Under the pieces are notes generated by a model. The model searched no databases, was not told the origin of the DNA, and saw nothing but the letters and a program-made list of their open reading frames with translations. 64,000 nt of DNA. It comes from Leucoraja erinacea. Its lineage: Eukaryota. Location of the stretch: positions 25,606,001-25,670,000 of the forward strand of contig NC_073388.1 in assembly GCF_028641065.1 (NCBI RefSeq). Direction: 5' to 3'. Shown here one piece after another: positions 1 through 64,000 of the stretch; the stretch's first letter is position 1; every line of letters begins with the position of its first letter. Position numbers and translations under genes: made by a program.

Positions 1-404
1 TCTGCGGCAGAGAATTCCACAAATTCACAACTCTCGGGGTGAATTTTTTTTTCTCATCTCAGTTTTAAACGGCCTCCCCTTTATGCTTAGACTGTGGCCC
101 CTGGTTCTGGACTCCCCCAACATTGGGAACATTTTTCCTGCATCTAGCTTGTCCAGTTCTTTTATAATTTTATAAGTTTCTATAAATATCCTCTCATCCT
201 TATAAATTCCAGTGAATACAAGCCCAGTCTTTTCAATCTTTCCTCATATAACAGTCCCGCCATCCCGGGGATTAACCTCGTGAATCTACACTGCACTGCC
301 TCAATAGCAAGGATGTCCTTCCTCAAATTAGGAGACTAAAACTGCACACAATAATCTAGACGTGGTCTCACCAGGGTCCTGTACAACTGCAGAAGGACCT
401 CTTT
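1..404 (-). mobile_element. CR1 LINE fragment (ORF2 C-terminal part), runs off window
   Basis: Homologous to the CR1 copies at 60774-61075 and 63090-63490 (e.g. gaattccacaaattcacaactctcgggg, cattgggaacatttttcctgcatctagc). Confidence 0.9.
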
Positions 405-1444
405 AAAAGTCATAGAAAGACAGTGATTCATCAGCTGAATGAAAACAGGTACTTAGTCGTGTTCAATTTGACTCTATTAGACTTTTGAATTTATTGTGGA
501 CTCACTTTTCCATCACTATATTCTCTTGGTTCTCTGCTCTTTATGAAGGTTTGTATTCTGCCTCAGGTGGTGCCTGTGCTGTCTTGGTATTGGTTTATTA
601 TTGTCATGTGCAAGGGCCGCAATGTGGCTGTTCGCAAGATCAGAAATTAATCCCTATATGAAACTCTGATAACAGTGAGGGAGAAGTTGTTCTTGAATCT
701 GGTAGTACACGCTTTCAAACTTTTGAGTTATTTGTGTAAGGGCTATTGCAGACATGCCAAATTTCCTGAGCCATCTGAGCAAGTAGATGCATTGGTATGC
801 AGGAGCCCAGCATCATTATCTGTGAGTTTAGACTGAGTGTAGCCCAGCTAGCTGTGTGCATTTGGATCTTATGCTAATCACAGGTCAGCTTGACTTATTT
901 TCCAATAGATCCAGTTCCCTGTTCTGAGAAGCTGCTTGGCCATCATTGCAAGATCTTCTTTGGTGACTGGTCAGTTACAGGGTATGTCCAGAGATTTTTT
1001 TAGAGGCATCTAACATATTGGTACCTGTGATTTTCTGTGTACCACCATAGCAGGTTTTGCTTAGTTTGTGGGACAGCTCTCCAAACATGGACATCAGCCC
1101 TCAGGTACCTATGTGGGTGTTTTGGCAAGGACCGGTTGGCCTTGTATTAATTTAGTGTCAGGTAATCTGACAATTTTATTACTCTTCTATTTAAATGTAA
1201 TGCTAAAGATACAACTGAGTGACTCATTGGGTTGTTTCAGGAGGTAGTTAGGATTCAACCACAATGCCACAGTCTGGTCATGAACAGGTTAGGCAGATCA
1301 AACAATAGAATACAAAAAAAACCAGGATGAATAGGGCCAGAGAGCTCATTATTATTCGGAAAAATCGATTCATCAAACCTAAATTGGAGAGGATACATAG
1401 TCACTGCATTAATGGGGGAAATTAGAGAGACTGTTAACTCAGAT

Positions 1445-2357
1445 TCAAGAGAGTCAAGAGAGTCAAGAGACAAGAGTCAAGAGTCAATTTAATTGTCATT
1501 TGGACCCCTGGGGGTCCAAACGAAATGCCGTTTCTGCAGCCATACATTACACACAAATAGACCCCAGACACAACATAATTACATTTTACATAAACATCCA
1601 TCACATAGCTGTGATGGAAGGCCAAAAAAACTTATCTCTCCTCTGCACTCTCCCCCCCCCCCCCCCGATGTCAGAGTCAAAGTCAAAGCCCCCGGCTGGC
1701 GATGGCGATTGTCCCGCGGCCATTGAAGTCACGCCGGGTGGTGCGAGGTCGCACACCGGGTCTTGGGGTTGGAGCCCCCGGTGTGCGCTCGCAAAGTCCC
1801 GCCATTCCAGCCGCACGGGGCAGTGGTGTCAGGCCCCGCTCCAGGAGCTCTTCAACCCCGCAACACAGGCGGGAGAATTCGCCGTTGCAGGAGCCCCGAA
1901 AAGCGGTCTCCCTCCAGGGATCCGCGGGCTCCCGGTGCCGCCGTCCGCAGACCCGCAGTAGCAGCCTTCGCATCAGCAGCAGCAGCGGCATCGGCAGCAG
2001 CAGCAGCAGCAGCAGCAGCGGCAGCAGCAGCAGCAGCGCTCCTCCACCGCTCCACCCGCTCCGGTCTCGGCCAGCTCCGCGACGGCAACGGTGAGTCGGC
2101 ACCAGAGTCCCCGGCTTCTTCCCGTTGGAGGCCGCTCCTCGTTGCGGCCTAAACGACACCTGAGACCCGACGAGAAAAGGTCGGGTCTCCAGTGCAGGGA
2201 GAGATTCAAAAGTTCCCCTCCCCCATCCCCCCCCATCCCCCCACACACACACCCCAACATAAAATAACAAAAACTACATAAAAACACAGACAAAAAATAA
2301 TAAAACGCGGACAGGCTGCAGAGGCCGCTGCTGGCCAGAGCCGCGCCACCTACCGGA
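1445..2357 (-). mobile_element. Non-coding, non-autonomous retroposon with LINE-type 3' end
   Basis: Minus strand ends in a stem-loop (tttggacccc-tg-ggggtccaaa, 1499-1520), AATTAAA and a (TTGACTC)n-type tail at 1445-1485. GC-rich body. A second, truncated copy lies at ~33567-33798. Confidence 0.7.
1955..2038 (+). repeat. Interrupted (CAG)n microsatellite inside the retroposon
   Basis: cagcagcagcagcggcatcggcagcagcagcag...; gives poly-S, poly-A and poly-C runs in spurious ORFs. Confidence 0.95.
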
Positions 2358-2955
2358 TGACATAGGTAGAAAAAGAGAGGAGGTCCTGAAAGGAGAATTT
2401 AGGGAGTTAGGAGAGTTGAAGAGAAGGACCGCAAAGGTAACAATCTCGGGATTACTGCCTGTGCCACGCGACAGTGAGAGTAGGAATGGAGCGAGGTGGA
2501 GGATAAATGTGTGGCTGAAGGACTGGTGCAGAGGGCAGGGTTTCAAGTTTCTGGATCATTGAGACCTCTTTTGTGGAAGGTGCGACCTGTACAAAAAGGA
2601 TGGGTTGCACTTGAACCCGAGGGGGGCCAATATCCTGGCGGGGAGATTTGCAAAGGCTACAAGGGGTCACAGTTTAAGGATAAGGGGGAAATCTTTAAGG
2701 ACAGAGATGAGAAAAATATTTTTCACACAGAGAGCGGTGAATCTCTGGAATTCTCTGCCACAGAAGGTAGTTGAGGCCAGTTCATTGGCTATATTTAAGA
2801 GGGAGTTAGATGTGGCCCTTGTGGCTAAAGGGATCAGGGGGTATGTAGAGAAGGCAGGTACGGGATACTGAGTTGGATGATCAGCCATGATCATATTGAA
2901 TGGCGGTGCAGGCTCGAAGGGCCGATTGGCCTACTCCTGCACCTATTTCTATGTC
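2357..2955 (+). mobile_element. Internally deleted CR1 LINE (ORF1 esterase end fused to ORF2 end and 3' UTR)
   Basis: 2357-2660 translates to ISGLLPVPR...INVWLKDWC...DGLHLNPRGANILAGRF (SGNH esterase ORF1). From 2661 it reads RGHSLRIRGK...VNLWNSLP...FKRELD (ORF2 end), followed by the 3' UTR and tttctatg tail. Confidence 0.88.
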
Positions 2956-3349
2956 TATTACAACACCACCATCCTTGTGGCAGATTTGATGGAAATGTCC
3001 ATATTCTGTTACAACATGGAATACCAGTTTGGCACTTCATGTCTACTCCAAGTTAAAAATCAGTCTCATTCAGCACTAACTTTCTCTGTAAATACACATC
3101 CAGATTCTACCACTCATTTATTCACCAGGTATAATAGTAAGATTAAACGAGAACTTACCAGTTTGAAGTTTGATCTGTATTTTATGAGGAGTTACGATGA
3201 GGGAATACGTGAAGAACCTGCTCAGTGCGCAGGCTTCCAAGCAGCGGTGTGGAATCACAGATCGACACAAGTATTTGAAGTAACATAGTAAAGAAAAAGA
3301 GACATCAATTTATCAGTTTGATCCATATAATGAGGGTGGGAGCGGAGGG

Positions 3350-3462
3350 CACGTAATCCCTCATTGTAACTCCTCATAAAATACAGATCAAACTTCAAAC
3401 TGGTAAGTTCTCGTTTAATCTTACTATTTTACTTATGAGTCACGTGAGTGACTACGTGAAGA
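3350..3462. repeat. DIRS internal complementary region (ICR)
   Basis: 3350-3428 is the reverse complement of 3133-3211; 3426-3462 is the reverse complement of 7948-7984. Confidence 0.95.
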
Positions 3463-3669
3463 TTTCAAAGCTCTGTGATTTCAAACCTTGTAACAGTTTT
3501 ACTCACTCACTGCCGAAAGCTCTTGAGGAAGGAAGTGTTATCGTAATTAACCAATGAATCTGTTTTTCAAGAAAACAAAAAGGTATTTATTAACAATAAC
3601 AAAAAACAAAATTGCTCCCCCGGGCTTAAATTAAATATTTGCAGCTTCTAATATTTTTGCTGCAAACAA

Positions 3670-4614
3670 ATCAGGCTTCATCAATGGCTTATTATAGAAT
3701 GTTCGGAATGTGGATTACCTCGACCATCCTGCTGTGTTCAGGATGAGGTCAATAGGCACATCCATCCTAGCTGCCGTTGATGTGGAGGCTGCCCTGGTGG
3801 AATGAGATTTTAAAATGTTAATGTCTATCCCAGCAGCTTCCAATACCTGTTTTAGCCATCTTGAGATGGTCTGGCTTGTTACCCAGCCATGTGGTTTTTT
3901 GTGGCTGACCCATAAGGCTTGTTCACTCCCTCGGATGTTATGGGTTGTGTCGATATACTGTTTGAGGTGGGTCACCACACAGAACCGTGGCTCTGGTGGG
4001 TAGGCCCGGAATACCACTAGTGCATTGGATGTTCCTGGCCTGCTTTGTTTTACCAGACCTTGTAGAATGAATGTTACCTGGTCCGGCGTTGTTTCCATGT
4101 TGTCCAGTCTCAATTTGCGTAGCAACTGGACCCTCTGTGCAGATACCAGTGCCATCAGCATGAGCGTCTTCAGTGTTAATTGCTCGAGGCTGAGGGATCT
4201 AGCTGGTGGCCATTCCCGGAGGTATGTCAGTACGACACTGATGTCCCAAATATGAGTATACCTGGGCTTGGGGGGCTTGATGTTATAAATGCCCCTCATC
4301 AGTTTAACCACCAGTGGATGGGATCCCATAGGCTGATGTCCTGCAGGTTTGAGGTAAGCGGAGAGGGCACTACGTGCCGTGTTGATGGCACTGTAGCTGA
4401 TCCCCTCATGATGGTGTAGTTAGGCCAGGAACTCCAGAACGTTGGCTACTGTGGCTGTTTCATATGAAGTCCCTGTTTCTTGGCAGTACTTCTCCCATTT
4501 CTTGATGCTGGTTAAGTACTGCCTCTTGGTAGATGTTCGCAGGGATGCTGACATGGTGGTGATGGTTTGTTCGGATAATCCCAGGTCCAGGTAGGGTCTG
4601 TTCAGAATCTGCAA
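3670..4614 (-). pseudogene. DIRS tyrosine recombinase (YR), interrupted by stops
   Basis: LTLKTLMLMALVSAQRV, TISRWLKQVL, HSTRAAS and AGWS motifs. Stops at ~4420 and ~3715; the frame continues as STFRTFYNKP, which holds the presumed catalytic Tyr. Confidence 0.9.
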
Positions 4615-6530
4615 CCCAGGAGTTTAATGTCTTGATGGCATGGGTGGCTTATGCCTGACACTGGGTGAATCAATAGTCCTGGATGACTGGGAAACACCAT
4701 TGGTGATTCCACCACCATGTCATGTAGTACTGGGAACCATGGCTGTGTAGGCCAGTCGGGTACCAACAAAATACCAGAAGCCGAGTCCATCTGGATTTTG
4801 CGAAGTACCCGACTGATGAGGCAGAAGGGAGGAAAAGGCATAGAAAAAGAACTTTCCCCAATCCAGCGTGAAGGCATCTACCGCTGCTGCCTCTGGATCT
4901 GGTTCCCAAGCGACATACATAGTTAATTGGTGATTTAGTCTTGATGCAAATAAATCGATATCTGGCTTTCCATATTGCTTGACAATTTTAGCAAATGCTT
5001 TAGGATTTAACATCCATTCGATGTTGTCATTGAATTTGCATGACCTGGTGTCTGCCACTGTGTTTAGCTTACCTGGTAGATAGGTAGCTGAAAGCCAAAT
5101 ATGTCTTTCGACACACCATTGCCAAATCATATTGACCAATTTGTCGCACGATAAAGATTTTATGCCGCCCATATGGTTAATATAAGCCACCACCGTAGTA
5201 TTATCTATTTGTAATCGAACATGCAAGTGCTGCATATTTGATGCATATGCTTTTAAACCATAAAAGGCGCCCAACATTTCTAAATAGTTAATGCCCAGTG
5301 TAGATAGTAATGATGATTCTGAGTTAGTCCATCTACCACCTGTGCTGGATATGGAGTTAGTTGCTCCCCAGCCTTGAGCACTGGCATCTGTTTGAAGAAC
5401 TAAAGTAGGATTAGTAATGATAATAGGACTACAACTATGCCAAATATTTTGTATCCACCACTGTAGCTCTGATATTGCTTCAGTGGGTAGCATCATGACC
5501 CGATCATAGTGACCTTTATATTGTTTTAGTGCCTGCACCTTTGCTCTTTGTAAATTTTGATAATGCAAAGGTCCAAATTGTATAGCCGGAAATGCTGCTA
5601 CCATTTTACCAATTACTGCTGCTACTTGTCGAATAGTTGGTCTTTTGTTAACTTTTAAATTATTGCATGATTGTGCTAATGCAATCATCTTTTCCCTTGG
5701 CAGGGTAATAGTCATTTGGACTGAGTTAATTGTGAACCCCAGGTAGTCCATGATAGAGGATTTAACTTGGATTTATCTGGATGTAGGACGAATCCCAGAG
5801 ATTCTAGGAGCTGTTTTGTAGCTGATACTGCTGCTACAGCTAATTCCATAGTTTTCCCCACTATGAGGATGTCATCCAAATATGCCATGACTATATGTTT
5901 ATGTTTCCTTAATATTGCCATGGCTGGTTTTAATATTTTTGTGAATAATCTTGGGGCTGACGTGAGCCCATTAGGCAGTGCTTTGTACTGCCACAGCTGC
6001 CCCATCCAGATAAATCTTAGGTATCTGCTATAATCCTTATGTATGGGTACCAGATAGTAAGCATCCTTAAGGTCAATGCTTGCCATATAGTATCCTTTGG
6101 AAATCAGTTGTCTAGCAGTCACAAATGTTTCCATTTTGAAATGTATATACTTAACAAACTTGTTTAGGGATGTTAAGTCAATGATGATGCGGCATCCACC
6201 ATCTTTTTTGGTTTTAGTAAATATATTGGATACAAATTCTAAGGGTTCATGTTTGGCCTTTTCTATGACCCCCTTATTTATAAGTCTTACCAGTTCAGCT
6301 TGTCCCTCCCGTTGCTCTTGTTTGGAGGGAGAAAATACCCTTTCGGGCCAATGTTGAGCTGGCGGTGTTTTTGATATAAACTTAATTTTATATCCTCCAA
6401 TGCTGTTGAGTATATATTTATCACTGGTGATCATTCCCCGTGCTTTCTTAAACAAGTGTAACCTTCCCCCTGTTAGTAAGGCACCCTTATTCTCTATATG
6501 CTGGTAGGAACCAGATCCACCTACCTCCAT
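4602..6530 (-). pseudogene. DIRS pol: RT - RNase H - DAM-like methyltransferase, two frameshifts
   Basis: IDLKDAYY, LPNGLTSAPR, YLDD (RT); TDASAQGWG, INYLEM, DNTTVVAYINHMGG (RNase H); DLFASRLN, AVDAF, FPPF, PDWPTQPWF (MT). Frameshifts near 5755 and 4840. Confidence 0.93.
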
Positions 6531-6745
6531 GGTTATTGGCGATTTTGTCTTTTCTGTTTTCTTGGAGTCTTGTTCTGTCGACGTGCTGGCGATGTTGGGG
6601 GGAGGCGCATTTTCCAGGGGGTCCGCGGCGGGCCCTGATCTAAAAAAGATCTTTGGGGATAATGCGGCCCCAAGCTTTCACCAGTCCCATATTCCAGACG
6701 TCGACTGGTGGATGCCGTGGGGTGCTGCCGCTTGGGTATCAGAGT

Positions 6746-7837
6746 TCATGGTTTGCTCGTCCCGGGGCCTGCCCTCATGAGGCCAAAGGTTTTGGATGCC
6801 TCTTCCATGTCCTTCAGCTTTTTATTCAGGTCTCTCCCAAACAGTAATGAGTCTGCCTCCGCAGCTGGGACTTTGCACAAGCCAGCAAATTTGGGATTGA
6901 GGGCAGGTCTTATATTTTCCCTCCGGAGATTGTTCAGTTCGAATTGAGTGGTACACATCAAAGCCAGCACATCCTGCTGGTGTGTACTCATCTCCGTTGT
7001 CTCCACAGAACGAGCAAAGGCTGTGATAGCTGACATCAGGAGCCTTAGGATCCGCTGTAGCTTTAGTTCTTGTGCCCGAATAGGGGCCCCCACATTTCCC
7101 CAGATTTGGCTGTTGAGGCTTTTAACCTTAAGGGCCTCACAGTTCTCTGGTGCTGTGTGTTCTTCCAGCACCTGGGCGAGCACCTTTTCCTGTAGAGGCT
7201 TGTTAGACAGGTGATTGATACTGGCCGCCATTTTTGGCTCCAGAGGTGCTCCAGCCCGTGGGGTTGCTACGAAGCGGTCCACCACACCCAGCAGCTGTTC
7301 CTGTTCCTGCACCCCATGCATACTCCCGATTTCTTCCGCCTGCCCCTTTTCCAGACCAGCCCTGCCCTGGTCACCAATGCTAGCCTCCTGCTCCAGCCCA
7401 TGATATGAGGTAGCAAAGGGTAGTGCCTGACACGACACTATGGAGGAGGTACCTGTCCTGTCTCCCCGGGAGCGCTGCTGTTCCCGGTGGACCATCTCCT
7501 CCAGGAGCTGCTGAATGCAGCTCAGGCGGCTGTCTCTCCTCCGTTTTGGGGAGGACATTTCCCCCTCCGACGAGTCGGATTCGACCGGCCGATTCGTCTT
7601 CCTGGACGCTTTCCCAGTCCGCCGTGCGGGCTCTGGCGTGACTGGGTCAGGCTCGGTCTCGGGGATAGCAAACCGCTCAACGAGCGCCGCTGCCGCCGGT
7701 TGCTGCCCCGCTGGAATTGGACGCTCCTCTGGTGGAGTTAAAGTGCGGGCGGTTCTGTGTGAGAGCTTTCTGCGTTGAGACATCCTTGCACTCTGCAAAA
7801 CACTAACGCCACTCTCCTCCGTTAAGTCCCAACGCAC
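6746..7837 (-). CDS. DIRS gag-like ORF1 (start uncertain, 3' end probably frameshifted)
   Basis: 363-aa ORF upstream of RT, just inside the 5' ITR; APENCEAL, NNLRRENIRPALN and LLFG motifs are typical of vertebrate DIRS ORF1. Confidence 0.75.
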   Translation of the reverse strand: MRWDLTEESGVSVLQSARMSQRRKLSHRTARTLTPPEERPIPAGQQPAAAALVERFAIPETEPDPVTPEPARRTGKASRKTNRPVESDSSEGEMSSPKRRRDSRLSCIQQLLEEMVHREQQRSRGDRTGTSSIVSCQALPFATSYHGLEQEASIGDQGRAGLEKGQAEEIGSMHGVQEQEQLLGVVDRFVATPRAGAPLEPKMAASINHLSNKPLQEKVLAQVLEEHTAPENCEALKVKSLNSQIWGNVGAPIRAQELKLQRILRLLMSAITAFARSVETTEMSTHQQDVLALMCTTQFELNNLRRENIRPALNPKFAGLCKVPAAEADSLLFGRDLNKKLKDMEEASKTFGLMRAGPGTSKP

Positions 7838-7984
7838 CGTCTACTTACCTGACGGTCCGTTTTAAAGCGCAGCTGGAGAGCCTGACTCCAGCTGCCGCCG
7901 CTGTTGCAACTGCTGGGCGTAATGCCGCGCCTGCGCACTGAGCGGGTTCTTCACGTAGTCACTCACGTGACTCCAAAGTAAAAT

Positions 7985-8130
7985 TTACAGTGGCCAATGA
8001 ATCTACAATACACGTCTTTGGGATGTGGTGGGAAATTGGGAATTGGAATATCACACAGAACATGTAATGTGCACATAGCTAGCACCAGATGCTTGGAGTG
8101 AATGCGAGTTGCTTGAAGCTGAAAAGCAGC
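7985..8130 (-). mobile_element. V-SINE (HE1-like) remnant, split by the DIRS; other part at ~3095-3132
   Basis: ttacagtggccaat...cacgtctttgggatgtgg. The joined flanks match the intact SINE segment at 61549-61600 (cagattctaccactca...caattcacagtggcca). Confidence 0.7.
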
Positions 8131-8137
8131 AATTGAA

Positions 8138-8420
8138 TTATTGAATCTGGTAGTACACGCTTTTAAGCTTTTGTATTTTCCACCCGACGGTAAAGGGAAG
8201 AAAAGAGAATGACTGAGTATGAGTGGTCCTCGGTTATGTTGGCCGCTTTCCCAATGCAATGTGAAGTGTAGATTAAATCCACAGGGGAGGAGCATGGTTT
8301 TGTGTGATGGACTGGGCTGCATTCACAACTGCCAACAATTTATTGCGGTCTTGGACATAACAATTGCCATGCCAAGTTGTGATGCATCCGGATAGGATGC
8401 TTCCAATGGTGCATTTTGTG
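8138..8420 (-). mobile_element. Degenerate LINE fragment (Rex1/L2-like)
   Basis: ttgaatctggtagtacacgcttt is shared with 693-715; resembles the reverse complement of the Rex1 3' region. Confidence 0.4.
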
Positions 8421-9144
8421 CAGTCTCATGGAATAAATCAAATCGGCTGAAATGTGTTTATTCTCTAAAATTGGTGTACAAACATGTGTTGCTTTATCAA
8501 CCAAACAAATGCAAGCCATACATATAAGAAAGCAGTCATGTCATGCTAACCTATTAATTCATCCATCATTAAAATGGTAATTTGAGAATAAAAGCATGTT
8601 ATAATATTTTAGCAACTGAATGATTTATTCAATTTTTTTAAGGTAGTAGAGAGTATGACAAAATATGACAGTTAACTGACCATTGAAAAAATAAATCCAT
8701 AACTGAATCAAATCACTCTTTAAAGTTGGATTATTAAATTTGTAGGAATTATATCAGCGCTACAATCAGATTTTGACAATTTCAAAGATACTCTTACAGT
8801 TTAGACCACTATTTGAAATACTGAATTAGGCTATTGCTTTGTCATCACTCTTGGAAGATTCGTAATCACTGATAATGCCATCTGAACATTCAATTGATTT
8901 TACAATTTTGTTTAAGCCCAATCAACTGAACTACAGACTCATGTATTCCAATAATATATTACATTTAGGTTGATTTATATTTTGTGCAGTCACTGATTTG
9001 TGGCTTTCACACAAAAATGAATGGAATCGCTGATTTGTTTTAAATTTATGCGTAAAAGGTGGGCATCATTATCATGGCCAATGTTCATCAATCATCCCTG
9101 ATTATTTTTTAAGAACTGGCAATTAGCCACCTATCTAACCTAAA

Positions 9145-9300
9145 AAAGGCAGCATCTGTGGGAGGAAATGGACAGACAAAACTGAAGAAGGGTCCTGAGC
9201 AAAAATGTAGTCTATCCATTCCTCTCCACAGGTGCTGCATGACTCGCTTTGTTCCTCCAGCAGTTTATTTTTGTTGCTCAAGATTCTAGCATCTGTGTCT
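9145..9300. mobile_element. Old Penelope-end inverted remnant
   Basis: aggcagcatctgtgggaggaaatggacagac followed by ctgaagaagggtc...gtctatccattcctctccacaggtgctgc. Confidence 0.65.
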
Positions 9301-9494
9301 TGGGTCTCCACCTATTTGAACTCCTGTGACATTGCAGGGAAGGACAATGAATCAGTGTGTTTCACAAGTATGTATTTCTCTCTCATCCACCTATCAATCT
9401 CACAAATTACAACTAACTGTTGAGGCATTTACTTGAGACAAGGTTGTAATGCAATTTTATTATTTTCCATTGTCCAACCTTTTATTGTCGTTAC

Positions 9495-9864
9495 TTCACA
9501 GGCAGGGCGGAGTAGAATTTATGCAGACGATAACAGAAACAAATCTTCCAATTGTTCTTTCCGGTTTAATTGATTCTTTATTTAAGTAGTTGTACAGACA
9601 AAGAAGTGAACATAACAGATCCTTTTTATTCTTATACAAATTGTAGCTTTCCATTCTTACTATCTGATCCGTTAAAAACTGTGATCTTTCTCCTGTGCCA
9701 GCTCCAGTCTGATCTGACCACTCCCTCTGGCTACGCTATATGTAACGTTCAACTACATATCAAAAGCTCACCCCAAAGCGTTCAAAATAATTCTGCAAGA
9801 AATATCTAGACAAAATAATAAAATATGCTAACACTAACTAGCCTAAGCATCAATGGCTCTAACA
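9495..9864 (-). repeat. BEL 3' LTR
   Basis: Direct repeat of ~14737-15089, e.g. shared gcaagaaatatctagacaaaataataaaatatgctaaca. Confidence 0.9.
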
Positions 9865-10061
9865 CACCGGCCCCTAATTGTTCTACGTATATGAAAGCAA
9901 TTATCAATGAACATTAAAAGGAGCTATAAAAACTTAACATATTATCAAAAACAAAAGGTATGCACTATGTGCTGGCATTTAAATGTCTTTAGTGATTCTT
10001 CAATCTTCTTCTTTGGCTTCTTGGAGCAGACATATCTTAGTTATCGGTCTTACCGGGATAT

Positions 10062-10305
10062 CAAGTCAAGTCAAGTCAAGTCAAGTCAAGTTTATTTGTC
10101 ACATACACATACGAGATGTGCAGTGAAATGAAAGTGGCAATGCTCGCGGACTTTTGTGCAAAAGACAAACAACAAAACAACCAAACAAATTATAAACACA
10201 ATCATAACACACATATTATTTTACATAATAAATAATGGAAGGAAAAACGTTCTGTAGAGTTAGTCCCTGGTGAGATAGGCGTTTACAGTGAGATAGGCGT
10301 TTACA
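10062..10305 (-). mobile_element. 5'-truncated LINE 3' end (Rex1/L2-like) nested in BEL integrase
   Basis: (TTGAC)6 tail after AATAAA; TSD gatat at 10057-10061 and 10306-10310. Confidence 0.85.
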
Positions 10306-10859
10306 GATATTGTTCTTAGTCTGAAGTCGTACTGTTCGCACAAAACCTTGTGCATTTGATATGATCTCCAACATTCTGCCCATTAGTCAGGAGCCTCGTG
10401 GTGCAGTTGAATCAACCACCAAAATGATGTCACCTCGGATAAAATTTCTTCTTACCCTTGGCCGTCGTGGTCGTTCTTGGATTAGAGGCAAGTATTCTTG
10501 TGTCCACCGTTTCCAAAAAAGGTCTGCCATATATTGTATCTGAACTTTAATGTACAGCTCCATCTGCATTTAATGTACAAGCCTTCCTTCACAAAGTGTC
10601 CAAGTGGATAGTATTGGTGTGGTCTTCAACAGAAGAAGATGGTTTGGTGTAAGTGCTTTCAGGTCCTTTGGATCATCAGAACTCTTGGTAATAGGTCAAT
10701 CATTTAAAATTGCTTCAATTTCACAATATAAAGTTTGCAATCCTTCATCGTCCAGAACTTGTTGTTTAAGAACAGACCGCAGCACATTTCTAACTATGTG
10801 AATCAATCATTCCCAAACACTGCCGCGATGGGATCCTGCTGGGGATTAAAGTTCCAATT

Positions 10860-11197
10860 CGTCAGTTTTTTCTCCCCAACAGCCGCCTGCTGCCTCTCGA
10901 AGCCTCAATAGCGGTAGTTGCACAAGCCATGCCTGTCAACTTTTCGAGATCGACCATCCTCCATGGTGGTAGCTGTGCGGCCGTTTCTCTAGTAGCTGCA
11001 TTGGCCGCGGCCGTCAGCTTCTCCAAGCCCGCTGCACCTAATTAACGGAGCAGCAGGCCGTTCCTGGAACAAAAATTTTCCTTACCCGCCGGAGCAGTTT
11101 CGAATTGCTCCGATCCCGCGCCATGCGTCGACGTATTGACGCACATGCAGGCTGGCGGGCTCTTCACGTAGTCACTCACGTGACTTCGATATGAAAT
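10860..11197 (-). mobile_element. 5' fragment of a second DIRS subfamily nested in BEL
   Basis: tcttcacgtagtcactcacgtgact (11161-11185) is identical to the DIRS terminus at 7948-7972 and also ends in AAT; the interior diverges. Confidence 0.8.
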
Positions 11198-11361
11198 TAG
11201 AATTCATGCTCTCTTGATCTCTATAGGACTGAAGTAGTCTAGTCCTACATCTGTAAATGGAGGCTTGTCAGGTAAAATCCTCTCCAGGGGCAAGTCTGCC
11301 ATTTTTTGTTCTCCAACTGTTCCCTGCTGTTGTCTGTTATGACCTTCCTTGCAACGGAGTT

Positions 11362-11682
11362 AAGGGTCTGTCCCACTTGGACAACCTAATCCACGAGTTT
11401 AGAAGACCCTAGACGAGTTTAAAAAAATGTCAAGGTCGTGTTGGCTCGCCAAAGTAAAAGACCTCCTACGACTATGTCTATGACCTCCTACGACTATGTC
11501 CACGACCTCCTACGACCCACCTCAACCTCAGTCTTCCACACCTAAGAACAACTACGTCTAGCTACGAGTGGAGAATGATCACATGATAAAATGGTCATGT
11601 TTGCAGCGGTCGACTTTAAATTCCAACATCTTGTTGAGATCTGCTAACCATCCAGTCCATCGTTGCGAGGTTTGCGATAGGC
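11362..11682 (+). mobile_element. PIF/Harbinger-like MITE, left part
   Basis: TIR-like aagggtctgtcccact after TTA; internal 21-bp repeats gacctcctacgactatgtc. Confidence 0.55.
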
Positions 11683-11950
11683 GATAGACAATGGGTGCAG
11701 GAGTGGGCCATTCGGCCCTTCGAACCAGCACCTCCATTCAATGTGATCAATGCTGAGTACCCTGTTCCTGCCTTCTCCCCATATCCCCTGACCGCTATTT
11801 TTAAGAGCCCTATCCAGCTCTCTCTTGAAAGCATCCAGAGAACCTGCCTCCACCGCCCTCTGAGGCAGAGAATTCCACAGACTCACCACTCTCTGTGAGA
11901 AAAAGTGTTTCCTTATCTCCGTTCTAAATGGCTTACTCCTTATTCTTAAA
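11683..11950 (-). mobile_element. CR1 3' fragment nested in BEL
   Basis: LRIRSKPFRTEIRKHFFSQRVVSLWNSLPQ plus 3' UTR and ctattgtctat-type tail. Confidence 0.9.
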
Positions 11951-14244
11951 TGATAGGTTCTCATCCCATCCGAGTCTTTCTTTACAGAGCTCATGCATAA
12001 TCTGCGTGGTTGGCAGAGTAAATGGTGCAAGAAATCCTAAAGGATCATATATAGAGCCAACTATAGACAAGATGCCCTGTCGGGTGTATGGTCGTTCCTG
12101 TACCACAATTCTGAACCTGAACACATCTGCTTCAACGCAAATTTTCTTTGTCCAAGACCAACTCCCTGGTCTCCTTGGCTCTGTTTTCTTGTGGAATGGA
12201 TGCCAATACAGCACGGCTGTTGCTGATCCACTTTGACAGCATGAATCCTCCCATTTGGCAGAGGGTAGTCAGGTGTGCTGCCATTTGAATTTATTATTTA
12301 CTGTGTGTGTGACTTTTGCTGGCAAATAAGCTTTGTTGGCCTCAGCAGTCTCCCTTAATGCAAAGTTTGCACATCTTTATAATGACACTGCTCCAAAAAG
12401 ATGTACCTTCATCCGGTATTCAACAAGATCTTGCTGTGCATCACCCTCAGGCCACCACAGGAATCGCAAATAGTCATTATGCTTTTCTGATACCTTGACT
12501 TGATGAAACATTGCTTTGATATCAGCCATCAAAGCAACTGGTTCTTGCCTGAATCTGATGAGAACTCCAATGAGTGAGTTGGTAAGGTCTGGACCCTGCA
12601 GCAGTTGACAGTTAAGTGATGTTCCTTTGAAGACTGTCTCACAGTCAAAGACAACCCTCAAGGTTCCTTTCCTTGAATGATACACCCCATGGTGTGGAAT
12701 ATACCAGAGGTGTCCATCACTTCGATTCAGCTGGTCCACTGGTACCATTTCAGCATAACCATTATCAATCATTTCTGTGAGGACAGATGTACATTCATCA
12801 TGAAATTTCTTATTCTTGCCAAACCTGGTTTCAGGCTCCGGAGGCTCTGCACTGCAATGCAACGGTTATTCGGCAAACTGACGCTTTCTTGTTTGAAAGG
12901 TAAGTCTAGACAATAGTGTTCATCTATCATCTTTACTGAGCGATTCATAATATCCAAGAACTTTACCTCTTCTCTGGACATTTCTTCTGCTTCATTGCTG
13001 GTTCTTTCACTGAAGTCGTGATTGTATTGCTTGACCAGTAGGTCCTCTAAGTTTACAGTGGATATTCGATTGACAGCAGCAGCAGGGCAGCCATTTACAT
13101 CCCTGCTTTTGTTGTCTCTTCGCAGGAGACCATGGATGACACATCCGAGTAGGGTCCTTACGGTGAATGATCCTTCCTCTTGGCTGTTGACCAGCTCCCA
13201 AGGTTCCAATATCTTTGAAGCATTTGTTCCGATGAGTAGGTCAACGTCAGTCTATTTTAGGATGGCCATTCTTTCAGGTCTTCCAGCTTGGGAATGTTTA
13301 GATGAGAAACAGGCATGGTCTTATGGGTGAACACATCAGATAGTTAAAATTGTCTTGGCCAGACTAGATATTTCCAAACCTGAGATATGATGACTGAACA
13401 CAGACTTCTCTTCATTCATGGTACGCAAGAGAATCTTAGTCTTTTGTCCTGTAATGTTCAGCCTTCTCATCAAGCTTTCTGTGCAAAAAGTAGTTGAACT
13501 TCCATGATCCAAAAAGCGTATGCTTGCAACACCGTGTCCCCCTTGCGGCTCTTTACCTGTGCTGGTAAAATGGAGAAGATACAGGTTTCTTCACCTGCCT
13601 CAATATGCTCACACATCTTAGATGAGGAAACAGCATCACTCACAGTTGGCTTCTCATTCTGTTCTGTATGCTCCGGCTTCTTCTCTGTGTTCTTCTGTTC
13701 CGTGTGGAGTATTTCAGGATGATCTTGGTTGCACACATCAGGAGTCATACAATTCTTGCACTCTTTGCCCATGTGTCCTTTCTTCTAAAATCCAAAGCAG
13801 ACTATCTTCTCCTTTAAGAAGTCTATCTTTAATCTGTGCTCCTTCTTGGCCTCAATCTGTGGACACCGCTCCAATGTGTGACCACTTCTTCGTGATCTCT
13901 TGGCCTCAAGTGCATCAATCTTTGCATTAACTGCTGCCAGCTCAGTCTCCAGTTCCAACTGTTCCATCTCTCTTTTATAATATTTATCTTGTGCCTCAAG
14001 CCCAAGCCCGGTTGCTTGGTTGCTGCCAGGGCTGTCTCTCTTTTCAATTGTGCTTCTCGTGCCTCTCTTTTAATTTGTTCTTCTTGCGCCTCAAGCTTGT
14101 GCTTTTTCATCCTGGCGGAAACCCATTCCAAGAGAGCAGCCTGAGTTTTAATACGAGCAGAGACCTTTGAAGATGCACATGATGAATAATTAGATTTGTG
14201 GCTTGATCTTCTTTCTTTTCCAGAATCCTGTTCCACTTCGCCCT

Positions 14245-14452
14245 TGCAGAAAATTTTTCAACATGCTGAAAAATTTTCCGCGACCTAGCTGAGGCCGCGA
14301 GTATTCGGGAACTTCTCTCAAGCATGAAGGAGAGTTCCAGTGACCTCATAGGATCTCCTCCTAAGACCACGTGTCGACCATGCTGCGAGTTGGAGTCGAG
14401 GGCAAACTCTTCAAAACGCGCAGATTAGTTTGCCGCAGTGGGACAGCCCCTT
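14245..14452 (-). mobile_element. PIF/Harbinger-like MITE half nested in BEL
   Basis: TIR-like agtgggacagcccctt; palindrome aaaatttttcaacatgctgaaaaatttt at the other end. Confidence 0.55.
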
Positions 14453-14736
14453 CACAGCCGTTTTCAATACAACTTTTCTTATCGCTTATCCAATAAAGCT
14501 TAATGCAGCTTTTCCAATACAGCCTTCTTGGCCGTTCCAAAACAACCTAAAGTAGCCGTTCTTAAAGCTTAATGCTGTACGGTCACTCACGATTCCTTGC
14601 GCGTTGGCTTTCGAAGTTTCCAATCTTCGTTATTCAGCTTAGCGCAGGTGGCGACCTTGTCCAATTGACGGCATCAAGCAGATCCTTTGTTCCAGTTTTC
14701 CTAACTTCAGTTCCACTCATAGCGAACAGTTTTTAC

Positions 14737-15089
14737 TTTAAAAGGCAGGGAGGATTAGAACTTACGCAGACGATAACAAAAACAAATCTCCCAGTCGTTC
14801 TTTTATTGATGTAGTTGTACAGACAAAGAAGTGAACATACAAGATCCTCTTTATTCTTATACAAATTGTAGCGTTCTGTTCTTACTATCTGATCTGTTAA
14901 AAACTGTATTCTTTCTCCCGTGCCAGCTCCAGTCTGATCTGACCACTTCTTTTGGCTACGCTACATGTAACGTTCATCTACGTATCAAAAGCCCACCCCC
15001 AAGCATTCAAAATAATTCAGCAAGAAATATCTAGACAAAATAATAAAATATGCTAACAGTAACTAGCATCAGCATGAATGGCTCCTACA
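14737..15089 (-). repeat. BEL 5' LTR
   Basis: Direct repeat of 9495-9864; followed in element sense by agtaaaaa at the start of the internal region. Confidence 0.9.
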
Positions 15090-15288
15090 AAGGAAGTTAC
15101 ACTTTTAACCTATTTTGTCAAATTATAAAATCGCAATTCTTTCCACATTCAATTGTCTTTATGACCAGAAACTAACAGCTAAAAATTGGAATGAAGGAAA
15201 TAAATCGTTATTGAGGGAGATGTAAGCGGGAACCAGGGAACTGTTGGGCAAATGGTTCTTGCAAAGATGAGAAGGGAAGATGCATTAC

Positions 15289-15392
15289 GAATGAATGAAT
15301 GAATAAGTTTGATGATGATGCATTATGAATGAATGATTGAATGAATGAATGAATAAGTTTATTAGCCAAGCATTCACATGCAAGGAATTTGC
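15289..15392 (-). mobile_element. L2/Rex1-type LINE tail with partly duplicated (CATT)n microsatellite
   Basis: gaatgaatgaatgaataagttt occurs twice, followed by attagccaag...gcaaggaatttgc. Confidence 0.55.
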
Positions 15393-16027
15393 ATTACATT
15401 AACTTACATTGGAGATCACAGATTCTGGAAGATGGTATTGTGTTTGAAGTTGGAACTTGCAGAGGACATGATGTCAAAAACCACTGACCTTCATAGTACG
15501 AATGCTATCAATTGATCTACAGCAAACAATTGAGAGATATTGGCAGTTAAGCCTTGAAAGCAGATGTCTAAAAAGGAACATTACGGTATGCAAGATTGCA
15601 AGAAAAAAGTAAATCGAAGGCACTATTTTCAAAATAAATATTAACGGAAGGATTTCGTTAATTAGAAACATTTTGCTAGCTGTGAAACTTGTTGGATATT
15701 TAGTCCATTTTAGGGGCTGGACCTTGTTAGCAATTGTAGGCAGAACACAAGCTTGTTCAGACTTGGCTGGAAAGTGTTTGATTTCAGGCCCTTGCTGATT
15801 TTGTGGAGCATGGATGAATAATTACTTATACCAACCTAGCAAACAATCATAATACTTATGTGCTGAGTTCATCCATGAACATATCACAAACAGATACTGG
15901 GCAGCGAGTGCTCAGCTCAGTCCAAAAATGATTTTAAAAAAATTCATATCAAAATTGCATGTTACTTATTGCCGGTTCCAGCAGTAGCTGATGAAGAAAG
16001 CTGCTGCAGCTATAATCACAACAGCAT

Positions 16028-16452
16028 ATTTAGTTTAATTTTTAGTTAAAAGATACAGAGTGGAAATTGGCGCTTTGGCCCACGGAGTCCGTGCCGACCA
16101 GCGATCCTCATACACTAACATAGACAATAGGTGCAGGAGCAGGCCATTCGGCCCTTCGAGCCAACACCATCATTCAATATGTTCATGGCTGATCATCCAG
16201 AATCAGTACCCCGTTCCTGCTTTCTCCCCATACCCCTCGATTCTGTTAGCCCTAAGAGCTAAATTTAACTCTCTCTTGAAAACATTGTGAATTGGCCTCC
16301 ACTGCCTTCTGTGGCAGAGAATTCCAGATTCACAACTCTCTAGGAGAAAACCCACGCAGGTCACAGGGAGAACATATAAAACAAACAGGCAGCACTCACA
16401 GTCAGGATCGAACTCTGGCACTATAAGGCAGTAACTCTACCTTTGTGCCACC
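16028..16452 (-). mobile_element. V-SINE (HE1-like) with nested CR1 3' fragment (16120-16340)
   Basis: tRNA-like head (gtcaggatcgaac B-box on minus), V-domain acagggagaaca, LINE-derived tail; CR1 piece encodes VFKRELNLAL...YGEKAGTGY. Confidence 0.75.
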
Positions 16453-16565
16453 AAGCCAATGGTAATATATCCTACACCATTTTAAGGGATTATTTGTCCC
16501 TTTATTGTAATTGGGAGAGGCTTCAAAATATAATTTTAACCTAGAAGAAAAAACACCTATCTAGC

Positions 16566-17652
16566 GCACAGTCAACATTACCACAGGAACTGAAGGATAA
16601 AATTATGTGATTAGAGGTATTAAGCAAAATTAGGGAAACCATCACATTGCCTAGATTTCTGCCGTTAGTTGACGCTAACACCTAACGGAGAAATTCTACG
16701 TCCTTTCTAGGTCTGATGACCTGAGATGGAACTTACTTATTTGTGCTTCTCTTGCAGTATTGTGGAGTTGCTTCTGACCAGATATTGATCATACTCAGAT
16801 TTTTAGAGATCCAGAATTATAAAAGGATTGTTGCATGTCATAGTATTGATATTTAATTTTGACAGGGGATAAATACACTAAATGCTAATTTTATGTTAGG
16901 AACATGCACAATGTTGCCCATATCCTTCAAGAACCGGATGTTCTGGATTCTTGTGCTTGACGTGTTATTTTCATGCAAATTAGAGGATTAAAGGCATTCA
17001 AGCCTGATTTCTGTGAAAACTGCTCTGCAATAAGTTTTCAAATTAGATAAGAGTTAATCTTGGATTACTCAGATTTCCATGGAAGAATTTTACTTTTTCA
17101 AAAGTGTTATCATGCATAATTAAGCAGTTATGCAATATTATACTGCTTTTACTTAAGTAGATATACTGACACTTAAAGTTATGCTTTATTCATTTTGTTA
17201 GAAAAGTCCTTTAAATGTGATAAGAACCACTATTTTAATATTATTACAATTATTGACGAATCCGGGCATTTTATTTATAAAATAACTTCCTTACATTAAT
17301 ACTGTTAAAATTGAACCTTAAATGGTTTAATTTTAATATTATAATAAATATATTTTACTAGGCAGAATATATTGATCAAAATGCTCTCATGACTGCTTTT
17401 AACATAAATTATTAGGTTCTTTTTTGTTCAAGCAAAAATGATTCAAGGACCATTTTAGATATCCAAGTTTCTCTGGCATGATTTTGTCATCTTTTCACAG
17501 TTCAAATATCTGTCTTCAAGTAATATTTTGTTTTTTTCTGTCTTTTCAACTAACGGCAGAAATCTAGGCAATGTGATGGTTTCCCAAATTTTGCTTAATA
17601 CCACTAATCACATAATTTTATCCTTCATTTCCTGTGGTAACGTTGACTGTGC
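16566..17652. repeat. 107-bp inverted repeat (16566-16672 / 17546-17652) with 873-bp spacer
   Basis: Manual alignment gives 4 mismatches and no gaps. Confidence 0.95.
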
Positions 17653-17889
17653 ACCATATGCTTAAATAATGTTTAGTAGAGTTTGCCATCCATTGATTCA
17701 CTTTACATATTGATACCACGGTAGGGGTTCATATTGAAACAATTTTTAATTATCCCAAAAAGTATGGTAAATGTGGCAAGTGCATACCCATGATTTGAAA
17801 ACAAATAAAATTAAGACAGATATGTTATTATTAAAATAAAGGCAAGTAAGGTTAAAACAACAGGGATTTAAGACGCCCCCCCCTTCCCC

Positions 17890-20581
17890 CCACTACCTAA
17901 CATACCACTGAACGACATGCAATCTATTGAAAATAAGCTAGATAACAAAGCTAGAATGACTTACCTCAAATAAATGAGAGACTGCTGTGTGCTCTTTTTT
18001 ACAGAGACATACCTGACTGTGCCATTCAGCCCGAGGGCACCTCCCTTCACCAGATGGACTGTACAGCATCTTAGAGGCGGCGCTGTCTGCTTTCTAATCT
18101 ATACTTCGTGGTGTTAAGACGTGGCAGTACTGGCGAGTTAATGTTCCCACGACCTTAAATATCCAGCTGTGAATGGCCGTCCCTACTACCTGCCGAGGGA
18201 ATTCACCACAGCTATCCCGACAGTAGTTAGTATCCCCCCCCACACAGGCGTCAAGCATGCTCTGAACGAACTGTACTCCATTATCAATAGCGCCGAGACA
18301 AAACACCCCGAAGCCCTGGTCGTTGTAGCTGGAGACTTCAATCAAGCCAACCTCAGGGGCCTACTACCAAAGTACTACCAGCATGTCCCACCAGCGGTCA
18401 GAACACCCTCGACCACTGTTATACATCAATAAAGAAATGCCTACCGCTCTGTCCTTCTACCTAGAAATCTGATCACCTAGTTGTGCTTCTGTTCCATCCC
18501 TACAAATAAATATTGAAGAAGGAGGATCCGGTACAGGGAGTTGTGAAATGTTTGTCAACAGACACGGATGACAACTTGCGTGACTGCTTTGATTCAGTGG
18601 ACTAGCCCATATTGAGGGATTCCGCAGCTAACCTGAATGAGTACGCTACTGCCATGATTGACTTCATCAGCAAGTGCGTAGGAGACTGCATGCCGACGAA
18701 GTCAATCCGAGTGTTCCCCAACCACAAACCATGGATGAACCGTGAGGTACATTCACAGGTTAAGGTCAGGTCCGCTGCATACAAATTAAACAATCCTGAG
18801 CAGTACAAGAATGCCCACTATGTTCTCCGCAAAGCCATTAAGGATGTCAAGAGACAATATCGGGACAAACTTGAATCCTAGTATAATCACTCGGACACAA
18901 AAATAATGTAGCAAGGTCTGAATAAGATAACTGGCTGCAAAATAAGGTTGGGCAACATCATTCATGATAGTCCTGATGAACTGAATGCATTTTTTGCTCG
19001 CTTCAAGCATAAGGCGAACTGGCGGTGACACCTGGTCCTTCAGACTCCAGACTTCAGCCTCTCCCAGGGTGACTGTAGCAGAGGTTAAATCGGCTTTCCT
19101 GAGGGTAAAGCCACGATAAGCAACTGGCCCAGACAAGGTTCAAGTCTTCAATGTCCTTAGTAGCTGCGTGAACCAGTTAGCAGGAGTATTCGCAGACAGC
19201 TTTAATCTCTCCCTACTCGGTTCTAAGGTACCCACCAGCTTCAAGACCATCATCATCCCAGTGCCGAAGGAAAGCAAGTCCTCATGCCTAAACGACTACC
19301 GTCCAGTGATCTTGACATCCACCATCATGAAATGTTTTGAGAGACTAGTTATGGAACGCATTAAATCCAGACCACACAGTGGCCTTGACCCACTGCAGTT
19401 CCCGTACCGCCACAAAAGTTCACGGTCGATGCCATCGCCCTAACCCTACACTCATCCCTAGAACACCTGGGTAAGAGACACCTACGTCAGACTTTAATAC
19501 TCTGCCTTTCATACGATTATACCATCCAAGCTTATCATCAAACTCGTAGGACTTGGTTGCAACATTCATCTATTCAACTGGATGCTCGATTTACCAGCCA
19601 ATAGACCCCAATCAGCGAGATTAGAGGTCAAATTATCGTCAATGGTAATTCTCAACCATGCTCTATCAGAATGCATTCTCGGTCCCCTTCTCTACTCCTT
19701 GTACACCCACGACTGTGCAGTCATGTACAAATCTAATTCAATTTTCAAATTTGCAGACGACACCGCCATTGTGTGCCGGATATCATATAATGATGAGATG
19801 GAGTATCGGATGGAGATCGAGATCCTCATGTCCTGCTGTTGAGACACCAACCTTCTCTCAATGTCAGCAAGACAAAGGAGATAGTGATCGACTTCAAGAA
19901 ACTAAGTGGTCCACTTACTCCAGTTTTCATTGATGGTGCTGAAGTAGAGATGGTTGAAAACTTCAAATTCCTAGGAGTCAATATCACCAACAACTTCTCC
20001 TGGACCACCCAGATTGAAGCAACGACCAAGAAAGCAAACCAACATGTTCGGCATGTCCCCAACAACTCTCACCAACTTCTGCAGATGCACAATAGAAAGC
20101 ATTTTATCAGGATGCAAGAAATTGCAGCGAATTGTGGATGCAGCCCAGACCATCACACTAACCAACCTCCCTTCTATTGACTCAATTTATATCTCACGCT
20201 TCCTCGGCAAGGTCAACAACATAATCAAGGATAAGTCGCAGCCTGGCCACTCCCTCTTTTCCCCTCACCCATCAGGCAATGTGTATAGAAATGTGAAAAC
20301 GCACACCTCCAATTTAGGGACAGTTACTTCCCAGCTGTTATCAGCCTGCACAACCAGAGAGCAGTCCCGAACTACTAACTACCTCATTGGTGACCCTTGT
20401 ACTATCCTTGATTGGACTTTGCTGGCTTTACCTTGCACTAAGCGTTATTCCCTGATCAAGTATCTATACACAGTTATGGCACGATTGTAATCATGTATGT
20501 CTTTCTGCTGACTGGATATCATGCAACAAAAGCTTTTCATTATACTGCAGTACACGTGACAATAAACTAAACTGAACTAAA
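17890..20581 (+). mobile_element. Rex1/Babar-clade LINE, near full ORF, degenerate
   Basis: APE: RPYYLPREFT, AGDFNQANL, FPNHKPWMN. RT: LNDYRPVILTSTIMKCFERLV, LYSLYTHDC, KFADDT, LNVSKTKEIVIDF. Tail aataaactaaactgaactaaa. Confidence 0.9.
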
Positions 20582-21188
20582 TGGAAATTTCCGCTGTGTT
20601 CAGCGAGTTCTTTAGAAGACATAATTTCACGCTTTGCCCATGACGGTTGCTAAGGGTTGCTGTCAGGCATCAGCTCTAAGGAATCCTTGGCCTCCAGAAG
20701 CAATGATCTGCTCCAGCTGGATGAACAGCTAATCATATTTAGTAATTCTGCTAGCTACCAAACCAGTAATATTTATCAGGGAATTACATCAACATATATT
20801 GAAGCCAGAGTTTGCAGAGCAGTAATCAAGGATAATATGCCATAAAAATTAACTCATATCTCTAATGCGTGGTACAATGCATGGTAAGATATTCTATGTA
20901 TTGAACAGCACAAAATATAGAACAGCACATTGTTGAAAAATCACCTTTTTCTATGGAAAGAAAGTTGAAAAATTAAATATACTGTGAGGTGTGAAGATGA
21001 ATCACAACTGGATTTCCATACCTCAGCACATGAATAATGCCAAAGTTAGTGTCGGTTTTACTACTTAAAAAGAGTGAATACATTTCACTGTCATTTCAAC
21101 AGCAAAATCTGGAAAATGCTATTCCAGTTTTAGAAATTAAGGTAGATTTGCTACAATGATTACCGACCATTGACACTAATGTCTATGG

Positions 21189-21598
21189 CAGGGGCCTCCA
21201 AACTTTTCAGCATGAGGGCCACATTTCCTAAGGCCTGCACATTTTTGCGGGCCGTAGGAAAAAATAAAGAAATATCGCTTTTATAAATTTAATGTCTCTC
21301 TCTCTCTCTATATCTGTCACGATGTAAAATGAAACTTACCCATGGAGCTATCGGGTCGCTGAGCGGAAAAAAAGATGGCGGTGTGGAAAGCTCGCGCTGA
21401 GGACCCATGGGGTGTCCTTTTTACGCCAGTCAAGTAAAGACAGGAGGGGCGGAGCAAGTGGGGGCGCTGTTTGAACTCGCTACCACAGAAACCGCTAAAT
21501 AGCCCGCCGGATGGAACGTGTTAAGAGCTTGCTGTGGGCCGGATAAAATCTCGTGGCGGGCCAGATGTGGCCCGCGGGCCATAGTTTGGAGACCTCTG
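21189..21598. mobile_element. hAT (Charlie-like) MITE
   Basis: TIRs CAGGGGCCTCCAAACT / AGTTTGGAGACCTCTG; perfect 8-bp TSD gtctatgg (21181-21188 and 21599-21606). Confidence 0.93.
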
Positions 21599-21639
21599 GT
21601 CTATGGTGATGAAGCGATAGAGAGAATGGATATGGCACA

Positions 21640-23770
21640 TATATTAGCAAGAACATACAATTTGCCGACCACCAAAATAGATCAATGAGGGTTGTGATCT
21701 CACTTGTTCTCCACTCTGCGCTGGACCATTTGTACAATAAAAATATACATCGGGCTGTTGCACAGATTACAGCTCAGCATTCAACACCATCATCCCCTCC
21801 CAACATTATCAAGCTCCGGTAATTGGGTTTCTGCACATCCCTTTGCAACAGGATCCTCAACGTCCTCCTCAACAGAACACAATTGGCAGAAATTGGCAAC
21901 AACACTTCCTCCTCGATAACCAAAATCACAGGAACATCTCATGGGTAATGATGTCAGAGTATAGGAGAAAGAGTGATTGTCTAATTGAATGGTGCCAGAA
22001 CCACCTTACGCTTAACGTCAGTAAGACCATGGAGCTGATTGTTAACTTTAGAAAAGGAAGGCCAAGGATCCACAAATCTGTCTTCATCGACGTGACGATG
22101 GTGGAGTCAACAACTTCAGGTTCTTGGATGTGTATTGGATTAACGGGTCCCTTTCAGAATGGCAGGCAGTGACTAGTGGGGTATCGCAAGGCTCGGTGCT
22201 GGGACCGCAGCTATTTACAATATACATCAATAGTTTGGATGAAGGGATTCAAAGTAACATTAGCAAATTTGCAGATGACACAAAGCTGGGTGGCAGTTTG
22301 AACTGTGAGGAGGATGCTATGAGAATGCAGGGTGACTTGGACAGGTTGTGGGAGTGGGCAGATGCATGGCAGATGAAATTTAATGCGGATAAATGTGAGG
22401 TTATCCACTTTGGTAGCAAAAATAGGAAGGCAGATTACTATCTAAATGGCGTCAAGTTGGGAAAAGGGGAAGTACAACGGGATCTGGAGGTCCTCGTTCA
22501 TCCGTCTATGAATTTAAGAATGCAGGTACAGCAGGCAGTGAAGAAAGCGAATGGCATGTTGGCCTTTATAACAAGAGGAATCGAATATAGGAGCAAAGAG
22601 GTCCTTCTGCAGTTGTACAGAGCCCTTCTGCAGTTGTACAGAGGTGAGACCACACCTGGAGTATTGTGTAGTTTTGGTCCCCTAATTTGAGGAAGGACAT
22701 TCTTGCTATTGAGGGAGTGCAGCGTAGGTTTACAAGGTTAATTCCCAGGATGGCGGGACTGTCATATGCTGAGAGAATGGAGCGGCTGGGCTTGTACACT
22801 CTGGAGTTTAGAAGGATGAGAGGGGATCTTATTGAAACATATAGGATTGTTAAGGGTTTGGACATGCTAGAGGCAGGAAACATGTTCCCGATGTCGGGGG
22901 AGTCCAGAACCACGGGCCACAATTTAAGAATAAGGGGTAAGCCATTTAGAACAGAGACAAGGAAACACTTTTTCTCACAGAGAGTTGTGAGTCTGTGGAA
23001 TTATCTGTATCAGAGGGCGGTGGAGGCAGGTTCTCTGGATGCTTTCAAGAGAGAGCTAGATAGGGCTCTTAAAAATAGTGGTGTCAGGGGATATGGGGAG
23101 AAGGCAGGAACGGGATACTGATTGAGGATGATCAGCCATGATCACATTGAATGTGATCGAAGGGCCAAATGGCGTACTCCTGCACCTATTGTCTATTGTG
23201 TATACCTCTGAAGATCTGGCCTGGGCACAGCAGATTGATACAGTCACAAAGAAAGTCCATCACTTTTCTACTTCCTTAGAAGATCGAGGAGATTTGCTAT
23301 GTCAACAAACTTGAACTTCTTTAGGTGTGAAGCAGAGAGCATATTGATTGGTAGCAGCACGGCCTGGTTCAGCAACACAAACTTCCAATTCACGGGTACC
23401 GACATCCCCACAATCGAAGGGATCTATAGGATCTTTTTCACCTCAAAAAAAGGAAGCCAGCATGATCAAGTACCCACTCCACCCTGACCACGCTCTATTG
23501 AACACTACAAACATCAATTAATCTTCAAACTATGAATTGTCTCCGTTGCACTAGGGACTTTGGGCTTTCGTTTTGTTTTTGCACTAATATTGAGGCATTT
23601 TTCTTTATTGATCTTTTTTTTGTTTATCATGTTATGTTATTTTTTGAATACTGTGTTTATAAACCTGTTACACAGCTGCGATTAAGAATGTCATTGTTCT
23701 GTTTCAGTACTTATAACAAATAAACACTCTTGACTCTTGAATCTCAAGGGCTAAGAGCCTTGACTCTTGA
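21640..23770 (+). mobile_element. Older Rex1/Babar LINE remnant split by a CR1 insertion
   Basis: SAFNTIIP, WCQNHLTLNVSKTMELIVNFRK; FRFLDVY|TSEDLAW is restored across the CR1; aataaa plus (cttgact)n tail. Confidence 0.75.
22136..23196 (+). mobile_element. 5'-truncated CR1 LINE (RT C-terminal half)
   Basis: SGVSQGSVLGPQLF, SKFADDTKLGG, KCEVIHFG; TSD tgtgtat at 22129-22135 and 23197-23203. Confidence 0.95.
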
Positions 23771-24804
23771 GATTTGCCACTGTAGATGTAAAATATTTTT
23801 TTCTTACTTGGCAGGTTCATCAGCAGAAACAAAATAATCTTGATGTTTGGAACAAATTGGACATGTTACTTTTGCATGGTTCTACTTACAGTAGTTTGGG
23901 TTTTCGCTGACACCACCGTTTCCCTTCTAACGTCGCTCCATTTTATAACTTTGCTGTCTAATCTATTTGAATTCAGAACCCTTCATTACATATTACAGTT
24001 TGATCTGTAGGATTACCAATCTTGTGACCTTGATCGTGTTACCAATTTACAGTGACGAGTTTAGTCAGTCAAACAACAGGAATAAAAAAAAGACATACTA
24101 TCATCACTTCAAACTATATCTCTGTGGTAGGTTTCAGTTTGGCTTGCACTGGGTTTGAGATTGTAAATTTCAACTAATGAGAGGTACCCGTATATCGGAA
24201 AATGAGATAAAACCAATGAATTGGACTTTTTAAAATTGAATCCTAAGACACCTTTTGACTTTTAATTTTAAATAGTTTTGGTGTTGGTGTTTCTGACTAC
24301 AGATACAAAGTTTTGCTGTGGCTTGATTTGTCCCCATTAGTTGCCTTTCTTGCCTTTCAAGTTCATTGAGCAACACTAAGAAAAGCCAATAGTAAATCCA
24401 CAGAATATATATTTTGGTTAGCTTTATTTTCTTTAAATATAATATGCCAAACAGTTTGGAACAACTGCCTTAAATATATAACCGTTTTTTTAATTTTTAC
24501 ATTGATGCTTTCTTTCCCTCTGTCAACTGCCAAAATGTCTGATTTAAAAGGAAATTACAGACAGAATTTAATCACATGCCAAACTGACTGGAAAATTTCC
24601 AATTAACACTGGCACCAGGTTTCAAATAACTTGCTAAATTCTAAAAAAATCTACTGAAGGACATTTATCTTAGGACAATATTGGCATTATACATACCAAA
24701 AAACTAAATGCCATTCATGACTATCTATCCGTTAAACTTTAAGTAAATAATCATACAATTTTAAAAAGCCTATATCAAACCAAATCTGAAAGCTTGTGCT
24801 TTTT

Positions 24805-26128
24805 TGTATAGCACAGGAACAGACGTTTCAGCTCATATTGTCTGTGCCAAACATAATGTTAAGTTAAACTAATCTCGTCTGCCTGCATGTGATCCATTTC
24901 TCCCCATTCACTGAATATTAATGTGCCCAGTAAACACCACCATTGTATCTGCTTCCACCACCACTCCTGGCAGCTCGTTCCAGGCACCCATTATTCTCTG
25001 TGTAAAAGACTTGCACTCCATATTTCCTTTATACTTTCCCCCGCTGACCTGAAGGCCATGTCCTCTTTGTCAATTCCATCCTGGGAAAAAGGTCCATCTC
25101 TATGCCTCTCATATACTTCTCCTTGCAACCTCTGATGTTCCAGAGAAAACAATCTTAGTTTGTCTAACCTATCTTTCTAGTTAATAACCTCTAATCCAGG
25201 CAGCATTCTTGTAAACCCCTTCTGCACCCTCTCCAAAGCCTCCACATCCTTTTTGTAACAGGACAACTGGGGCTGCACAAAATACTCCATCTACTACCAA
25301 AGCAAAGTTTTACAAAGCTGCAACGTGATTTCCTGACTCTTATACAATGCACTAACCAATGAAGGCAAGCATATCATACGCCTTCTTCAACATTCTACTT
25401 ACCTCTGTTGCTGCTTTCAGGGAGCTATGGCCTTGGACGTCAAGATCCCTCTGAACATCAATGTGTTAAGAGTCTTACCAACTGTATACTTTCCCCTTAC
25501 ACTTGATCTCCCTAAGTGCAAACCATCACATTTGCATGGATTAAATTCCATCTGTAATTTCTCCACCCATATCTGTAATCCTGCTGTATCTTTTGCCAGT
25601 CTTCTTCACTATCTCCAACTCCATCAATTTTGGTGTCGTCTGCAAACTTACTACCCTAACCCATCTACATTTCCATTCAGGAGACAAAACAAACTGCAGC
25701 TGCTGGAATCATGATAAAACACACATTGCTGGAGTTACTCTACAGGCCAGAGGATTTTCTGGAGTACATGGAGGTTTTTTTCTCCAGAGATGTTCCCTGA
25801 CCAGCTGAATTACTCTAGCATTTTGTGTGTATCTTAGGTATAAACCAGCATTTATGAAATTATGGATAGATGTTGTTTTGGGTCAGGACTCTTCTTCAGA
25901 CGTCAGTCTGAAAAAGCCTCCCTATAGGTACCAGAATAATCCTTGTGGAACACCACAAGACAACAACCTACAGCCAGAATACCACCCTTTCACCATCAGC
26001 CTTTGTCTTCTATGGGTAAGGCAGTTCTGAATCCAAACCAAGTCACCATGGATTCCATGCATCTTAATCTTTTGGACCATGAGGGTCCTTGTCAAAAGCC
26101 TTACTAAAGTCTATGTATACAATATCCA
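24805..26128 (-). mobile_element. Degenerate CR1-group LINE with Penelope-end inserts
   Basis: Minus strand gives SKFADDTK (ttggtgtcgtctgcaaactt at ~25630), GVPQG (ccttgtggaacacc) and DFSKAFDK (ttgtcaaaagccttactaaagtc). Confidence 0.75.
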
Positions 26129-26379
26129 CTGAAGAAGGGTCTCACCCGGAAACTTCACCTATTCATGTTCTCCAGAGATGCTGCCTGTCCTACTGAGTTA
26201 CTCCAATCACTGTCCTCCATTCATCAATCACCATCTGCTCCTCAAAAAAACTTATTGGTTTAGATATACAACATGGAAAAAGGCTGTAAACACAAAATGC
26301 TGGAGTACTCAGCGGGACAGGCAGCATCTCTGGAGAGAAGGCATGTGGGACGTTTCGGGTTGAGACCTTTCTTCAGACT

Positions 26380-26890
26380 GGAAATGGTCCTATGGCTCAG
26401 AGTCCACATTGACCATCGATCTCCAGGTTCACAATAGTTCGATGTTATCCCATTTTTGCACTCCTTACACTTTTCCTAGAGGAAATTTTACAAAGGCCAA
26501 TTAACCAACATACCCAAAGGTACACAAAAATGCTGGAGAAACTCAGCGGGTGCAGCAACATCTATGGAGCGAAGGAAATAGGTAACGTTTCGGGCCGAAA
26601 CCCTTCCTCTGAAGAAGGGTTTCGGCCCGAAACGTTACCTATTTCCTTCGCTCCATAGATGCTGCTGCACCCGCTGAGTTTCTCCAGCATTTTTGTGTAC
26701 CTTTGATTTTCCAGCATCTGCAGTTCCTTCTTGAACAACCAACATAGCCGCACGTCTTTGGGATGTGGAAGGAAACCGGAGCACCTAGAGGTTACAGGGA
26801 GAACGTCCAAACTCGACACAGATAGTACCCAAGGTCAGGATCGAATCCAGGTCTCTGACGCTGTGAGGCAGCAGTTCTACCAACTGTTCT
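26380..26890 (-). mobile_element. V-SINE (HE1-like) hosting a Penelope hairpin insert
   Basis: cacgtctttgggatgtggaaggaaaccggagcacc...acagggagaacg...ggtcaggatcgaatcc. Confidence 0.8.
26513..26736. mobile_element. Palindromic Penelope-end insertion with hammerhead-like core
   Basis: 92-bp arms (26515-26606 / 26614-26705) with 1 mismatch; TSD aaccaacata (26503-26512 and 26737-26746). Confidence 0.88.
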
Positions 26891-27394
26891 GCCCTTATTG
26901 TTGCATTTAATTAACAAACAGATTTTCTGATTAATTTATAACTGTTGCCTATGCATTATTTGTATCCGGAGGGCCTGTGTTTTGATAATTAAATGAGGGC
27001 ACTGTAGGTGTTCATCTTAATTTGTAATATTATCTTCCCTGCAACATGTAAATATGTATCTTAGAGGTGACGCAGTGTACATTTTGATGAAAAGCAGTCG
27101 ACACTTGCCCCGAGTCAAGTTGATTATTTCAGAAGTTGTAAATCTTAGTAAATCCTCTCCATCACCTTCCAATTTATCTCGTTCGCCGATGAGGCCATTT
27201 ACAACTGAGAGGGCTGGTTTGACGCGTTGTTTAATACGGCACAAATCAAACGAAGCCAAATGTTTAAACAGAAATGGAAACACTCGAGTGACACGTCCGT
27301 CGGGCCTGTGGTATTTTATCCCCCTGAATATAACGTGTGTGTAAGAGTAAACTCCTTGTTTGGAGGATTTAGGTAACGCACCTTCTACCCTTTC

Positions 27395-28500
27395 GTGCGC
27401 TGCGTTATTTTGTTGCAGTTACTGCAGATTTTGCCCGATTCCAGTGTTTTTTTTTGTCGTGGCAGCGCATCAGCCTGCGCTCTGCTCTACCCTGCGGCTC
27501 AGGCTGCAGCTCCTCAGCTGCCTCGCTCTGACGTAACCCCGAAAAGCCGGTGCGGGCGGGCGGGCGGGCCGGCGGTCGGGCGCGCGCTTCGCCCGCCGCC
27601 GCCGCCAGATCGAAGCCTAATTGGCGGGGCCTGGAGCCGGGCAGCGTCAGGCCCCTGGCAGGCAGCAGACGGCATCGCGCCTCGCCTCAGACCAGAGCAA
27701 GGCAGGGGAGGGAAGGCAACAGCACAACGAGCAAGTTGCCGGTTTAAGCAGTGACTGGGCCCGCCCAGCGGGGGAGGGCGCCGAGTCCAAGGGCGCGCCT
27801 CGGGCCCCGTACTGAGGTAATTGAAGGGCGGGCCGAACTAGGCCGGGTTAAGGCCGCAGTTAGGCCGCGGCCCTGTTCCTCGCTCCAGCCCCGACAGACT
27901 CGATGTAAGGCCTGAAATCTCAACGGACCAAAGGGAAGAAGCCCACCGAGAAAGGGAGGGAGAGACGGGGGATATTTTCGTCGTTCAGTCCCAGACTTTC
28001 GGCCGTAGAGAAGGAGGAGAACGGCAGCCCCGAGGGAGAAACTGGAGTGAGTTATTTTCTTGTGCGCGGCCAGGTTCAATGAAATTAAACAAAGTAAAAT
28101 ACGGGAGGAAAGGAGAGCGGGACGGCCAAATTTGGGGTTTAGGCCTTGGCCAACAATATATACGGAGGTGATCGCCCCCGAATCTGCGAGGACAAGCGCT
28201 AGGAACAGGGAGCGTAACATGGCGGCGAAACAACATGTCGGCGACTGGGCGGGTGATTGGTGTCTGAACCGTGGAGGGAGGGGTAAGCGGCCATGATCGG
28301 CCTTCTTTCCTCGCGTCTAAACCTCACTGCAATCGCCTCACCTTCCATGGGGTTGTAGCTCTGATGCGATTGGAAAATGGCATGTATGCGCCGAGAGATT
28401 TGCAGCATTTAGGAACAAACATGACTATTCGGACCTATCATACGCGCACACACATCGTTCAACTGCAGACTGCGGTTTGAGATCGGCCTTCGCTGAGCGA
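27395..28500 (+). promoter_or_regulatory. CpG-island promoter of ZNF711
   Basis: Non-repetitive GC/CpG-rich block 16 kb upstream of the first coding exon. Contains GC boxes, CRE-like tgacgtaa (27529), inverted CCAAT (27620, 28256) and YY1-like aacatggcggc (28216). Confidence 0.8.
27700..27816 (+). other. ZNF711: Candidate non-coding first exon of ZNF711 (start uncertain)
   Basis: Donor GAG|GTAATT at 27816/27817 within the CpG island; alternative donors at 28047 and 28283. Confidence 0.4.
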
Positions 28501-29124
28501 GATATTTCTAACCATTGTATTGCCAGCGATGTTGCAGCATGCTGGTTAAGCTTGAAAAACTGTCGTTTTAATTCACTATACATGATCGTTTTCCGCTTTA
28601 AAAAATATTAAATTGGAACAGAATATTTCTATCAAAGTTAAAAATGTACGGACATTCACTCGTATCTTTTAACTGTTTATCCCAAATCCGTTTGACCTAT
28701 CCCTTTGTTAGAATTAGCAAAAGAATTCCCGCCCCCAGCCAATTTCTAACTACGTCGTAAGGCTCCCTCTGCCTGAAATCTGTTTGTGTTATTTATGCAG
28801 TACCCGTGGGAAAAGTGGTTACCTGCCTCTAGATTTTGTAATGTTACTAACGCCTATTCAAAATAACGTTTGAACTGTAAAGAATAATGCTTTGTAGTAT
28901 TACATTATGCTAGTAGGACGGAAATCACAATGTGGATGCTACAAATATGAGTTAAAACAAAAATTGCAAATATTTATTGTTGTGCAGAATCAATGCATAA
29001 AGAAAGGAAATTAATGTTTCAAGTCAATGACCAAAGGTCACACATTTGAAATATTAATTTCCGTTTCTTCTCCACAGATTCTGTCTGACCTGGTGATTTT
29101 CTGTATTTAAAATGTTATCCTCAT

Positions 29125-29340
29125 GGATGTGAGGGTGGCTGTAGAGCCAGCGACTCCGATTCGACCCTGCCCTCGAGTGCTGTCTGTGTGGAGTCTGCAT
29201 GTTCTCTGTGATCCCGTGAGTTTCCTCCCACATCCCAAAAACGTGTGGTCTCTAAAAAATTGCTCCTAGTGTGTAAGGATTGGATACAAAAATTAGATAA
29301 TTTAGAACTAGTGTGAACAGGGGATCAATAGTGAATGAGG
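29125..29340 (+). mobile_element. V-SINE remnant
   Basis: gtctgtgtggagtctgcatgttctc...tttcctccccacatcccaaa (V domain) after a B-box-like gattcgaccc. Confidence 0.75.
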
Positions 29341-29514
29341 ACAGATGGACCGAAGATAGGTGGAGGGGAAGGTATTGTGGAGGAAGCAGGGTATCTGCAA
29401 AAGGACTTGGACACGTAGAGGGTGCGGGCAAAGAAGTGGCAGATGTAATACAGTGTAGCAAAGTCATGATCGACACAAAAAGCTGGAATAACTCAGCCGG
29501 TCAGAAAGCATTTC

Positions 29515-29934
29515 GGGAGGTAGACAAAAGTGCTGGAGAAACTCAGCGGGTGCAGCAGCATCCATGGAGCAAAAGAAATAGGCAACGTTTCGGGCCTCCT
29601 CCATGGCCAGAGTGAGCACCACCGGAAATTGTAGGAGCAGCACCTCATATTCCACTTGGGCAGTTTGCACCCTAGCGTCATAAACATTGACTTCTAGAAT
29701 TTCCTGTAGCTCTTGCTGTCTCCTCCCCTTCTCAGCTTTCCCTCAGCCCTCGGGCTCCTCTTCCTTTCTCTTTTCTTCTCCCTGCTCCCTCCCCCACACC
29801 GTACATCAGTCTGAAGAAGGGTTTCGGCCCGAGATGTTGCCTATTTCCTTTGCTCCATAGATGCTACTGCACCCGCTGAGTTTTTCCAACACTTTTGTCT
29901 CCCTTCGATTTTCCAGCATCTGCAGTTCCTTCTT
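29515..29934 (+). mobile_element. Penelope 3' fragment with inverted 5' piece, nested in another Penelope end
   Basis: Encodes a GIY-YIG C-terminus (RKL.EQHLIFHLGSLHP), then the terminal repeat; TSD aagcatttc at 29506-29514 and 29935-29943. Confidence 0.85.
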
Positions 29935-29968
29935 AAGCATTTCTGGAGAAAAGGAATAGGTGATGTTT

Positions 29969-31830
29969 TGTGTAAGAAGGAACTGCAGATGCCAGTTTAA
30001 ACCAAAGATAGACACAAAAAGCTGGAGTAACTCGGCAGTATAGGCTGCATCTCTGGAGAGGATCGATGGGTAGTGTATATTAGACTATCTTCAGGGATGG
30101 GAGGGGGAGTTGAAGTGCTGAGCCACCGGGAGATCAGGTTGGTTATTGCGAAGGTGTTGGGCGAAGCGATCACCAAGCCTGCGCTTGGTCTCACAAATGC
30201 AGAGCAGTTGACACCTAGAGCAGTGGATGCGATAGATGAGGTTGGAGGAGATGCAGGTGAACCTCTGACACACCTGGAAAGACTGTTTGGGTCCTTGAAT
30301 GGAGTCAAGGGGGAAGGTAAAGTGACAAGTGTAGCATTTCCTGCGGTTGCAAGGGACAGTGCCAGGAGAGGGGGTGGTTGACGGGACGAATTGACCAAGG
30401 AGTTACAGAGGGAGCGGTCTCTGCGGAAAGCAGACGGGGAGGAGATGGGAAGATGTGGCCAGTGGTAGGATCCTGTTGGAGGTGGCGAAAAAGTCGAGGG
30501 ATTATTTGTTGTATGTGACGGCTGGTAGGGTGGAAGGTGAGGACAAGGGGGACTCTGCCCTTGTTACGAGTGGGGGGGGATGGGGATGGGGAGTGAAAGA
30601 GTTATGGGGTATAGAAGAGACTCTGGTGAATGCCTCATCTATACTAGAAGAGGGGAAGCCCTGTTCCCTGAAGAATGAGGACATCTCCTATGCCCTGGTT
30701 TGGAACACCTCATCCTGGGTATAGATACAGTGTAGACGGAGGAATTGGGATTAGGGGATGGAGTCCTTACAGGAAGCAGGGTGGGAAGAAGTGTAGTCTA
30801 GATGTCGGTGAGTAGTCCTCTCACCTGCGATGGAGATATTGAGGTCTAGAAATGGTAGGGAAATGTCGGAATTGGTCCAGGTGTATTTGAGTGCCGGATG
30901 GAAGTTAGTGGTGAAATGGATGAAGTCCGTGAGTTGTGCATGGGTGCAGGAGGTAACACCAATGCAGTCGTCGGTGTAGTGGAGGAAGATTTCGGAGATA
31001 GGGCCATGGTATGCCTCGAACAAAGATTGTTCGACGCACCCTACAAAGAGGCAGGCATAGCTTGGGGCCCATGCGCGTATTGTATTTGGAGGAAATGGGA
31101 GGAGTCAAACGAAAACTTGTTCGGGGTAAGGACCAGCTCCGCTAAGTAGAGGAGAGTATCAGTAGACGGGGATTGGTTGGCTCTGCGGTCGAGGAAGAAA
31201 CTGAGGGCTTTAAGATGAGGGAATGGGGGCCTGGAAAATGGAAGTCATGGAGTAGATGAAGAGCGTGTGAGGTGTCTTGAACATAGGTAGGGTGGAATTT
31301 AACCAGGGGGATAGGATGGATTCGAGGTATGTGGAAATAAGTTTGTTAGGACACGAACAGGCAGAAACAATGGGTCTGCCAGGACAGTCAGGTTTGTGGA
31401 TTTTGGGGAGAAGGTAAAATCGGGCCGTGCGGGGATGGGGAACGATGAGGTTGGAGGCTTGGGAGGGCAGGGAGCCGGAAGTGATGGAGTCAGTGATCGT
31501 GTTAGAGATCATGGCTTGGTGCTCGTCTGTGGGGTCATTGTCCAAGGATAATTAGGAGGAGGTGTCTGAGAGTTGGCGCGTGGCCTCAGCCTTGTAGAGA
31601 TCAGCGTTCCTGACTACCACGGCACCTCCCTTGTCGGCAGGTTTGATCACCTAGTCTGAGTTGTTGCAGAGTGAGTGGAGGGCTGAACGTTCAGGGGGGA
31701 AGAGGTTAGAGTGAAAAAGGGGAGTTGAGAAGTTGAGGCGGTTGATGTCCCGCTGGCAGTTTAAAGTAAAAAGGTCTAAAGCAGGTAGGTGGCCATGAGG
31801 AGGAGTCCAAGAGGAGGGGGTCCGTTGGAA
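29969..31830 (-). mobile_element. Penelope-like element (RT + GIY-YIG endonuclease), degenerate
   Basis: ARFYLLPKIHKPDCPGRPIVSAC, HYTDDCIG, LPFLDL (RT); RFTCISSNLIYRIHCSRC...ETKRRLGDRFAQH...VAQHFN (GIY-YIG). Confidence 0.93.
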
Positions 31831-33566
31831 TTCTACTGCTGCATCACCCAATGTGCCAATTAGTATGTGTGCTAATTCCCCATCACCAGCGGCATTGCTC
31901 CTGGAAAACTGCAGATCTATATCTTTATTGTGGGGGGGGGGGGGTGAATCCATCGATCTATATTGCTACATTGATATATTGAAGTATTGTTGACCTGATC
32001 ATATTCAATGTCAGTACTAAATATTTTTATTTTAGCCACTTGTCTCATTGGTTGATTTTCTTACCATTTGAATTCTCCTCTCTCCCAAACTATTAATCGG
32101 CACACTCTTTAACAGGATTGCAGAGATCTCTTAAAAATGGTAGAAATTTATTAAAAAATTCAAAATACTTGCACAGGCTCAAGACATGAATTTTCAGAAA
32201 TTCTTAAAATAAAATATGACTGTATTGATGACTAATATAATGGCTGAATGGTACTTTATCGTCACATGAACCTAGGCACAGTAAAATTGTTTTTTTACAT
32301 ATGGTTCATTAAAAATCTTAAATACATAAGAGACAATCATGCTTAAGTGCAATAGTGTATGGTAGATTAAACTGAGACAGTGTACAAGAGATTCACAACC
32401 AGATGTTTTACAGCAAAGAGGAGAAAACATTTAAAAATGTTAAAAGTATTTCAGAAGGTCCCACATTTTGTGCTTTGATTCACATTCCTCAATCCTTCCC
32501 GTTTAGCATGGCTGTCTAGCCCTGAATCAAAAATGATTGGGAAAATAAAGCATTCAATTAAAATGTCTAAATGTTTAAATAAGTCTGAAGGGACATCAGT
32601 TTTGGAGTTAAAAATGGAAACAATTCATAATTATATTTCCCTTATAGTCCAATCAGACTCTGGCAGACTGGGTTTATCAATATCTTTTGTTTCCACTAAG
32701 CTGCCTCTTAATTCTCCTTTTGGAAAAGTCATGATTTGACCGTAAAAGGATATCTCTGAAAGAGATCTGCAAATGTGCAAATCTATTTAACAAGAAACCC
32801 TCCAGCTGCATTGGCAAGTATTTGTAATTATGTCCAATGCTGTATAACTTTGTGTGGCTAAATATCTAGAGAAGCCATTTAATTAACAAAGGAGTAAGGT
32901 TATACCCCACAGTGATGTTTTATATTTCAGGCGGTTTTATTTATGTTAATTAAAATTGAAAGATATGGGAAAGAGGGTTGAGATGTGTTGGACAGATGGA
33001 AAAGTATGTTTGAACTTGACATGTAAACAGTCACAGATAGGAAGTGGGCACCGGTTTCCAATTTATAAACTGTCCTAAAGGCTGAATATCGTACTATGGG
33101 GCATGGCTGAGTTGAGGCCAGATGCCTCAAAGAAGAAAATCAAAGGAAGAGTTGTTGCTGGCCAACTGTTGACAAGCAGAATCAAATACACAGGACAAGA
33201 TGTTAAGAAGTCCCTTGTGCCAATAGGTGGGGAGCATTTCACGACATTCGTTGATTGTTGAGAGTGGTAGACGCTCAACATCGGTGGGGGGGGGGGGGGG
33301 GGGGGGATACGTATATCTTGGCTTGGGTAACCTTCAGGACAGTTGGGCACAGGACACAACATCAGTAGTGTACCCTTGCATCACTGGGTGTTTCGGCCTT
33401 TTAACACTATACACCCTCCACAAGGGCGGCCCGCTGCATCACTCCAGGGTGTTTCAAACCGTCCCAAAGGACTTTTGGGGCCCAGCACAAGGGAAACATA
33501 TCACGCATGTCAATGTAACCTTCACCGTGGACAGTTGGGCCCAGGAGGAAACATCATTTATATTTT

Positions 33567-33798
33567 ACAAGATACAAGATGCATTTAATTGTCATTTGGA
33601 CCCCTTGAGGTCCAAACGAAATGCCGTTTCTGCAGCCATACCTTACAAACACATAGACCCAAGACACAACATAATTTACATAAAAATCCATCACATCGCT
33701 GTGATGGAAGGCCCACTTATCCTCCCACAGCGATGGCGATTGTCCCGCGGCCATTAAAGCCACGCCGGGTGATGCAAGGTCGCACACCGGGGGTCTTG
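33567..33798 (-). mobile_element. Truncated second copy of the 1445-2357 retroposon
   Basis: atttaattgtcatttggacccc...ggtccaaacgaaatgccgtttctgcagccatac is shared; tail is (TCTTGTA)2. Confidence 0.85.
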
Positions 33799-35077
33799 CG
33801 GCCTTCAACCCCGCTGCAGGATGATCAGCCCCTCAAAAGCGCTCCCTCCAGTGTCTCGGTGCCGTGTCAAACCGTCCCAAAGATTCACCCTGACGTACTT
33901 GGGGCCCAGCATGGGTCTTTCCGCTTGAGGAAACGTCATTATAACGTCAAAGCAGCCTGCGCATATCGGTGAAGTAGAAGTATCGAAAGTCTGCCATTGA
34001 ATCCTAAATTCTATTATGTTACAAAAACTTACAACTTAGTATTGTTTAAGGCATGCAATTATAATTTATGCTTTATCCTTGTATTACCCATATTATGATG
34101 CATTTTATGGTCTAATACGCAATGCATTCAAAATTATACTGAATTATATTGAATGTTTCTGTTTTGTTTAAAAAGTATGATTTGTTTCATAAAAGTTGGT
34201 AAAAATTACTGAATGCCTAACCTTTTGGTAATTTGTTATTTTGGTGCTTAAATTATTGTTTTTGTTGCTTAATGTTTTGAAGCTTAGACACTCAATATTG
34301 TCCTCATAGGAACTAATCATTTACAAAATAACTCATTTCATTATTCATCATGACATGTAGAAACAAATTTACATTTACAGAAACAAATCTTTGGGTTAAA
34401 AATGGGGTTTGTTGCACAGTGGTTATGTTCATCATCCAGCAGTTCATTGTGTTCATATTTTTTCACGACAGTTTCAATGCCAATTTCCATTTCATTTTCA
34501 AAAGAGAAAATAATAGATATAGGTTCATTGTTCGATATGTATCTATAAAGTCATAAACATATTGTTAAATGTCCATTTGGATTACTCATTTCCAGGTGGA
34601 AGAAATGTTTAGTGACCATGAAATTGACAAATGGTTATGAGTGCTGGTTCTCATTCAGCCTGTGCTATAATTAGCCTCCATATCCTCGCTTTACAAGTGG
34701 AACTGGTTATGGATAAACTCAGAGATGTGACCCATCCCTGGCTCAGTTTTAACCATCAAAATAGATAAGAGAATGTTCAGAGTGCATTTCACTTATCGAA
34801 AACAAAGTGCTCACTTGGTATTGTTGCAACCTATGTGCATGTCAGCATGCTGCTTTTTGCCAAGGGATCACATAGTTTTTCAGTTGTTGCAAGTGGTGAT
34901 CAATGATTGAATAACCATGGAGAGCAGAGGGCTTAATGAATCCACAACAAAAACACACTAAGCTGTGCGTATAAGTGAAGTTGGAATGGAAATAGATAAT
35001 ATATAACATCAGAGTTGGTTGTGTGTCAGAACTGGAAAATCCCCACATTCCTATGAATCACTGGTCCACTGGTAAAG

Positions 35078-35510
35078 CAGGGGTCGGCAACCCCCCCCCC
35101 CCCCCCCCCCCCCCCATAATACAGAATCATCCGGCCTGCCGGGCCCCCCGAGCAGCAGCGGCCGGGCGCCCCGAGCAGCAGCCGAGCTCTGGCTGTACGC
35201 ATCCTGCGCAAAGCCGCCACACGGCCGCGCACCTTCAGTGAACACGTTTAAGAAAGAACTGTAGATGCTGGAAAAATTGAAGGTAGACAAAAATGCTGGA
35301 GAAACTCAGCAGGTGAGACATGCAAGAATAGCATGAGGCTAACCCCCCCCCACACACACACTGAGTTTCTCCAGCATTTTTGTCTACCTTTGAACACGTG
35401 ATTTGATGCCTGCCATCCGGGGCGGGATGCATGTGCACACGTGATAGATGCGGCCCGACATCCGCTCACAGACATGCAGCCCCTATGTAGAACAAGTTTG
35501 ACGACCCTTG
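35078..35510. mobile_element. hAT-like MITE with nested Penelope-end insert (35248-35390)
   Basis: Termini caggggtcggcaacc / gtttgacgacccttg; the nested insert is flanked by TSD tgaacacgt (35239-35247 and 35391-35399). Confidence 0.7.
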
Positions 35511-38500
35511 TCAAAGTGTCGAAGTGCTACTTGCGATGATATGTTGAACCTTGAGACCATGCATCAGGATTGCATAAGTTCGCTGTTAACAGTGGAAGGC
35601 CATCTCGCAATCTGTCCATTCATTTATCCTGTCGTGTCAGCACTGTCTGCCCTGTCAATAGAAATTATTATGATATTGTAATGTTCTGCTAAGAAAAAGA
35701 GGATGGACAGGTGTAGCAGCCATTGTTCATTAGTTCAGTCGAAGAACCAGCACAAAACTAGAAGAATTTCTCACTAATGTTACTAGATATTTGGTTAAGT
35801 TACAATAAATGCCATTAAATTCTAGTTAGATCTTCAAAATTTGAAATTTCTAATTTGGTATTAAGTTCCACTCATTTTGGGGAGTTAATTTTGAATCCAA
35901 GTACAATATGCAATTCATTTCTCTGTCCGTAATAATGTGAAATAAACTGGACTGTTTTTGTAGAAAAATTGTCAGTTTCTTAATTCTCAATAAGCGAGTT
36001 TGGTATTACAACTGCACATGCCCAGGTCATGGGTCATTTGGAATAAACATTCTCGCCAGCTGAGCTACTGTGTGTGTCTGGACCTGTGTATTCATTTCAT
36101 TGACATTTATAAATAAATATATCTGTCAAATATGTCAGCAGTAGGCCACAGTGTACTGCAGGCTGCACAAACCCACGATTGTATCTATTTAAATTATAGA
36201 CTCTACAGCACCAGCCTTGAAAATGCAAGAATGCCTGGAATGAACCTGTCAATTATCAAATCCCTGGCATTAGCCTGGGTCACAGCCATTCAAATTTGAT
36301 ATTGATTTACACGAATTACAAGTTGTGTGGCTAACCAATTTGAGACAGTCCTTGCATTCCTATCTAAACAACCTTCCTGGATTGAAGGAAATGAGAATGT
36401 GCTGTGTAGGTTGGAAAGTTCAGATTGGATTCGAACAGGCTGGTTAAACTTTCAAGGTAGGTTGGCTTAAATAAAGATGCTGTCGCTTTAACCTCTGGGG
36501 TGGGTTCCAGTCTGTCAGGGCACACAGTTGGGAGCCAGGTCCCCATCTGACAGGACCTGTTCTCGCTCTCTTTGAAGGAGGCACCGCTCGGCCCAGCAAG
36601 TGGGCAAATGCAGAGCCAACCCGTAATATGAGTGGGGACATTTTCTCAGTCAGATTTTATCGACAGTTGGGATGGGGGATCTAGGAGAGAGAGCTGGCGA
36701 TGCCGCACAGACGGAACAGTTTAATAACGGCCCATTAAAATCCGGACACGCGTCAACCTGGGCTGATGTGATCTGACTGCCCTCTCGCTAGCTCGCTGCA
36801 TGCCCGATCCTAACACAGAACCTCCACTAAACCTTTAGGCTTCGGGTAACACCTACACAAAGACCTCTGCAAACAAGGGCTGGCGAACTGTGCTGGTCAA
36901 CGTGCACTGGGCGAGATGGCTGGGAGAAACGCACCGCAACCGCCGCAAACTTGGAACAGCACAGACCCTCCACTCAATCGATCCAATACTAAAGGATTTT
37001 GCAGTTACATGGCCAACCTTGTAGTCAGTTTTCCTCTGAGATGAATCTTTGCCTTCACGGTACATTCACACCGCCTGCAGGTAAAGCATCAGCCCACATC
37101 ACATTGATACAGTCGCTGCTTGCTTCAGATTAAATATATTTTTACACATAAATTATGAATAAAGATAAGAAAATGTTTCAAACACAAGTAATATTTTCTT
37201 ATGTAGTAGCAAACACATTAAGGATTAAATGAAAATAATAAATTCTTTAACTTTTTGAATATCTCATTATTGCAGATTAATGAACTGAACTAGAACTGGG
37301 TCTGTATAAGTAGTGTGTGAACAGCAGAACAAGAAAGGAAACTATTGAGTTGACAGAATTCTAGATTAATTCCTTGGTAGAATAGTTAACAATTTATACA
37401 CAGTTTATACAGCGCTGTGTTTGCTTTCTTTTGATCCTGAATGACTTTTGACAAATTCCATGATTCCTTGCCTTTATCGAGATACCAAACTCTTTTGAAG
37501 AACATGGACATAATGCTATGGTACAAGACAGAGTACAATTCTAGAATTGGAAAAAGATTTATTATGAAGAATGGAGAAGACGCATGTATTATATGCAATT
37601 TGTCTTGTGCAATTAAAAAAAAATTGGGAACTGGACATTGTGGGAAGGCTGGCATTTATTGACCATCCTTGCTTACCTTTGATAAGGTGAAGATGTACCA
37701 CCAACTTGAACTGCTAGTCTTTCTGGCAAAGAACTCCCACCATGTAATTCGGAAGTGTCGGTGATAAAGGGCAGTAGTTATAAACCAATAAAATTGATGG
37801 GTGGGGTGGTTGGTGGTGGTTAGGAATTGAGTGTTCCCATGTGCCTTCCTCATTTGTCTTTCTTTGAGATAATGGTAATAAGTTGAGTGAGTAGTAATGA
37901 GTATCCTTTTTATGAGTAACTATGGCGCATTTTGTGGATGAAACACTACAGCGACTGCATTAGTGATGGAGCAAATTATTTGGGTAACATTCCTCAAAGG
38001 TACAGTTATCTTCTGCAAGAACATCCTTTATCTTGTTTGTGGGAAATTTTTAAAGCAAAAGAATGTATAGTACATCCTGTTATATTTGTTCCTTTCATAG
38101 TTCTGAATTTTTTGCAAATGGGATTTTCGCTAACCCCAGTGATTGTATCATATGCAAATTTTGTACCTGTAACTTAGCTCACTGGTTAAAGTCTCTTGCA
38201 TCTCTGGACTCGCTCTGGGATAGGAGTATGTAATTTGGGTTTGCACTTCATTAGAACCTAGAGAATATTGCATTGTCCTTTTGACAAGATATTAAATGCT
38301 TGTCTTCTGTAATGAGTCTCTAGTCTGTTCAAGCCAAAAAGAAAGAACATGTTTCATTATTTTCTAATTACAACAGGGTTTTTTTAAATGTAGATACAAG
38401 TATTAATTATGAAATATTTTTAAGTGTTTTGGTTTCAGTGTATTCTGTACTTAAATCAACATTGAAACTTCATACAGCAGCACCAGACCCAATGGCTGGC

Positions 38501-38847
38501 CACTTGCATGTCATTTTACTTGCTGTTCAAGAAACAATTTGTGTAGATAATGATTAGTTCTAATATATTTTCAGATGAATAAACAATCTATTTTATCCTG
38601 CTTCCTACTTAACTGGGTTTGTCCATCTTTTCCTCGAATAGATAATTATTTTTGGGTGCGTCAACGGTTGGAACAAAGAAAAGCAGCTGGTGTTGATTAA
38701 ATTCCAGAAAGGATGATGGGGGAAAATCTACTGTATTTTGATATTTCTATGTAAGGTAGATGGGGCGTAATGCAAGAGTTGTGTTCCTAAACAAAAACAT
38801 TACATTATTGAAAATCATATTATAAAAACAAATTGTATCAATAGGGG

Positions 38848-39077
38848 ATAGACACAAAATGCTGGAGTAACTCAGTGAGTCGGGGAGCATCTCTGGAGGG
38901 AAGGAATGGGTGACGATTCGGGTCGAGACTCTTCTTCAGACTGCGCATCAGGGCTGAGGAAGGGTCTCGACCCAAAATGTCACCCATTCTTTTTCTCCAG
39001 AGATGCCTGACCCGCTGAGTTACTCCAGGATTTTTTTATCTGTCTGCGGTGTAAACCAGCATCTGCAGTTCCTACAT
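38848..39077. mobile_element. Palindromic Penelope-end insertion
   Basis: Inverted arms; perfect 16-bp TSD attgtatcaatagggg (38832-38847 and 39078-39093). Confidence 0.88.
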
Positions 39078-39569
39078 ATTGTATCAATAGGGGTTTGGTG
39101 AATAAAGACTTTCAGACATGCAATAACAAAGTTATTCTTTCCAAAGAGACTTTAAAAAATAAAGGAATTTTAATAGCTACTACACCAAGTGGGCCCTTTC
39201 ACACAGGATGCCTGGTCCCCCAATGCAATATTCCACCACTCACCCATAGCCCCCAACTGCGCAGGTGTGGCTCATTTCCCCTTATTCACCCTCCCTCTTT
39301 TTAAACTTAAATAAAAATCCAACTGCACTTGCTGCCAGGGAAAAAAATCCAATTGTACTTGCTGCCAGGACTCAGTGTCCTGTGATTTGCAACATTGTAA
39401 TGGGCAGGGTGGGCAATTGGATTTGGATTTTTTACAGTGAGATGTTAAGTAAAAAGTTAAATTTGTAACGTTTAAAATGTGAATAACATGTAAAATATAA
39501 CATCATCAATAATACATTATTAGCGAAAACCAAGCATTTACCTTATGGATTTGAGCTATCGATGGCCGA

Positions 39570-40027
39570 TGATTCGTCAGATCGTTTGATTTGGGCTGAT
39601 TTTTTTTGTAAGTAAAATGTGTCCGTAACGGTCGTTGCGGAGCTTCCCGAAGTTGACACGAAGGAATGATGTTAGCGACTGAATCCTTACGACAGGTAAA
39701 CAAGGGACACTATGTTTCCAAATTGAAGATTGGCTTAGTTTCTTAGTTTTGATGACTGATTTTACTGATTTTAAAAAGTTGGAAAATATATCGTAAACGG
39801 TCGTTGAGTTTTTGACACCATGATGTTTTTGATATTAAATTGGAAAATAAGAACAAATAATTAACTCACCCAAAGATCGCTACTACCATAAGATCCCTCT
39901 TTGGGTGTTTGAAAAGCGTTAGAGGTTTGGAGCCTCCGTGGTTTAACTTACGGACGTACCGACCCCGATAACGGTCGTTGTGACAATGGACACCAAGCAC
40001 AACGACTGTTACGGAATCTTTACTGTA
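39570..40027. mobile_element. Probable DNA-transposon remnant (unclassified)
   Basis: CpG-retaining island in an AT-rich intron; recurring taacggtcgttg motif (39626, 39969; related at 39795; inverted at ~40000); ends ...tttactg|ta like a TA-flanked TIR. Confidence 0.4.
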
Positions 40028-40711
40028 CTGTATTACCTTTATATTACTGTATTTTTCTCCTGGTATTGAAGATATTTCCCTAGATCATTATCAATACGTA
40101 TATGTATGAGGAGCCATATGAAGTTTATTTATGAATTTAATATTCATGACTAAATGTGGCAGTTTTTAATGTCACACTTTTGGTGTCCAAAATGGTGAAA
40201 AGACGATGAAAATTTGTCTGTTATGAAAAAAGGTTTTGACTTTCGGTCTTGAAGTTATCTAATTTATATCTGCTATTCATAAGGTTTCACATGATGGGTA
40301 GATTTTAGTTAACAATGTATTGGTGTAAAAAAGTGAATACTAATCTTGTTCGTCAAAAACTCTCCAGTATTGTAAAAATACACATGTTTGTTTTTAAACA
40401 CGTTGTTACATTGGTTAATGGACTACTTTTATTGCACTGATGTCAATAGAAGTGAATGCTTTTCAATTCCAGTGAGCATGTGTAAAGTAGCAGCTGTTTG
40501 CTTAAGAGACAATGGTGCCTGATTGGACACGGGGATAGGTCAATGCAAATAAGTTTTCTCTCCTAGACTTTTATTTCTGCTTGTCCATTTCCAAAGTAAC
40601 TTTTAAGTGTTTCTCTAGTTTACGAACAAAATTGTTTCATATCAATTTTGTGTCATGGATATGCCAGAGGTATAAGCAAAATTGCCCCCAATTGTAATTT
40701 CACTTGGATGA

Positions 40712-40848
40712 TGGGGTGGGAGATTGCAACCTTCACGTGGTCCGCCCTGTTTTCGACTAATGCAATCAACCTGACGTGCACAATCAAATAAGATCAAATA
40801 GAACAAGTTGTCCTGCAACTTTAGGCTGTGCACTCCATACGCAAGAAG
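40712..40848 (+). mobile_element. Possible short RTE-type retroposon 3' end
   Basis: Compositionally distinct block ending gcaagaag (AAG-type tail); family call is from recall only. Confidence 0.3.
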
Positions 40849-41619
40849 CCTTGAGAGCAAGGTTGCAGAATATTCTCTGGGCGCAACATTGAAGTCAAAT
40901 GATGCTAGACCACTTGTGTTGGATTTCACCTGTACGGTATAGCAGTATGCCTATTAAACTATGTTGGATAATGAGAAAATCTATATGTAGAGCCAAGTTG
41001 CTTCAATTTATTTGCTAACCTACTCGTGGATAAATCTGATAGCATTGGCAAATGATTTCATTCACAAGAACTGGATGGCATTAGTAGCAATGTAGTGTCA
41101 TCTTGATTATGATGATACTATATTGTCACATGTACATAGGTAGAGTGAAATTCTTTGTGTTGCATTCAATTTACAAAGTATGAAAAGAGTTGCCACATAT
41201 CAGTCCCCTACAAAGTTTAGTTTAGTTAGAAATGGAGGAAATAGAGGGATATGGATCAAGTTCAGGCAGAATAGACCAATTTAACTTGGAATCAGGTTTG
41301 ATGCAAACATTGTGGGCTGAAGGGCCACTCTTCTATATACTCTGAAGTGCTGTACTCTTTTATGTTCGGTTTATGTTCTAATTGCCCTTCAAATTCAGGC
41401 AAGAGGGTTCAGAAAAATCTGAGTATGTACTGATGCTATACTAATTAAGCCAAATTTTTAAAAAATGGTTTATCTCTGTTGGAGCTAATGATAATAAGAA
41501 TGGGGTGCTGATGATTATTAATAATAGGTTTTTAAAATGTATATTTTTACAAGGTAACCTCATGGCCAATGATCCTCATAACTTGATCATCATTATGTTA
41601 GGGATAATCTGTGGATTGA

Positions 41620-42003
41620 CACCTTGTCGTGGTGGAGAAGGTTGTGTGGTCCTGAGATCCTGAGAGCTATGCCGTCTGGAGCTATGCTCCTGGTAGGGCC
41701 ACCCATGGCGGTATGGTCGAGGGGGAGGACTCTGACAAAGAGCAATCCAATCAAGACCTCAACAGTGGAACAGGCGGAGGATGATGACTGACCTTAGTGG
41801 AGCGTCACAATGGCTGGGAAGGCGGATGGAGGCTGCAGCAGAAAAGGGTCTCCTGTCGTCTTGGACTCCATGCCACTGGTTCCCGACCCAGATCTGTCAA
41901 GGACCATGTGCACCAGTCTCCCCATGTTAAACAAAGCCACGCACTGGCATCCTCCAACCCTGGAGAGACCCATGGTCAGCAATGACCGAGGGGGGCCTAA
42001 CTG
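41620..42003 (+). mobile_element. RTE-clade (Expander/BovB-like) 5' UTR-derived element
   Basis: caccttgtcgtgg...gagctatgccgt...gggccaccca...tctgacaaa match the characteristic RTE 5' UTR blocks. Confidence 0.7.
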
Positions 42004-42184
42004 AATCGCACTACAGTGCACAAGCTTTGGGAATAAAACTAGCCACCCTTTTGAATAAGGTGTAAATGTAGTGCAGGTTGTACCCATCTGCTGGCTGTGG
42101 AGAAATTCATCTTTAGTGGTGACATCCTTCTATTCCAGTTTTGAGGAATGTGCAGAGACCAATGCGGGATCTGATTTTGGTATG

Positions 42185-42823
42185 GGGCGGTAGAGTTGCT
42201 GCCTTGCAGCACCAGAGACGCAGATTTGATCCTGAGTAAGAGTGCTGTATGTATGGAGTTAGTATGATCTCCTTGTGATTGCATGGGTTTTCTTGGGGAC
42301 CATGTTATAGGAAAGATATTGTCAAACTAGAAAGGGTTCAGAAAAGATTTACGAGGATTTTGCTGGGACTAGAGGGTGTGAACTATAGTGAGAAGTTGAG
42401 TAGGCTTGGTCGCTATTCCTTGGCGCGCAGGAGGTTGAGGAGTGATCTTATTGAGGTGTATAAAATCATGAGAGGAATAGATCAGGTAGATGCACAGTAT
42501 CTCTTGTCTAGAGTAAGGAAATCGAGGACCAGAAGACATGGGCTCAAGGTGAAGGGGAAAAGATTTAATAGGAATCTGAGGTAACTTTTTCACACAAAGA
42601 TGGGTGTATTGAACAAGCTGCCAGAGGAGATAGTTGTGGCTGGGACTATCCCAATGTTTAAGAAACGGTTAGACCGGTACATGGATAGGGCAAGGTTTGG
42701 AGGGATATGGACCAAGCGCAGGCAGGTGGGACTAGTGTAACTGGGACATGTTGGCCGTTGTAGGCAAGTTGGACCGTGGGGCCTATTTCCACACTATCAC
42801 TCTATGACTCTATGACTGACTCT
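42185..42823 (+). mobile_element. V-SINE head followed by a CR1-group LINE 3' fragment
   Basis: ggtagagttgctgcct A-box region; then PCYRKDIVKLERVQKRFTR...RLRSDLIEVYKIMRG; (ctctatga)n tail. Confidence 0.8.
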
Positions 42824-44565
42824 AATTACAAGTGAACCATTTATACAGGGACATTAGTAGCACATTATAAAGTCAAAGTGATACAGTGGTTACACCAACC
42901 ATTAATCTTAATTGATCTTAGCTGCTGCATTATTTTGCCCTATCGGAGAAATTCCATTGTTCCAGTCACTCTCCATGTTGTCTGTTTTGTTAACTAACTT
43001 TTATTTCCCAGTTATGATTAAATGCCTGGACCTGAAGTCTTGGATATCTTTCTTTTCACAAATGCTGTTGAGCCTTTCCAGCATTTCCTGTTTTTATTTT
43101 GTGGTCTTGATCTTCAAACATCTAGTTTCCTCAGGGTGTTCTCAAGGATGGCAGTAATAGGGTTAAAGAGGATTAAGTATTTACATAATCAATACAAGAA
43201 AGCTCTGTGAGCATCCAAATATTTATCATGTTTTAGACCAAACTGGGTGATGCATTTGAAATTTATTCAGTTAAGTGCTGAACGTGATTATCCTTCAGTC
43301 TTTCCCATTTTGTGAAGTGCTAATGTTGATTTCTTTTTTTGTTGCAAATTTGCTTTTATTTAGAGCTGCGCTTCCATTCGGAATAACATCTGAATGTCAT
43401 CCAACTCAGCATTCAGATGGTTTGGATCCTCATTAATTTTGGAAATGCTGGAAAACCTTCAATATACAGCAAATATATCCAGGCCCTCTGGATTCCAGCC
43501 TCTTCATAATTTTTTTTTTCATGCTTTAATGTGGAGACACAGAATTTGAAAATAAACTCTGATAAAGAGGACTACAATAATAAAACAATCACATTTGTCC
43601 CCATGTCCCCCCGCCCCCCCATCTAATTTTCATCTGAACAATTGTCACTGGGTCATTTCAGACGACATTTAAGAGTTGGCATAATGCCATGTCAGAGGCA
43701 GGCCAGGCAAGAATGGTGGGTGGCCTTCCCTGAAGGACATGAATTAACAGTGGGCTTTTAACACAGTGTCATAGTTTCATATTCACCATTTTTATTTGCT
43801 CCTGTACCTCCAGATCAGTGCTCCAGGTCTTTGGATGAAAGTGTAGCAGTAATGTGTAAATTATTACATTCGTTTTGGAGGTTGGGTGAGGTAATTACAT
43901 GATTGAAATGTCTGATGGAAAAGTGAAGAGGATATTAAATGAATCAATCTTAGTTTAAAGCATTACATTTTCTAGTTCTTTGCCAAATATTAGCCATGGG
44001 TATCATTTTTGCTTCCTAGAAGGTAGTGTGCAACAAGGTAAGTTAAGAATATCTTGGTTAGATTTTATGACTGAATATTGTGGCTATGGCTGATGGGCCC
44101 TGGCTTGTATTGCAACTTCCGTTGTTAGACTCATTTATGATTTTCAAAAGAACCAGAGATGCCATGTACACATTTTGTTATAAAGCCGAAGTAAACTTCC
44201 TAGAATGGTAATGGAAGCAAACTAAGCAGTATTAGTTAGGACAGGGCTGGTTGAAAATGGAAATCATATTTATTGTATAGCTCTATCAAAGAACTAACAC
44301 AGATGAAATCTGTCAGATTGACTTCTGTGCCAAATCTTACTGTGATTCCATGACCTAGATGTTTTTTGATTCTATTTGTGCCAGAAATATTTGAAACAAC
44401 CAGTTTTCCTTAATAGATCATCAAGGCCAATTCATGTGCAGCTCAACGTATTTGTTATCTTAAGATATGGTTAGCTTGATAGCTTTATGAGTGCTCATTA
44501 AAGCTTTTAGTTTAAATACTAATTGTTATACCCTTTTCTTTAAAGACTGATGAAAGCTATAAATC

Positions 44566-44644
44566 ATGGATCAAAGAGGGGGAGGACTTGAGCTGCATTC
44601 ACAGGAATCAAAAGTTTCTCATGCAATGATTATGCAGGACTTCG
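44566..44644 (+). CDS. ZNF711: ZNF711 first coding exon (exon starts 44546)
   Basis: MDQRGGGLELHSQESKVSHAMIMQDF resembles the human ZNF711 N-terminus (MDSGGGSLGLH...AHTMIMQDF). Acceptor ttctttaaag at 44545; donor G|GTAAGT; phase 1. Confidence 0.9.
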
Positions 44645-44777
44645 GTAAGTAGCTTTCCTTTGTTAGAAATGGTATAAAAGAACAAGTTGTTACCTTTTAA
44701 ATGCAATGATTTTAGTACGTAAAAATAAGATCACGTCAAGTAGAGATTAAATTAAGTTTTAAAGCAACAGAATTTAA

Positions 44778-47700
44778 TAGACAATAGGTGCAGGAGTAGG
44801 CCATTTGGCCCTTCAAGCCAGCACCGCCATTCAATGTGATCAAGGCTGATCATCCCCAATCAGGACCCCGTTCCTGCCTTCTCCCCATATCCTTTGACTC
44901 CACAATTTTTAAGAGCCCTATTTAGGTCTCTCTTGAAAGTATCTAGAGAACCGGCCTCCACTGCCCTCTGAGGCAGAGAATTCCACACTCACAACTCTCT
45001 GTGAGAAAAAGTGTTTCTTCGTCTCCATTAACGGCTTACCCCTTATTCTTAAATTGTGGCCCGTGGTTGTAGACTCCCCCAACATTGGGAACATGTTTCC
45101 TGCCTCTAGCGTGTCCAAACCCTTAACAATCTTATATGTTTCAATAAGAATACCTCTCATCCTTCTAAACTCCAGAGTGTACAAGCACAGCTGCTCCATT
45201 CTCTCAGCATATGATAGTCCCGCCATCCCGGGAATTAACATTGTAAACCTACGCTGCACTCCCTCAATAGCAAGAATGTCCTTCCTCAAATTAGGGGACC
45301 AAAACCGCACACAATACTCCAGTTGTGGTCGCACTATGGCCCCGTACAACTGCAGAAGGACCTCTTTGCTCCTATACTTGACTCCTCTTGTTATAAAGGC
45401 CAACATGGCATTCGCTTTCTTCACTGCCTGCTGTACCTGCATGCTTACTTTCATAGACAGATGAACAAGGACCCCCAGATCCCGTTGTACTTCCCCTTTT
45501 TCTCCAGCCCGCGTGTGTGTGTGGGAGTTGGGGAGGGGGGAGAGAGACCAGCCTGAAGAATGGGTCGCCTGTCCATTTTCTTGTGGGGGGAGGGGAGAGA
45601 GAGACATAAGGCAGCCTGAAGAATGGTCGCCTGTCCATTCCCTCCGTAAATGCTGCCTTGCGGAGTTCCCAACTAGTGAGAGAGAGAGAGAGAGAGAGGG
45701 AGAGAGAGCTAGAGAGAGAGAGAGAGAGTTGCCTGCCCTTTTAGATAGCAATCTGCCTTTCTGTTTTTTATACCAAAGTGGATAACCTCACATTTATCCA
45801 CATTAAACTTCATCTGCCTTGCATCTGCCCACTCCCCCAACCTGTCCGTCACCCTGCATTCTCATAGCATCCTCCTCACAGTTCACACTGCCACCCAGAT
45901 TTGTGTCATCTGCAAATTTGCTAATGTTACTTTGAATCCCTTCATCCAAATCATTGATGTATATTGTAAATAGCTGCGGTTTCAGCACCGAGCCTTGCGG
46001 TACCCCACTAGTCACTGCCTGCCATTCTGAAAGAGACCTGTTAATCCCTATTCTTTGTTTCCTGTCTGCCAACCAATTTTCTATCCATGTCAGCACTTTA
46101 CCCTCAAGACCATGTGCCCTAATCTATGTGGGACCTTATCAAATGCTTTCTGAAAGCCCAGGTACACTACATCCACTGGCTCTCCCATGTCCATTTTCCT
46201 AGTTACATCCTCAAAAAATTCCAGAAGATTAGTCGAGCATGATTTCCCCTTCGTCAATCCATGCTGACTCGGACCGATCCTGTTACTGCTATCCAAATGT
46301 GCGGCTATTTCATCTTTTATAATTGACCCCAGCATCTTCTCCACTACTGATGTCAGACTAACTGGCATATAATCCCTGTTTTCTCCCTCCCGCCTTTCTT
46401 AAAAAGTGGGATAACCTTAGCTATCCTCCAATCCACAGGAACTGATCCTGTGTCTATAGAACATTGGAAAATTATCACCAATGCATCCACGATTTCTAGA
46501 GCCACTTCCTTAAGTACCTTGGGATGCAGACCATCAGACCCTGGGGATTTATCAGCCTTCGGTCCCATCCGTCTACTCAACATAATTTCCTGCCTAATGT
46601 GGATTTCCTTCAGTTCCTCCGTCACCCCAGATCCTCTGGCCACCACTATATCAGGAAGATTGTTTGTGTCCTCCTTAGTGAAAACGGATCCAAAATACCT
46701 GTTCAACTCATCTGCCATTTCCTTGTTCCCCATAATAAATTCACCTTTTTCGGTCTTCAAGGATCCAACTTTGGTCTTAACTAAGCTTTTCCTCTTCACA
46801 TACCTAAAGAAGCTTTTACTATCCTCCTTTATATTCTTGGCTAGCTTACCTTCGTACCTCATCTTTTCTCCTCGTATTGTCTTCTTTCTATTGCTCTTCA
46901 AACATTTACCCAATCCTCTTGCTTCCCGCTCATCTTTGCTACGTTGTACTTCTTCTCTTTTATTTTTATACTGTCCCTGACGTCCCTTCGCAACCACGGT
47001 CGCCCCTTACTCCCCTTGGAATCTTTCTTCCTCCTAGGAATGAACTGATCCTGCACCTTCTGTATTATTGCTAGAAATACCTGCCATTGTTGTTCCACTG
47101 TCATCCCTGCTAGGGTTTCTTTCCAGTCAACTTTGGTCACTACCTCCTAATGGCTCACTAACCTCACGTTCCTTTATCAAATCTGGTTCATTTCATAACA
47201 CTAAATCCAGAATTGCCTTCTCCCTAGTAGGCTCCAATACAAGCTGCTCTAAGAATCCATCACAAAGGCACTCTACAAAGTCCCTTTCTTGGGGTTCAGT
47301 GACAACCTGATTTTCGAGGTCTACCTGCAAGTTGAAATCTCCCATAACAACCAGAGCATTACCTTTGCTACACGCCAAATTTAACTCTCGATTCAACTTG
47401 CAGCCTATGTCCAGGCTACTGTTTGGGGGCCTGTAGATAAGTCCCATTAGGGTCTTTTAACCTTACTATTCCTTAGTTCTATCCATACTGACTCCACATC
47501 TCCTGTTTCAAAATCACCCCTTGCAAGGGACTGAATTTAATTCCTCACCAACAGAGCTACCCCACCCTCTCTGCCCACCTGTCTGTCTTTTCCATAGGAG
47601 GTGTACCCTTGCATATTCAGTTCCCAGCCCTGGCCCTCTTGCAGCCATGTCTCTGTAATTCCCACAACGTTATACTTGCCAATTTCTAACTGAGCCTCAA

Positions 47701-47845
47701 GCTCATTCACTTTATTTCTTATACTTCGCGCATTTATATACCACACTTTGACCTCCGTATTCACGTCCCCCCTCGCACCGCTCGTAATTGGCCTTGACCG
47801 TACGCTTTTATCCATTCTCGAACTTTCCTTCCCATTAATTTGGAC
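44778..47845 (-). mobile_element. CR1 LINE with nearly complete, frameshifted ORF2 (APE + RT)
   Basis: YINARSIRNK, GITETW, YRPPN, MGDFN (APE); KSPGSDGLHPKVLKE, FQKAFDKVPH, GVPQGSVL, KFADDT (RT); 3' tail at 44778. Confidence 0.95.
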
Positions 47846-48270
47846 TGTACCACCAACATGATCCAAGTTTTCTGATATCATGGAAGACATTAGCAAGGAA
47901 ATATGCAGGTTTAATGCAAAGGAAATTAATATAAACTGGTTCTTGTGTGCCAGAATTAGGTAAAATGGTATGTTTTACTTGCCGAGGTGAGAGAAATAAT
48001 GTAAAGTTGTGTGGGAATGTATGTTCAGTGAAAAAAAAAATCTGCTTTATTTAATTAACTAGCTCTTTGGTTTCCCGTGTGCTGTTGTCTGTTTGGAACA
48101 TTTGAGATCTAATAATTGATCAAATCTATAGATAATTCTATTATGCAATTTTATTACGATTACATTGTAATGTAGATAAATCACATCTCTTACATTTACA
48201 TCTAAAACAAATGTAATTTGTAAAATGCTCACAGAAATTGTCCATAACTAATCTGTCGTTTGTGTTGCAG

Positions 48271-48834
48271 TGTCTGGAATGGCTGGCGCAGCCCACATTG
48301 ATGGAGATCACATTGTTGTATCTGTGCCTGATGCAGTGCTCGTCTCAGATGTCACTGGGGAAGAGGTTACATTAGAACATGGTCTTACAACTAACATCGA
48401 TGAAGTTGTTCAGGGCCCGGATATTATAGCTGAAAGTGATGATGTGACGGATGGTGTGATGGTCTCGGACTCTGTCCTAGAAGCAAATGTTACCATTGAA
48501 GAAGACTTGAATACCAATTCAGTTCCTGACCATGTTCTGGCTTCAGATCTTATAACAGAAACTGTTGATGTTCCAGATCAAGTACTAGTGTCAGATCTTG
48601 TATCAGTGCAGGATGAGGAACAGTTCGAACATGTAGTCCAGGATTCTGTTACAGATGTTCTCTCTCCTGCGATGCTCACAGAAGAAGTTATGGAAGTAGA
48701 GTCTGTGTCAGAGTCTGTGATTCAAAACCATGATTTAGTAGTTCAAAATGAAGAGACTGTTTCTGGCCCAACCATGACTATTGAAGCCCAAGTAGATGGA
48801 AAAGAAACATCTGAGGATTTCTTAATGATATCCT
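48271..48834 (+). CDS. ZNF711: ZNF711 coding exon 2 (acidic activation domain)
   Basis: [26 protein letters not shown]...GPDII...SEDFLMIS; ttgcag acceptor, T|GTAAGT donor; 564 nt, phase 1-1. Confidence 0.95.
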
Positions 48835-51310
48835 GTAAGTGGAAATTAACATGCGTCTTGTGTATTTATCATTGTTGTGAATTGAAATATTCAATTTACT
48901 CTTAGCTTTATACTGAGCAAGTATCTGTTCATTATCAGTGTATAAGCAATTTACAACACTTAGACTGGCAAGAATCTTCTTGAGGAATTAAATTGTGAGT
49001 GAATGCAGAATACCATTTAATACAAAATTAAAATCGTATAATTGTATCAATTTTTGTCCTTTACAACTGTTTTAGGAATGTCAATTATTCATAATTCAGG
49101 TTTTGAAGACTTGCCCTTTTGCCAACAGTATTGTAGAAAAATATAAAAGCATTTAGTCCATATGCTACACTTAGAAATGTGGGAAAGATTATTACTCTCC
49201 ATCTAAGTTATATCTACATCATATGTCAAATTTCTCCAAACATCTTTGGTTTTCTATTGTATTTGTTGGCGCTATAAATCACTAATCTTTTGTGGCTGTT
49301 CATTCCATATATTCACCACCTTCTCCTTATAGTTATTCAATCTAAATTATCTTTTGTCTGTCCACTTCGAAGTTCAAAATTTATAGATGCCCTTGAATCT
49401 GTACCTCACAAAAAATATACATATCATCTCATGCCTGCCACTACATGGAAAATCTAGTAGACAATATTTCCAAATGGTAACGTTATGTTGGTGTGAAGCT
49501 GCAGACCTATGGTCTAGCATGTAAAAGCGCAATGTATTACATAATCGAATTTCTAGCCCGTGAATTTTCATTTTGTTAGTTGCCTTTAGAATGTTGAATC
49601 GTTCTTGAGGCAAATGATTTGCATTGTACACATTCTCACCTACTGCATCCTATCCTCATTTCTAACTCTTCTCCTTCCCCCTCCCTTCTTCACCATTTCA
49701 CTCTGATTTAATTGTTTAATTTGTTGAACAGAAATGTACTCTACGTTTGTTGCGTGTTGATTCTGAACCCAACTTGGAATCACGACCTTGCAATTATGCT
49801 GTATTTTTTGACAATAGAGCCCAAAATTCTTATCGTCGATTTTTCACCTTTTCCTCTCCTCCATTGTGTTGATAGAAACATTGGTTTATCCCTCAGTACA
49901 TTCAAATATTTATCTTATCTGGTGTCTTGTGAATAATAGAATTTAACTTAACATTGTTATTGTTCTTAATTTTTTTTCCAACATGAGGACTTTGTATTTT
50001 TTCACATTAAATTACATCTGCCATTCATAGTTTAGCTTCCTAATCTGTCCAAAACATTATCTATTTGTAGCTTGTTTAAAAAGTCTGGAATAGTTTTGTT
50101 TATGTCTCCATTACGAAAGCACTAAGGAAGAATGTAAATAATAATCACCTCAGCACTTATCTTTAGGTCTTGCTAGTTGCCTGCCACCAATATGACATTG
50201 CTTATTTTACAGTTAGTTCCAGTCAATTGTTAATATCTATGATTTCCAATTATTTGCCATGTACCTTTATTGCCAATCAGTATCCTATTCTTAAAATTTG
50301 ATATTCCCTTTTAAGAACATGTAAGGAATGTTTTGAAGATTGAGCATAAGTCATAGTAAACTGTATTGTGCTTTATGATGAATATTGCATATTGAAAATA
50401 AGGTTTGTTTTTGGCTTACTATCCCATCTCTTATATTTCCGTGCATTTGTGGGTATTTCTTTCGTCTACTCCATCTTTTTCTTCTTCTCTTGACAAGTTT
50501 TACAACTAGTTTCAAAATCTAAATGTGCATGTTCATGTCATTGAGCCTAAGTTGCTTCTGTGATGTATTACAAAACTTCAGGGCTTATCTGCTATTTGTA
50601 TTTCATGTACACATATAATGATTCATGCTGAATTTCATAAAGTCTTTGTATCTAATAATCCTGTTACTTTTTTGAAATGTAATCTAATCAATTTAATTTA
50701 ACATTTATAATAACACATGTATTGATAAGACATCAAATTTAGGGTATATGCAGAGAGGGAAGGCAAAAAATAAATCCTGATATTGGCGCAGTACAGTGCT
50801 CTTTTGAAGTTGAGTACCAGACATATTCTTCTAGTAGAACAGAATCTCCACTTACAGATGGGGGCAATGTGCAAAATCAGATACTGATTGAAATAACAAT
50901 TGTTCCATTGAATGAAGATATTGCCTGGCATCACAAATGTCACTAACCGGTGAATAAGAGAAGTTAATTTTATTTTGATGTCAATGATATAAGCTTGGTA
51001 TAGGAGAAAACGTGGAATTGCATTTTAGTTTGTCTGATGTATTTGACATGAGCTCGTTGAGCATTTATATTTCGTAAGTAGCCCAAGATATGGTCACACT
51101 ATTTTGGTCATTAATGGTTCAAATGATCAACGTCAGTTTAAAAACGTCAGTTTAAAAATAATTGACTTGCTTGGATAAGTTTTACGTAGATAAAAAATGT
51201 TTTAGTGTAATGAGTTAAATTTCATTTGAAAAAGCGCTACTGCTATTCAAAAAAAATCCATGAATACAAACTTGCACAGTCCTTTTTAGGAGAACGTCCT
51301 TTCCACTAAC

Positions 51311-51356
51311 ACCCCCCCCCCCCCCCCCCCCCCCACCCCCCCCCCCCCCCCCCCCC
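51311..51356. repeat. Poly-C tract
   Basis: About 45 C interrupted by a single internal A. Confidence 0.9.
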
Positions 51357-52227
51357 AAAAATAAGCTCTTCTATGGGATTTTACTGCATGATTTTTTTTC
51401 ATTTGTTGTAATCTATAACTTTTTGTGGAATTAGTTGTTTCTCTTTTTGATTTATGTTCTTGAGGGAATGGAATTAGACTTAACAGAGCTTAAAACACAT
51501 TTTTTAAAAATTTGTTTTAGGAAATATTAGTTAGGAATTTGTACTTAACATACGGTAGATATTTATCTTTTTAAAGACATTTTGTAATGTGAAATAAAAA
51601 TGCAACATAACATGACTAATGAGATTTAAGGGAGAAAGACATTTTTTTAGAATAATACAAAGGCAACTGAGTTATTTAAAGATGGAGAAAATTTGAAAGC
51701 AAAAAAATAAATTAAAAGGGCCACAAGGGAAACCTTAACAAATATAAAGTTTTAACCTGTTGTGAATAGTATATGAAACTTGAAGCATAAATGTTGATGT
51801 CAAAGGATAAATTGAGTACATTTTATTTACAATTATGTTGCAGATTCGATGACATGATCTCAACAGTTTTTCACCAAAAAGACATGCAAAAGTTAGTGAA
51901 AAACTTGCATTCTACAAATACTTTAGTCGATTTTTGTACATTTTGGAATCCATAAGAAATTGCGACAAAGCTATTGATGCTTTTAGATTATAGGTTTTCT
52001 GATTATTGGAAAATTAATTGACACGAATAAGAAATATAGTTCTAATCAAAAAATAGCAATGGAATTAATTTGTATAGTTTTTCCTTAGGAAAAAAACACG
52101 TCATTTTATAAATAAGTACTTGAAGGGCAATTATTTGAGGAAGCAGTTGCTTTTTCGTACTCTTTGGCAATAGCATACACATGCATTGAGTTTGTAACTA
52201 AACTAATAGATAAGGTCATCTAGTAGA

Positions 52228-52425
52228 AGGTAGACAAAAATGCTAGAGAAACTCAGCAGGTGAGGCAGCATCTATGGAGCAAAGGAATAGGTGACGTTTC
52301 GGGTCGGGTCTTGACCCGAAACGTCACCTATTCCTTCGCTCCATAGATGCTGCCTCAAAAGCCGAGTTTCTCCAGCATTTTTGTCTACCTTCGATTTTTC
52401 CAGCATCTGCAGTTCTTTCTTAAAT
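52228..52425. mobile_element. Palindromic Penelope-end insertion
   Basis: Inverted arms meet at tttcgggtc/gacccgaaa; TSD aggt(c/a)atctagtaga (52213-52227 and 52426-52440). Confidence 0.88.
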
Positions 52426-53155
52426 AGGTAATCTAGTAGATGTCATAATAAAAACCCTTTGAAAATTCAAGTTCTCCTTTAAGGTTAAGAATGAAGCATT
52501 AGGTGTACAGCACACTTTTTGATTGGTTGTCTAGTTTTAAAGACTATCCAAAAAAAACAATAGATTATATTACAGTAAGCGGTGAACGAGTGACACTTGC
52601 AACGTGTAACCTTCATAGTTAAAAAGGGGCTGCAACCTATTTCATGGATCTGGTTCTTGTGCACAGAAAAAGCAGAATCTGATTTTGTTTGTTATGTTAT
52701 GTTAAAGTTTTAATCCAATACCAATTTAAATGTCAGATAAATGGAAACAAAGCTGCTACTAAGAGAAAAGAAATGTGGAGAAAGTTATATTTTAGATGTT
52801 TTTTTTACATCGCCAGAGAAAATTCATCTGACTCCACAGTTGTACCAGTACATTTTCAATACTAGGGAAAACTATCAGTGAAGAGAGACACAAAATGTTG
52901 GAATATCTCAGTTAGAATAGCCAAATTAGGCAGCATCTCTGGAGAAAAGGAATAGGTGACGTTCTTCAGACTGTTTCGGACTATTAATGATCTCTGTTAC
53001 ATGTGAAAGGACATGGCCTAACACTTTTCTGGCTTGTTTAGTAAGTATTTACTATGTAAATGGGCATTTGTATGCTTTTTCTCTTATAAAATGCACCTAT
53101 GTAACAGAGTAACAAACTCACTCTGACAGCCACTGCAGTTACTGGATGTTATTGT

Positions 53156-53365
53156 AGACACAAAATGCTGGAGTGACTCAGCGGGACAGGCAGCATCTCT
53201 GGAGAGAAGGAATGGGTGACACTTCTTGAGACTGATATCAGGGGAGTGGGCGGTAGAGCGATAAAATGTAGTAGGATACAGGAAGACTGGTAGGAGAACT
53301 GGGAAGGGGGAGGAGATGGAGAGAGAGGGAAAGCAAAGGCTACTTGAAGTTACAATTTAAGGGCC
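53156..53365 (-). mobile_element. Penelope 3' end insertion
   Basis: gacacaaaatgctggagtgactcagcgggacaggcagcatc; perfect 15-bp TSD actggatgttattgt (53141-53155 and 53366-53380). Confidence 0.85.
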
Positions 53366-54459
53366 ACTGGATGTTATTGTCTGGTTTACTCCATACTTAG
53401 TGTTGGTTATTCGTAACACAACACTAAGACTAGAAGTTAGTAGTAGTAAATTTTCTTGGGGCATGGATTAATGTAATGAAAGCAAATGCAAAGAAGGTTT
53501 GACATTTGGATGTGGTAGATTAACTTTAATATGGATAATGCAACGTATTGGGACAGATAACAAAAAAACTATGTGGAAAATTTGTATTTTTGCATGCAGA
53601 GACTAAAATGGAATGGACTTTGAATTACTGCTAATTTCATTTGAAATAAATTGGTCAAGAAGGCGATGAGATACATTGGGTCCCATTTAGCATCTGGAGG
53701 GAATTATAATGTTGTCAGATTAAGAGTCTTAGAACAGGCCTTAACATTAAACCTCAACCATTCTAACTCAAAATAGATGCCAATTCATTTGAATAGTCCA
53801 CACAAGCAGCCACTTATTTTGGGTCTTTGAACAAAGTTGTGAAATAAGGTTGGAATGATGAAATTGAGGACCAGATTCTAATTCGTAGTGTCACGTGGCA
53901 TTTTATGTTCAGTGAGGGTGGATGTAGGATTAATATTCCATTTTGCAATTGATCAGTGATTGGTGTGAGAGGAAACTCCCATGAATTCATAATTGCACCT
54001 TTATTCTCATTGGATTTGATGCAGACAATGGCCTTTTTCTAATCAATAAAGTAATCTTACATTATTAGACAGTTACAATTAGGTATTAGTAAAATTAATT
54101 ACTTTTTATTACTCTATAGATATTTAATATTCTTCCTTTAGGTCTCTATACTCCATTTCCTCATCAAGAAAACATGCAGGTGACTTTCTCCCAGGCTTCT
54201 GCCAATGCTGTTCTTGATCTGGCTACTGGGAGGTGAGTGACAGCAGCCTGGGGTGACATCCTGTGATTGTTACTTTCTGAGGAAGCTACAAGTTTCCTGT
54301 AGACTTCTTGCAGTCTTATGCCAGAATTCTGCTGCTGGACCCCAATGGGTCTTCTTAAATCTGAGTTACTTGGGTGAGAGTAGCTGATCTCCAGTCATTC
54401 CATTCAGAGCCATTGGCCATAGCTAGTGCAATTCAGTTTTTTTATGTCTTCCTTTGCCA

Positions 54460-55560
54460 CAGATGTGGTACCAGAAGACTGGATGGTGGGTAATGTTGTG
54501 CCTTTATTTAAGAAGGGTTGCAAGAAAAAGTTGGAGAGCTAAAGGCCAGTGAGCCTAACGTCAGGGATAGGAAAGATTTTGGATGTGATTCTGAGATAGA
54601 GGATATCACTACATTTGGAAAGGGAAGGACCAAATAACGATAGTCGGCATGGTTTTGTGCCTGGGAAATTGTGTTTCACAAATGTAATAGTTTTTGAAGA
54701 TGTGATCCAAGAGGATTTCTGAGGACAAGGTGGTTGATGTTGTCCACATGGATTTCAGCAAGATGTCTCGTAAGGTACCATGTGGTAAGGCTATTCCGGA
54801 AGGAGAGATCACATAGGATGCAAAATTGGCTTGGTGGAAGAGTAACAGTGGAGGGTTGTTTTTCAGGTTGGAGAGCTGTGACCAGGAGTGTGGTGTAGTA
54901 ATTGATGCTGTAATTTGTCCTAATACTAATGATTTGGATGAGAATAGAGACACCAGACTGCATGTGCTAGAAGGTGCTAGAAAGGGAAAAAAACAAACTG
55001 CTGGAGGAACACAGTGGGTCAGGCAGCATCTTTGGAGGGGATGGGCAGATTACGTTTCTTTAGAAAGGTCCTGCACTGAAATCTTAGGTGTCCCATCCAT
55101 ATCACCTCCCTCCGGCTTTACATTTTACTCCTTTTTCTTGCACAGTTTTGTCACCTTTTCAACTCTAGCCTTTGCCTTTATCTTCACCCGCTTGCCAATC
55201 AATCTCGGTCCCCTCTCCCCAATGAAAAATTACCATAGAATATGGTGGATGGTCACAGCCTATTTTTCTGAGAAGGGGAAACTATAATTAGAGGGCATAA
55301 GTATGAGAGGGAAAGGTTAAAGGGTCCTAAGGGACTGCATGGCAGTATTTTGCTGTTGGTTGGTATATTGAACAAACTGCCAGAGGAAGTGGTGGAGGTG
55401 GGTACAATTTCAATGCTTAATAGATGAGTTGATGGAATCATAGATGTGAAAAGCTGAGAGTGATATGGGTCACTTGCAGCCAAATGAGACTCGCTCAGGA
55501 AGGGGCACCTTTGTCGCCATGGATGAGTGGCCAAAAGGCCTATTTCTATACTGTACAACT
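54460..55560 (+). mobile_element. Degenerate CR1-group LINE with nested Penelope pieces (~54960-55220)
   Basis: VPEDWMVGNVVPLFKKG, HGFVPGK, DVVHMDFSK; CR1-like 3' end at 55250-55560. Confidence 0.7.
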
Positions 55561-56184
55561 CAGACTCTCCAAGCGGAATCACAATTATTCATTGCCATCG
55601 GTTCAAACAATTGTAGTTTAAAAAAATTAGTGTCATTAACATTCCATACCTTTTATCCACCATTTTTTGTTTATACAGTTAATGATTTGTTGAGCCCAAT
55701 ATTGGTAGAGGATTGAACAGTCTGATGCTGAAATTAACTAAAGTACTTCAGGCTGTATTAAATATTCAGTTTCTTCCCTAGTAAGGGTCAGAAAATCAAC
55801 TTGTTTTTCATTTATGACATTCAGTCATCATTGCTTGTAGGTTCTGGAGCATTAATTTCATATGGTTTTGCATTTCCACACTTGTAGCCCAAAACACCAA
55901 GGGATCAAAGAATATTAAATGCTTCAAAGTATTGTTAGCAAACCATACTTTTGTTCAATCAAAACAAGGTTGAATTTGGGAGAATTAAATATGGTCAAGC
56001 AAATATTATTTAGTTGCAATCATTTACAGTTGTTGGGAGCTGTGGAAAGACAGGAATATGTATGAGAGGCTCTTATCTATCAAATATTTACATGGCCAAT
56101 CAATTTATTGAGTCAAATAGGTGCTAGACCAAATAAAATGTATTACGCTTGAGGCTTATATTCTTCTATCACTGTTTTGTGCAG

Positions 56185-56343
56185 TGGATGACGTTGGAGA
56201 GAAGATGGATCGTATGGAAAATGCACCAATAAAAATAAGCACTGATATTGAACAAGATGATTCTTCTAAAGAAGACGGATTTGGGGCTGAGGTCATAAAA
56301 GTGTATATTTTTAAAGCGGAACCTGAAGATGATGTGGAAATAG
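56185..56343 (+). CDS. ZNF711: ZNF711 coding exon 3
   Basis: [18 protein letters not shown]...[25 protein letters not shown]; gtgcag acceptor, G|GTAAAA donor; 159 nt, phase 1-1. Confidence 0.95.
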
Positions 56344-56886
56344 GTAAAAATTATAGCAAAGTTAATAATATTTTTTGAAAAAAACATTTTGGTTTATTCC
56401 CTTTATCAATCCTGAAAACCAGATGGTGAGTATACAATGTGAAAATCTAAACGTGTTTTGCAATAATTATATATCCCATTACATTGTCTTGGTTAAGAAG
56501 AAATGTAAGCCATAACTAGACATGTTTTAATTTCACATTGCTATTAAAGGAAGAATAGTAAACTGATATATGGACCTAAGTTTCTTTACCTGAATGGAAC
56601 TTTGACATTCAAAAATAATGATTCTTACACAATTTTTAATTGTTAGTTCTATTCAATTAGGTAATATGGAAACACATTTCATTTTTATCATTATGAACTT
56701 TAATTTCCATGATTGATATCCATCATTTATCGACAATTGCATTGGTTGGAAAAGCCACTGGTACTGGCTAAATGTGTTTTTATTTAACCTACTATCTGTT
56801 TAAGGCAGGAAGGCACAGAATGGGAAATGATAATATAATTCTACTTTTTAAATACTTTTTGAACTAGGTTTACACAATTTTTTGTT

Positions 56887-57010
56887 TAAGAAGGAACTGC
56901 AGATGCTGGAAAATCGAAGGAAGAAGGGTTTCGGCCCGAAACGTTGCCTATTTCCTTCGCTCCATAGATGCTGCTGCACCCGCTGAGTTTCTCCAGCACT
57001 TTTGTCCACC
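56887..57010. mobile_element. Short Penelope-end insertion with inversion
   Basis: TSD ttaca(c/g)aattttttgtt (56870-56886 and 57011-57027). Confidence 0.85.
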
Positions 57011-58559
57011 TTACAGAATTTTTTGTTGGTTATATTGTGATAGAGCAACTAAATTTGTCAAAGACTAACTAGTTACTTTGAATTCAAATTAATGACTTTA
57101 GCTTTCTTGTTTTCTCCTTATTGAGCAAAAATCTAGAACTTTATTAGAAGTTTCAAGCCAGAATCATCCGTGTTTTTGAACTAGTGCCCAAATACTTTTT
57201 TAACGTTGTCATTGTTTTCTCATCAATTGCCCTTAGATTGCCTACCAAAGTTTATTCCTTAGATCTGGCAGCAGTCCTGTGCAATCTCAACTGTAGACTC
57301 TTATCCTCTGACATATCTGGAGACCACCTGTACTCCAGAGTCTCCCGTGTACAACATTTCCCTCCAGGCTCTCTTCTAAATTAAACTGTATTAAGATAAC
57401 TGCTTTGATTTTATTTTCATGAATGATAGTATTTTCATACACATGGTTAGCTTGCTCTTTTAATGCTGCTTGGACAGCTTGCAGTTCTTAGTTATCTGAA
57501 AGGAGAAAAGCGCAATGATGAGTAATAACAAGGGCAATGAAGAAAAGTTATAGGTGTCAACTATCTGCAGTTTGTTAAGGGATTATGGGATGAGAGGGAA
57601 AGGGTACAACAAAGAAGGATTAGAATGAGATACCATTTTACTGCATAATTTCAACCCTTGACTCACTGGGGCCTCACTGATTTTCACCTTGTCTATTTTG
57701 GTACGATACAAATGCAGATGTTCACAATTGCTTAGCTTCTGCTGCTTCCAATTAGGCACTGTTCTGTTTGAGGAAAGAGGGCAAATGTTAGTGAATGTCT
57801 TGAAATGTGTTTGCATGAATGTGTTTGTCATTCACTCTCTGGGAATGTATGCAAGCTGCATAAAGTGGGTTTGAGTGTTATAGCAGTATGAGTATGGGGA
57901 TTCAGAAAGGGTGAGGTAACACTAAATATTTGAGTCCAAATTGAGAGAGATTGGTGGTAAGCGGGTGACACGCGTGTGCTGGTGGTGCATGCAGTGGGTT
58001 ATAATATTTGCATACACTTTCATTGACCGTGATCACAAAAGTGTCTGAACTTCTGGCACATCATCTGTACTTTTTTGTGGCTCGAGTCCTGGTATTGAAC
58101 ACCACAACCTGTGCTTGCAGAGAAACTCAGTTAATATTCCCTGTTATATGTATTTTTGTTTTGAGTGGCATTCATAATGTCCTGATAAAATACTGTAGCT
58201 TAATTTGGCTAGCTTAACTTTCTTGGAAATATTTGGTACTGCATCCACTCTTTATATTGTCCTTGATCCAATGACTTGATTGCAATGGTAGTCTGTGGTA
58301 GATATGCTAGTTCAAAAGATTACAGATTGTGAAGGTATACACTTCCATTGCTGCTAATAGTCCACCTTGCCTCATCTCATGGATGTCTAGTTTTAAACTG
58401 TCAGCTTCTGTAATGAATGCCTATGGAATTTAAATCAGTGTTATTTTCAATTTTGGGCCAGTGTACTGATTATAATGACCCTTTTTTTTTTCATTTATTG
58501 TTGCCCACAAGATAATTTGTTCAAAGAATTATGGTACTTGTAAAATGTAGCACATCTTT

Positions 58560-58782
58560 TTGACACAATGGCTGGTAGGTAGTTATATGGAACGAGCTGC
58601 TGGGGGAGGTAGTTGTGTTTAAAAAAATAAATAAATAAATAAAACATTTAGCCAAGTATATGGACAGGATAGGTTTAGAGGGATATGGGCCAAACACACA
58701 CAGGTTGGAGTAGTGTAGATGGGGCATGTTGGTTAGTGTGGGCAAGTTGGGCCGAAGGGCTTGTTTCCATGCTGTATGACTC
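58560..58782 (+). mobile_element. CR1-group LINE 3' end
   Basis: Homologous to 42590-42810 (ggaacgagctgc...agagggatatgggccaa...gggcatgttgg). Confidence 0.75.
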
Positions 58783-59005
58783 CCAACACTTTGTCTACTA
58801 AATTTGAATCCATTCACTACAGAGCAGGTTTGTATGCTTAGAACATTGGAAACTAAAGTGTACACGTGCAACTGCAAAATATCTTCAAGTGTTTATGACC
58901 CATTGGATGGCAACTTTTTTTGTATTTTCACTGTATTTAGTTGTAATATAATTAAGGTTGATTTTAAATTTTCTTTTAATGTCTGATTTGTTTTCTTGCT
59001 TCAAG

Positions 59006-59149
59006 GAGAAACTGAAGTAGTTGCAGAAAATGAATATCAGAATGGTCATGCCATAACCAGTATGCTCGATCAAGGGAATGTTGGCCGAATGTCTCGGGAA
59101 AAGATGGTTTATATGGCAGTTAAAGACCCATCTCAGGAAGATGACATTA
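59006..59149 (+). CDS. ZNF711: ZNF711 coding exon 4
   Basis: [14 protein letters not shown]...[20 protein letters not shown]; ttcaag acceptor, A|GTAAGA donor; 144 nt, phase 1-1. Confidence 0.93.
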
Positions 59150-59786
59150 GTAAGAAATTATATGTACAGTTTCTTTATTCAGTGTTTGTTGAAAGGAGGG
59201 CTGTGATTTATTGTATTCAATATAGTCAGGTTAGTTATTAGTGCAATTGTTTAGAGGTTTGGATTAGTATTTCAGAATGTTAATTTGCTTTTATGTAACA
59301 GTATAGAATAAGATAAACCATAAACATGAAATTCAACGCATAATCTAACAAAGCTAAAAATCCATGTTCAGTAATTCAGCTGATAGAAGAAATGGGTTTC
59401 CATCAGAAATTGTACTGGTATTTTAATATTAATGTAGCAGATATTGATATAGTCAGCATCGAGTTAAGTAGCAATATAGAAGATTGTGTTTGTGAAAGCC
59501 TTCTAAATTCACCCATTTTAAATATAATTAATTTAGGACGCCATTAGCTACATAATTGACGCTTCATTTCTGCTTTTGACATGTTTGTGCTAGCCAAGAT
59601 ATTAAGTTTCCAGAACATTGAATTTGTGAAAGAAGCCCAAACCAATCTGGTTAGTCAAAGATATAATGGACCTTTGCAGAGATATAATTATCAGCATTTA
59701 TTGGAGGAAGATTTTAGCAATTACAAAATCTAATTGATTATATGTGAAATTTTCTTGCATATACGAAAAGGGCACGTGTAACTTCA

Positions 59787-59915
59787 ACAGTCTGAAGAAG
59801 GGTCTCGACCCGAAATGTCACCTGTCAATGTTCTCCAGGAATGATGCATGACTTGCAGAGTGACTCCAGCATTTTGTCTTTTTTTGTAAAGCAGCATTTG
59901 CAGTTCCTGGTTTCT
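59787..59915 (+). mobile_element. Penelope terminal fragment with intact hammerhead-like core
   Basis: acagtCTGAAGAagggtctcgacccGAAAtGTCacctgt...ctccagcattttg...gcagcatttgcagttcct. Confidence 0.8.
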
Positions 59916-60227
59916 GCGCATATAACAATCATTTCCTTAAATTATGAATTTTAATTTCCTGTTAAGTAAGACCACTTGCTTGTTACCATAGTGTCAAATA
60001 TTCAGATGCAAAGCTCTCCCTACACATTGTGACTATATAGAATTTATCAAAAACATTATTTAACTGTACCAACATGCCATCTATTAACAAATTAAGCTAT
60101 GATTTTTGCTAATTATAGTGAATTTTGAGGGAGTGGAATGTAATAATTTGATTTAAATGTAAATTTAATTCTTCAATTAACTATTTAAAAAAAAAAAACT
60201 GAAAAATCTAATTTATTTTTTATGCAG

Positions 60228-60365
60228 ATTGTGCTGATATTGCTGATGAAGTTTATATGGAAGTCATTGTTGGGGATGAGGAAGCAGCAACAGTGCATGA
60301 GACACAGATTGAGGATTCTGGCATCAATAAAGCCTTTGTACCTGTTGCATGGGCTGCTGCGTATG
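60228..60365 (+). CDS. ZNF711: ZNF711 coding exon 5 (AWAAAY exon; absent from the ORF track)
   Basis: CADIADEVYMEVIVGDEEAATVHETQIEDSGINKAFVPVAWAAAY; tatgcag acceptor, G|GTAGGG donor; 138 nt, phase 1-1. Confidence 0.93.
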
Positions 60366-60702
60366 GTAGGGGCTGTGATTTACGTTTAATGTTTAAGATT
60401 GAATATTTTTTACTGTGTATCTGTGCAGTTTAAGAAATCTAAAGAAAAGATAAGTGGACCGAAAGTATTTTGTAATTCATTAGAAAATCATGTAGTGCAA
60501 AGGAATACATGTATACAACCATCATGTAAGAAAGAAGATGAGTTGTATAGTGAAACATAGAAACATAGAAAATAGGTGCAGGAGGAGGCAATTCTATTCA
60601 TCTCTATTCATCAATACTCTCTTGGATCCTACCATTCATTGTGCTTGGCCTGCCTGTTTAGCTCTCAAAGCACATAACCTTGCACTTACCAAGATTAACT
60701 AT

Positions 60703-61078
60703 ATAGAAACATAGAAAATAGGTGCAGGAGGAGGCCATTCGGCCCTTCAAGCCAGCACCGCCATTCATTGTGATCATGGCTGATCGTCCCCTATCAATAA
60801 CCCGTGCCTGCCTGCCTTCTCCCCATATCCCTTGATTCCACTAGCCCCGAGAGCTCTATCTAACTCTCTCTTAAATCCATCCAGTGACTTGGCCTCCACT
60901 GCCCTCTGTGGCAGGGAATTCCACAAATTCACAACTCTCGGGGTGAAAAGGTTTTTTCTCACCTCAGTCTTAAATGGCCTCCCCTTTATTCTAAGACTGT
61001 GGCCCCTGGTTCTGGACTTGCCCAACATTGGGAACATTTTTCCTGCATCTAGCTTGTCCAGTCCTTTTATAATTTTCT
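60703..61078 (-). mobile_element. CR1 3' fragment (extra tail copy at 60553-60590)
   Basis: FPMLGKSRTRGHSLRIKGRPFKTE...; (tttctatg)n tail. Confidence 0.9.
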
Positions 61079-61399
61079 ATAAGATCCCCCCTCGCCCTCC
61101 AGTGAATACAATAACTTACTGTAACTGCTTAACTTTTTCAATGGCGAAAGTGATTGAACTTTTGTGAATGGAAGCAAAAAAGCATAAGTTTCAAAATAAC
61201 AATTTATGGCAGGAAAGATGTCTAAAGAGAATCTTTCTTTGACCAACCTATTTGAATTATTTTAAGAGGTGTAAAATGTCACTGATGTGGATTTCTAAAC
61301 TACTTTCAATATGTAAAGCTAATGAATGTCAGAGCATGTCAAAATAATGGTACAAATATTAGCTCTCTTGCGTAGAGCAGGGGAAATTGTGACTTTTTA

Positions 61400-61650
61400 A
61401 TGAGGCAGCGGGAACAATGGGTCACCAGAGTCACATGGCCCAAAAAAGTTATTTCACCCTTCCATGTCCATGCTGACCATCAAGTACCCCTCTACATGAA
61501 TCCTACAATGGTTCATTTTTATTCTCCCCACATTCCGATAAATTCCTCTCAGATTCTACCACTCACCTACACACTAGGGGCAATTCACAGTGGCCATTTA
61601 CCCTCTCAACCAAAATGTCTGTGGGAGGAGACCAAAGGAAACCCAAGCCC
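61400..61650 (-). mobile_element. V-SINE/LINE-tail remnant
   Basis: cctacacactaggggcaattcacagtggcca...tgtctgtgggagg. Confidence 0.55.
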
Positions 61651-61704
61651 TATTATTCCTGCAGCTGTCTGTGACCTCCTTACATATTTATTGTTCTAAG
61701 GAGA

Positions 61705-62000
61705 GATAGCTGTCTTGATCTCTGTCGCCATCACAGGGGACAGACTCAATTGTCCAGATGTCCACAGCAAACCTACTAACTCCCACAGTTATCTAGACTA
61801 GACTTCTACCCACCCTGCCTCTTGCAAACACTCGATCCCCTACTCTCAATTTCTTCATATCCTCCCAACATGAGGCGTTCCATTCTAGGACATCCGAGAT
61901 GTCCTCATTCTTTACTCAACGTGGTTTCCCCCTACTGTCATAAATAGATCCCTCACCCGCGTTTCCTCAGTCCTATAGTTCTGTTCTCGTTCCAGCTCCA
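61705..62000 (+). mobile_element. Penelope RT C-terminal fragment
   Basis: KPTNSHSYLD.TSTHPASCKHSIPYSQF; homologous to 30640-30840 on the minus strand. Confidence 0.8.
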
Positions 62001-62005
62001 CATTG

Positions 62006-62170
62006 TAAACATAGAAACGTAGAAAATAGGTGCAGGAGTGGGCCATTCGGCCCTTTTAGTATTCAATATGATCATGGCTGATCATCCAAAATCAGTACCC
62101 TGTTTCTGCTTTTTCCCCAATATCCCTTGATTCTGTTAGCCCTAAGAGTTAAATCTAACTCTAAATCTAA
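62006..62170 (-). mobile_element. CR1 3' tail fragment
   Basis: aaacatagaaacgtagaaaataggtgcaggag; similar to 16120-16270. Confidence 0.85.
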
Positions 62171-62882
62171 CAATTGTAGCTTGCAGAAAGGAAGATCAGC
62201 CAGTGCCTTTCCGCGACAGGAGTATGATTGAATATTATATGCTTGAATGAGTTATTTGATTGGTCATTCCATACGAATATCTCAAAGCCCAACCTCTACC
62301 TTCAAGAATGACCAGTGCAGTAGGTGCATGGAACTTCCACTATTTGCAGATCCTTCTCATGGTTGCATACCATTCTGACTTGCAAATTTATTTCCCTATC
62401 TTCATTGTCTAGCTGTATTTTCTGGAACCTCCTATCCAACAGCATTGTGGGAGGATCTTCACCGGGACCACAGTAGTTTGAGGCAGTGCCTCACTAGTAT
62501 TGGCGGCATGATCAATACATGCTAGCCTTGATTTTAAAAAATGCCCGCTTCTCAAGAAATGAATGAATTAAACAAAACCATTTATTGTTCTATAATTTAC
62601 TGCCAACACCAAGCTGCTGACCCATATATCAAGTTCAAACTAAGTTTTTGATGGTAGATTATTAATTTGGTCCAAATGCTAGGGTGATTCTGGGGCCCCA
62701 TGTGTATAAACATTACAAAATAGTGTTGTCAAAATGCTAGTTGTCAAACCTGTCACAAACATAGTTGCTAAGGTTTTTTTTATCATTCGGAGAATATATT
62801 AAAAAATAAATATAAGCACATTTACAAAGCTGTGGCTGCACTTGAAAGTCTAGCATTTTATTCTTTGGGGTGCAACTGGTTG

Positions 62883-64000
62883 AAACATAGAAACATAGAA
62901 ATTAGGTGCAGGAGTAGGCCATTCGGCCCTTCGAGCCTGCACCGCCATTCAATATGATCATGGCTGATCATCCAACTCAGTATCCCGTACCTGCCTTCTC
63001 TCCATACCTCCTGATCCCCTTAGCCACAAGGGCTACATCTAACTCCCTCTTAAATATAGCCAATGAACTGGCCTCAACTACCCTCTGGGGCAGAGAGTTC
63101 CAGAGATTCACCACTCTCTGTGTGAAAAAAGTTCTTCTCATCTCGGTTTTAAAGGATTTCCCCCTTATCCTTAAGCTGTGACCCCTTGTCCTGGACTTCC
63201 CCAACATCGGGAACAATCTTCCTGCATCTAGCCTGTCCAACCCCTTAAGAATTTTGTAAGTTTCTATAAGATCCCCTCTCAATATTCTAAATTCTAGAGA
63301 GTATAAACCAAGTCTATCCAGTCTTTCTTCATAAGACAGTCCTGACATCCCAGGAATCAGTCTGGTGAACCGTCTCTGCACTCCCTCTATGGCAATAATG
63401 TCCTTCCTCAGATTTGGAGACCAAAACTGTACGCAATACTCCAGGTGTGGTCTCACCAAGACCCTGTACAGCTGCAGTAGAACCTCCCTGCTCCTATACT
63501 CAAATCCTTTTGCAATGAAAGCTAACATACCATTCGCTTTCTTTACTGCCTGCTGCACCTGCATGCCTACCTTCAATGACTGGTGTACCATGACACCCAG
63601 GTCTCGCTGCATCTCCCCCTTTCCCAATCGGCCACCATTTAGATAATAGTCTGCTTTCCCGTTTTTGCCACCAAAATGGATAACCTCACATTTATCCACA
63701 TTATACTGCATCTGCCAAACATTTGCCCACTCACCCAGCCTATCCAAGTCACCTTGCAGTCTCCTAGCATCCTCCTCATAGCTAACACTGCCCCCCAGCT
63801 TAGTGTCATCCGCAAACTTGGAGATATTGCCTTCAATTCCCTCATCCAGATCATTAATATATATTGTAAATAGCTGGGGTCCCAGTACTGAGCCTTGGGG
63901 TACCCCACTAGTCACTGCCTGCCATTGTGAAAAGGACCCGTTTACTCCTACTCTTTGCTTCCTGTTTGCCAGCCAGTTCTCTATCCACATCAATACTGAG
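62883..64000 (-). mobile_element. Young CR1 LINE, uninterrupted RT ORF (62977-63993), runs off window
   Basis: 338 aa without stops: GVPQGSVLGPQLF, KFADDTKLGG, VRPHLEYCVQFWSP; 3' UTR and (tttctatg)n tail. Confidence 0.96.

What the first reader, a model, noticed from the sequence alone, without database searches (positions are those of the whole stretch)
26513..26736. Dispersed family of tiny palindromic Penelope-end insertions with long TSDs
Seen: seven short inserts built from the Penelope terminal sequence, mostly as an inverted pair, each with its own 9-17 bp TSD. They are 26513-26736 (aaccaacata), 29515-29934 (aagcatttc), 35248-35390 (tgaacacgt), 38848-39077 (attgtatcaatagggg), 52228-52425, 53156-53365 and 56887-57010. 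The inversion point differs in each copy, and two sequence subfamilies occur. Established: PLEs often leave inverted, truncated ends. Inference: these are independent insertion events of a MITE-looking but retrotransposed hairpin class, made either by fold-back/twin priming or by a non-autonomous small RNA mobilised by Penelope RT/GIY-YIG.
Basis: partly seen in the sequence, partly recalled or inferred. Interest (0 to 1): 0.7.

Follow-up and report, generated by a model that had tools for sequence, protein, structure and literature searches.

The report
Twice-primed Penelope retrotransposon stubs
These small mirror-image repeats are real, very common stubs of a known kind of jumping gene (Penelope-like), likely built afresh at each landing when both cut DNA strands copy the same stretch of its RNA, and one of the seven is likely a single such stub that was later copied to many places inside a small DNA transposon.

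Summary
All seven inserts and their TSDs are real. They are stubs of the hammerhead-bearing pseudo-LTR of an abundant endonuclease-positive, Neptune-like PLE; a sample of the genome extrapolates to about 54,000-167,000 short head-to-head pairs. Outer ends fall at two sites about 35 nt apart, and TSD-bounded pairs combine one of each (28 of 28 classifiable among 34; 74 of 74 among 77 family-A pairs). Junctions recur (1,373 copies of one, 51 of that at 26513), but with the tail on either side and in several haplotypes, so they are microhomology hot spots in the ribozyme, not a propagating mini-element. The two arms share variants, and the tail-less arm often reaches further, which fold-back cannot give. 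Best model: both nicks are primed at two internal RT starts, as shown in vitro for an Anolis PLE. Corrections: 53156 is a single arm, 56887 is tail plus arm, and 35248 is cargo of a hAT-like MITE (182 copies). The architecture is published, and this scan reported it before in this and other genomes.

The parts
26513..26736 (+). Insert 1, family A: tail-less arm on the minus strand (26515-26609) joined head-to-head to a tailed arm on the plus strand (26609-26736); TSD 26503-26512 / 26737-26746; inserted into a dispersed host repeat
   Evidence: junction at 51 loci; 103 of 110 host-repeat alignments fit an empty site with one TSD copy
26609..26636 (+). Minimal hammerhead core in the tailed arm (CUGAAGA, one extra base, stem II, GAAA, C, GUU); predicted cut after 26636
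   Evidence: read from the sequence against the descriptor in PMC4209133; conserved in the cluster consensuses; not found by Rfam; activity untested
29515..29934 (+). Insert 2, family A: short tail-less inverted arm 29518-29596, then ORF end plus 3' UTR 29597-29810, then tailed arm to 29934; TSD 29506-29514 / 29935-29943; inserted into an older PLE end
   Evidence: 345 of 362 host alignments fit an empty site with one TSD copy
29974..30700 (-). Older 5'-truncated PLE copy with a broken RT-thumb / GIY-YIG coding remnant and a tailed end
   Evidence: translation; used as query (60,632 first-look candidates, 150 scored)
35248..35390 (-). Insert 3: tailed arm on the left, tail-less arm on the right, filler between; cargo of the MITE below; TSD about 17 bp in sister copies (left copy 35231-35247, right copy here shortened by 3 nt)
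   Evidence: 182 loci; 129 loci with the exact host/insert junction
35078..35510 (.). Non-autonomous TIR DNA transposon (about 410-500 bp, ~14-bp TIR, 8-bp TSD in sister copies; hAT/Charlie-like by recall) carrying insert 3
   Evidence: insert-free copies at 3 loci, two of which share flanks
38848..39077 (+). Insert 4, older family B: tail-less inverted arm 38847-38939, tailed arm 38954-39073; TSD 38832-38847 / 39078-39093
   Evidence: left-flank contigs of four coded runs run about 20 bases into it
52228..52425 (+). Insert 5: tail-less inverted arm 52226-52305, tailed arm 52306-52424, junction in hammerhead stem II; TSD 52213-52227 / 52426-52440
   Evidence: flank junction unique in the genome
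53156..53365 (-). Insert 6, family B: single 5'-truncated copy (3' UTR plus tail-less end, with a deletion in the hammerhead); not a palindrome; TSD 53141-53155 / 53366-53380
56887..57010 (+). Insert 7, family A: inverted tail only (56887-56920) plus long tail-less arm (56920-57012); TSD 56870-56886 / 57011-57027
   Evidence: junction unique in the genome
59791..59908 (+).
   Evidence: blastn

Best explanation
The inserts are very short head-to-head copies of the pseudo-LTR of an abundant Penelope-like element, bounded by 9-20-bp target duplications, likely made in one step when the element's protein nicks both target strands and primes reverse transcription from each nick at two internal RNA sites about 35 nt apart. 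SHOWN here: two fixed outer ends; one of each per insert; one TSD per insert; the two arms share variants; junctions cluster at short self-complementary stretches in and just before the hammerhead; coding parents carry the same end. INFERRED: (1) a staggered double nick (median 14-15 bp) gives two 3' ends; (2) one RT starts at the tail end, the other about 35 nt upstream, on the same RNA or on RNA of the same source locus; (3) both cDNAs stop early, often at the 5' edge of the pseudo-LTR, which would be the RNA's 5' end when the upstream pseudo-LTR of a tandem transcript is the template; (4) the two same-sense cDNAs anneal through the ribozyme's own hairpin or other microhomology, or are end-joined with small patches, and repair fixes the centre either way. 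The stubs are likely dead on arrival. Insert 3 was multiplied later as cargo of a TIR DNA transposon.
For: Ends are bimodal at 0 and about -35. Head-to-head is 92 of 115 adjacent arm pairs within 60 bp. One tail plus one no-tail in 56 of 60 classifiable close pairs among 91 (4 NN, 0 TT; p=9e-13), in 28 of 28 classifiable among 34 TSD-bounded pairs, and in 74 of 74 among 77 family-A pairs, 60 of which were targeted by junction pattern. The same rule holds in multi-kb copies L241, L243, L246 and L259. At the stem-II junction (1,373 exact loci) the tail is left in 16 and right in 10 of 30 (4 unclassified); at the junction of insert 1 (51 loci) it is left in 8 and right in 16 of 30 (6 unclassified), in several haplotypes. 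Arms agree at subfamily sites in 48 of 51 (0.47 expected) and 52 of 54 (0.75 expected); rare variants recur in the partner arm in 20 of 162 occurrences against 2.2 expected and 24 of 176 against 1.9 (overlapping set). The tail-less arm reaches further in 13, the tailed arm in 6, equal in 7 of 26. Empty paralogous sites hold one TSD copy for 7 of the 8 inserts (of 37 tested) that had a spanning host repeat, and for insert 3. Tandem full-length copies show the unit running straight into the ORF start (L247, L249, L252). 10 of 15 TSD-bounded solo arms, and the pseudo-LTRs of L247 and L242, begin at positions 3-4 of the unit. In vitro precedent: PMC11167929 (both strands cut and extended, two adjacent internal RT starts that define the tail, predicted dimer).
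Against: No intermediate is observed; the whole mechanism is read from end products. Only 34 of 138 sampled pairs keep a scorable TSD (older copies decay). 4 NN close pairs exist, and long copy L245 looks NN with no evident TSD. One of 8 empty-site tests (L122, 3 weak hits) favoured no TSD copy. Arm concordance could also come from one source locus being active per cell or period, or partly from arm-to-arm conversion; most rare variants (152 of 176 occurrences) are not shared. No pile-up of read starts marked the proposed RNA 5' end in three RNA runs (these libraries may not show 5' ends). Short target/RNA overlap is seen at the tailed end (mean 1.8 nt, 0.8 at the other end), whereas PMC11167929 reports initiation without homology. 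No orthologous empty site was seen (swamped by repeats).
Confidence: 0.78

Rival explanations
1. A non-autonomous hairpin mini-element (SINE-, MITE- or retrozyme-like small RNA) is transcribed as a unit and mobilised in trans by PLE proteins.
For: Junctions are strongly shared: 1,373 of 5,635 short-gap family-A palindromes have one exact centre. Lengths are stereotyped (31 of 34 between 127 and 249 bp). PLE-derived non-autonomous retrozymes are described (10.64898/2026.07.22.740005). One junction (insert 3) did propagate as a unit.
Against: Both polarities and several haplotypes occur at each shared junction. The tail-less end varies by copy (mostly -33 to -38). The spectrum includes solo arms, tail-only arms and 6-kb coding palindromes. 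The one propagated case travels with flanking TIRs and 8-bp TSDs, that is, as DNA cargo. In RNA, 86-95% of laid reads run on into unlike sequence and no discrete ends appear.
Confidence: 0.06
2. Fold-back: a single cDNA, primed at one nick, snaps back on a local hairpin and copies itself (or an antisense RNA self-primes, as proposed in PMC3846280); the endonuclease then trims the second end at a fixed site.
For: Centres sit at hairpin-capable sequences; arms share private variants; the self-priming idea is in print, and endonuclease resolution has been proposed for the tail.
Against: A fold-back copy cannot reach further than its template, yet the tail-less arm is the longer in 13 of 26, and insert 7 has non-overlapping arms. 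At the stem-II junction the loop-keeping arm is the tail-less one in 16 of 26. Solo tail-less arms with TSDs exist (insert 6). An antisense-template version is not excluded by the arm-length test alone, but gives no reason for two fixed outer ends.
Confidence: 0.08
3. Dual priming: two separate RNA molecules, one per nick, with the same two start sites.
For: Overlapping arms are easier to make from two templates; described for L1 as a speculation (PMC2837659). Concordance could reflect a single active source per cell.
Against: Subfamily concordance of 48 of 51 and a roughly tenfold excess of shared rare variants. Two free RNAs give no reason for strict one-tail/one-no-tail pairing. This differs from the best explanation only in step 2.
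Confidence: 0.06
4. The stubs are remnants of long elements deleted after insertion.
For: Long inverted copies exist (L241, L246), and microhomology at centres also fits deletion.
Against: Solo arms pile up at the same 5' edge directly against their TSD. Thousands of exact centres lie in a 25-nt zone. Young copies with 0-2 differences already have the short form.
Confidence: 0.02

Closest known systems
EN+ Penelope-like insertions with an inverted pLTR, one-sided 30-40-bp tail and TSD (Adineta Pen2a, PMC3846280; general scheme, PMC8557442)
   Same: [quoted passage not shown]
   Different: Most copies here are only the two pseudo-LTR stubs (130-250 bp), in tens of thousands; TSDs are longer (median 14-15 against the 8-10 bp in the passages read); the pairing rule and junction hot spots are counted here.
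Anolis Poseidon PAc in vitro (PMC11167929)
   Same: Two adjacent internal RT starts define the tail; both strands are cut and extended; the hammerhead lies upstream and uncut RNA is the template (0 of 151 arms start at the predicted cut); AT-rich targets (TSDs 67% AT).
   Different: Different clade; the parts read do not analyse genomic inverted pairs, arm concordance or junctions; short priming overlap is seen here at the tailed end.
L1 twin priming / dual priming (PMC2837659)
   Same: Two primings at the two nicks, inverted segments within one TSD pair, joining at an internal junction.
   Different: L1's second site is variable and the arms do not overlap; here both sites are fixed and the arms usually duplicate the same sequence; there is no poly(A).
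Minimal PLE hammerheads (PMC4209133) and non-LTR retrozymes (10.64898/2026.07.22.740005)
   Same: Type I minimal core with an unpaired base before stem II and a short helix I; opposite-strand pairs 100-700 bp apart were noted in Schistosoma.
   Different: Not tandem arrays; no evidence for a circular or discrete RNA; head-to-head arms cannot form the tandem dimer.
MITEs / non-autonomous hAT elements (family label recalled)
   Same: Short, inverted-repeat, high-copy. The carrier of insert 3 is a true one (TIR, 8-bp TSD).
   Different: The stubs have asymmetric ends, variable 9-20-bp TSDs and a retroelement parent, so they are not MITEs.

Membership tests
EN+ Penelope-like element (parent) | Single ORF with RT followed by a C-terminal GIY-YIG | tested here: met
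   L241 1,193-aa frame: RVT_1 E=3e-6 and GIY-YIG E=0.012 (0.0011 for the C-terminal part), both below Pfam gathering scores; L013 RVT_1 above cutoff, with its 3' end 96% identical to the arm of insert 1
EN+ Penelope-like element (parent) | Tandem pseudo-LTR flanking the ORF | tested here: met
   L247, L249, L252 and L257: the unit precedes the ORF start and ends the element
EN+ Penelope-like element (insertion) | Inverted 5'-truncated copy, 30-40-bp tail at one end, TSD | tested here: met
EN+ Penelope-like element | Minimal hammerhead in the pseudo-LTR | tested here: met
   core read in cluster consensuses against PMC4209133; no Rfam match; self-cleavage not testable
Neptune clade | CX2-5CxxC linker and CCHH motif | tested here: met
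   CX4CXXC upstream of, and two Cys inside, the GIY-YIG read in the translations; definition
Neptune clade | RT phylogeny places it with Neptune rather than Nematis | not tested
   no reference set held; the clade name rests on the motifs and on the vertebrate host
MITE (the stubs) | Symmetric TIR ends and a fixed-length TSD | tested here: not met
   ends differ by about 35 nt; TSD 9-20 bp
Non-LTR retrozyme / SINE-like unit | Propagation as a unit (one haplotype and polarity, tandem arrays, discrete or circular RNA) | tested here: not met
   both polarities and several haplotypes at shared junctions; head-to-head outnumbers tandem 92 to 16; the RNA part is inconclusive
Non-autonomous hAT element (carrier of insert 3) | Short TIRs and 8-bp TSD | tested here: met
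   TIR pairs in 11 of 12 copies; 8-bp flanks identical or within 1-2 mismatches in 9 of those 11, the window copy not among them
Non-autonomous hAT element (carrier of insert 3) | Matching autonomous transposase | not tested
   not searched

The most novel reading that the evidence does not exclude
The stubs are a genome-wide in vivo record of PLE integration: one dimeric RNP copies one uncut RNA twice, from two obligatory start sites, into the two nicks; both cDNAs run off at the transcript's 5' end at the front edge of the hammerhead, and the ribozyme's stem II serves as the built-in annealing site that closes the insertion. This would explain the inverted repeat, the tail and the excess of solo and paired pseudo-LTRs in one model.
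Probability: 0.42. Interest if true: 0.6.

Novelty: new member of a known kind. Interest (0 to 1): 0.37.

Why it matters
How PLEs make their inverted ends and tail is stated as open in PMC8557442 and only partly answered in vitro (PMC11167929). Tens of thousands of these stubs allow counting tests that few-copy genomes cannot: strict pairing of the two ends, shared template, and junction choice. For annotation, they mimic MITEs and miRNA hairpins (sub-threshold Rfam miRNA hits), and shared breakpoints should not be read as a propagating family. Insert 3 shows how one stub can gain hundreds of copies inside a DNA transposon. The architecture itself is not new.

Tried and rejected
DNA search of the own genome with the arm found nothing because common words are skipped. 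Rfam gave no hammerhead, only sub-gathering miRNA matches. PDB sequence search with the RT-EN part: 0 hits. Orthologous empty sites: contigs of four coded runs laid on 25500-40000 were swamped by repeats and showed no informative joint. The run search listed no RNA holder. Raw RNA reads of three runs on L249 showed no place where many molecules begin or end, so the transcript start was neither confirmed nor excluded. Ribozyme-cut run-off (lead from earlier notes): 0 of 151 untargeted family-A arms start within 1 nt of the predicted cut, not reproduced. Splicing at the acceptor-like sequence before the hammerhead: solo arms keep the AG/G and carry no common upstream exon, and an ORF-end-to-hammerhead joined motif was found 0 times in the held loci; rejected as the cause of the pile-up. 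MFE folding of the leader was unremarkable (z -1.0). A planned enlargement of the random sample by 40 tiles was not obtained, so frequencies rest on 114 tiles plus the window. A census of tail-only copies like insert 7 was not obtained.

Full report
1. Observation. The seven inserts are present at the given coordinates, each between direct repeats of 10, 9, 9, 16, 15, 15 and 17 bp, two of them with one mismatch. Inserts 1-5 are inverted pairs (one search lists arms of 95, 79, 30, 53 and 80 nt). Insert 6 (53156) is one tail-less, 5'-truncated arm with 3' UTR. Insert 7 (56887) is an inverted 33-nt tail joined to a long tail-less arm. The window is G000:C12:25606001-25670000 of a 2.19-Gb genome.

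2. Parent. A GIY-YIG remnant in the window gave 60,632 first-look candidates in the genome. L013 holds RT, linker, endonuclease, 3' UTR and an end 96% identical to the arm of insert 1. Long open frames exist (up to 1,193 aa; RVT_1 and a weak GIY-YIG match). The CX4CXXC linker and the cysteines inside the GIY-YIG fit the Neptune/Nematis definition in PMC8557442 (passages); no tree was built. In tandem copies L247, L249, L252 and L257 the ~135-nt unit is followed directly by the start of the ORF. So the unit is a pseudo-LTR, and its two 'ends' are internal sites of the RNA. It carries a minimal hammerhead core with the extra base before stem II described in PMC4209133 (parts 1-2 of 4 read); Rfam did not list it.

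3. Genome sample. 114 evenly spaced 10-kb tiles plus the window (1.204 Mb) gave 566 hits, of which 526 scoring 25 bits or more were kept, in four clusters of 79-92% mean identity to their consensus. Outer ends are bimodal, at the tail end and about 35 nt short of it. Of 115 adjacent arm pairs within 60 bp, 92 are head-to-head. Of 138 head-to-head pairs within 3 kb and away from tile edges, 34 have a TSD score of 9 or more, against 0 of 600 swapped controls. Of those 34, 28 could be classed at both ends, and all 28 have one tailed and one tail-less arm. Among all 91 close pairs, 56 are mixed, 4 tail-less on both sides, 0 tailed on both, and 31 unclassifiable. Tiles alone extrapolate to about 167,000 close pairs, about 54,000 with a scorable TSD, and about 0.97 million arms. 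For family A, exact anchor patterns count 5,635 and 2,792 palindromes with gaps of 0-30 and 31-60 nt. Among 77 TSD-bounded family-A pairs (17 untargeted, the rest fetched by junction pattern), 74 are mixed and 3 unclassifiable; TSDs are 9-20 bp, median 15. Multi-kb coding copies follow the same rule (L241, L243, L246, L259); L245 appears tail-less at both ends, without an evident TSD.

4. The TSDs are insertion products. Pre-insertion sites rebuilt in a script were compared with all held loci. For 8 of 37 inserts a host repeat spanned the site, and 7 fitted one TSD copy without a gap, including insert 1 (103 of 110 alignments) and insert 2 (345 of 362). One (L122, 3 weak hits) did not. Orthologous empty sites could not be seen.

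5. Junctions: shared but recurrent. The centre of insert 1 occurs at 51 loci, that of insert 7 at one, and the hammerhead stem-II centre at 1,373. In 30 loci of each shared centre, flanks and TSDs differ, several haplotypes occur, and the tail lies on either side of the asymmetric central base: 16 left, 10 right and 4 unclassified for stem II; 8 left, 16 right and 6 unclassified for insert 1's centre. A propagating unit would keep one polarity per lineage. Two same-sense cDNAs annealing through a quasi-palindrome would leave a central mismatch that repair could fix either way (inference). Other centres carry short patches, some repeating nearby element sequence (listings).

6. One template. 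The two arms of an insert agree at subfamily-diagnostic sites in 48 of 51 (0.47 expected) and 52 of 54 (0.75 expected), but show no excess at a CpG site (45 of 55, 0.83 expected). Rare variants recur in the partner arm in 20 of 162 occurrences against 2.2 expected, and 24 of 176 against 1.9 in an overlapping set. Most rare variants are not shared, so conversion has not homogenised the arms. This shows a common source locus; it cannot prove a single molecule.

7. Not fold-back. In 26 TSD-bounded mixed close pairs the tail-less arm reaches further 5' in 13, the tailed arm in 6, and 7 are within 3 nt. In family A alone it is 8, 0 and 9 of 17, a set in which insert 3 and L121 are the same event counted twice. 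A cDNA folding back cannot extend past its own end, nor create a tail it lacks.

8. Why so short. Of 44 solo family-A arms listed, 16 had a TSD; dropping insert 7, 10 of 15 begin at positions 3-4 of the unit, directly against the TSD, and the pseudo-LTRs of L247 and L242 begin there too. No arm of 151 begins at the predicted ribozyme cut, in line with uncut RNA as template in PMC11167929. Run-off at the RNA's 5' end is the simplest reading; an RT stall at the C-rich tract just upstream is the alternative. Three RNA runs showed no start pile-up, and 86-95% of laid reads ran on into unlike sequence, as expected for passengers in host transcripts.

9. Insert 3 is cargo. Its filler-arm junction occurs at 182 loci. 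Nine of the ten fetched loci, L121 and the window copy share flanks and junction, and most share a ~17-bp TSD, inside a 410-500-bp element with terminal inverted repeats and 8-bp TSDs, window 35078-35510 (L269 has lost the right TSD region, and L261 lacks the carrier's 5' end). The exact host/insert junction occurs 129 times. Insert-free carriers with one TSD copy occur at 3 loci, two sharing flanks; they may be ancestral or may have lost the insert by recombination. Insert 5's flank junction is unique; inserts 4 and 6 were not tested this way.

10. Mechanism and literature. PMC11167929 (abstract, main text and part of the methods read) shows both strands cut and extended and two internal RT starts that define the tail. 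PMC3846280 (passages) and PMC8557442 (passages) describe the inverted pLTR, one-sided tail and TSD, and call the mechanism unresolved. PMC4209133 notes opposite-strand hammerhead pairs. PMC2837659 (passages) defines twin and dual priming for L1. 10.64898/2026.07.22.740005 (abstract and passages) treats tandem retrozymes as PLE derivatives. Seven searches listed no paper that counts the pairing rule or junction hot spots or treats this family; the library lacks most subscription papers and repeat databases, and no supplements were read. Earlier scan notes report the same architecture and model in this and other genomes; my reading was formed before I saw them. Their ribozyme-cut and A-to-G claims were not reproduced here.

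11. Verdict. Real and far beyond chance; a known PLE insertion type in a minimal, very abundant form, best explained by double priming at two fixed RNA sites (0.78). New member of a known kind; interest 0.37.

Noticed in passing
window 35078-35510: TIR DNA transposon (hAT-like by recall) in which filled copies (129 exact) far outnumber insert-free copies (3 exact) by one pattern each: a PLE stub hitch-hiking in a MITE burst.
   Followed up: yes
L246:1888-8019 (G000:C18:26567000-26576999): 6.1-kb head-to-head pair of two near-complete coding PLE copies (801 and 802 aa open frames), one end tailed and one tail-less, with a TSD.
   Followed up: partly
window about 3100-7990, minus strand: Broken DIRS-like retrotransposon: RT (PF00078) at 5712-6677, tyrosine recombinase (PF00589) at 3715-4419, inverted repeats at 3129-3432 and 7929-7984; the DIRS label is recalled.
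   Followed up: no
window 48252-48905: Exon of a ZFX/ZFY-like gene (PF04704, E=7e-31); inserts 4-7 flank it and may be intronic.
   Followed up: no
window 16559-16672 and 17546-17659: 114-nt, 94% inverted repeat around an 873-nt AT-rich interior, unrelated to the PLE; probably another TIR element.
   Followed up: no
L013:3094-3400: PLE stub whose centre holds three tandem 32-nt copies of hammerhead-region sequence, inside a 13-bp TSD; looks like repeated template switching.
   Followed up: no
L016:5520-5625 and related copies: The 3' UTR resembles a ~95-nt intron (donor-like sequence at the stop codon, pyrimidine tract, acceptor just before the hammerhead), as reported for D. virilis Penelope in PMC4209133; no spliced copy was found in the held loci.
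   Followed up: partly
L249:3563-3765: A few RNA reads (6, from 3 starts, one run) join 3765 back to 3563, the 5' edge of the unit; could be a tandem genomic copy or a small circle.
   Followed up: no
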